32,000 nt of DNA from Vibrio alginolyticus NBRC 15630 = ATCC 17749 (lineage in GTDB: Bacteria; Pseudomonadota; Gammaproteobacteria; Enterobacterales; Vibrionaceae): positions 990,001-1,022,000 of the forward strand of contig NC_022359.1 in the NCBI RefSeq assembly GCF_000354175.2. Reading direction: 5' to 3'. Positions 1-32,000 of this stretch are shown piece by piece. The position numbers were made by a program, and so were the translations under genes. The notes under the pieces were generated by a model. That model worked only from the letters and a program-made list of their open reading frames with translations. It had not been told where the DNA came from and did no database searches. Within the stretch, counting starts at the first letter, position 1. Each line of letters starts with the position of its first letter.

Positions 1-173
1 AACTAAACAGCCTACTTGAGCTTCGCGAAGCCTTGGTTGCACTGAAAGGTCCTCTAGGAAACGTTCCTGCGTTCCGTAAGAAGATCGCATCGGTTCTTCA
101 AGATGAAGAAGCGAGAAAGAAACTGTTGGATGAACTAAGCATTGGCAACGACCAAGACGCGAAAGAAGAGTAA
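1..173 (+). CDS. tssB: T6SS small sheath subunit TssB/VipA, C-terminal fragment (5' end outside window)
   Basis: Translation of 3..170 gives LNSLLELREALVALKGPLGNVPAFRKKIASVLQDEEARKKLLDELSIGNDQDAKEE, then TAA at 171-173. This resembles the TssB C-terminus, and the fragment sits 8 nt upstream of tssC. Confidence 0.85.
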   Translation, partial: LNSLLELREALVALKGPLGNVPAFRKKIASVLQDEEARKKLLDELSIGNDQDAKEE

Positions 174-181
174 GGGATATC

Positions 182-1657
182 ATGTCTGCAGAAGCACAAG
201 CGCCAGAACAAGAAGCAGCCTTAGTTGAATCAGGTTCACTTCTGGATAGCATTCTTAACGAAACACGTTTAAAGCCAAGTGATGAAGGTTTTGACGTTGC
301 AAAGCGCGGCGTAGAAGCATTCATCAGTGAGCTACTAAGCAGTTCGAACACAGAGAAAGTCGACCAATCTCTGGTTGATCTGATGATCTCTGAAATCGAC
401 CAAAAATTGTCTAAGCAAGTTGATGCAATTCTTCACAACGAAGAAGTTCAAGCGATTGAATCAACGTGGCGTGGCCTTAAGTACCTGGTTGATCACACTG
501 ACTTCCGCGAGAACATTCAAATCGAACTGATCTCTGCGAAGAAAGACGAAGTTCTTGATGACTTCGAAGACGCGCCAGAGGTGGTGAAGTCTGGCCTGTA
601 CAAGCAGATCTACACACGTGAATACGGCCAGTTCGGTGGTAAACCTGTTGGCGCCGTCATTTGTGATTACGCTATGTCAGCTTCGTCGCCTGACATCAAA
701 TTGATGGAATACATGGCTAACGTAGGTGCAATGTCTCACGCACCATTCATCACGTCGGCATCGGCTAAATTCTTTGGTCTAGACAGCTACGAAGAGCTGC
801 CAAACCTAAAAGATCTGAAGTCTGTATTCGAAGGTCCACAGTACGCGAAATGGCGTGGTCTGCGTGAGCACGAAGATGCGCGCTACCTAGGTCTATGTAC
901 GTCTCGCTTTATGCTACGTACGCCTTACTCTGTTGAAGATAACCCAATCAAGGCGTTTGACTACGATGAGCAAGTCACAGACAGCCATGATAACTACCTA
1001 TGGGGCAACTCAGCGTACGCGATGGCGTCTAAGATCAGTGAATCATTTGCTAAGTACCGTTGGTGTCCGAACATTATTGGTCCTCAAAGCGGTGGTACTG
1101 TACAAGATCTACCGGTTTACAACTTTGAAGCTATGGGTCAAATCGAGACTAAGATCCCAACCGAGATCCTGGTTTCTGACCGTCGTGAGTACGAGCTAGC
1201 GGAAGAAGGCTTCATTGCGCTAACCATGCGTAAAGGTTCTGACAATGCGGCGTTCTTCTCTGCAAACTCTGTTCAAAAACCAAAAGTGTTTGCGAACACG
1301 CCTGAAGGCAAACAAGCCGAGATGAACTACAAGCTAGGTACGCAGCTTCCTTACATGTTCATTATCAACCGTTTAGCGCACTACATAAAAGTGCTACAGC
1401 GTGAGCAAATTGGTTCTTGGAAAGAGCGTTCTGACCTAGAAATCGAATTGAACAAGTGGATCCGTCAATACGTTTCTGACCAGGAGAACCCGCCAGCGGA
1501 AGTCCGTGGTCGTCGTCCACTTCGCGCTGCGAAGGTAGAGGTATCAGACGTAGAAGGCGATCCAGGTTGGTACAAAGTATCGATGTCTGTACGTCCTCAC
1601 TTCAAGTACATGGGCGCAAGCTTCGACTTGTCTCTAGTTGGTAAGCTAGACCAATAA
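182..1657 (+). CDS. tssC: T6SS large sheath subunit TssC/VipB
   Basis: 491-aa ORF of typical TssC length. Recognisable TssC sequence character (e.g. WRGLKYLV, NIIGPQSGG, GWYKVSMSVRPHFKYMG). Position between tssB and tssE. Confidence 0.96.
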   Translation: MSAEAQAPEQEAALVESGSLLDSILNETRLKPSDEGFDVAKRGVEAFISELLSSSNTEKVDQSLVDLMISEIDQKLSKQVDAILHNEEVQAIESTWRGLKYLVDHTDFRENIQIELISAKKDEVLDDFEDAPEVVKSGLYKQIYTREYGQFGGKPVGAVICDYAMSASSPDIKLMEYMANVGAMSHAPFITSASAKFFGLDSYEELPNLKDLKSVFEGPQYAKWRGLREHEDARYLGLCTSRFMLRTPYSVEDNPIKAFDYDEQVTDSHDNYLWGNSAYAMASKISESFAKYRWCPNIIGPQSGGTVQDLPVYNFEAMGQIETKIPTEILVSDRREYELAEEGFIALTMRKGSDNAAFFSANSVQKPKVFANTPEGKQAEMNYKLGTQLPYMFIINRLAHYIKVLQREQIGSWKERSDLEIELNKWIRQYVSDQENPPAEVRGRRPLRAAKVEVSDVEGDPGWYKVSMSVRPHFKYMGASFDLSLVGKLDQ

Positions 1658-1675
1658 CCCATTACTGAAACCATC

Positions 1676-1706
1676 AAGCAGCCAGTGAAGACTGGCTGCT
1701 TTTTTC
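1676..1706 (+). terminator. Rho-independent terminator/attenuator hairpin between tssC and tssE
   Basis: Perfect 11-bp stem aagcagccagt / actggctgctt (1676-1686 / 1691-1701) with a GAAG loop, followed by a T run to 1705. It ends 13 nt before the tssE ATG. Confidence 0.65.
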
Positions 1707-1718
1707 GTAGGACCGCAT

Positions 1719-2129
1719 ATGGAAAAAGGTTACCGTCTTTTAGAGCGGATCGAGCTAGGAGAACCAAAAAACTGCTACGAGAAAGTGGTGTCTCATAAGC
1801 ATTTGATTGAATCCATTCACTCGCATCTCGCTGACTTGTTGAATACGCATTCCGGCAACGCAATGATCGACAATGAGTATGGTCTGCCAGATTTTAACGA
1901 CGTACTTTCTAACAACACAAACCTCGTTCGCCATATTCAAAAAAACATTACGTCAACCATAGAACGCTTTGAGCCCCGACTGCTTAATGTCGAGGTTCAT
2001 TACCGTGAAGATCACCATAATCCATTACAACTCGGCTTTGGTATTCGCGGCGAAGTTTCCCATAACGGCGGTAAAGTCCCAATGTCGATCGATGTCTACA
2101 TGGGAACCGACGGCCAATTTAACGTTTAG
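1719..2129 (+). CDS. tssE: T6SS baseplate subunit TssE (gp25-like)
   Basis: 136-aa ORF with gp25/GPW-like character (LLERI..., SIHSHLADLLNTHSG, IERFEPRL). Canonical position between tssC and tssF. Confidence 0.9.
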   Translation: MEKGYRLLERIELGEPKNCYEKVVSHKHLIESIHSHLADLLNTHSGNAMIDNEYGLPDFNDVLSNNTNLVRHIQKNITSTIERFEPRLLNVEVHYREDHHNPLQLGFGIRGEVSHNGGKVPMSIDVYMGTDGQFNV

Positions 2130-2139
2130 TAGGTGCCAC

Positions 2140-3888
2140 TTGAGTAACAGTAAATACTTTCAAGATGAACTCACGTATTTACGCGAGTCGGGTAGTGAGT
2201 TTGCCAAATATCATCCGAAGTTAACTCACTTTCTCTCTGAAGGAACTTTTGATCCAGATGTCGAACGATTGCTGGAGGGTTTTGCTTTTTTGACCGGACG
2301 CATCCGCGAAAAGATTGACGATGAACTTCCTGAGCTAACGCAATCTCTGATGACTTTGCTGTGGCCACATTACATGCGTTCGATTCCGTCTTTGTGTATT
2401 AGCGAACTAAAACCGCATACCGGAAGTGTTACTGAGAAAACCGTGGTGAAACGTGGTGCGGAAATGGCCAGCGAGCAGGTAGAAGGCACGCAGTGTTTGT
2501 TCCGTACTTGTTATGACGTCAATCTATACCCAATTACGATTACTAACATCGAACAAACTAACAGCCGCACCAGCTCGATGATTGATGTGACGTTATCGAC
2601 GGAGCATGGCCTTGAGCTGTCTCGGATAGGTTTAGACACGCTGCGATTGCACCTGCATGGTGAGATTCATATTACTCGCACTGTCTTCTTATGGCTGTTC
2701 CGTTATCTAGATCACGTCGAGTTGGATGTTGGTGGCGGCTACAAACATCGTTTAGGGCCAGAATACGTTAAGCCAGTCGGGCATGAAGAGGACGAGGCGC
2801 TGTTGCCTTACAGCAAAAATTCCTTTGCAGGCTACCGTTTGCTGCAAGAATTCTTCTCTTTGCCAGATAAGTTCATGTTCTTCGACATTAAAGGCTTAGA
2901 GTGGCTAAAAGGCATTCCACAGCGCAGTACGGTCAAAATCAAATTCCACTTTAAGCGTGCTTTGCCTTCAGAGGTGGTGCTTAAAGATAAACACTTAAGG
3001 TTGCACTGCACACCTGCCGTCAACTTGTTTGAAAAAGACGGCGATCCAATCCGTTTAGAGCATCGACGAAACGAGTACAAGGTGCGTCCACAAAGTAACA
3101 CTCAGGAGCATTACGAGGTTTATTCCATTGAGCAAGTGGAGAGCTGGAGTAAAGACGAGCGTCGCCGAAAACCACTGATTGAATTTGAATCGTTTGAGCA
3201 CCAAATCAACCAGCGTGATAAGCGAGAGTTCTACAAATCCAAAGTGGGTGAGCGAGTAAGCGGAAGAGGGTTAGAGCGCTATATCTCATTCCATACTCAC
3301 AATGGCGACATTGCGGATTTAGGGACTGAAACAGTATTGATGAAACTGCAATGCAGTAACGCAGACTTAGCGGAGCGCCTGTCAGTAGGAGATATCACGT
3401 ACGCGACGCACAAATCGCCAACGTATGCGACGTTTAAAAACATTACTAAGCCAACACAGTCAGTAAGTCCTCAGGTTAATGGTGAACTTCAATGGCAGTT
3501 GATTGCCAACATGTCGCTCAACTACTTGTCTTTGGCCAATATCGATGTGTTGAAAGTGTTGCTCTCGACTTACGACTTCCACTCTCGAGTCGATAGACAA
3601 GCCCACCGCGCGTCGATTCATCGACTTGATGGCATTATTTCGTCAGAGATGAAACCAATCGATCGCGTATTTCGTGGTGTATCTGTGCGTGGTAACCAAT
3701 TCAAGCTCGTGACGGACTCTAAGTTCTTCGTAAATGAAGGCGATATGTTCCTTATGGCCACGGTATTGAATGAATTTATCCGTTTGTATTCGAGTGTGAA
3801 CTCCTTTACCGAACTAGAGGTGTTCGATGAAGCGACGGGCGAGGTTTACAACTGGGCAAGCCTAATCGGGCAGCAGACGATACTATGA
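2140..3888 (+). CDS. tssF: T6SS baseplate subunit TssF
   Basis: Long ORF with a TssF-like N-terminus (SNSKYFQDELTYLRESGSEFAKYHPKL). Start chosen at TTG 2140, with AGGTG at 2131-2135 upstream. This leaves about 9 residues before the conserved ELxYLRE, as in other TssF proteins. ATG 2092 is an alternative start. The stop overlaps the tssG start (ATGA at 3885). Confidence 0.9.
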   Translation: MSNSKYFQDELTYLRESGSEFAKYHPKLTHFLSEGTFDPDVERLLEGFAFLTGRIREKIDDELPELTQSLMTLLWPHYMRSIPSLCISELKPHTGSVTEKTVVKRGAEMASEQVEGTQCLFRTCYDVNLYPITITNIEQTNSRTSSMIDVTLSTEHGLELSRIGLDTLRLHLHGEIHITRTVFLWLFRYLDHVELDVGGGYKHRLGPEYVKPVGHEEDEALLPYSKNSFAGYRLLQEFFSLPDKFMFFDIKGLEWLKGIPQRSTVKIKFHFKRALPSEVVLKDKHLRLHCTPAVNLFEKDGDPIRLEHRRNEYKVRPQSNTQEHYEVYSIEQVESWSKDERRRKPLIEFESFEHQINQRDKREFYKSKVGERVSGRGLERYISFHTHNGDIADLGTETVLMKLQCSNADLAERLSVGDITYATHKSPTYATFKNITKPTQSVSPQVNGELQWQLIANMSLNYLSLANIDVLKVLLSTYDFHSRVDRQAHRASIHRLDGIISSEMKPIDRVFRGVSVRGNQFKLVTDSKFFVNEGDMFLMATVLNEFIRLYSSVNSFTELEVFDEATGEVYNWASLIGQQTIL

Positions 3889-4883
3889 TTAACACACTTT
3901 CTGATAAGTCGAATGAGTTTAGTTTCTACCAAGCGGTGTTGCTGTTAGAGAAACACTACCAGCTGGAGCCAAACTCAAACTTTGTTGCCGTGGGCGAGAA
4001 CAAATACTTCCACCAAGAACGAATTGAGTTCAGCGTGTCGCCAAACTTGTGCTTTCCAAAGAGTGATATGGATTTTATTACTCATATGGAAAGAAACGGA
4101 CAGCAATATTCACGTATTGAGACGAACTTTCTTGGCTTGCATGGTTCAAGCTCGCCCCTACCTGCGTCTTACACTGAGAAACTCGTCGGTCGTGATCCCG
4201 ATGATAACCCAGTGAAGGACTTCTTCGACTTTTTCCACAACCGCTATACAAGCTTACTGTATCGTGTTTGGAAGAAATACCGATATCACGTGCAGTACAA
4301 AAGCGGGGCGAGCGATGCGTTTTCTGGGCGCATACTGCATTTGGCTGGTCTGTCTAGCGTTATGCAAGATTGTGAAGTAGCGGAGTTAGATCGAGCGAAA
4401 GTTCTGTCTTACGTGAACCAGTTATCTACGCGTACACGCTCACCCAAGCTTATTTCCGGTATTGTTTCGCACTACTTTTCACTGCCGAATGTGCGAATCG
4501 AAGAATGGGTTTATCGGCGGGTCGAGATTGCAGAAAGCCAACGTAACAAACTCAACCGCTCCAATTGTATATTGGGGCAAAGCTTACACTTGGGACAAAG
4601 CATTGCGGATTTGAACGGCAAGTTTAACTTGTGTATCGACAACATTGATTTTGAAACGTTTAAGCAGTTTTCCTACGATGGTGAGTTACATAAGACGCTG
4701 GTGGGCTTGATGCGCTTTATTCTGCGTGACCCAATGTCGTGGGACCTAAAGTTGACAGTTAACCTAGACAGTATTCCAGAAAACAAACTGGGTAATGGAG
4801 AAGGGAACCAACTAGGTCAAACGTTCTGGCTTGGCAACCCAGGTGATAAAGACGCCAAAATTCGACTTATCGGAAGCATATAA
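3885..4883 (+). CDS. tssG: T6SS baseplate subunit TssG
   Basis: 332-aa ORF translationally coupled to tssF. The N-terminus FSFYQAVLLLEK is typical of TssG, and size and position fit. Confidence 0.9.
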   Translation: MINTLSDKSNEFSFYQAVLLLEKHYQLEPNSNFVAVGENKYFHQERIEFSVSPNLCFPKSDMDFITHMERNGQQYSRIETNFLGLHGSSSPLPASYTEKLVGRDPDDNPVKDFFDFFHNRYTSLLYRVWKKYRYHVQYKSGASDAFSGRILHLAGLSSVMQDCEVAELDRAKVLSYVNQLSTRTRSPKLISGIVSHYFSLPNVRIEEWVYRRVEIAESQRNKLNRSNCILGQSLHLGQSIADLNGKFNLCIDNIDFETFKQFSYDGELHKTLVGLMRFILRDPMSWDLKLTVNLDSIPENKLGNGEGNQLGQTFWLGNPGDKDAKIRLIGSI

Positions 4884-4887
4884 GAAA

Positions 4888-4916
4888 GCCGCTCAACGAG
4901 CGGCCCTTTATGTTTT
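4888..4916. terminator. Hairpin terminator between convergent tssG and the Lrp-family gene
   Basis: Stem gccgctc (4888-4894) / gagcggc (4898-4904), followed by cctttatgtttt on the plus strand. It lies between two convergent stop codons (4883 and 4938). Confidence 0.5.
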
Positions 4917-4937
4917 CCTCAAAGAGGTCAGAAAAGC

Positions 4938-5390
4938 TTAACGACTGATCGGCTGATGCAGTACAACGGTAGTATCAAGCCTTTGAATGCCGTTAAATGA
5001 TTCAATTTCATTACAAAGATGATGAATAGACTGCAGGTCGGGCGCTTCAATTAGGGCAATAATATCAAAGTTGCCACCAACAACGCTCGTTAAGCGAACC
5101 TCAGGAATTTCTTTAAGTGCATTCGTTACATCATTCTTCTTACCCTTTTCACAAGAAATCAGTAGATAACTAGCGGCTTTTCGCCCTTCATTTTCTACAC
5201 GAATCTGTGCGGTATAGCCTTTGATAATACCGGTCTTTTCTAAACGATTAATTCTTTCTGCTACTGCTGTTCGAGACAAACCAATGTTTCGGGATAGATT
5301 CGCAATCGACTCTCGCCCATTCGACAATAGACTTGAAAGTATTTTTCGATCTAATTTATCTAAACCTTGTAAAGTCATGTTTGAAATCAT
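4938..5390 (-). CDS. Lrp/AsnC-family transcriptional regulator embedded in the T6SS cluster
   Basis: 150 aa. N-terminal HTH_AsnC pattern (LDKLDRKILSSLLSNGRESIANLSRNIGLSRTAVAERINRLEKTGIIKGY) and a C-terminal RAM/AsnC_trans_reg-like half. Co-directional with tssM and 31 nt downstream of it. Confidence 0.9.
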   Translation of the reverse strand: MISNMTLQGLDKLDRKILSSLLSNGRESIANLSRNIGLSRTAVAERINRLEKTGIIKGYTAQIRVENEGRKAASYLLISCEKGKKNDVTNALKEIPEVRLTSVVGGNFDIIALIEAPDLQSIHHLCNEIESFNGIQRLDTTVVLHQPISR

Positions 5391-5421
5391 GTGTTCTGCC
5401 TATTTTGTTTTTATATTGTTA

Positions 5422-8400
5422 TTAAATCGACTCAGGGAGCGTAAAGTTATACAGCTCAGCAAGAGTGAATGGGTTTTTCTGTGTCAACGGAGTGATGCGT
5501 AAGCTCAAGTCCCTCCCTGACACTTTTATGTCACTGACAAAGCTGCCGTTATGAGTGTTTGTCAAGGTCGAGTCACCTAGCAATCTGTATATCGCCCATT
5601 GACCACTCTTATTTAAAACGTGCTGTCTGCCTTCATCGGTTACATCCTGGAGTGTGATACTAATATTGAAGTCACCATTTTGCGGTGGCCATGCCATTTC
5701 ACGAATGCGGCTTGGACCGTGGTAGTAACTTATATTGGTATCTGCAATTTTTAAGCTCGCTCTAATCGCACTAGAATCAAGATCGAGTACTCTTGCACTA
5801 AACGGAATATGAACGCGGTTAGTGCTTTTATTAATTAATGTGTCTCGAATAACGTTATAGTTACGCAGTTGCACTAACAGAGCCGGAGAGATTGGCATCG
5901 TCTCGCCATCCACCTGTTTTGGCGTCCACAAATTGGTATCGTAGAACGGTGCAAAATTTTTCTGAATAAATGTGTCTAACAAGCCACCTGAAGCAAACAG
6001 TAATTCAAAATCTTCAATTGAGATTTCCTCGGTCGCTGTTAGATCAAATGGGTATCGTCCCAGCCCTATCTCTTTAAACTTGGTGTAAATCTCGCTGTAC
6101 CATTGGGTTTGAATGCCTTTAGCGGACTCTTTAATCATGACTGACCAGCTTTGTTGAACCACATCTAACAACCAGCTACGAACGGGTTCCGGTGATTTTT
6201 GGGCAATCTGTTTAAGTTTTATTAATGGGTCAGCTTCACTGCTGTTCATTCGATGCTGAGCTGCCGCTAGCGCCGCCATTTGCGGGTCAGGTGCATCAGC
6301 TATGTCTTTCATATATGTGCGAACACGGCTTAACGCAGCTACGGTCTCATCCCAAGGAGTAGGGGAGTTTGGTGTTTCACTGACCTGAAGTTGGTTTAAT
6401 AAGTGAAAAGCTTGTTCAACACGTTTCATCAACAAGTAATCAGGCTTAACTACTTCCTCTACTGCGTCTGATGCGGAGTCTGCCGCTGCCACGAGTTTCG
6501 GGTCTAGCTTTGAAATCAGAGCATTTTTTTCACCAACGGGTGAAAATTGTGTGTTGGCATAGACCTGCTTCAGTACGGTTGTCATTGGTGAAGAAGGGCC
6601 CGAGATTAAGTCTATCGCGTTCGTTAGATCGCCGACATTGTCATAGTTCTGGACTTTTAGTTCACTCAGCGCATTGCGCCAATTACTGATGTAGTCGTCA
6701 GTATATTTTTTACGTACTTCCTCTTTGAAGGCTTCTTGTTCTTCACTAGTAGGAATAACGTGTTGTGACAGACCTAAAACCCAGTTGTCACTGATGACTT
6801 GTTGTGACATTAGGTCCACGCGTGGTCGATAAAAAGTGCTAAAGCCAGTGGAGGTATAGATCTTATCTACGATCAAGCGTTCACTATCGATTGGTGTGTT
6901 GAATACATTGCTAAACTCAAAACCCACAGCTCGTTGCAGATCTAGGGTTCCTAAATCAATCGAATTTGCTTCGTTTAAAATGCCTGCATAAACGAGATCA
7001 ACATTCGAATTTGCTAGCAATGAGCGACGTGTTGCGCGAACAAGATCCATATTGATATCAATTGGATCAAACTGCGTGCGAAAGTAAGCGTCCAAATAGC
7101 GCATCGCCTGATTGACGACGTCACTTTGGTTGCTCAAATCGTTCATCATTTGGAGAGTTTGATGACGCAAAAAACGGATATCACGCTTTGTTGGATCGTT
7201 TAGCATTAGATACCCCTTCAATAGAGGTAAAGCGCGTGTAAAAGTGTTTTGATTTTGTGTCAGTTGTAGACGGTAACCTTTCTCAATGAGAGGTATCAAC
7301 TGTTGAGCAACGTCCTTAAGTAATGCTTCGTAAGCGATGCGAGTGCTTTGACCCAAACGGCTAATGTTGAGTGGTAATATCTCTTCATCCAAAGCCTTAG
7401 AACCTTTAAGCCACGCCCCATAAGAAGGCTCTATTGCTTTCGTCGCCTTCGCTAAAAGCTCATTGAATTTTGCATCTTGCTCTACTTGTGATTTGTCATC
7501 GATACTCAAGAGTTGATTCATCACATGTAAGTTACTGTCTAATGTCGTGAAAAAGAAGTAACTGCCCCCAGTAAGCAGGATAATAGAGCCGAGTATTGCC
7601 AAACGGCTTTGCCTCTGAATTAGACGAAGATACGTCTTGTTTTCGCCCGCAAAGTCGCTTTCCGGCAATATTTGTGAATCAATCAGAAAACGAGAGAAAT
7701 AAGGCGTTTCTGTTAACTGAGTATGCTCTGACGCGATAATAGGTAAGTTGAAGTAATTACTACAACTTTTTGCAAGTAAATTGTACTTGCGACCGCCTTG
7801 CAGACTCGAACTAAAGAAAATCTCACGGATGTCTAGTGAATAGACACCGTTGTTAACATCACATAGACGCTCAAGCACATAGCAGACTTCAGACTGACAT
7901 AGCTCAAACTGCTTAGGGAAAGCGAGTATTGCTTGTTTCTCATCAATGTCCGTTGAATTAGCGGATGCATCTAGCGCATTACTTTCAAGCACTCTCACTA
8001 GATTTCGATAGCTATCGCGGTAGTACTCTGCAAATACACCTTTGGCTTCTTTTAGTGGGATAGAGAGGAACTCAACACGTGTCTTGAGAGAGCTAAAGTG
8101 CATGTATTCTTTAAAGCCATCTAACTTGTCTAGCTTTGACATAATCAAATAGATTGGCAATGCTGAAGACGTTTTAGAGTTGATGGTACTCAAGCGCGCC
8201 AATAACGACGAAATGGTGTACTCTTTTTGCTCTGGCTCAGAGACGATCATGAACTCGAAATCGGTGAAGAATAGACACCCAGAAAATGGCTTTCGAGGTC
8301 GATGATGAATAACTTCTTCAATGAACGTATTCCATAAAGAAGCATCACTGCTTGATACTTCCTGGAACACTAAGCGTTGGTCTGGTTTGATGTATACAGC

Positions 8401-8811
8401 GCTGTCAGATTCGTACCATTCAAAAAAGTCATTCTTAGCGGTTCTAGTGCGATCCATCGGTTTGATTGCACTAGAATTAAATAAAAATTGACGTCGCCCT
8501 GACCCTTTATTACCAAGCATCAGGTAAATTGGTTTCTTGCCTGAGTTAGCAAGAAGAGGCTGGATAACCATAGAAAGTGCTTCTTCCTCGGTTTCCAAAT
8601 GTTGAGCTTTAGCGTTGTTCTTTTTCTTCAACCATAATGTGAATTGAAAAGTGACGTAAACAATGGCGATAGCACCAAGGGTCAGCCAAAGATAAAGTTG
8701 ATCGATTTCGTCAAGAAAAAGCAGATAAATAGTGGTGATAATTACAGCCACTAAAAACATCAATATAGTAGAAATCACCACTGGATTTCTAAACAGTTTT
8801 TGTTTGAACAT
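5422..8811 (-). CDS. tssM: T6SS membrane complex subunit TssM (IcmF-like)
   Basis: 1129 aa. Two N-terminal TM helices, a P-loop-like segment (LMLGNKGSGRRQFL), a third TM helix (LAILGSIILLTGGSYFFFTTL), and a long periplasmic IcmF-like C-terminal region. Confidence 0.93.
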   Translation of the reverse strand: MFKQKLFRNPVVISTILMFLVAVIITTIYLLFLDEIDQLYLWLTLGAIAIVYVTFQFTLWLKKKNNAKAQHLETEEEALSMVIQPLLANSGKKPIYLMLGNKGSGRRQFLFNSSAIKPMDRTRTAKNDFFEWYESDSAVYIKPDQRLVFQEVSSSDASLWNTFIEEVIHHRPRKPFSGCLFFTDFEFMIVSEPEQKEYTISSLLARLSTINSKTSSALPIYLIMSKLDKLDGFKEYMHFSSLKTRVEFLSIPLKEAKGVFAEYYRDSYRNLVRVLESNALDASANSTDIDEKQAILAFPKQFELCQSEVCYVLERLCDVNNGVYSLDIREIFFSSSLQGGRKYNLLAKSCSNYFNLPIIASEHTQLTETPYFSRFLIDSQILPESDFAGENKTYLRLIQRQSRLAILGSIILLTGGSYFFFTTLDSNLHVMNQLLSIDDKSQVEQDAKFNELLAKATKAIEPSYGAWLKGSKALDEEILPLNISRLGQSTRIAYEALLKDVAQQLIPLIEKGYRLQLTQNQNTFTRALPLLKGYLMLNDPTKRDIRFLRHQTLQMMNDLSNQSDVVNQAMRYLDAYFRTQFDPIDINMDLVRATRRSLLANSNVDLVYAGILNEANSIDLGTLDLQRAVGFEFSNVFNTPIDSERLIVDKIYTSTGFSTFYRPRVDLMSQQVISDNWVLGLSQHVIPTSEEQEAFKEEVRKKYTDDYISNWRNALSELKVQNYDNVGDLTNAIDLISGPSSPMTTVLKQVYANTQFSPVGEKNALISKLDPKLVAAADSASDAVEEVVKPDYLLMKRVEQAFHLLNQLQVSETPNSPTPWDETVAALSRVRTYMKDIADAPDPQMAALAAAQHRMNSSEADPLIKLKQIAQKSPEPVRSWLLDVVQQSWSVMIKESAKGIQTQWYSEIYTKFKEIGLGRYPFDLTATEEISIEDFELLFASGGLLDTFIQKNFAPFYDTNLWTPKQVDGETMPISPALLVQLRNYNVIRDTLINKSTNRVHIPFSARVLDLDSSAIRASLKIADTNISYYHGPSRIREMAWPPQNGDFNISITLQDVTDEGRQHVLNKSGQWAIYRLLGDSTLTNTHNGSFVSDIKVSGRDLSLRITPLTQKNPFTLAELYNFTLPESI

Positions 8812-8838
8812 AAGCCTAAAACTTCTTTAATTGTATTG

Positions 8839-10152
8839 TTATTTATTGTCAGTTTTTTCAGCTTGTAGCTGACTCAATTTATATAGGTAGATGTTCAGTA
8901 AAAGGGTTGCGCGGTCAATTTCCTTTTGCTGTGAATACTTTTCAGCGTATTCAATACGACCTAAAAGCGGGAATAACGAGTTACTGTATTCGTACGCCTT
9001 TTCAGAGTTCTTATCTACATTCTGTCTAGCTACGTTGGCAAACACCGTTCTTGCGTCTGAGAATCGCTTATAAACATCCATAAACTGGTCTTCTAAATGG
9101 GCGCTCTGTGTCAAAAAGTTTTGACGTAGTTGCTGTGCAGAAGACGAATCCGGATAGATCGCGATTAATTCATTGGTCAAGCTATCGAGCTCGCTGACGT
9201 TACTTACTTTTGCCGAGTCTAAAAACCAGTTATTCATCATAATATCGACACGATTAATGGCCTGCGTTTTCAATGACTGAGCATATTTTTTATTTTCGTA
9301 ATCTAACGAGGCGACCAAATTTACAAGTTCATTAAGTGAAGCTTGATTAATTTTTTGTTCCAATGTTCGATAACGTTGTTGCTCGTACATGAAATGTGAA
9401 CATATCGCAGTAACAATCAAACCAATAACGAAGTAGATCATAAATCGACCAGACTTTGCCGGTGATGCTTTCTCTTGGCTATTTAGGTTGGGTGATGACA
9501 CCGGTGCTGGAGAGGGAGACACATTCACTTTAATTTCAGGTGCCTTCTGCGTTGCTGCAGGAGCGCTAGTGTTGGCTTGTTTTTTCTCGCGTAACTCAGC
9601 CGCAATCTGTTGTTCTTTTATCTGCTCAATCCATTGATTCAAAATACGGCGAATGCGACCTAATGACGGCGCTTCAATACCGTAATGAAGACGAAGCTCT
9701 TCCTCAATCCTCAAGCATAATTGATGTGCTGCCTCTATCAATGGAAGCTCTTCTGGTAACGCCCGATGCTTATTAATTCGTTTTTCAGTATGCTCTACCA
9801 TCCATTCAATAGCGCTCATTCGTGCCTTTGACTTTGAATGCTCTGGATACGCGTTGAACCAATATACGACACACACATCAAGTATTGAGTTTAACCCTTC
9901 AACAAGGCCTCTTAAGCCGTCGTTATAGGTTGATGCAACGGTAAAGTAACAGCAACAACGTAGGTCTTTCGCTTGGGTACTCAAGATCTTTTTTGAGAGT
10001 GTTTGAACCGTTTTCCACGAGACTCTCCCTGTGACTTTATTCAGGTTGTTTATTTGACGTTTAATTTCGTCAAAATCCTCAGAACCATTAGGATTAGAGC
10101 CGCTTGGGTTATTTTCATCGATTGGTCTTCGAGCGAAGTCGGTAAAAAACAT
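8839..10152 (-). CDS. tssA: ImpA_N-domain TssA-family protein with an internal transmembrane helix (TagA/VasL-like architecture)
   Basis: 437 aa. N-terminal ImpA_N-like region (IDENNPSGSNPNGSEDFDEIKRQI..., LRCCCYFTVA), a Pro/Ser-rich linker, one hydrophobic helix FMIYFVIGLIVTAICSHFMY (aa 237-256, nt 9385-9444), then a helical domain of about 180 aa. Located directly upstream of tssM. Confidence 0.75.
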   Translation of the reverse strand: MFFTDFARRPIDENNPSGSNPNGSEDFDEIKRQINNLNKVTGRVSWKTVQTLSKKILSTQAKDLRCCCYFTVASTYNDGLRGLVEGLNSILDVCVVYWFNAYPEHSKSKARMSAIEWMVEHTEKRINKHRALPEELPLIEAAHQLCLRIEEELRLHYGIEAPSLGRIRRILNQWIEQIKEQQIAAELREKKQANTSAPAATQKAPEIKVNVSPSPAPVSSPNLNSQEKASPAKSGRFMIYFVIGLIVTAICSHFMYEQQRYRTLEQKINQASLNELVNLVASLDYENKKYAQSLKTQAINRVDIMMNNWFLDSAKVSNVSELDSLTNELIAIYPDSSSAQQLRQNFLTQSAHLEDQFMDVYKRFSDARTVFANVARQNVDKNSEKAYEYSNSLFPLLGRIEYAEKYSQQKEIDRATLLLNIYLYKLSQLQAEKTDNK

Positions 10153-10655
10153 AAGGAAAGTTCCAACTGATCATATAGAAGTATTAAGTTATATAGGATT
10201 TCACTACTGTTATATTAAATTATAAGCAGTGCACATCTGCCGCAATTCTATAGACAAAATAAGCGGATTAGATAATAAAAATTCATTAAAAGAAATTAAA
10301 TTACTTTTAGTGTGATCTTTGTTCATAATATTAATATCAATAGTTAAGTCTATTTATAAGAAGAAACTTATATATGAAGATGAGAACGTTGATTAAAAAG
10401 TAACTAAATTGTTATCGGAGATTACGTTTTGTTCAATTAGCAATCAAATTCTGTTACTTCTATTTAAATAGAAAGATTTACTGTCTCGTCACTTAATCTG
10501 TAGTCGGTTCTTTAGTTTTTGTTTGTAGGTAAAACAACCAACCTGATAGTTGAAATGTATTAAATTATAGGTGTTTTTTTAGGCTTATTGAAAAAGAGAA
10601 TATAATTGATATCTTTCGCCTCTAAGTAGAATATCGGTTTTCCTAGAGGGACGAA
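10153..10655. promoter_or_regulatory. AT-rich divergent control region between the tssA-tssM-lrp operon (-) and the omp-tagH-tssJKL operon (+)
   Basis: 503 bp with no ORF, very AT-rich, and flanked by divergent start codons at 10152 (-) and 10656 (+). Individual promoters could not be pinned down by eye. Confidence 0.6.
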
Positions 10656-11255
10656 ATGCTAAAACCAAGTCAAATTGGGCTGATTTCAGCCATGTGTCTA
10701 TTTTCTTCTGTTGCAATGGCAAAAGGGGAGCGATATGGACTCTCTACCAGTATGTTGACTATCGATAGCATTAAATACGATGAAGGTAAAAGTGGTGAGC
10801 AGGATACGCTTAGGTTCGGCTTGGTTCATACTCGTCCTATTGATGAAAACAATAACCGTTGGCGTTGGTGGTTAGGGCTAAACTATCTAGCAGAAGATAT
10901 TGAAGCGCCAGCAAACGGCTTATATCAAGAAGCGACGAACTATGAACTTCGTGTTGTTCCTCAATATGCGTTGACTTCTTGGAGTGTTTTCACGCCATAT
11001 GTTGGTGCGGGCTTGTCTGTCGGTTACTCGCAATATTCTAATCGTTGGCAAGTAGACCAAGAGGGCTATCGTTATGAGAGTGTTGAAGATATCGACCAGT
11101 TTGAGTTAGGTGCGGTTGTGACCCTTGGTAGTGCTATAAAGTTAGGCAGTAATCCTGACGCCCATATACAAATTATCCCGCAGGCCTCTTATATCCTTCC
11201 GGTTGTAAATGATGGAATTGGTGGGCTTGAACTATCAGTTTCTTTGCTCTTTTGA
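10656..11255 (+). CDS. Small outer-membrane beta-barrel protein (OmpX/OmpW-size), first gene of the tagH-tssJKL operon
   Basis: 199 aa. Signal peptide ending AMA|KG, alternating hydrophobic beta-strand pattern giving about 8 strands, and a C-terminal LLF with aromatic terminal residue typical of BAM substrates. GAGGGA RBS upstream. Confidence 0.7.
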   Translation: MLKPSQIGLISAMCLFSSVAMAKGERYGLSTSMLTIDSIKYDEGKSGEQDTLRFGLVHTRPIDENNNRWRWWLGLNYLAEDIEAPANGLYQEATNYELRVVPQYALTSWSVFTPYVGAGLSVGYSQYSNRWQVDQEGYRYESVEDIDQFELGAVVTLGSAIKLGSNPDAHIQIIPQASYILPVVNDGIGGLELSVSLLF

Positions 11256-11264
11256 GGTTCGTAA

Positions 11265-12758
11265 ATGTACTCAAATCAGCTAGTTTTATTTATCTCAAAG
11301 TGTCCAGAGGAATACACCGGTGCAAAGCATATTGAAATGCCTGAAAGTGGTGGTTCGATAGGTCGTTCCCCAAGCTGTAGCGTGTCTTTAGCCGATCACA
11401 ACCGCTTTATATCGGGCACTCATTGTTTGCTCAGCGTGTATGGAGATACCTACTATATAAGTGACGTATCAACTAACGGCACAATGGTAAATGGGAATAA
11501 AATACTAAAAAATCAACCCGTTGCGATAGTTGATGGCGACATCATTTCTTTAGGGCAATATGAGATTGGTGTTTCTCTTGAGCACGTTACCTCAACACTA
11601 GACATCGCCGCTGATATTGCTCCTGAGCGAGTATCTAGCGATCCTCTGGTTAGTCTAGGAGATGCGGTTGTCGAAGAGGAAGAAAAAGTCGGTGCCTTAG
11701 AAGATTTGTTTATGGAGACTAAACAGGATGACATTGATTGTCATGATCCTGTTGCTCACCTTAACTTTTCGATGCAGCGAGATGACGATTACTTAATTCG
11801 TGATAATGAGCGTACAGATTCTGAACAACCTAGAACCGTGGAAAGCACGCGTCAGGTGGTCGATGACAGTTTCAGCATATATTCCGAATTCGATCAGCCA
11901 AGCCTAATCCCTGAAGACTGGATGGCTGCGGAAACCAAGAGTAACGCATCAGTCAATGATGCATTAGCGCCAGAAAGCGGTAAGGCACATAGAGCCGATA
12001 TTGCCTCAGCTGAGGTGATGCAACCTGGCACGGTAGCCCCAGATAGCACGATTCAAAGACAACATCGTACGCATAATGTTACTGAGATGGTCGTAGAACA
12101 GGCTAACACAGGGTCAAAATGGGAAGAGATGACCCAATCTTTTACGCCTTCTCCTAACACTAATCAGCAACTTCAAATACCTACGGCAGAGCACGCGATA
12201 AACAGTACGACGAAAGCACAAGTCGATACTGATGCGGCCGTTTGCTCTCAAGATATAGCGCAAGCGTTTTTTGATGGCTTGGGTATTCGAAACCCAGAGT
12301 TGATGACAAACGAGGCGCAGTTATTCAAGCAAATGGGCACTTGCTTGCGTTTATGTATTGATAACCTACAGAAAGAGTTGCACGAAGTGGAATCGTTAAA
12401 AGATGAGCAGAGTGCGAGTGAGGCTAACTCGAACATTGCAGAGCTAATGCTTACTTTGAATAGTCAGCAATTACTGGCTCCAAATGAACTGGTTGAACAA
12501 ATGCTCGATGAGCTGAACGACCACCAAGTTATGTTTAACAAAGCACTGAATGAGCTCATTTTAGAACAGTCAGAAACGAACGATCCCGTAGCATTTGCTA
12601 ACAGGGTCGCTAGCCAGTCTTTGTTCTCAACTAAGTCAAAGCTGTGGGCCGAATACCTAGATTTCTACACTAATAATCGTCGCCTGCTTAATGAAACATC
12701 CTTAAAAGGGCTGATTAAGAAAAACTATAACAAAGTGATTAAGGGAAACCATGCGTAG
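11265..12758 (+). CDS. tagH: T6SS-associated FHA-domain protein (TagH/Fha)
   Basis: N-terminal FHA signature residues (SIGRS..., SGTHC, STNGTMVNG), then a long acidic low-complexity linker and a conserved TagH-type C-terminal region. Located upstream of tssJ. Confidence 0.88.
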   Translation: MYSNQLVLFISKCPEEYTGAKHIEMPESGGSIGRSPSCSVSLADHNRFISGTHCLLSVYGDTYYISDVSTNGTMVNGNKILKNQPVAIVDGDIISLGQYEIGVSLEHVTSTLDIAADIAPERVSSDPLVSLGDAVVEEEEKVGALEDLFMETKQDDIDCHDPVAHLNFSMQRDDDYLIRDNERTDSEQPRTVESTRQVVDDSFSIYSEFDQPSLIPEDWMAAETKSNASVNDALAPESGKAHRADIASAEVMQPGTVAPDSTIQRQHRTHNVTEMVVEQANTGSKWEEMTQSFTPSPNTNQQLQIPTAEHAINSTTKAQVDTDAAVCSQDIAQAFFDGLGIRNPELMTNEAQLFKQMGTCLRLCIDNLQKELHEVESLKDEQSASEANSNIAELMLTLNSQQLLAPNELVEQMLDELNDHQVMFNKALNELILEQSETNDPVAFANRVASQSLFSTKSKLWAEYLDFYTNNRRLLNETSLKGLIKKNYNKVIKGNHA

Positions 12759-13251
12759 TATCGCCGTATTACTCGGATTTGCCATGTTGTCCGGTTGTTC
12801 CATGTGGGATCAATTTAAAGAGTCCACTGGTATCACACCAGAAACTTCGTCGATTGAATTGGTTATTGAGGCATCACCTGTACTCAATGTGAGAAATGGG
12901 GGCCAGTCATCTCCAGTTATTCTCCGTCTTCACGAATTAAGTTCGCCAGTATTGTTCCGAAGCTTAGATTTCTTTGCCTTGTTTGAGAGCGATAAAGCGT
13001 CGTTGGGTGATGAGTACATCAAACGTTACGAATATCAAATACAGCCAGGTGGAAAAGTTCATGAAATGCTAACTCTAGACCCTGACACTCGTGCCGTCGG
13101 TTTTTCAGTGGCTTTTCGTGATATTGATGGTTCGTCTTGGCGAAAAGTGGAAGTTATTGAAGAGAAGAGCGAGTACTACATCAAGCTCAAGTTAGAGGGC
13201 AGTGAGTTAATTTCTGATAACACTCGCGGCATTGAACAGGTTTACTTTTAA
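12751..13251 (+). CDS. tssJ: T6SS outer-membrane lipoprotein TssJ
   Basis: 166 aa. Lipobox LSGC (MRSIAVLLGFAMLSGCS). Size and position between tagH and tssK. Overlaps the tagH stop by 8 nt. Confidence 0.88.
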   Translation: MRSIAVLLGFAMLSGCSMWDQFKESTGITPETSSIELVIEASPVLNVRNGGQSSPVILRLHELSSPVLFRSLDFFALFESDKASLGDEYIKRYEYQIQPGGKVHEMLTLDPDTRAVGFSVAFRDIDGSSWRKVEVIEEKSEYYIKLKLEGSELISDNTRGIEQVYF

Positions 13252-13262
13252 GGGATAGAAAC

Positions 13263-14588
13263 ATGTCTTTATACAATCCAGTTGTTTGGCAAGATGGAAT
13301 GTTCATGAAGCCGCAGCATTTTCAACAACTCGATCGTTCGCAAAGTAAACTATCGAGCCTACTGAGTGCCAATGCATCGCCTTTGCATTGGGGAATTAAA
13401 CGTTTAGAAATCAACTCTCAGTTACTAGCACTGGGTAAAATCGGTATTACTCGTGCTGAAGGTATTTTACAAGACCGGACACCATTTGAGCTTCCGTTGC
13501 TTGCCGAGTTGCCTGAAGTGAAAGATGTAGATCCTTCGATTGCCGATAAAGTCGTTTATTTGTGCTGTCCGTTACCATCGGAACGCTCTGAGTTATTTGG
13601 TACCAAAAAAGACGGTGCGCGCTATACGATGGAATCTCAAGAAGCGGTTGACGCTTGTTATGATTCGGAAGACATGGCAAATATCGTCGTCGGTAAGCTT
13701 AACTTTTGCTTAATGTACGATCATGAAGATAAGAGTGCTTACACGTCTATTCCGATCTTAAAGATCTCAGAAGTGAAGCCTGATGGCAGCGTGATCTTAG
13801 ATGATAGTTTCATTCCTACCTGCATCGATATTCATGCGTCGACAGTACTGAGTAAATTTGCGACCGAGTTTGCTTCTATGTTGAAGCATCGCGCGGAATC
13901 GATAGTTCAGCGATTAGGGGTGGTGGATCAACAAGGCGTATCATCGGTTTCTGACTTTATGCTATTGCAAGCGCTCAACCGATACGAACCCTTGTTTTGG
14001 CATTTCGCAAGCACAGAAGCTGTGCATCCTGAGTCTTTGTATCGAATTCTTCTTCAGGCAGAGGGTGAGCTTTCGACGCTGTGCTCAACGACACGCCGAC
14101 CTATTGAGTTTACGAAGTACAATCATGGTGATCTTACTAGCTGTCTTTCTCGCGTCCTAGACAGTGCGAAAATGACATTGAGCGTGATGTCTGAGCAAAG
14201 AGCAATTCCACTGACCTTAAAAGATCAGAACTATGGCATCAGAACGGCAGCAATCCCTGACAATAAGATCATTGATACGACAACCTTTATCCTCGCAGTT
14301 AAAGCCGACGTGACCTTGGATGTTCTGCATACCCAGTTTGTCAGCCAAACGAAGATCGGTTCTATCGATAACATACGTGACTTGATTAACCTTCAACTGC
14401 CTGGGATTGAGATCAAACCAATGCCAGTTGTGCCACGCGCGCTGCCGTATCATGCTGGCTACACCTATTTCGAGCTCGATAAAACGGGCGAAGAGTGGAT
14501 GGCGTTGAAGAACACTGCTGCGATTGCGATTCACGTTGCGGGCGATTTCGCTAACTTATCATTGCAACTTTGGGCCGTTCGTCTATGA
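13263..14588 (+). CDS. tssK: T6SS baseplate subunit TssK
   Basis: 441 aa. Hallmark N-terminus PVVWQDGMFMKPQHFQQLDR. Confidence 0.94.
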   Translation: MSLYNPVVWQDGMFMKPQHFQQLDRSQSKLSSLLSANASPLHWGIKRLEINSQLLALGKIGITRAEGILQDRTPFELPLLAELPEVKDVDPSIADKVVYLCCPLPSERSELFGTKKDGARYTMESQEAVDACYDSEDMANIVVGKLNFCLMYDHEDKSAYTSIPILKISEVKPDGSVILDDSFIPTCIDIHASTVLSKFATEFASMLKHRAESIVQRLGVVDQQGVSSVSDFMLLQALNRYEPLFWHFASTEAVHPESLYRILLQAEGELSTLCSTTRRPIEFTKYNHGDLTSCLSRVLDSAKMTLSVMSEQRAIPLTLKDQNYGIRTAAIPDNKIIDTTTFILAVKADVTLDVLHTQFVSQTKIGSIDNIRDLINLQLPGIEIKPMPVVPRALPYHAGYTYFELDKTGEEWMALKNTAAIAIHVAGDFANLSLQLWAVRL

Positions 14589-15376
14589 GTTACGCAGAAA
14601 CCGACGTCACCGTAGTCTTATTCCAACCAGAGCCTGGCAAACCAATGGAGGTAATGCCAGCGCCTGACTTGTCGAGAAACATCGCAGTACAAGATCTATC
14701 TATCGACAACATGGGTATTAACCCGCTAGTGGACCAGTTCTCATGGTTGATCGCCAGTCTGTCTTGTATGTCTTCGATCCCTTGGCTTGATGACCCGATG
14801 CCATTTCGTGAACAAGTGGCACGTGAGATTCGAAAAGGTGAACGAAAACTTAATGAAATGGAGCTCGATCGTGCTTCGGTTCTTGTTATTCGTTACTGCT
14901 TGTGTGCGGCGATTGATGAATCTGTTTGTCGACAAGAGTGGGGGGCAAATAGTCACTGGAGCCAGAACAGCTTACTGTCTGAATTCCACAACGAGACATC
15001 TGGTGGTGACAAGTTTTTCGTTATTCTCGACCGCTTAAAAGCCGACCCTCGCAAATACCGTCACGTTATAGAGTTTCTCTATTTATTGCTTCAACTTGGT
15101 TTCCAAGGCAAGTACGGCCGTGAAGAGCGTGGCAACGAAAAGCTAGCGGAAATTGGCAGCACCATTTATCGATTAGTGCGAGATGACCGCCTAGCAGAAC
15201 AAGAAAAAGTTTCTTTAATCAACCTTAAAGCTAAATATCTAAAGAAGCCGTTAAAAAGGGTAATTTCACCCAAGCTGATCTTAAGTCTTAGTGCGATGAC
15301 GTTTGCGCTTATGTATGCGGCAACCTACATCGTCATAGACTTAAAATTTCAGCAACTGCTTGAAATGTATAGATAA
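14585..15376 (+). CDS. tssL: T6SS membrane subunit TssL (DotU-like), without a peptidoglycan-binding extension
   Basis: DotU-like sequence (IRYCLCAAIDESV, LLQLGFQGKYG) and a single C-terminal TM helix (LILSLSAMTFALMYAATYIVI). ATG 14585 overlaps the tssK stop (ATGA). The ORF-track TTG at 14570 is less likely. Confidence 0.9.
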   Translation: MSYAETDVTVVLFQPEPGKPMEVMPAPDLSRNIAVQDLSIDNMGINPLVDQFSWLIASLSCMSSIPWLDDPMPFREQVAREIRKGERKLNEMELDRASVLVIRYCLCAAIDESVCRQEWGANSHWSQNSLLSEFHNETSGGDKFFVILDRLKADPRKYRHVIEFLYLLLQLGFQGKYGREERGNEKLAEIGSTIYRLVRDDRLAEQEKVSLINLKAKYLKKPLKRVISPKLILSLSAMTFALMYAATYIVIDLKFQQLLEMYR

Positions 15377-15420
15377 CCAGAGATCTAAAATGAGATCTTC
15401 TGCCAGTTTTAGGGTTTATT

Positions 15421-15452
15421 GTGAATATCACTGGTCTTTTAGTGAAATTCAC
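15421..15452. promoter_or_regulatory. Two related 11-bp palindromes GTGA-N3-TCAC spaced 21 bp centre to centre (candidate operator)
   Basis: gtgaatatcac at 15421-15431 and gtgaaattcac at 15442-15452, in the tssL / PAAR-like intergenic gap. Confidence 0.35.
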
Positions 15453-15462
15453 TAGTTATTTA

Positions 15463-15490
15463 GAGAGATTGCAGTTTGCGATCTCTTTTA
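15463..15490 (+). terminator. Terminator-like hairpin upstream of the PAAR-like gene
   Basis: Stem agagat (15464-15469) / atctct (15481-15486), with inner gca/tgc pairing, followed by tttta. The T tract is weak. Confidence 0.35.
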
Positions 15491-15523
15491 TCATTCAATC
15501 AATAAAATTCAAATGGATTGGTT

Positions 15524-16981
15524 ATGGGCGTAACAGTTGGTGCGAATGGACTTTCGATAGTTCATAAAGGCTCAGGTGGTGAAGCGAATGCAACGCTCCC
15601 AGATGTTTGTTTAACTAAGGTCGGCAAGCCAGTCGTCCCTATCCCTTATGGCAACAATGCTAAATCAGCAGACCTTGCTGGTGGGACTACGACAGTCTCT
15701 ATGGATGGCGGTAACAGTGTCGCTATCAAGGGCAGTACGTTCTCAAAAAGTACCGGCGATGCGGGCGGTGACAGAAAAGGCGTTTCCTCAGGCACGATAG
15801 AAGCCGAAGCAAAATTCATTTCAGCCTCACCAACAGTCAAGTTTGAAGGCAAGGGCGTATGTCGCCTGTCCGATCAAATGACCATGAACAAAGCCAACAC
15901 TATGTGTTTGGGTGGCGCACAAAACCCATCGGTTTCTGTGACTGAAGAGCAGGAAGGGACGTATACGCTGGATATAGAATGCAAATATCCAAATGGGCTC
16001 CCTTACTCTAATGCAAAATTTTCTTTAGTCGAACCTTCAGGTGCTGTCATTGGGAGTGGAGTGCTGGACTCTAGCGGAAAAGCATCTGTTAATGGTCTCG
16101 CTCTAAAAGAATGCAGGTTAGTGCTCAGCGAAACTCAAGACTCTTACACCCCGAACCAATCTTTAGCTGAAAATATTGTGACGGAAACTTACCCTGATCC
16201 GAATGATTTTTGTACGTTTGTCGCAGGTCGCCGCTCACCATTTTGGGAAGATCGTGTTGGGGTTGCTAATGACTGGGGGATATTGATGTCCCCATCCTTC
16301 AGTGATGATGACTTTAAAGACATTGTGTTAGAGCAAAGCCGTATATCGTCTCCTTATGCGATTAGTCAAAATCACTCTAAAGACTTTTCTGATGCTTATG
16401 TTTCGGCACTTTATCACATCCAAACTGATACTACTGCGCTAGAGAAATATGAACCTTTAGTTGAACTGCTCTTGGAGCAAGTGCACGAAAATGGCGATAT
16501 ATTGAGAGTCTTATATCAAGCTGATGTGTTTGAGCCTCCCTATGAATTATTAGCGAAGCTTCGCTTTTTAGGGACTGGGAATACTGTGAAGTATTTGCAG
16601 TTTGTTTTATGGACGTTGATAAACAATCAAATCTGTTCATACATCGATGAGCTAAACAGTGAAATCATCGGTCGTTTAGATTTCATACAAAGCCAAGCTT
16701 CTGCAAGATCGTTGAGTTCTGTTGAAGAGGGTATAAACGGTTATAAAAAAGCACTTAACCACTTCAAACAAGCACTTCCTGACGTCATTAGCCAAATTTT
16801 CGAAACCAAAAATGACACCCTAATTTCTATATCGGCAATGGCCCTTGGGAGTACCGTTAACATAGCGAGCCAATCTAGCTTTGCTACTAATTTAGGTAGG
16901 GTTAATGCGGTGGTGTACACGAAGTCAAACAACTTGAACCGCCCATCATTTGTCACTTTTGACGATAACTTTTCTGACTAG
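15524..16981 (+). CDS. PAAR-like (DUF4150-type) T6SS spike-tip protein with a beta-sandwich linker and a C-terminal domain of about 280 aa of unknown function
   Basis: The N-terminal 135 aa or so (VGANGLSIVHKGSGGEANATLPDVCLTKVGKPVVPIPYGNNAKS...VKFEGKGVCRLSDQMTMNKANTMCLGG) match the DUF4150 PAAR-like pattern. They are followed by GTYTLDIECKYPNGLPYSNAKFSLVEPSGAVIGSGVLDSSGKASVNGL (transthyretin/CarboxypepD_reg-like pattern). The remainder has no motif I recognise. ATG 15524 is preferred over TTG 15518. Confidence 0.85.
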   Translation: MGVTVGANGLSIVHKGSGGEANATLPDVCLTKVGKPVVPIPYGNNAKSADLAGGTTTVSMDGGNSVAIKGSTFSKSTGDAGGDRKGVSSGTIEAEAKFISASPTVKFEGKGVCRLSDQMTMNKANTMCLGGAQNPSVSVTEEQEGTYTLDIECKYPNGLPYSNAKFSLVEPSGAVIGSGVLDSSGKASVNGLALKECRLVLSETQDSYTPNQSLAENIVTETYPDPNDFCTFVAGRRSPFWEDRVGVANDWGILMSPSFSDDDFKDIVLEQSRISSPYAISQNHSKDFSDAYVSALYHIQTDTTALEKYEPLVELLLEQVHENGDILRVLYQADVFEPPYELLAKLRFLGTGNTVKYLQFVLWTLINNQICSYIDELNSEIIGRLDFIQSQASARSLSSVEEGINGYKKALNHFKQALPDVISQIFETKNDTLISISAMALGSTVNIASQSSFATNLGRVNAVVYTKSNNLNRPSFVTFDDNFSD

Positions 16982-16993
16982 GACATTTAAATC

Positions 16994-18997
16994 ATGGATG
17001 CAGTTTTTCCGATAGCGCAACGAGAAGGTGACGCTTACTACACGCTCAGTGATTTTACGAAATTGTTTGATCAAGCTAAGAGCGGTCGTTATTTAATAGG
17101 ACAAGGGTACGGTTGGCATAGTGGCATTCACTTAACATCAAAAATGTTACCGTGGGGGAAAGGGCTCAGACCTATTCAAGCGATGCTTGATGGAAAAATA
17201 GTGGCATTTCGCATAAATCCTGATTACCTAACATCAACGTACCAAGAGCAAGAGTTTAAGTATAGTAATAACTTTGTGCTTATCGAGCATGAGGCTGTAA
17301 ACCCCGAAGATAATGAAGATGTATTTAAGTTCTATACACTTTATATGCACCTTGCGCCACCTTCAGATATTGGCGCCAATTCATCTATAACCACGCGTTA
17401 CCGTTTACAAGAAGCGAGAAATGTACGCACTTTCAAACATAGTGATGTGCCTACTAATTCTGGTGAAAAAAAACAGTCGATGTCTAAAGGAACATTACTT
17501 GAATACCTGTATGCAGAAGAGAAGGAGACCCATCCATACCAGATCGACAAAAATACCTACAAAATGATAAAGTGCCGTGTGGTAGAGAATGGTAAATCGG
17601 CAAGTGGTAGCGAAAAAGCACTGTTAAACAAGATTGTTTGGTTTGCTTCGGGTCTCAATAGTGACTTTGACATTTTAGAAGATTCCTCTGCTGTCCTATC
17701 AGAACCAGTTTCAGAACCTAAATGGATGTCGGACAAGGCGGCAATGATTAGGGACGGTAGTGTGGTTTCTTTACTCCCACTCCTATTTAGAGAGGGGATA
17801 AAGGTTTCAGCTGGGGAAGATATCGGTTACATGGGACTGCATGAGTACAGTAACGATGCAATTGGAACTAAGAAAGAAGATAATCGTGTGCATATCGAGA
17901 TGTTCTCTTTTGAGGAGCCGCCCGAATTTTTCAAAAAACAGATTTCTCCCAAAAATGCGGAAGAAAATCCACTTGTTGTTCTCGATGGGGCCGATAGTAG
18001 CGGTGCCGTTGATATGAGTAATTCGTTTATTCAGCAATTACTTGAATCTGTGACAGAAGATCAAGTAACGGACTTCTCCTCGTTCACTGCTCGCGATGCC
18101 AAAGTATACTTAGACGGTAAGCGTAAACACTTTGAGCGATTTATTGTGAAACATCCTACAGATTGGCATACAGAGTCGTCACAAAGTCTTTATGAATCAA
18201 TCCATCAGACCGCAAAGGAAGCTCTAGATATTAAGTGCTCCGCTGGTTTTGTGACTATAGAGGACTACCGTAACTCCCCATGGCGCGATCAAGTGATGGA
18301 TAGCTTTGATCTTTTCTCACAATTCGAACTGGAAAGAGCAGATAAGTTCTCATGGATGCAAGATTTACATGGTGATTTGCAACTAAGCGATGATAAGAGC
18401 CTTTGGCATTATTGGCCTTTTACATTGAATGTTACGAAATTAAGTGAATGTAAATTATCAATTGACCACGAGTTTATAGGTGAACTTGAAGGTAGCAGAA
18501 AAAAAGGATATGTTCCTGACCCTAAGAATAGTAAGAGTGGGGTAACTATTGCTACTGGCTTCGATTTAGGAGCAAGAAACATAGTTGATTTGAGAAAACT
18601 CGAACTACCGAGTGACCTTATAACAAAGCTCACCCCATATCTAGGTATGAAGAAATTTGAAGCAGAATCTTTTTTGAAAAAAAATCCGTTAACTATTAAT
18701 GAAGATGAGTTGCTTTTAATTAATCACGTAGTTAAAAAGCATGAAACTGAAAAAATCATAGCGTTGTATAATAAAAATTCTCAGATTGAATTTGCCTGCT
18801 TACCAAGTCAAGCTCAAACTGTAATTGCTTCCGTTGCCTATCAATATGGTTATCTACCTCGTGAAACTAGAAAGTTCTGGTTTCAAGCTGTAAACCAGAA
18901 GTGGGAAGAAATGTATGATAATCTAATGGACTTTAGGGATCTATATCCAACACGCAGAAAAAAAGAAGCGTTATTACTTAAGGAAATTATTGAATGA
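16994..18997 (+). CDS. Putative T6SS cargo effector: M23/LytM-like peptidase region fused to a T4-lysozyme/pesticin-like muramidase domain
   Basis: The N-terminal half aligns by eye with the lysostaphin/LytM motif order: GWHSGIHL (H42-x3-H46), DGKIVAF, FYTLYMHL (H119), VSAGEDIGYMG, RVHIEMF (H300, E302). The C-terminal 180 aa or so, FIGELEGSRKKGYVPDPKNSKSGVTIATGFDLG, parallels the T4L E11/D20/T26 region ([21 protein letters not shown]). No signal peptide. Confidence 0.7.
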   Translation: MDAVFPIAQREGDAYYTLSDFTKLFDQAKSGRYLIGQGYGWHSGIHLTSKMLPWGKGLRPIQAMLDGKIVAFRINPDYLTSTYQEQEFKYSNNFVLIEHEAVNPEDNEDVFKFYTLYMHLAPPSDIGANSSITTRYRLQEARNVRTFKHSDVPTNSGEKKQSMSKGTLLEYLYAEEKETHPYQIDKNTYKMIKCRVVENGKSASGSEKALLNKIVWFASGLNSDFDILEDSSAVLSEPVSEPKWMSDKAAMIRDGSVVSLLPLLFREGIKVSAGEDIGYMGLHEYSNDAIGTKKEDNRVHIEMFSFEEPPEFFKKQISPKNAEENPLVVLDGADSSGAVDMSNSFIQQLLESVTEDQVTDFSSFTARDAKVYLDGKRKHFERFIVKHPTDWHTESSQSLYESIHQTAKEALDIKCSAGFVTIEDYRNSPWRDQVMDSFDLFSQFELERADKFSWMQDLHGDLQLSDDKSLWHYWPFTLNVTKLSECKLSIDHEFIGELEGSRKKGYVPDPKNSKSGVTIATGFDLGARNIVDLRKLELPSDLITKLTPYLGMKKFEAESFLKKNPLTINEDELLLINHVVKKHETEKIIALYNKNSQIEFACLPSQAQTVIASVAYQYGYLPRETRKFWFQAVNQKWEEMYDNLMDFRDLYPTRRKKEALLLKEIIE

Positions 18998-19392
18998 ATT
19001 ATAATAGACTATTAATTACTTTGGCTGTGATTTGGTCAGGTTTGACTAGTGCAGCTTCAATGACGGATATTTATGAATTGTTAGACTTTACATCATTCCC
19101 TAACTCACTGAACCCCAAAAGCATCGAAGAAAGGCATTTTTCTGATTTTCAAGGTGAATTCAAACTTGCAGTACCAAAAATAACAAAAGATGAGATTGTA
19201 ATAGATGATGACCATTGGTATTACAAGATTGAGTTAATGGAAATTAAAGGTGATAATGTGTACCTTTGCTTTCATGATAAATCTAAGGTCGGCACTTATG
19301 ACTCTGTGCAACCTATTGTTGTTAGAAGATATGGGAATGATTTTGTTGCTTTAGCATTGGACCCAACTTCTTCAAACCAAGAGTGTAAGTAA
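18994..19392 (+). CDS. Small secreted protein, candidate periplasmic immunity protein for the upstream effector
   Basis: 132 aa. Sec signal peptide (LLITLAVIWSGLTSAAS). The ATG overlaps the effector stop (ATGA at 18994-18997), the classic effector-immunity coupling. Confidence 0.65.
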   Translation: MNYNRLLITLAVIWSGLTSAASMTDIYELLDFTSFPNSLNPKSIEERHFSDFQGEFKLAVPKITKDEIVIDDDHWYYKIELMEIKGDNVYLCFHDKSKVGTYDSVQPIVVRRYGNDFVALALDPTSSNQECK

Positions 19393-19657
19393 TTATACCG
19401 ATTTAGACTTTGGGTTTTAATGTAGAAGAAATAAAATAGCTGTTTATTTAGTAATTAGTTTTATACAGTGATTACGGGCAGATATATTCCTATAAGGAAT
19501 AGTCACTATTAATAAATGTAATTAGAGTTGGAGTCAATTTGGTTAATGTTTCATATGTTCCTTAACTTTACTCAGATTACATCCTTACTATTTTTCTTCT
19601 CTTCCGTTCTAAGTAAATGCTGCGTGTGAGCAAAGCTCAGTTGTATTCACATGTAAT

Positions 19658-20041
19658 TTGGAAAATAAAGACAGTGGCTTGAAAGCTTGTTTTAATCAAG
19701 CCGAGAATTCGATGTACTTCGTTGTTGACGAAAATGGATTGAAAACAGTTTATGCCCCACGAAAGGGGAAGAGTTTAGATAATTATAAATGGATAGATAT
19801 TTCTCTTGAAGAACCTGAATTCATTCCTTTGAAATTTGAAGTAAATGAAAACAAGAATGCGTACTTTTCATTGACTAGAGGTGGTGGACGGTTGAGTGTC
19901 GTTGCTAGCTTCGTTGACATGATTGAAGATGAAAATGCTGTTGAGTACTACTGTGAATGGGAAACTGAAACAGCTCTGGATCCCAACGTTAGATTAAAAA
20001 TAAAACACGTAAAGCCCAATGGGTTTGAAGCTTGGGATTAA
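19658..20041 (+). CDS. Hypothetical small cytosolic protein (start uncertain; TTG 19658 or ATG 19712)
   Basis: 127-codon ORF with protein-like composition, ending about 100 nt before a strong terminator. It has no signal peptide and no upstream in-frame ATG or GTG; the frame opens at 19613 after a TAA. No SD is visible. Confidence 0.45.
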   Translation: MENKDSGLKACFNQAENSMYFVVDENGLKTVYAPRKGKSLDNYKWIDISLEEPEFIPLKFEVNENKNAYFSLTRGGGRLSVVASFVDMIEDENAVEYYCEWETETALDPNVRLKIKHVKPNGFEAWD

Positions 20042-20144
20042 ATAGCAATAGATTCCAGTGAGAGCCTAAATAAAATTCATTGTAATAAAGAGTTAGCTTT
20101 TCTAGAAAATTTACTCGAGACGTTTGGATAAGAAACGTTCAGAT

Positions 20145-20172
20145 AAAAAGCGCCGAAAGGCGCTTTTTATTT
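20145..20172 (+). terminator. Rho-independent terminator
   Basis: aaaaagcgcc / ggcgcttttt stem (20145-20154 / 20159-20168) with a GAAA loop, then a T-rich tail. The A tract upstream makes it potentially bidirectional. Confidence 0.8.
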
Positions 20173-20244
20173 TCTTTAAAATAAAGTATGGTCTCCCTCC
20201 TTTTAAAATGGTAAGTGTTGAATAATTCAACAGTGGTTAGGTAA

Positions 20245-20655
20245 ATGAATAAAATAACTAAACTCGCTTTGACTTTGTCCGTATTGACATCTGTTGTTGG
20301 GTGTCAACTGGTCTCAAATACGCCGATGCAATCGACAGCAACGAAGGAAATAATTGAAAAAGCAAAGGCAGAGTTTGATGGACAACGTTTTTATAAGTTG
20401 AATGAATATGATGAAGAAATCAACGTTTCAGATGACGGTGTCATTACCTTCAAGTCTTACTTACCACGCAGCGGCGGCTATGAATGGGTACCAATTGTGA
20501 TACGCGATACTAGTTTTCGTGTTTCTTGCGATTATTTCAGTGAATATGTTGAAGCTGGAATGGTTGTTCAGGTTCAGTTTGTAGGTAAACGCGGGCGCAT
20601 TGAAAATTACGACAAGCAACGTTGTGAAGAGTTTGGCGAGCCAACATGGCAATAA
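20245..20655 (+). CDS. Small lipoprotein, candidate second or orphan immunity protein
   Basis: 136 aa. Lipobox LTSVVGC (MNKITKLALTLSVLTSVVGCQ). It stands alone between two near-identical terminators. Confidence 0.6.
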   Translation: MNKITKLALTLSVLTSVVGCQLVSNTPMQSTATKEIIEKAKAEFDGQRFYKLNEYDEEINVSDDGVITFKSYLPRSGGYEWVPIVIRDTSFRVSCDYFSEYVEAGMVVQVQFVGKRGRIENYDKQRCEEFGEPTWQ

Positions 20656-20670
20656 GATCTATGGATAATT

Positions 20671-20696
20671 AAAGCGCCGACAGGCGCTTTTTATTT
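20671..20696 (+). terminator. Rho-independent terminator, near-identical copy of the one at 20147-20172
   Basis: aaagcgcc / ggcgcttt stem with a GACA loop and a ttttattt tail. 25 of 26 nt are identical to 20147-20172. Confidence 0.8.
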
Positions 20697-20769
20697 ACGT
20701 TTTAGTTAACCGTTAGAAAAGATGTAGACCAATCTTCGGAAGATTAGGCAAGCAATGCGTAGTATCTGG

Positions 20770-21918
20770 TCACAAGTTGGTATGAACTTGCCTTTTAGAA
20801 AACGCTAATAAAATCGCTAAACAGCTACATGATAATAGAACGACACCTAAGTTTTGTACTGTTCCAGCCATCGCTAATCCCGTCCCGATCATGATGTAGT
20901 ACATGAGCCCAAATAAAGCGCCTGCGCTACCTACCTGTTGTTTATAATCAACGAGTGCGTCACTGAGTATATTGGGTATCGCAATCCCATAAGACATGAC
21001 GACTAACACCATTGGAGCAACAAACCAGATTGATTGGCTCAGAATCAACACACCGACTGATCCCAAACTAAGCAATACTGCTGAGAGCCAAAGTAGTTGG
21101 CTTTTTCGAACATTTTTAGACACTAGGGATTTGTTTAAACAACTCCCAAGCAGAGTGCCTAACCCCAGTACCATGCCACTGTATCCAAATTGTTCGGAGT
21201 TATACCCAAGTACCGAGAAAGTAAATGCGCCAAGCTGGTAATAAGAAAATAGAGCAATGTTATACAAAGCAACCAGTAATCCTGAGCGCCAAATTCGCGC
21301 GTCTCTTACCATTTTCCAGCTAAGTTGATGCAACCGTACTGGTGTCTGTTCCTTCTGTGTTTCAGGAAGCTTAATGACGTTATAAGCGAACAATACTAAC
21401 GCGATTAAAAACAAGGCAAAAAATACATAACGGTATCCACCAAGCGCTGTAAGCTGCCCGCCTAATAGCATGCCAACTACCGGGCTGATTGATATACCCA
21501 TCCCCATTAAGCTGAAGACTTTACTCAGTTCTTGACCGTCAAACGCGTCACGAAGCATGGTCTGTGTGACAACGGATCCTACCGCGATACCAAATGCGCT
21601 TAGGGCTCGCGCGGCCATGACAACAGCAAAGCTTTCGGTTTGAGTTGCGAGTAAAGATGCGCAACCATAGATAAAGAGCCCAATAAGCATGGTGGGCCTT
21701 CTTCCCAGTTTATCTGCGAGAACTCCCCAAACTACAACGCCAATGGCAAAAGCTAGGAAGTAAATCGACAATGTTTGGGCTGCTTGTGCGTGGTTTACAT
21801 CAAATGATAGAGCGATTGAGCTCAACGCTGGGCTATAGATGGTTTCTACAATTTGCGGAAACATCAACATAACCAGCATGAGCCATAAAGAGGGCTTAGT
21901 ATTCATATTGTTACCCAT
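20770..21918 (-). CDS. MFS transporter, Bcr/CflA-type drug-resistance family
   Basis: 382 aa, about 12 predicted TM helices, MFS motif A (GVLADKLGRRPTM). The alternative start MNTKPS lies at 21904. Confidence 0.85.
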   Translation of the reverse strand: MGNNMNTKPSLWLMLVMLMFPQIVETIYSPALSSIALSFDVNHAQAAQTLSIYFLAFAIGVVVWGVLADKLGRRPTMLIGLFIYGCASLLATQTESFAVVMAARALSAFGIAVGSVVTQTMLRDAFDGQELSKVFSLMGMGISISPVVGMLLGGQLTALGGYRYVFFALFLIALVLFAYNVIKLPETQKEQTPVRLHQLSWKMVRDARIWRSGLLVALYNIALFSYYQLGAFTFSVLGYNSEQFGYSGMVLGLGTLLGSCLNKSLVSKNVRKSQLLWLSAVLLSLGSVGVLILSQSIWFVAPMVLVVMSYGIAIPNILSDALVDYKQQVGSAGALFGLMYYIMIGTGLAMAGTVQNLGVVLLSCSCLAILLAFSKRQVHTNL

Positions 21919-22005
21919 CGTTAATGAAGTTGGCGGGCAGTATAAATGAGGCTATGATTGATCTAATAACAACATAAAAACCAAATACATCAATATTCGG
22001 ACAAA

Positions 22006-22779
22006 ATGGCGCTTATTAACGAAAAAACACAATTTGATGCAGACAAGATTACTAATTATGTAGTGGGAATTGCTGCGGATATTGGCAAGCACGACTCAGG
22101 TATGCATATGCACAAGAAAGGGCAGTTATTGTACGCACCTCAAGGTTGTATGAGTTTTGCTCTGGAAGACTCGATTTGTATTTTGCCACCGACAAAGGCG
22201 GTTTGGATCCCACCTAATACGCCGCATCGTGCACTAATGACGAATGTGGTGGCGTATCGATCTTTGTATTTTGATTGTGAGGAGTTTGCCTGTCCGAGTA
22301 AGATCGCGATGATAGAAGTGAATAATTTACTCCAAGCTCTTATTGATAAAATGTCATTTTGGGAGTGGGATAAGCCTAGCAGCGAGATGGTAAATACGAC
22401 GGCGCTTTTTTGGGAGGAGTTTTATGCTGCGAAACGTTATTCGTTTCAGTTGCCTTTGCCATCGCATCGGCGCTTAACAACGTTTCGTCGAGAGTTGGTT
22501 GAACCTTCATTTCTAGCTCCTTCGCTTACTACTCTTGCAAGCAAAGTTGGGGCAAGCACCAAGACGGTAACACGATTATTTAAGTCGGAAACGGGCATGA
22601 ATTATCAAGATTGGCGGCAACAGTGGAGGCTTTTAAAAGCAGTTGAATTGTTATCAACGGGCATGCCAGTCAGCGCAGTTGCCGATTGGCTGGAGTTTTC
22701 GTCAGACAGTGCATTTATTGCATTTTTCAAAAAGCAAACTGGACAAACACCTCTGACGTTTATGAAAACCAAGCCTTAA
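22006..22779 (+). CDS. AraC-family transcriptional regulator (cupin N-terminal domain + HTH_18)
   Basis: 257 aa. Cupin-like N-terminus (MHMHKKGQLLYAPQG...WIPPNTPHRA). C-terminal AraC double HTH (LASKVGASTKTVTRLFKSETGMNYQDWRQQWRLLKAVELL...SDSAFIAFFKKQTGQTP). Divergent from the MFS gene. Confidence 0.88.
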   Translation: MALINEKTQFDADKITNYVVGIAADIGKHDSGMHMHKKGQLLYAPQGCMSFALEDSICILPPTKAVWIPPNTPHRALMTNVVAYRSLYFDCEEFACPSKIAMIEVNNLLQALIDKMSFWEWDKPSSEMVNTTALFWEEFYAAKRYSFQLPLPSHRRLTTFRRELVEPSFLAPSLTTLASKVGASTKTVTRLFKSETGMNYQDWRQQWRLLKAVELLSTGMPVSAVADWLEFSSDSAFIAFFKKQTGQTPLTFMKTKP

Positions 22780-22869
22780 GAGTCAAAATGCTCACACTCT
22801 TTCTAGAACAACCCCCAGGTTCACAGGCTCAGCCTATAAAGCATACATAGACAGGTACCAACGTGCAGG

Positions 22870-23778
22870 TTACTTGTCTTTACTCTGCAGTTTGCGAAAG
22901 TATTGCGTGGTAAAATCAACAAAGGCTCGGATGCGTTTTGGTTGATGTCGGTCGTGATGATAAAGGAGTGAAAATTCCACACTCGGAATGCTCCAATTGG
23001 TAAACACTTCTTTTAGCTTGCCTGTCTGGAGTTCTTGTTGACAATAAAGTGCTGGCACACGGATGATGCCATTTCCCGCCAAGGCTGCTTTTATCATTAC
23101 TCTGCCACTCTTACATCGTAACTGTCCACGTATCTGGTGTTCCGTTGACTGCTTTGTATTCGTGTTCTCAAATGCCCACCGTGTCACACTACCTGTCAAA
23201 CAAACGTGTTTTTCTAAGTCCTTTGGATGCGAAGGATAGCCATATGTTTCTAAATAGTTTGGGCTTGCGTATGTCCCCATTTCCACATCGATCAGTTTGC
23301 GAGCGATAAAGTTGGAGTCGTCTAACTTTCCCATTCGAAAAGCGATATCGAATTCATCCGCGATTAAATCGACACGATGGCTACTAAAATCTAAGTTAAT
23401 GCTCACTTGTGGGTGTTGGATTAGAAACTGAGCAACGATATCTGCGACAACGTCTTCTCCTAAATAGCCCCCCACACAGTTGATACGAATGTCACCTCTT
23501 AAGTCTTCTACATCATCAACCACTGCCATAACAGCTTGATCAATATTGTGAAGGGCAGTTTCACACTGTTTATACAGAACCTTGCCTGCTTCGGTGAGGT
23601 TCAGTGTTCGAGTGGTCCTTTGTAGCAAAGTGACACCAATCTGTTGCTCCAGATTTGTTATTTGACGTGAAACGTGTGAGCGAGAAACGCCAAGTTGCTC
23701 TGCTGCTTTCGTGAAGTTTCCTAGTTGAGCGATTAGGACGAAAGAGCGAATATCCGCAAGGTTGATGTGTGTTTGCAT
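22870..23778 (-). CDS. LysR-family transcriptional regulator
   Basis: 302 aa. N-terminal HTH (IRSFVLIAQLGNFTKAAEQLGVSRSHVSRQITNLEQQIGVTLLQR) and a LysR substrate-binding region. Divergent from the SDR gene. Confidence 0.9.
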   Translation of the reverse strand: MQTHINLADIRSFVLIAQLGNFTKAAEQLGVSRSHVSRQITNLEQQIGVTLLQRTTRTLNLTEAGKVLYKQCETALHNIDQAVMAVVDDVEDLRGDIRINCVGGYLGEDVVADIVAQFLIQHPQVSINLDFSSHRVDLIADEFDIAFRMGKLDDSNFIARKLIDVEMGTYASPNYLETYGYPSHPKDLEKHVCLTGSVTRWAFENTNTKQSTEHQIRGQLRCKSGRVMIKAALAGNGIIRVPALYCQQELQTGKLKEVFTNWSIPSVEFSLLYHHDRHQPKRIRAFVDFTTQYFRKLQSKDK

Positions 23779-23806
23779 GATGACTTCTTCATAATTAAAA
23801 AAGTAT

Positions 23807-23824
23807 TGTTGCAGTATAACAACA
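23807..23824. promoter_or_regulatory. Candidate LysR box (dyad TGTTG-N8-CAACA containing T-N11-A)
   Basis: tgttgcagtataacaaca at 23807-23824, in the 134-bp divergent LysR/SDR intergenic region. Confidence 0.35.
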
Positions 23825-23912
23825 GTGTTTCAACTAGGTCGGTATATATCAACAAACAAAGTTTTCTTAAACTTACCGCCACTGATGTAAACCGTTCGAT
23901 TAAGGATTCAAA

Positions 23913-24632
23913 ATGAAAAAGTTAATTGTTATTACAGGCGCCAGTTCAGGCATTGGTGAAGCGATTGCACGTCACTTCAGTGAACAGGGCCATGCTCTTC
24001 TTTTGTTAGCAAGACGTGTAGAACGTTTGGAAGCATTAAACTTACCAAATACGCTTTGTGAAAAGGTAGATGTGACCGACAAAGCTTCTTTTGAGGCTGC
24101 AATTGAGAAAGCTGAAGCGTTGTATGGTCCGGTAGATGCACTTGTAAATAACGCAGGCGTTATGCTTCTAGGTCAGATAGATACTCAGGAAGCATCGGAG
24201 TGGAAGCGCATGTTTGATGTGAACGTAATTGGCTTACTCAATGGCATGCAGTCCGTCCTAGCACCGATGAAAGCACGTAACAGTGGTACGATCATTAACA
24301 TCAGCTCTATCGCGGGCAAGAAAACATTCCCTGATCATGCTGCTTATTGCGGTACCAAATTTGCGGTTCATGCTATTTCTGAAAACGTACGTGAAGAAGT
24401 TGCGTCATCGAATGTTCGCGTTACGACGATTGCACCTGGTGCAGTGGAAACGGAATTACTTTCACATACAACGTCTCAAGATATTAAAGATGGCTATGAC
24501 GCTTGGAAGGTGGATATGGGCGGCGTGTTGGCAGCAGACGACATTGCACGAGCAGTGCTGTTTGCTTATCAGCAACCGCAAGGTGTATGTGTTCGTGAAA
24601 TTGCTTTGGCACCGACAAAACAACAACCTTAA
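23913..24632 (+). CDS. Short-chain dehydrogenase/reductase (classical SDR)
   Basis: 239 aa. TGASSGIG cofactor motif, NNAG, and catalytic YCGTK (YxxxK). Confidence 0.9.
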   Translation: MKKLIVITGASSGIGEAIARHFSEQGHALLLLARRVERLEALNLPNTLCEKVDVTDKASFEAAIEKAEALYGPVDALVNNAGVMLLGQIDTQEASEWKRMFDVNVIGLLNGMQSVLAPMKARNSGTIINISSIAGKKTFPDHAAYCGTKFAVHAISENVREEVASSNVRVTTIAPGAVETELLSHTTSQDIKDGYDAWKVDMGGVLAADDIARAVLFAYQQPQGVCVREIALAPTKQQP

Positions 24633-24649
24633 CATTGAGTTACGGCGAT

Positions 24650-24860
24650 TTTAGGTCACTAAAGCCGTAAAACTTTGCATATCGATTCGTGATTGAGATG
24701 GCATCTTTAAACTAAGTTGCGTGAAAATTTAGGTCATCCATTTAAATCCGGACACTAAGTGTGTTATTGCTTATACCCAAGTTACTCAAGGTGAGAAAAA
24801 ACTTTGAGTAATTTGGGTTTTTATTTGGTCTCAATTTTAGGTAGCGGAATTTATTTAGGT
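24650..24860 (+). repeat. Four dispersed copies of the motif TTTAGGT(C/A) in 211 bp of intergenic DNA
   Basis: tttaggt occurs at 24650-24656, 24728-24734, 24836-24842 and 24854-24860. Three of the four copies are followed by c. A fifth copy lies downstream of usp at 25995-26001. Confidence 0.5.
24775..24826 (+). terminator. Strong rho-independent terminator about 145 nt downstream of the SDR stop
   Basis: The arms cccaagttactcaa (24776-24789) and ttgagtaatttggg (24804-24817) pair with one G-U. The stem is extendable to about 17-18 bp and is followed by tttttattt. Confidence 0.75.
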
Positions 24861-25025
24861 CGAAGGCGATAGTTGTGAAGAAAGGAGAGTGTGACGTAAA
24901 ACAAAATGAAGCAATATCCGTCTCTTAATGAGAATTGATTTCATCAACGTCACAAGCCGTTACAATTATCCGTTAGGTATTATACTTTGTGGATGGTTAA
25001 TATTTAACCAAACAAGGAGGTGTGT

Positions 25026-25961
25026 ATGAAACGATTCGCAAACATACTTTTTGCAACACAAGGATTGCCAGGCCATAGTGACGCCCTCGAACAAGCGATG
25101 AGGATTGCATCTAGCAACAAAGTGCCTGTCTCAGGGCTAATAGCGTGTCCTGATTTCCCAACAGACATGATCCAGTATCAGCAAAGTTATGAGCAATCGC
25201 TGCAAGACTCCCTCAAACAAAGTATTCACGAATACAGACAGAAGCTGGGACTCTCTGAAGAGGATCTCGCATTTCCTCTTACTGTGAAAAGCAGTGAAAA
25301 GCCCGCTGTCTGTATTATTCAAGAAGCATTAGCTGATAACAAAGATCTCATCATCAAAGAAGCTGAACCGCTCGGTGAAGGTGCTGAGGGTTTCAAAGCT
25401 ATTGATATGACTCTGTTACGAAAATGCCCTTGTCCGCTTTGGTTGCACCGACCAATTGATAAGCCAAGAGATAAGCGCCGTGTTGCTGTGGCTATCGACC
25501 CATTAACGGCAAGCGATGAACAGCACTCATTAGCCGTGCGTTTACTCGAATTATCGCGTTCGATAGCCGACACCTGCGATAGTCGTTTACACGTGATTTC
25601 TTGCTGGGAGTATTACTTAGAAAACTACCTTAATGGTAACGCTTGGATTCAAGTCGATGATGCTGAGTTGAAACATGAACTCGACAAAGCAAAAGCCGAT
25701 CATAAACAAGCTCTGCAACAGCTGTTGGAGGAGTCTGGGATTACAGGTGAAATTGTGATTCACCACCTGCATGGAAAACCCGACGAAAAGATTCCAGATT
25801 ACGTAGAGAGTATTGAGGTAGACGTGCTGGTAATGGGAACCTTAGCGAGAACTGGTATATCTGGCTATGTCATTGGTAATACGGCTGAAAATATTTTGCA
25901 ATCGATTAACTGTAGTTTGGTCGCTCTTAAGCCCGATGGCTTTGTCTCACCGATTCAGTAA
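25026..25961 (+). CDS. uspE: Tandem universal stress protein (UspE-like)
   Basis: About 311 aa, two Usp-like halves, C-terminal motif VLVMGTLARTGISGYVIGNTAE. AAGGAGG RBS at 25014-25020 favours ATG 25026 over GTG 25020. Confidence 0.75.
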   Translation: MKRFANILFATQGLPGHSDALEQAMRIASSNKVPVSGLIACPDFPTDMIQYQQSYEQSLQDSLKQSIHEYRQKLGLSEEDLAFPLTVKSSEKPAVCIIQEALADNKDLIIKEAEPLGEGAEGFKAIDMTLLRKCPCPLWLHRPIDKPRDKRRVAVAIDPLTASDEQHSLAVRLLELSRSIADTCDSRLHVISCWEYYLENYLNGNAWIQVDDAELKHELDKAKADHKQALQQLLEESGITGEIVIHHLHGKPDEKIPDYVESIEVDVLVMGTLARTGISGYVIGNTAENILQSINCSLVALKPDGFVSPIQ

Positions 25962-26070
25962 TTGGGGTGTAACAAAGTTGGGTTTAAGTGATGTTTTAGG
26001 TAAAGGAGGGAGATGGATCTCTAGAACATGGAATTATCAATGTATCAATAAGTTATCAGAGGAGAGTGAC

Positions 26071-26262
26071 ATGAAAAACCTATGCCCGAAATGCCACACA
26101 GAAATGATAGAACGTTCGAATGTTTATGTTTGTCCGAGAAATGATATCGGTGACTGCACCTACGATGCATTCGAGTTAGCTGATGACGATAATCCATATA
26201 CATTCAGCCAAGAACACGTAAGTAGTGACCTACGTTCTTATGCCGTAGCAGACAGCAAATAG
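26071..26262 (+). CDS. Small zinc-ribbon protein (63 aa)
   Basis: CPKC-x13-CPRNDIGDC four-cysteine pattern, an acidic C-terminal tail, and a GAGGAGAG RBS 3-10 nt upstream of ATG 26071. The longer ORF-track start at 25867 overlaps usp and is unlikely. Confidence 0.6.
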   Translation: MKNLCPKCHTEMIERSNVYVCPRNDIGDCTYDAFELADDDNPYTFSQEHVSSDLRSYAVADSK

Positions 26263-26426
26263 CGGTTTGTATCGGCGTTCCTCTAAGTAGCACTCAGTGA
26301 TTACTGTTTGCTACTTTTCCCTTGGTTTCATGATCGTTTTTGAAGCGCTTGGGTTAAAACAATACAGTGGAGTTTGTCATTTGCGCCGAATAGGGCGTAC
26401 CTTCTTATAATAACGAATGGGCTGCG

Positions 26427-29096
26427 ATGTTGAATAACATAACGGGTAAAGAAAACCTGCCGAAAAACCTAGATAATCAGTTGGTCTTACTGATTTTCCC
26501 TGCGCTGCCAGTTTTAATCTTCTCTTTTCTCTTCTATATCTATACTCCTGCAGGCGTGAGCTGGAATGCGGAATGGATACCAAGCCTCGATATCAACCTT
26601 AGCTTTAGATTAGATGGTCTTTCATTTCTTTTTGCGGGACTGATCAGTGGGATTGGCGCACTGATTCAAATCTACGCTTTGGCTTATTTACGAGAAAGTG
26701 ATAGCCGGTTTTCCTTTCATTTGTATCTAACCCTATTCATGCTTGCCATGCTAGGGATTGTGATGAGCGATAACATTCTGTTGTTATTTGTTTTCTGGGA
26801 ACTCACCACCATCACTTCTTATTTACTGATCGGGTTTAATCACGAAAATAAAACGTCTCGGAAAAACGCCTTGCAGTCGCTGATTGTTACTGGTGCTGGT
26901 GGACTAGCGTTGCTAGCTGGTCTTATCTTGCTGGGAGCAATGGCAGGGAGTTATGAGCTAAATACCATTATCGAGCAGGCAGACACTATTGCGCAGCATG
27001 AATGGTTTATCCCATCTCTAGTGCTCATACTACTCGGTGCATTTACTAAATCTGCGCAATTCCCGTTTCATTTTTGGCTACCTAACGCGATGGCAGCTCC
27101 CACTCCGGTCAGTGCGTATTTACACTCGGCAACAATGGTAAAGGCAGGCATTTACCTATTAGCACGTTTATCGCCAGTTTATGCCCACAGCGAGATCTGG
27201 TTTTATGCTTTAGTCATCACTGGGAGTATCACGGCCATTTGGTGCACATTTGTCGCATTAAAACAAACTGACTTGAAGCTGATGCTAGCCTACAGCACGA
27301 ATGTTGCTTTGGGTAAATTAACATTATTACTAGGTATGGGCACAGATTTGGCCGTTAGTGCAGTATTGATGTTTATTCTCGCTCACTCTTTCTATAAAGC
27401 TGCGCTGTTTATGGTGGTGGGTAATATCGACAAAGCGACAGGAACACGAGATATTGATCAATTGTACGGCCTGAAGTCAGTTCTCGTCATCAGCATGGTT
27501 GCGGGGAGTTTGGCTGCATTGTCTAAAGCGGGGTTCCCGCCGTTGTTAGGCTTTTTGAGCAAAGAATACATGTACAAGTCCGCAGTAGAGCTCAATAACT
27601 GGATCGCCTTTGTACTTTTAATCGTGAATATACTGATGGTCGCGCTAACCATTATGCTTATTGCGAGACCATTCTTTGCTCGCCGTGATCTCGTGCCGAT
27701 TGAAACTAAGCCAGTTGAGACAAAAAAAGCCATGTGGATCTCGCCTTTGCTCTTGGCAGTTGGCAGCCTCCTAGTTCCGTTATTCGGTTTGAATTGGTTA
27801 GATCGCAATATTATTTTTCCGGGCTCTGCTGACATTCTGCCCACAGCAACTCTTAAAGAGACATCACTATGGCATGGCGTGAATGTACCGTTAGTGTTAA
27901 GCGTTATTACGCTAGCGTTGGGGTATGTGGTGTACCGTGTTTATCCTACTGTGTCTGCATTTTTTCAGCGGCTACATCTATTCGTCCCCAAAGCGGAGAA
28001 TATTTTTGAACGACTATTAGATGGCATGATGACAGTGGCGAAGTGGCAAACGGCGCGGTTACAGCAAAAGAAATTGAGTCGCTATGTCCTATTATTTTTC
28101 ACGGTACTTGCCGTTGCGTTACTGAGTCAGGTAGCGCTTATTCCTCTGCCTTTGGTTGGCGAACTTTCAAGTGTCACTTTCTATGAGATTGGTATTGCCT
28201 TATTGTTGATTGGTGCTGCGCTCGTATGTACGTTGTCCCACGCAAGACTTCTTGCGATTTCTGCGCTTGGTATGATTGGTTTCATGACCACGCTTGTTTT
28301 TATGATTTATAGCGCCCCGGACGTTGCGAAGACTTTACTGTTAGTGGAAACATTAATGGTGGTCTTTCTTGCATTGTTAATGCGTCATATGCCACGTCTA
28401 ACCACCGTGCCCAAGCATTCAATAAAACGTAAAGTAGCGAATATTTGCATAGCAGGTGTGATAGGTGTTTCGGTTACTTTACTTTTGTTAGGAATCACGT
28501 CTCAGCCGATGGACTCTTCGGTGTCAGATTTCTTTGCAGAAAACAGTGTCCCGGGTGGACATGGGCGAAACATTGTTAACGTTATTCTGGTCGACTTTCG
28601 CGCATTTGATACATTGGGAGAAGTTGTTGTCGTTGTTATTGCAGGGATTGCTGCAGTGAGTTTGCTTAAGACAAGAGCGAAAAAGCAAAATCGTATCCAA
28701 TCATTAATTTTTGCAACCACGGCACACATTGTTTCGGCACTCATGCTCGTATTTTCAGTGTATCTGTTGTTACGTGGTCATAACGAACCGGGTGGTGGCT
28801 TTATTGGTGCGTTGATTGCCGTTATTGGTTTATCACTTCTCATGTTCGCGGAATCACCGAAATACGTTCGTTCTAGGTTGTATTTCAAACCGTTTCTCAT
28901 TGCGTTATCTGGCATCGCATTGAGCTTAGTTTCTGGTGCTTTGAGCTTTGCGTTTGATAAACCGTTTTTGACCGGACTGTGGTGGAAAGACGTGATACCA
29001 CTAGGGACGCCATTGGTTTTTGATGTTGGTGTTTACCTTGCCGTTATAGGTGGCGTGATGGGTATGCTGCTTCGTATTAATGAGGAGCTAGAGTGA
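26427..29096 (+). CDS. mrpA: Mrp/Mnh cation:proton antiporter subunit A fused to subunit B
   Basis: 889 aa, polytopic. NuoL/ND5-like motif [35 protein letters not shown]. The C-terminal part carries the MnhB-like [14 protein letters not shown] segment. Confidence 0.9.
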
Positions 29097-29449
29097 TGGA
29101 AATAGTCTGGAGTGTTGTCGTTGGAGTATTTGTCGCAGCAGGTGTTTATTTAATGCTTGAAAAGCATATCTTGCGCCTTTTGTTCGGCATCATGTTACTC
29201 AGTAGTGCGGTTAACCTTGCTATTTTTACCGCTGGAAGGCTGACGCCTGGAGAGCCGCCATTGATTGGCGATAATGCTCTTTTACCACCAGATAGCGCGG
29301 CAAATCCTTTACCTCAAGCGCTTATCTTAACTGCGATAGTCATCGGTTTTGGACTACTTATTTTTTCTTTAATGCTGTTCTATCGAGCTTATAAAGACAC
29401 TGGAACTGCAAACGTCGATGAAATGCAACGTTCTGAGGAGGGTCAATGA
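29093..29449 (+). CDS. mrpC: Mrp/Mnh antiporter subunit C (NuoK-like)
   Basis: 118 aa, three TM helices. Start overlaps the mrpA stop. Operon position. Confidence 0.88.
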
Positions 29450-30942
29450 GTTCGATTTTGCTTACGTTACCGGTAGTTCTCTCGCTGAGTACGGCGTTGA
29501 TTATCTTCTTCGTCCGTCGCTCAACAAAAAGTGTTGAGTGGTTGAGCGGTGTAAGTGCGATTTCGAACCTTTTCGTTGCGGGCTTTCTCACAGAAAACAT
29601 CATAAATAATGGTATTCAAGCCGTTGCTTTTGGTCAGTGGAGTGCGCCATTTGGTATCGTGTTTGTCGCAGATTACCTCAGCGTTGCTATGGTGATGATC
29701 ACGGCGGTGATTGGTGCGATATGTGTTTTCTACGCGATGGCGGACCTTCACCGAAAGCCCTCCTATAGCAATTACCATGCGTTAATGCACATGTTGCTTG
29801 CTGGCGTTTATGGCGCTTTCCTGACTGGAGATATTTTTAATCTGTATGTTTGGTTTGAGGTCATGCTCATTTCATCATTTGGTTTAATGGTGTTAGATGC
29901 AACGAAAACTCAAGTTGATGGTGCAGTAAAGTACGTGATGTTGAACCTGATTTCGACGCTGGTATTTTTGCTTGCTATCGGTTTATTGTATGGAGCAACG
30001 GGCACCTTGAACTTGGCCGATCTCTACACCAAAGTAGGGGAAAATGAATTGAGCATCAACATGATGCTGTCCGCGCTATTTTTGTTTGCCTTTTCTATTA
30101 AAGCGGCACTCTTTCCTTTATTTGCTTGGTTGCCAGCTTCTTATCACACGTTACCAAGCGGTGTGGTGGCACTGTTTGCCGCGTTGCTTACTAAAGTCGG
30201 TGTATACGCGTTGATAAGAGTCTTTACCTTGGTATTTCCGCTCGCCGAGAGTGGTTGGCAACCGACGTTAATTTGGGTCGCAGGGCTAACCATGTTAACG
30301 GGCGTTTTAGGAGCGGCTAGCCAATTCGACATTAAGAAAATTCTTTCTTTTCATATTATTAGCCAAATAGGCTATATGATCATGGGGTTGGCTATTTACA
30401 CTCCCTTAGCTTTAGCCGGTGCCATTTTCTACATTGTTCATCACATCATTGTAAAAGCGAATTTGTTCTTAATAGGTGGATTCATCGAGCGCAAATATGG
30501 CTCTAGTCAACTTGAACATTTGGGTGGGGTATACAAAGCTATGCCTTGGTTAGCGTTCTTGTTTCTTGTCCCTGCGTTTTCTCTGGCCGGTTTCCCACCG
30601 CTATCGGGTTTCTGGGGAAAGCTATTGGTCATCAAGTCGAGCATACAGGCTGAGTATTACTGGTTAGCAGGTACCGCGTTATTGGTGGGGTTGCTTACTG
30701 TCTACTCGATGACGAAAATTTGGAGTGAGGCATTTTGGAAAAAGCCATTTAGAGAGAAGCCAGAACAGACTCTGCAGGCCAAAGTACATTGGTTGTACTG
30801 CGTTCCAATTATTGTATTGACAACGTTGACGCTAATCATTGGCTTAGTGGCGGAGCCTTTTTATCAATTTTCCGTTCAAGCTGCAGAACAACTGTTAAAT
30901 CCGACTGAATACATCAGAGTGGTGTTAGGAGGAAATGCATGA
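29446..30942 (+). CDS. mrpD: Mrp/Mnh antiporter subunit D (NuoM/N-like)
   Basis: 498 aa. Motif FAWLPASYHTLPSGVVALFAALLTKVGVYALIRV. Overlapping start and stop codons. Confidence 0.9.
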   Translation: MSSILLTLPVVLSLSTALIIFFVRRSTKSVEWLSGVSAISNLFVAGFLTENIINNGIQAVAFGQWSAPFGIVFVADYLSVAMVMITAVIGAICVFYAMADLHRKPSYSNYHALMHMLLAGVYGAFLTGDIFNLYVWFEVMLISSFGLMVLDATKTQVDGAVKYVMLNLISTLVFLLAIGLLYGATGTLNLADLYTKVGENELSINMMLSALFLFAFSIKAALFPLFAWLPASYHTLPSGVVALFAALLTKVGVYALIRVFTLVFPLAESGWQPTLIWVAGLTMLTGVLGAASQFDIKKILSFHIISQIGYMIMGLAIYTPLALAGAIFYIVHHIIVKANLFLIGGFIERKYGSSQLEHLGGVYKAMPWLAFLFLVPAFSLAGFPPLSGFWGKLLVIKSSIQAEYYWLAGTALLVGLLTVYSMTKIWSEAFWKKPFREKPEQTLQAKVHWLYCVPIIVLTTLTLIIGLVAEPFYQFSVQAAEQLLNPTEYIRVVLGGNA

Positions 30943-31415
30943 TCTATCTATTCCTCAATTTTTTCTTAGCGTTAGCGTGGATGATGCTTAATGGCAGCTA
31001 TTCGAGTCTGAATTTTGTTGTCGGATTTACGGTCGGCTTTTTTGCTTTAAGGTTGAGTCAACCATTTGGATTGAAAACGAGCTATTTTCAACGTTTTGCA
31101 TCTGCATTGAAGTTATTGGTGTACTTCGCTTATGAAATGGTTATATCGGTTGCGAAAGTGGTGTGGGACGTCGTGACACCTACTCATTTGAGTCAGCCTG
31201 ATATCGTTTATGTCCCTCTGGAGGTCGATTCTGATCTAGAAATCACATTACTGGCGAACATGGTTTCTTTAACACCGGGTACGCTTAGTTTGGATGTTAC
31301 GGCTGATAAAAAGTATCTTATCGTTCATGCCATGTTTGCACCTGAACATGAAGAGGTTATTCGCGGAATTAAAGATGGGTTAGAGCATCGAATTTTGGAG
31401 GTGACGCGTGGATAG
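30939..31415 (+). CDS. mrpE: Mrp/Mnh antiporter subunit E
   Basis: 158 aa. MnhE-like sequence (LANMVSLTPGTLSLDV). Operon position. Confidence 0.88.
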   Translation: MIYLFLNFFLALAWMMLNGSYSSLNFVVGFTVGFFALRLSQPFGLKTSYFQRFASALKLLVYFAYEMVISVAKVVWDVVTPTHLSQPDIVYVPLEVDSDLEITLLANMVSLTPGTLSLDVTADKKYLIVHAMFAPEHEEVIRGIKDGLEHRILEVTRG

Positions 31416-31686
31416 TTGGCTGCAAATAACGGTCACTTTTGCCTATTCTGGGCTACTACTCAGCTTTGTTATGGCTTTTGCTCGTTTAATTCTAGGACCA
31501 ACGCTAGCTGATCGAGTTGTGGCGTTAGATCTGATTTCATTTATCACTATCGGATTTATTACGGTTTACACCTTAGACAGCGGTGAGGACGCTCTGTTAG
31601 ACATCGCCATTACATTAGGTTTGGTCGCATTTCTCGGCACGATCGCATTTGCACGTTTGATCGTTAAAAGAAAGGAGAAAGAATAA
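31408..31686 (+). CDS. mrpF: Mrp/Mnh antiporter subunit F
   Basis: 92 aa. GTG start with GGAGGTG RBS. MnhF-like sequence (RLILGPTLADRVVALD). Confidence 0.85.
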   Translation: MDSWLQITVTFAYSGLLLSFVMAFARLILGPTLADRVVALDLISFITIGFITVYTLDSGEDALLDIAITLGLVAFLGTIAFARLIVKRKEKE

Positions 31687-31979
31687 TGGACGTGTTGATT
31701 GGACTATTTTTATGCTTAGGAACATTGTTGACCTTGGTTGCAAGTCTAGGTGTCCTGAGGCTTCCTGATTTGTATACCCGAATGCATGCAGCGACCAAAG
31801 CTGGAACTGTCGGAGTGAGCTGCTTGTTATTAGCGGTCGCTTTCTCACTCCCTGAAGTTACCGTGATCTCTCGGGTTATCGGTACGATGTTGTTTATCGT
31901 TCTCACTGCGCCAGTCGCCTCCCACCTGCTCGGCAGAGCAATGCGAGAGGTCGGATATAAGATTTGGCGCAATGATTAA
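31686..31979 (+). CDS. mrpG: Mrp/Mnh antiporter subunit G
   Basis: 97 aa. MnhG-like sequence (GVLRLPDLYTRMHAATKAGTVG). TAATG overlap with mrpF. Confidence 0.88.
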   Translation: MDVLIGLFLCLGTLLTLVASLGVLRLPDLYTRMHAATKAGTVGVSCLLLAVAFSLPEVTVISRVIGTMLFIVLTAPVASHLLGRAMREVGYKIWRND

Positions 31980-32000
31980 CCATTAGCGTCGAATAGTACT

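Follow-up and report, generated by a model that had tools for sequence, protein, structure and literature searches.

What is encoded at the 3' end of this Vibrio alginolyticus T6SS cluster, and how might the cargo found there reach the spike? In the 32,000-nt stretch of DNA that was analyzed (the window), ORF calls and profile matches (PF09850/TIGR03349) place the 3' end of tssL at nucleotide 15376. It is followed by five ORFs, all on the plus strand, specifying proteins of 485, 667, 132, 127 and 136 amino acids (Table 1). The 667-aa ORF starts 12 nt past the end of the PAAR-like gene and shares a 4-nt overlap with the 132-aa ORF. ORF calling and RNA folding bore out these five genes and the structured gap in front of them, which had been noticed in an earlier, sequence-only reading of this DNA. 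That reading took the locus for a delivery module that was undescribed. Through a novel C-terminal domain, a dedicated tether, the PAAR-like protein would load a dual hydrolase that is unmarked, and the small secreted proteins would be further cargo. We propose instead that the variable 3' end of a V. alginolyticus-type T6SS1 cluster lies here and that its parts are already known: a spike tip, a WHIX-Pesticin effector, its immunity gene and cassette leftovers. The effector would load via the tail of the PAAR-like protein. We give this reading a probability of roughly 0.8.

Table 1. Features of the locus downstream of tssL (positions are those of the window)
Feature	Position	Strand	Evidence
tssL/PAAR intergenic region, three hairpins	15377..15523	+	RNA folding and alignment of loci
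PAAR-like gene, 485 aa	15524-16981	+	PF13665 (DUF4150), E = 1.6e-35
PAAR-like/PIPY (DUF4150) spike-tip domain, residues 1-135	15524..15928	+	PF13665, E = 1.6e-35, residues 22-127
Short beta-rich linker domain, residues ~136-205	15929..16138	+	Homology to relative P0261
All-helical trunk, residues ~206-445, no toxin domain after it	16139..16858	+	AF2 and homology
Flexible conserved C-terminal tail, residues ~446-485 and stop, ending ...RPSFVTFDDNFSD	16859..16981	+	AF2 and alignment
667-aa effector gene	16994-18997	+	ORF call
WHIX secretion/loading domain, residues 1-~477	16994..18424	+	Identity to proteins at the Va01435 position
Pesticin-type (T4-lysozyme-like) muramidase toxin domain, residues ~490-667	18461..18997	+	PF16754 (Pfam), residues 490-638, E = 2.3e-44
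Predicted periplasmic immunity protein for the Pesticin domain, 132 aa	18994..19392	+	4-nt overlap, co-occurrence, UniRef name
5'-truncated orphan remnant of a Va01430-type (GH19-toxin) immunity gene	19625..20041	+	Homology to 161-aa protein
Predicted lipoprotein, 136 aa	20245..20655	+	Lipobox VVGC by inspection
Terminator-like hairpin, module end	20671..20690	+	8-pair stem, 5 G-C pairs, T-run; consensus match only

The module is not new, having been described in papers of 2015 and 2025. In 12G01, Va01440 ("PAAR1") and Va01435 are secreted by T6SS1, and secretome and competition data define Va01435/Va01430 as an effector/immunity pair (Salomon et al. 2015, PMC4549250). The present locus is like Va01440/Va01435/Va01430 in its position after tssL and in its right-hand flank (MFS, AraC, LysR, SDR, Usp); it differs in possessing a Pesticin-like rather than a GH19/lysozyme-like toxin domain, another immunity protein (132 aa), the truncated remnant of a Va01430-type gene and an additional gene for a lipoprotein. 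The correspondence to the published accession WP_005373349.1 we infer from position and the literature. The WHIX class was published in 2025, and its subclass I effectors (Fridman et al. 2025, PMC12135965) likewise have an N-terminal WHIX with WHxxxH, a C-terminal peptidoglycan-targeting toxin, an immunity gene downstream and an adjoining gene for a spike component, which is PAAR-like in the window and not VgrG.

Judged by its sequence, the 667-aa protein is a WHIX subclass I cargo effector, which joins a Va01435-type WHIX to a Pesticin-like muramidase. The definition of WHIX is based on residues 1-477 of Va01435 from strain 12G01 (Fridman 2025, PMC12135965), and the corresponding region here shares 99-100% identity with the N-terminal portion of 725-aa V. 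alginolyticus proteins at the Va01435 position. It carries the WHxxxH motif (W41-H42...H46), its residues H42, H46, H99, H119, H300 and E302 are invariant or near-invariant, and the AF2 model of the domain has a pLDDT of 85.7 and a pTM of 0.87. The toxin domain is matched by structures of Yersinia pesticin (E = 7e-14), and E178/T201/D207 of pesticin, which we take to be its catalytic residues, align to E499/T518/D524; the NCBI name for the protein with this domain is "pesticin C-terminus-like muramidase". "Pesticin lysozyme-like" is among the catalogued WHIX C-terminal toxin types, with 448 proteins, and WHIX alone is reported to be non-toxic by its authors (PMC12135965). The N-terminal ~480 aa of the 667-aa protein yielded no Pfam M23 match and no significant fold match. 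The Pesticin domain is the sole demonstrable cell-wall hydrolase domain of a protein that had been read as a dual hydrolase; nor is the protein unmarked, WHIX being its marker.

The small ORFs that follow had been considered as secreted cargo, and none of the three fits that description. The product of the first, which has a hydrophobic, signal-like N-terminal segment by inspection, is the predicted cognate immunity protein for the Pesticin domain. Its gene accompanies the Pesticin variant of the effector, an allele that is common in V. alginolyticus, and the V. owensii copy is 96% identical; the exact 132-aa sequence is found on 121 contigs, and UniRef names it "Pesticin immunity protein". 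The gene after the effector varies with the toxin domain, a 161-aa protein with the GH19-like domain or TsiV3 with the VgrG3-like domain taking the place of the 132-aa protein. The second ORF (19658-20041, 127 aa) had passed for a plain cytosolic one. In ordinary V. alginolyticus the 725-aa effector is followed by a 161-aa immunity protein with a signal peptide. The second ORF matches residues 35-160 of that protein with 89% identity and is what is left of such a gene after loss of its 5' end.

The origin of this remnant can be read from the flanking DNA. Up to nucleotide 18421, at the end of WHIX, DNA identity between the window and GH19-type V. alginolyticus loci is 99.1%; there homology to these strains breaks off, and it returns at 19625. 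Across the Pesticin cassette the GC content falls to 33-37%. These breakpoints indicate that the Pesticin cassette displaced the GH19-type toxin domain and immunity gene by recombination at the WHIX end. The last of the small genes specifies a predicted lipoprotein with no significant Pfam match. Copies are present in V. chemaguriensis (98% identical; locus L081, VgrG3-like variant) and in V. diabolicus (99% protein identity; L019), where it accompanies a 505-aa PAAR toxin in a locus without a WHIX gene, and the gene is absent from a GH19-type V. alginolyticus (L078). Its presence at a locus without WHIX marks it as a variable gene of the flank that is independent of the effector.

The PAAR-like protein, a spike tip without a toxin, shares 99% identity with DUF4150 proteins of V. 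alginolyticus. Its first 135 residues match the N-terminus of a T6SS Rhs protein (8qjc) and include a PIPY sequence at residues 39-42, in agreement with the P(I/V)P(Y/F) motif as defined in PMC11883445. The linker (residues ~136-205) is probably prealbumin/transthyretin-like by homology, a PF17802 SpaA prealbumin-like match being found at the homologous position (residues 157-204) of the relative P0261; the window's own segment gave a sub-threshold bMG3 match only (E = 0.04). The trunk is predicted by AF2 to be helical throughout (pLDDT ~88-96). Neither Pfam nor fold searches revealed a toxin in the C-terminal extension, as had been surmised, and the best PDB fold match was not significant (E = 0.1). 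The extension is not, as had been thought, special to this protein. It aligns almost end to end with the trunks of toxin-bearing PAAR-like proteins, with AHH, Tle1-like, VasX_N or DUF3289 toxins, and the same trunk forms the N-terminus of PAAR-less AHH/VasX_N proteins. It is probably a FIX-type scaffold common to polymorphic PAAR-like toxins.

One such relative is in V. parahaemolyticus. VP1415, a PIPY/PAAR-like protein with an AHH nuclease and the DUF2169 chaperone VP1398 (PMC6688995, PMC11883445), is reported to contain FIX (PMC6688995), and its likely counterpart among our homologs (P0021, 505 aa) has the PIPY motif and is 52% identical to the window's protein over residues 1-377. VP1415 occupies the same slot after tssL, behind a gap of ~152 nt with a conserved hairpin; a survey of this slot confirmed the expectation that relatives carry PAAR-toxin genes directly after tssL. 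It differs in being a specialised effector with its own toxin, followed by an immunity gene, whereas the window's protein is toxin-less and followed by a separate cargo effector.

Toxin domains normally follow FIX-type trunks and a small cytosolic-looking ORF lies downstream, so the PAAR C-terminal region might be regarded as a cryptic toxin with, for example, the 127-aa protein as its immunity. We consider this improbable in the extreme. All 485 residues align to non-toxin trunk, the toxin domains of larger relatives start where this protein ends, and no toxin fold was matched. The gene 12 nt downstream specifies an effector rather than an immunity protein, the 127-aa ORF derives by truncation from a periplasmic immunity gene of the GH19 cassette, and no additional small gene is present at ordinary V. 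alginolyticus loci. The undescribed module with its dedicated tether domain fares little better and is very unlikely. In its favor are an extension without toxin motif or known fold, the tight linkage to the downstream gene and the absence of a classical adaptor gene: the window ORFs scanned against Pfam gave no match to DUF4123, DUF1795, DUF2169 or VgrG/Hcp models, as had been anticipated. Against it stand the generic nature of the trunk, the WHIX identity of the effector's N-terminal half, the roles assigned above to the small ORFs, and the publication of both module and secretion in 2015 and 2025. The terms "undescribed", "unmarked" and "dedicated domain" are already refuted by the published papers and the trunk homology.

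The linkage itself is real and, among the PAAR genes surveyed, is confined to one class. In Vibrio and Photobacterium, 10/10 intact PAAR genes for toxin-less proteins of 484/485 aa have WHIX 8-15 nt downstream, a co-occurrence that reflects shared ancestry in part and comprises few independent events; a frameshifted eleventh copy (L008) retains the layout. The linkage is kept in at least three genomic contexts and even where WHIX has diverged to 29% identity; no WHIX gene lies within 10 kb of any of about 50 toxin-bearing PAAR relatives. The pair is self-contained in V. coralliilyticus and Photobacterium, with no VgrG, Hcp or adaptor gene, and the PAAR-like and WHIX proteins of V. coralliilyticus are co-secreted. 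Thaumasiovibrio has a toxin-less PAAR protein with a similar tail, followed by a non-WHIX, weakly VasX_N-like protein.

Beyond the trunk, the tail is predicted to be flexible in its last part (residues 451-485, AF2 pLDDT 40-49), and its sequence shows conservation across Vibrio, Photobacterium and Thaumasiovibrio. Most of it (VVYTK...[FY]DD) is an ancestral pre-toxin linker that also occurs in toxin-bearing relatives; the part specific to the toxin-less class is limited to the last ~4 residues, which end in [FY]S[DE]. A terminal [FY]S motif was present in 13/13 toxin-less proteins versus 2/107 other PAAR homologs; VP1415-like toxins end in ...RYS and have no WHIX partner. Three VgrG lineages whose genes lie 14-15 nt upstream of WHIX genes, or are set apart from them by one small gene, have the C-terminal [FY]S as well. 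The Aeromonas tail ...KVSFSGR belongs to one of them and matches residues reported for A. jandaei VgrG4, which needs its last 14 residues to bind WHIX; the WHIX cavity of Awe1 caps them. The window resembles VgrG4-Awe1 in having the carrier gene immediately upstream and F-S near the carrier C-terminus (...DDNFSD); it differs in its PAAR-like carrier and in a subclass I effector that has a single toxin domain and lacks an immunity gene upstream, and its interaction is deduced by analogy.

Because of the gene co-occurrence and the [FY]S motif in common with WHIX-adjacent VgrG tails, the PAAR C-terminus plausibly docks the effector, and the tail is a candidate docking peptide for WHIX. Of the tether first envisaged, strict linkage to the cargo gene and the VgrG-like [FY]S stand, while its 350-aa "dedicated domain" is generic trunk. 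On balance we lean towards a physical contact between tail and WHIX. Perhaps, however, the PAAR-like protein is a structural tip alone and the effector loads on the VgrG1 C-terminus as in Aeromonas, the PAAR-WHIX linkage reflecting co-regulation and shared inheritance. VgrG is the sole WHIX partner, and its tail the sole docking site, demonstrated by experiment, no report of WHIX docking to a PAAR tail being found in the literature searched. Both source papers class the PAAR-like protein as a structural component, its tail is mostly ancestral linker, and T6SS1 activity in V. parahaemolyticus needs the PIPY protein anyway (PMC11883445). Yet toxin-bearing PAAR paralogs, equally structural, never adjoin WHIX, the pair moves together to loci without VgrG, the free [FY]S[DE] terminus is conserved in the toxin-less class, and a PAAR cap would bury the VgrG C-terminus unless VgrG1, which is encoded outside the window, carries an extension. 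VgrG1 loading is, to our minds, a tentative and rather unlikely alternative.

If loading is via the PAAR tail, the PIPY domain would first cap VgrG1, aided by a DUF2169 chaperone from another part of the cluster, as established for the V. parahaemolyticus homolog (PMC11883445). By analogy with the VgrG4 tail, the WHIX cavity of the effector would then cap the free tail at the C-terminus of the PAAR-like protein. Firing would carry the effector into the periplasm of the prey, its muramidase would cleave peptidoglycan there, and the 132-aa protein would protect kin cells. In the binary MIX effector modules of Vibrio T6SS, a secreted non-toxic protein is likewise needed for a separate cargo effector. 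A resemblance in concept only exists to the RIX tethers (PMC10435454), which are reported to be secreted non-toxic proteins needed to carry a separate cargo effector; there RIX or MIX resides on non-structural proteins, whereas the carrier in the window would be a spike tip.

The 147-nt gap before the PAAR-like gene has a minimum free energy of -42.8 kcal/mol (z = -4.08 versus 200 shuffles). Of its three hairpins only the third (15462-15486, AGAGAGATTGCAGTTTGCGATCTCT), which is terminator-like and has a T-run after it, is conserved across 15 loci, and 5/12 of its pairs show compensatory changes. Because it is present whichever PAAR type follows, this hairpin is, from its distribution, a generic junction element without specificity for the PAAR-WHIX module. 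The terminator-like hairpin at the other end of the module directly precedes a convergent MFS transporter gene.

Within the window, tssC, tssE, tssF, tssG, an AsnC-type regulator, tssM, tssA, an OMP-like gene, an FHA gene, tssJ, tssK and tssL make up the T6SS core, which is followed, after a gap of 147 nt, by five co-oriented ORFs; on their far side lie unrelated MFS transporter, AraC, LysR, SDR and Usp genes and an Mrp antiporter operon. The five ORFs, the 12-nt spacing of the first two, the 4-nt overlap of the second and third and the structured gap were all found as the sequence-only reading had given them, and the labels it attached to them have to be revised. What the region holds is an ordinary allele, well annotated, of a T6SS1 effector locus already known: first a PAAR1-type spike tip, then the WHIX::Pesticin cargo effector with its putative cognate immunity gene, and after these an orphan remnant of another immunity gene and a lipoprotein gene of the flank. 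In strain 12G01 the gene at the position of the PAAR-like protein, Va01440 ("PAAR1"), was detected in the T6SS1 secretome, and T6SS-dependent secretion of the 12G01 counterparts was shown by proteomics (PMC4549250). The proteomic T6SS1 secretome of V. coralliilyticus likewise includes both the PAAR-like and the WHIX counterparts. An undescribed module had been claimed, a status that it loses to the characterisation of its counterparts in 2015 (PMC4549250) and, by the same laboratory, in 2025, when the WHIX domain was defined on residues 1-477 of the 12G01 effector WP_005373349.1 (PMC12135965). For a common, database-annotated allele with such counterparts the discovery value is small.

Coordinates of features in the window and at the surveyed loci of relatives (L-handles)
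Feature	Source	Position	Strand
AsnC/Lrp-type regulator gene	window	4938-5390	-
small OMP beta-barrel-like gene	window	10656-11255	+
end of tssL	window	15376	
third gap hairpin (T-run to 15490)	window	15462-15486	
PAAR-like protein, 485 aa	window	15524-16981	+
effector, 667 aa	window	16994-18997	+
invariant/near-invariant WHIX His/Glu	window	~17117-17899	
end of DNA similarity to GH19-type strain	window	18421	
segment of 33-37% GC	window	18422-19624	
132-aa immunity candidate	window	18994-19392	+
restart of DNA homology to GH19-type strains	window	19625	
127-aa remnant	window	19658-20041	+
136-aa lipoprotein	window	20245-20655	+
WHIX effector with EF-hand matches	Photobacterium halotolerans, L009	11468-13615	
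toxin-less PAAR-like locus	Thaumasiovibrio sp. DFM-14, L013	10001-14777	
lipoprotein	V. diabolicus, L019	13488-13895	
lipoprotein	V. chemaguriensis, L081	9557-9967	
TsiV2/TsiV3-family immunity	V. chemaguriensis, L081	8058-8459	
TsiV2/TsiV3-family immunity	P. damselae, L084	11356-12051	
short PAAR-like/WHIX-like locus	uncultured MAG, L067	8242-8745	
short PAAR-like/WHIX-like locus	uncultured MAG, L068	10001-10429	
conserved hairpin, same position	L001, L005, L006, L017, L019, L023, L024, L032, L033, L035, L042, L050		

Proteins of Vibrio alginolyticus match the PAAR-like protein at 99% identity. Its residues 1-135 form a DUF4150 "PIPY" cone (PF13665, E = 1.6e-35) with PIPY at residues 39-42, the class being recognised by a P(I/V)P(Y/F) motif (PMC11883445). 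AlphaFold predicted a confident, all-helical region at residues 206-445 (pLDDT ~88-96) and low-confidence residues 451-485 (40-49). The helical domain matched no solved structure significantly, and the C-terminal extension yielded no Pfam, PDB sequence or fold match, PDB sequence matches being confined to the PAAR-like domain; a known toxin fold is therefore rejected, in keeping with the original impression of an extension lacking a recognisable toxin. The same extension had been taken for a dedicated tether domain, which it is not: it is the generic trunk of AHH, DUF3289, Tle1-like and VasX_N proteins. Residues 1-435 to 1-483 align with PAAR-like proteins 660-1470 aa long, residues 1-377 with the ~505-aa VP1415 type, and past the shared part these relatives carry AHH nuclease, DUF3289, Tle1-like or VasX_N domains, with VasX_N in two of them starting at residue 485, exactly where our protein ends. 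When 1.84 billion representative proteins were searched, the trunk turned up in only 22 clusters, nearly always at residues ~205-445 of PAAR-like proteins, and in three cases at the N-terminus (residues ~40-240) of PAAR-less VasX_N or AHH proteins. The FIX marker was described as an ~80-residue motif from positions 43-121 of V12_14465, and VP1415 is among the proteins reported to contain it (PMC6688995). Our protein is linked to FIX indirectly, through a 505-aa relative, the likely counterpart of VP1415, to which it is 52% identical over residues 1-377, and the arrangement of the trunk matches the architecture reported for that marker. The protein is best described as the trunk, probably of FIX type, of a polymorphic PAAR toxin minus the toxin.

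The 667-aa effector is 99-100% identical over residues 1-~480 to 725-aa V. alginolyticus effectors at the position of Va01435, the 12G01 effector gene, and its C-terminus differs. WHIX is a bipartite domain that folds as a single module with a deep cavity; it is sufficient for T6SS secretion, is reported to be non-toxic alone, and has "Pesticin lysozyme-like" among its catalogued C-terminal toxin types, with 448 proteins (PMC12135965). Of the two conserved regions of WHIX, the first holds the WHxxxH motif in the window effector (W41-H42-S-G-I-H46). Conservation of W41, H42 and H46 is 90% or more among 20 homologues with identity down to 20%, and AF2 modelled residues 1-480 with confidence (pLDDT 85.7, pTM 0.87). 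With a peptidoglycan-targeting C-terminal toxin domain, a candidate immunity gene 3' of it and T6SS core genes in the window, the protein is assignable from its sequence to WHIX subclass I, its tie to WP_005373349.1 being by species, position and literature.

An unmarked dual hydrolase had been proposed here. WHIX is however itself a marker, and the second hydrolase-like region is WHIX. The 2015 study reported a LytM-like HHpred match (PMC4549250). The view of WHIX as a degenerate M23/LytM domain, suggested by its conserved histidine pattern, found no support in our searches: the N-terminal half had no Pfam match to M23 (PF01551) at E < 0.1, a profile search against the PDB matched nothing in the WHIX part, and Foldseek placed lysostaphin at rank 5 (E = 0.67). 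The histidine pattern is suggestive only. Invariant or near-invariant His/Glu occur at residues 42, 46, 99, 119, 300 and 302, and the pattern HxxxH ... H ... YMHL ... HxE resembles M23/LytM zinc-site spacing; a WHIX metal site gripping the C-terminal carboxylate of a partner would be speculative. The WHIX effector of Photobacterium halotolerans has EF-hand Pfam matches at residues 358-382, inside WHIX, and several WHIX homologues bear the database name "EF-hand domain protein". The matching loop, residues ~330-345 of the window effector (LDGADSSGAVDMSN), is conserved in the alignment (consensus IDGSxSDGALD), and its sequence suggests that WHIX may hold a calcium-binding loop.

How such an effector is loaded was approached by a survey of 75 loci, one genome per species. 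In Vibrio and Photobacterium, each of the ten intact toxin-less PAAR genes of 484/485 aa is followed at 8-15 nt by a WHIX gene, with WHIX identity down to 29%, and an eleventh copy is frameshifted with the layout kept; a WHIX gene within 10 kb was seen for 0 of ~50 toxin-bearing PAAR relatives. Toxin-less PAAR plus WHIX and PAAR-toxin both fill, in different species, the slot ~152 nt after tssL, which bears out the statement in the sequence-only reading that related clusters carry PAAR toxins right after tssL. In V. coralliilyticus and Photobacterium the neighbours of the PAAR-WHIX unit are housekeeping genes, and VgrG, Hcp and adaptor genes are absent there. Part of the PAAR-WHIX co-occurrence is shared ancestry. 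Two uncultured MAGs, far outside Vibrionaceae, encode PAAR-like proteins of 238 and 241 aa with a WHIX-like gene 37 and 216 nt downstream; these genes match the first ~120 WHIX residues at 31-37% identity, and one tail ends ...RISFTQ.

The extreme C-terminus of the toxin-less class is conserved (...VVYTK..N..RP.F..F.D.[FY]S[DE]). Its proximal part, VVYTK...[FY]DD, is an ancestral pre-toxin linker common to toxin-bearing relatives, and the last few residues alone are class-specific: [FY]S falls within the last four residues of 13/13 toxin-less proteins versus 2/107 other PAAR-like homologues. The motif is short, and VP1415-type toxins end ...RYS without a WHIX partner. Similar tails terminate VgrGs encoded just 5' of WHIX genes in P. 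damselae (...KFRFSS), V. quintilis (...PYGFSG) and Aeromonas (...KVSFSGR), the last matching the VgrG4 residues reported to contact the WHIX cavity. Thaumasiovibrio sp. DFM-14 has a toxin-less 484-aa PAAR-like protein with a tail of this kind (...CFKNSYSE) followed by no WHIX gene; 364 nt after it comes a 610-aa protein with a weak VasX_N match (E = 5.8e-4) and then a 372-aa predicted lipoprotein. The arrangement resembles the PAAR-trunk-VasX_N fusions, which have VasX_N from residue 485, split into separate genes.

Taking these observations jointly, we propose, at a probability of about one half, that the toxin-less PIPY/PAAR-like proteins of Vibrionaceae are dedicated WHIX carriers, born by toxin loss, whose [FY]S tail plugs the WHIX cavity. 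A polymorphic PAAR-FIX toxin that lost its toxin domain would expose ...x[FY]S[DE] as a free peptide at its C-terminus; this free end of the toxin-less trunk would then plug the cavity, and short C-terminal [FY]S sequences on VgrG and PAAR carriers would constitute a general, predictable "WHIX-docking tail". For the narrower proposal that the docking element for the WHIX effector is the flexible C-terminal tail of the PAAR-like protein, and not a domain, our analysis tips the balance slightly in favour. Of the tether model first advanced, the idea of a spike tip carrying a separate effector fits the published WHIX model and gains comparative support, and a flexible tail would take the place of the docking domain. 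The authors of the WHIX study noted WHIX genes near VgrG and PAAR genes, the PAAR partner lying outside their tests (PMC12135965). Our literature search found no later paper testing a PAAR partner for WHIX, and a 2026 paper still describes the molecular workings of the MIX/RIX/PIX/WHIX/FIX markers as unexamined. The comparative data lead to a specific hypothesis on WHIX loading where the neighbour is PAAR-like rather than VgrG; if true, it would extend the published VgrG-only loading mechanism to the spike tip and supply a rule, readable from sequence, by which WHIX effectors could be matched to their carriers.

The C-terminus of the effector is a Pesticin-type muramidase domain (PF16754, E = 2.3e-44). 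Yersinia pesticin structures match it (E = 7e-14), and their E178/T201/D207, which we take to be the catalytic Glu/Thr/Asp, align to E499/T518/D524. Since the protein carries WHIX, a domain that in relatives is joined variously to GH19-like, GH108, VgrG3-like, Pesticin and genuine M23 domains, it is a marked, polymorphic cargo effector. The gene at the 4-nt overlap switches with the toxin: 132 aa with Pesticin, the 161-aa type of Va01430 (the 12G01 immunity gene) with GH19-like, and TsiV3-family with VgrG3-like. The 132-aa protein has no Pfam family match; it has a 96% identical counterpart beside Pesticin in V. owensii, its sequence is present on 121 contigs, and its UniRef name is "Pesticin immunity protein", making it a candidate cognate immunity protein for the Pesticin domain. 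In P. damselae and V. chemaguriensis, WHIX effectors whose C-terminal domains are of other types are followed by members of the known TsiV2/TsiV3 immunity families, which illustrate free exchange of toxin/immunity cassettes behind a constant WHIX domain.

The window DNA is 99.1% identical to a GH19-type V. alginolyticus strain as far as the end of WHIX, where similarity stops, and homology restarts beyond the 132-aa gene. The 127-aa ORF is 89% identical to residues 35-160 of the 161-aa immunity protein and has lost the signal peptide. From these breakpoints and the remnant match we conclude that a Pesticin plus immunity cassette took the place of the GH19 domain together with the 5' end of the associated immunity gene. 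The ORF, which had been called cytosolic, is the orphan remnant of that replacement, and the view that it confers cytosolic immunity to a PAAR toxin is rejected, the gene being a truncated Va01430-type. GC over the Pesticin domain and immunity gene is below the ~44% of the surrounding cluster, consistent with recent acquisition from a lower-GC donor. The locus is a clean example of cassette replacement, with its breakpoint exactly at the WHIX end and a truncated orphan left behind.

The 136-aa lipoprotein is a variable flank gene, lacking a counterpart in GH19-type V. alginolyticus and showing 98-99% protein identity in V. chemaguriensis and V. diabolicus, the latter locus having a PAAR toxin and no WHIX gene. 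Its presence or absence is independent of effector type in the T6SS1 end region of the Harveyi clade, and it received no family assignment. A role as second immunity protein of a "double-blade" effector is rejected, as the effector belongs to subclass I and lacks an N-terminal toxin; the 99% identity in V. diabolicus, where WHIX is missing, also speaks against it. The gene might be an orphan that once gave immunity to a periplasmic toxin, one absent here.

The gap after tssL folds far beyond shuffled controls (z = -4.1). Of its three hairpins the third is the sole one conserved in the 15 loci compared, where 5 of its 12 pairs vary in a compensatory way, and it is present irrespective of the PAAR type downstream; many Vibrio species have such a terminator-like hairpin and T-run ~35-60 nt 5' of the PAAR start codon. 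A module-specific riboregulator is accordingly rejected, and the hairpin looks like a generic terminator or attenuator of the tssL/PAAR junction, not one particular to the module; as an attenuator it could set expression of the spike-tip/effector operon apart from the core genes. The PAAR and effector ORFs share a reading frame, with two stop codons in the read-through. No Pfam match to DUF4123/Tap, DUF1795/Eag or DUF2169 adaptors was obtained in the module ORFs or the rest of the window, and neither a VgrG gene nor one for the DUF2169 chaperone cognate to the PAAR-like protein lies within the window, which begins at tssC; in V. parahaemolyticus their genes (vp1394, vp1398) sit upstream of tssB (PMC11883445). 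The AsnC/Lrp-type regulator embedded among the core genes may be one of the T6SS1 regulators described in V. alginolyticus/V. parahaemolyticus (Va01475/VP1407), and a small gene for an OMP beta-barrel-like protein is embedded there as well.

Follow-up and report, generated by a model that had tools for sequence, protein, structure and literature searches.

We consider it highly probable that the gene closing the T6SS1-type cluster in Vibrio alginolyticus NBRC 15630/ATCC 17749 encodes a cargo effector of this system that is loaded via an N-terminal WHIX domain of M23/LytM descent, carries a C-terminal pesticin-type muramidase, and is countered by the product of a downstream immunity gene. The effector open reading frame (ORF) occupies nt 16994..18997 of the 32,000-nt stretch of genomic DNA analyzed here (the window, to which all coordinates refer; features are on the + strand unless indicated otherwise) and encodes a 667-aa protein (AGV19809.1, annotated as 'pesticin C-terminus-like muramidase') with a two-part layout, that is, WHIX at aa 1-476 followed by the lysozyme. 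By sequence, this protein is a member of WHIX subclass I and an allele of the characterized effector Va01435.

Effectors of this type are already known: the architecture that combines WHIX, a pesticin-like lysozyme, and an immunity protein, as well as the V. alginolyticus T6SS1 context, are in print, as are the resemblance of the N-terminus to LytM (2015) and the claim, made for TseP in 2025, that the equivalent domain has Zn-amidase activity. For the effector itself, the present analysis establishes identity, domain boundaries, conservation, and synteny; secretion, effector/immunity pairing, and sufficiency of WHIX come from the literature on homologs. The view of the first-pass annotation that bifunctional cell wall effectors are rare is outdated: our profile search of the WHIX family yielded 1246 representative clusters, and Table 1 of PMC12135965 counts 448 unique WHIX proteins with a 'Pesticin lysozyme-like' C-terminus, a subclass I group that has the same architecture as the effector, with no difference found and all testable features fitting.

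The effector gene and its neighborhood

The T6SS core cluster (nt 182..15376, both strands), identified by Pfam and NCBIfam matches, starts on the + strand with TssC, TssE, TssF, and TssG, proceeds on the - strand with an AsnC-type regulator, TssM, and TssA, and returns to the + strand with an OMP-like ORF, FHA, TssJ, TssK, and TssL. Between this cluster and the effector gene lies a gene for a 485-aa PAAR-like (DUF4150/Tox-PAAR-like) spike protein (nt 15524..16981; Pfam PF13665, E=1.6e-35, aa 24-129) with a C-terminal extension of ~350 aa, in which conservation is higher toward the C-terminal tail than in the middle. This gene ends 12 nt before the effector gene, is annotated with the same 485-aa length in six further assemblies, and immediately precedes the WHIX gene in 7 Vibrio loci (61-93% identity); in other taxa, VgrG is found upstream of the WHIX gene. 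The PAAR-like protein is the homolog of PAAR1 (Va01440), which is secreted by T6SS1 in strain 12G01 (PMC4549250), and is likely the carrier of the effector. With T6SS core and PAAR-like genes upstream and a WHIX domain present, the T6SS link proposed in the first pass is borne out.

Downstream, a 132-aa ORF (nt 18994..19392), which begins in a 4-nt overlap with the stop codon of the effector gene (translational coupling), encodes a protein with an N-terminal signal peptide. Given its position, this signal peptide, and the strict co-occurrence with the effector, we regard it as the probable cognate immunity protein. The Pim profile (PF16765) matches it below threshold (E=0.2, 12.2 bits against a cutoff of 24, profile positions 12-91 of 91), its UniRef name is 'Pesticin immunity protein', and no relative was found in the PDB. 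In all 6 contexts listed, the 132-aa gene lies beside the 667-aa pesticin effector, and we accordingly rejected the alternative of an orphan immunity gene placed beside other toxin alleles. Two small ORFs further downstream (nt 19658-20041 and 20245-20655), considered as a second immunity determinant directed at WHIX, were also rejected, since their conservation extends to the closest relative, Vibrio sp. AND4, alone and to none of the other Vibrio WHIX loci; PADLOC reported nothing for the small ORFs.

The WHIX domain (nt 16994..18421), a T6SS loading and secretion module, is 99% identical over aa 1-476 to the homolog that bears the C-terminal peptide of WP_005373349.1 (P0007), that is, to Va01435, the founding WHIX member, and the identity stops at W474-P475-F476, which is the published WHIX boundary. 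In the dataset of PMC12135965, the V. alginolyticus entries give WHIX as 1-477, and the same paper delineates a bipartite WHIX region of WP_005373349.1 at aa 31-126 and 271-476. The identity to the V. coralliilyticus BAA-450 homolog is 65%, matching the figure in PMC12135965. Like the effector described here, Va01435 of strain 12G01 (PMC4549250, PMC12135965) is encoded at the T6SS1 cluster end, directly after the PAAR1 gene, and follows the same plan, with WHIX succeeded by a C-terminal peptidoglycan hydrolase and a downstream immunity gene; T6SS1 secretes it, and Va01430 is its partner in an effector/immunity pair (PMC4549250). In contrast, the Va01435 C-terminus is GH19/chitinase-like rather than pesticin-type, and the immunity genes differ as well, the swap occurring right after W474-P475-F476, coincident with a drop in GC content from ~0.42 to ~0.33 across the WHIX/pesticin junction. 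Among close relatives, the same N-terminus is joined to GH19, VgrG3-like-C, GH108, or pesticin C-termini. Such variety of C-termini, together with the GC drop at the junction, is, at the sequence level, polymorphic toxin behavior.

The C-terminal domain (aa 490-664, nt 18461..18985) is clearly a predicted muramidase of the pesticin/T4-lysozyme type with intact catalytic residues. Pfam PF16754 (Pesticin) matches aa 490-638 well above threshold (151.5 bits against a cutoff of 25.8, E=2.3e-44, profile positions 2-156 of 156), and the PDB search recovered the pesticin crystal structure 4aqn (E=6.9e-14), so the T4-lysozyme/pesticin likeness noted in the first pass was correctly recognized. In the residue alignment, E499 (nt 18488-18490), T518 (nt 18545-18547), and D524 (nt 18563-18565) correspond to the pesticin catalytic residues E178, T201, and D207, respectively, the roles of which are described in PMC9927483. 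E499 and T518 had been picked out from the motifs alone; D509, initially taken for the catalytic aspartate, aligns to pesticin S188, and the true equivalent is D524. An E/T/D muramidase domain with a dedicated periplasmic immunity protein is shared with Yersinia pestis pesticin and V. cholerae VgrG3cp, but the modes of delivery differ: a TonB-dependent, FyuA-binding domain in pesticin, a covalent VgrG fusion in VgrG3cp, and the WHIX cargo domain in the effector.

Relationship between WHIX and M23 peptidases

The WHxxxH motif that gives WHIX its name reads W41-H42-S-G-I-H46 in the effector (nt 17114..17131); the H42-S-G-I-H46 stretch, already singled out in the first pass, is encoded by cat agt ggc att cac at nt 17117-17131, with W41 just before it. 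Among the 134 representatives of 50%-identity clusters, the tryptophan is conserved in 118, the first histidine in 125, and the second in 127. This motif aligns to the HxxxD motif of M23 peptidases, with Asp replaced by His. Further along the protein, Y117-M-H119-L (nt 17342..17353) aligns to the M23 'YxHL' motif with its catalytic histidine, and the second half of the M23-like core (aa 268-305, IKVSAGEDIGYMG...RVH300-I-E302-MFS; nt 17795..17908), recognized from a sub-threshold Pfam M23 match, hhalign, and conservation, brings H300-I-E302 into register with M23 HxH, the second His being replaced by Glu. The five residues H42, H46, H119, H300, and E302 show about 95% conservation in this set, each being retained in at least 121 of the 134 representatives. 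Across the family, the canonical H/D/H ligands have given way to H/H/E, with H46 in place of Asp and E302 in place of His, and the alignment to M23 shows H119 and H300, of the catalytic type, still in place. The exchange of zinc ligands and the preserved LYMHL histidine reported in the first-pass annotation are therefore genuine and family-wide.

At the profile level, the M23 resemblance of the N-terminal half holds, and the alignments identify it as a diverged M23/LytM-like core. When the insert was excised from the family alignment, hhalign aligned the core with M23 over 81-108 columns (score 57.9, 96.1% probability, E=3e-9), pairing H42, H46, H119, H300, and E302 with the M23 HxxxD, YxHL, and HxH positions, a score to be read with the caveat that the excision was guided by the hypothesis. 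Sixty column-shuffled controls scored 12.4 +/- 3.1, with a maximum of 24.7. The un-excised alignment produced two colinear local matches (scores 38.7 and 33.0, probability 67% and 35%), both above the control maximum. A further caveat is that the M23 profile comprised only 6 sequences, namely lysostaphin, LytM, and four M23 domains from subclass II WHIX proteins, because a scan of viral contigs for further M23 sequences returned nothing usable.

Other searches did not recover the relationship. Pfam M23 (PF01551) remained below threshold (12.7-13.4 bits against 28.7, E=0.09-0.16, aa 264-303 only), with sub-threshold matches in only 4 of 34 close homologs; the WHIX family profile matched no M23 chain among PDB sequences at E<=10, all matches being to GH19/endolysin proteins related to the variable C-termini; and Foldseek gave nothing significant and no M23 structure, either with the 485-aa WHIX model against PDB and BFVD or with a model of the aa 28-132 fragment (pLDDT 68.7) against PDB. 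One non-significant Foldseek match (E=0.3) is annotated as SpoIIQ. The lysostaphin/LytM motif order suggested in the first pass is, then, upheld by hhalign and the shuffled controls but not by the Pfam threshold, the PDB profile search, or Foldseek. That the M23 motifs are coincidental and WHIX is an unrelated fold, as these negative results might be taken to indicate, is very improbable given the hhalign scores obtained with and without excision, the coincidence of five functional M23 positions with near-invariant WHIX residues, the independent HHpred call of 'LytM, PG-hydrolase, lysozyme-like' for Va01435 in 2015 (PMC4549250), and the superposition of the N-terminal domain of TseP (TseP-N) on the M23 structure 3SLU by its authors (PMC11893102).

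The block order and spacing in WHIX are those of M23/LytM proteins (lysostaphin 4LXC, LytM 2B0P, ShyA, and NMB0315 3SLU), the common blocks being H-x-G-x-[D/H], P-x-x-A-x-x-x-G-x-V, Y-x-H-L, A-G-x-x-I-G-x-x-G, and H-x-[H/E]. Apart from the two ligand replacements, WHIX differs from M23 in having a putatively SH3b-like insert of ~145 aa and, after the core, a helical subdomain of ~140 aa. The insert (aa ~127-262, nt 17372..17779) lies between the halves of the core and is beta-rich, with 8 strands in the model; about 150 residues separate YMHL (117-120) from AGEDIGY (273-279). The insert reported in the first pass is thus present, but the SH3b-like pattern ascribed to it is backed by weak matches in homologs only: Pfam SH3_3 (PF08239) has no match in the effector at E<=1, whereas two homologs have one at the equivalent position, right after YMHL (P0157, aa 440-470, E=1.5e-4; P0170, E=6e-4), another (P0260) has a precomputed one, and 4 of 57 representatives have one at E<=0.01, the best at 6e-6. 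The C-terminal subdomain (aa ~340-476, nt 18011..18421) is mostly helical in the AF2 model of WHIX (pLDDT 86.8, pTM 0.88), with conserved H387, W391, and W474-P475.

Loading, killing, and the role of the WHIX core

The N-terminal half had been interpreted as an endopeptidase-like domain; aa 1-476 are not a free-standing endopeptidase but the published WHIX domain, the demonstrated role of which, unlike that of M23 peptidases, is T6SS secretion via loading onto a spike protein (PMC12135965). According to the same study, WHIX suffices for T6SS-dependent secretion, binds the C-tail of VgrG, and is nearly always fused to peptidoglycan-targeting toxins. For Awe1 of Aeromonas jandaei, WHIX alone caused no toxicity in the periplasm of E. 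coli, binding was lost when VgrG4 was shortened by its last 14 residues, and loading via a cavity is supported, for Awe1/VgrG4, by AlphaFold models and one pull-down (PMC12135965). Awe1, a subclass II 'double-blade' effector, resembles the effector in that the WHIX core is flanked by a peptidoglycan-targeting toxin, but ahead of WHIX it also carries a bona fide M23 domain, and a second immunity gene lies upstream; the effector has neither of these.

By analogy, T6SS-dependent secretion of the effector would proceed via WHIX and spike-tail binding, as we infer from the 99% identity to the Va01435 N-terminus and the PAAR-like synteny. WHIX would attach the effector non-covalently to the secreted spike, the partner being most likely the PAAR-like protein, with its C-terminal tail inserted in the WHIX cavity; loading on PAAR1 is suggested by the same analogy, and VgrG1 could be the carrier instead. 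After firing, the muramidase (aa ~490-667; E499/T518/D524) would cut the glycan strands of the prey peptidoglycan, and the periplasmic 132-aa protein would shield kin cells. WHIX itself would have descended from an M23/LytM-type metallopeptidase via insertion of the SH3b-like module and addition of the helical subdomain, with the constellation of H42/H46/E302 and H119/H300 kept throughout.

Any role of the WHIX metal site is putative, and two papers from 2025 disagree on this very domain, one describing a non-toxic secretion domain and the other a Zn-dependent amidase. The reading that fares best, to which we assign somewhat less than an even chance, is that the M23-like core is catalytically inert, like the LytM domains of EnvC, NlpD, and SpoIIQ, so that the effector has one toxic activity and the His/Glu pocket serves as a socket for the spike tail or as a peptidoglycan binder that positions the muramidase. 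The lack of toxicity of WHIX alone, combined with its sufficiency for secretion and the loss of binding upon VgrG4 truncation, fits this reading, as do the presence of one immunity gene, the relatively conserved PAAR1 tail, and the SpoIIQ annotation of the non-significant Foldseek match; furthermore, the substrate groove of M23 enzymes presumably binds peptide by nature. Against an inert core stand the published amidase activity of TseP-N, which is abolished by point mutations and EDTA (PMC11893102), and the retention of both ligand-type and catalytic-type histidines, where docking would seem to need fewer. A pure docking role leaves the near-invariance of the metal-type residues unexplained.

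More tentatively, and by analogy with TseP, the effector may be a dual-activity hydrolase in which WHIX, besides its part in secretion, binds Zn through H42/H46/E302 and cuts the wall peptide as an amidase or endopeptidase, with the pesticin domain cutting the glycan. In degenerate LytM factors, such as EnvC and NlpD, the ligand and catalytic residues are usually lost. In WHIX, they are retained and correspond one-to-one to the ligands and catalytic histidines of M23, an H/H/E set is competent to bind Zn, and the preference of WHIX for peptidoglycan-targeting fusion partners points in the same direction. TseP of Aeromonas dhakensis (PMC11893102) shares with the effector an N-terminal HxxxH with further His/Glu residues, a C-terminal lysozyme, and the GC contrast between the two parts; it differs in its GH19-like C-terminal domain (PDB 8xcl) and its carrier, VgrG2, compared with a pesticin-like domain and a likely PAAR-like carrier in the effector. 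TseP-N is needed for secretion and VgrG binding, and the sole enzymatic function that has been reported for a WHIX-equivalent domain is that of TseP-N, described as a Zn-dependent amidase rather than a cross-bridge endopeptidase; TseP-N, AHA_1849-N, and PSPTO_5204-N release stem peptides from sacculi in a Zn-dependent manner, and His/Glu mutations abolish the activity (PMC11893102). However, this activity has been demonstrated in Aeromonas and Pseudomonas members only, whereas the effector is from Vibrio. Looking through the representatives for TseP on the basis of its reported residues (H19, H23, H109, H339, H359, and E539) did not turn it up, and when a further large protein set was searched with the WHIX alignment, the gain consisted of subclass II proteins from Photobacterium and Aeromonas hydrophila, TseP again being absent. 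The transfer of the amidase activity to the effector would thus depend on the citation of TseP among WHIX proteins in PMC12135965. The non-toxic WHIX of Awe1, the single obvious immunity gene at the locus, and the sub-threshold Pfam M23 score also speak against a second activity.

Still, the report of a Zn-dependent amidase in TseP-N implies that WHIX may not be catalytically silent. It is conceivable, although we consider it rather unlikely, that the pocket formed by H42/H46/E302 and H119/H300 is itself the 'deep cavity' that grips the spike tail, here that of PAAR1, and that, when the effector has come off the spike, this pocket is possibly free to attack the prey wall as a Zn-amidase. If so, a peptidase groove would have been re-used for cargo loading, acting as a socket and then as an amidase, and the 'secretion domain' and 'amidase' papers would no longer be in conflict. 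What the present analysis adds is that five M23-equivalent residues are near-invariant throughout the WHIX family and that H/D/H is systematically replaced by H/H/E, which makes the disagreement between secretion and amidase functions directly testable by a few point mutants in a tractable Vibrio.

The effector and its C-terminal muramidase domain

The 667-aa effector ORF called in the window (16994-18997, + strand) has the exact sequence of AGV19809.1 of Vibrio alginolyticus ATCC 17749/NBRC 15630 in public databases; the same 667-aa sequence is also a multispecies Vibrio entry, found on 58 contigs and annotated as 'pesticin C-terminus-like muramidase'. All the sequence motifs listed in the first-pass annotation are present in this ORF: H42-S-G-I-H46, encoded by nt 17117-17131 and directly preceded by W41; H119 within LYMHL; and the block IKVSAGEDIGYMG, followed by H300-I-E302.

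A search with aa 1-485 recovered the same N-terminus, with 93-100% identity, in V. alginolyticus and relatives, fused to different C-termini: GH19/chitinase-like, VgrG3-like-C, GH108 plus PG_binding_3, and pesticin. Varied C-termini on an unchanging N-terminus mark a polymorphic toxin whose delivery module stays constant. By sequence comparison, this module is WHIX, which Fridman et al. 2025 defined with effector WP_005373349.1 of V. alginolyticus 12G01 as their starting point and named after a conserved WHxxxH motif (PMC12135965). The conserved WHIX regions of WP_005373349.1 span aa 31-126 and 271-476, and its C-terminal peptide is given in the supplement of that paper (PMC12135965). One of the homologues from our searches (P0007) contains this peptide, and the window protein is 99% identical to it over aa 1-476, this identity stopping right after W474-P475-F476. 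The dataset of the same study lists V. alginolyticus entries as 'WHIX 1-477' with a DUF4150 protein upstream, and the study counts 448 WHIX proteins whose C-terminus is pesticin-like (PMC12135965), so the initial impression that effectors of this kind are rare was wrong. The 12G01 allele, Va01435 (that is, WP_005373349.1), is secreted in a T6SS1-dependent manner, forms an effector/immunity pair with Va01430, and lies next to PAAR1 (Va01440), the gene upstream; the 2015 study of this allele also points to homologues 'in the same synteny' in NBRC 15630 (PMC4549250). The 667-aa effector is a member of a class already described, with an experimentally characterised sister allele in 12G01. Among the 57 WHIX representatives aligned here (A5), one has an Anthrax_toxA (adenylyl-cyclase-like) C-terminus, a non-peptidoglycan toxin on the WHIX chassis, and nine have EF-hand Pfam matches within WHIX or immediately behind it.

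The proposal of a C-terminal muramidase proved sound: aa 490-638 match Pfam Pesticin (E=2.3e-44; 151.5 bits, cutoff 25.8) and aa 498-664 match pesticin crystal structures (E=7e-14). In the alignment to these structures, E499, T518 and D524 lie opposite pesticin E178, T201 and D207, which are reported to be important in catalysis (PMC9927483); D509, previously taken for the catalytic aspartate, lies opposite S188, and it is D524 that aligns with D207. From the WHIX/toxin junction onwards (window 18400-19600), the GC content is 0.30-0.35 (about 0.33), against about 0.42 in the WHIX part; it stays low over the pesticin domain, the immunity gene and the spacer behind it, which suggests horizontal exchange of a toxin-immunity cassette. 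A similar difference in GC between N and C domains is reported for TseP, an amidase-lysozyme T6SS effector of Aeromonas dhakensis.

Relationship of WHIX to M23 peptidases

Va01435 has been described as 'LytM, PG-hydrolase, lysozyme-like' by HHpred (PMC4549250), and Wang et al. 2025 superposed TseP-N, the N-domain of TseP, on the M23 structure 3SLU (PMC11893102). Pfam M23 scored 12.7-13.4 bits, far under its cutoff of 28.7, over aa 264-303 only; a WHIX family profile matched no M23 chain in PDB at E<=10; and Foldseek recovered no M23 structure with either the AF2 model of aa 1-485 (pLDDT 86.8, pTM 0.88) or a weaker model of the fragment aa 28-132. When 1.84 billion cluster representatives were searched with a profile, 1246 WHIX family members came up at E<=1e-3, of which 134 made up a diverse WHIX profile that was compared by hhalign with six M23 domains, those of lysostaphin and LytM (verified against PDB) and four from subclass II WHIX proteins. 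If the WHIX alignment is left uncut, its two top-scoring local matches are colinear (aa 268-307 to M23 91-122, score 38.7; aa 58-124 to M23 42-87, score 33.0), the third being noise; excision of the insert gives a score of 57.9 (96% probability, E=3e-9), compared with 12.4 +/- 3.1 (maximum 24.7) in 60 column-shuffled controls. The extended alignment places H42 and H46 at the His and Asp of M23 HxxxD, H119 at the His of YxHL, and H300 and E302 at the first and second His of HxH, exactly the pairing originally proposed, and each of these residues is kept in 121-127 of the 134 WHIX representatives. At the level of profile homology, WHIX holds a diverged, split M23/LytM-type core. Of the endopeptidase-like domain proposed in the first-pass annotation, the M23-derived core with its H/H/E residues is retained, but the designation as an endopeptidase domain is not, the module being WHIX.

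The insert (aa ~127-262) forms eight predicted beta strands in the AF2 model. Its suggested SH3b-like character finds no SH3_3 match in the window protein itself, but the homologues P0157 (aa 440-470) and P0170 have SH3_3 matches directly after YMHL, at the homologous position; SH3_3 is detected at E<=0.01 in 4 of the 57 WHIX representatives and is a precomputed assignment in one further homologue. The homologues make an SH3b nature of the insert plausible, though indirectly. Some subclass II WHIX proteins contain an extra insertion of ~120 aa before YMHL (P0157 aa ~285-400, P0170 aa ~300-420) that repeats the pattern of the post-YMHL insert (…ATELEILEIQD…GYRFSNAKIISG…GETVWFAAL) and looks like a duplication of this module.

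Gene neighbourhood

Upstream of the effector are the T6SS core genes for TssC, TssE, TssF, TssG, an AsnC-type regulator, TssM, TssA, an FHA protein, TssJ, TssK and TssL. Embedded in this cluster are the AsnC/Lrp-type regulator (4938-5390, - strand) and an OMP beta-barrel-like ORF (10656-11255, + strand); two T6SS1 regulators are encoded within the cluster according to the 2015 paper (PMC4549250). The gene for a 485-aa PAAR-like (DUF4150) protein (15524-16981) ends 12 nt before the effector start. The PAAR-like domain occupies aa 24-129 only (Pfam), and the C-terminal extension of ~350 aa has no Pfam match. Seven Vibrio species/loci encode the entire protein, at 61-93% identity, immediately 5' of the WHIX gene. 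Conservation is higher in its last ~25 residues (VVYTK.NN.NRPSF..F.D.FSD) than in the middle of the extension, which makes this tail a candidate for docking to WHIX. The gene before WHIX encodes a VgrG in other Vibrio loci and in those of Photorhabdus, Enterobacter and Pantoea. The Enterobacter and Pantoea loci have a DUF3828 (Tai3-like immunity) gene (L013 4396-4935, L010 4964-5530) between VgrG and the subclass II WHIX effector, the published layout of 'upstream immunity for the N-terminal blade'.

Overlapping the effector stop codon is the start of the next ORF, which encodes a 132-aa protein with a typical signal peptide; this ORF adjoins the 667-aa effector in each of the six assemblies listed and shows a weak, full-length match (E=0.2) to the pesticin immunity family Pim. 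This putative immunity gene has no match in the Vibrio sp. AND4 locus (L001). In the window it is followed by two small ORFs: the first (19658-20041, 127 aa) lacks a signal peptide, and the second (20245-20655, 136 aa) has a signal of lipoprotein type (…LTSVVGC). Both are kept (85% and 67%, respectively) downstream of the AND4 WHIX effector and have no match in Pfam or PADLOC. Past about 20.7 kb, the window contains unrelated housekeeping genes; an Mrp/Mnh-type multisubunit Na+/H+ antiporter operon (MnhA/B fusion, C, D, E; 26427-31415) is likewise unrelated to the effector.

Delivery and the H/H/E pocket

Because of the near-identity to Va01435 and the experiments on Awe1, a subclass II WHIX effector of Aeromonas jandaei, aa 1-476 is most likely the module that loads the effector onto the T6SS spike. 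The carrier is probably PAAR1, given that the PAAR-like gene lies directly upstream in seven Vibrio loci and encodes a comparatively well conserved tail. After delivery, the pesticin domain is predicted to hydrolyse glycan strands, and kin cells would be protected by the 132-aa periplasmic protein, the putative immunity protein. The conserved H/H/E pocket of WHIX may or may not hydrolyse the cell wall as well: TseP-N and two homologues are reported to be Zn-dependent amidases (PMC11893102), and the WHIX authors allow for an active role of WHIX, but the WHIX of Awe1 expressed alone in the periplasm is not toxic (PMC12135965).
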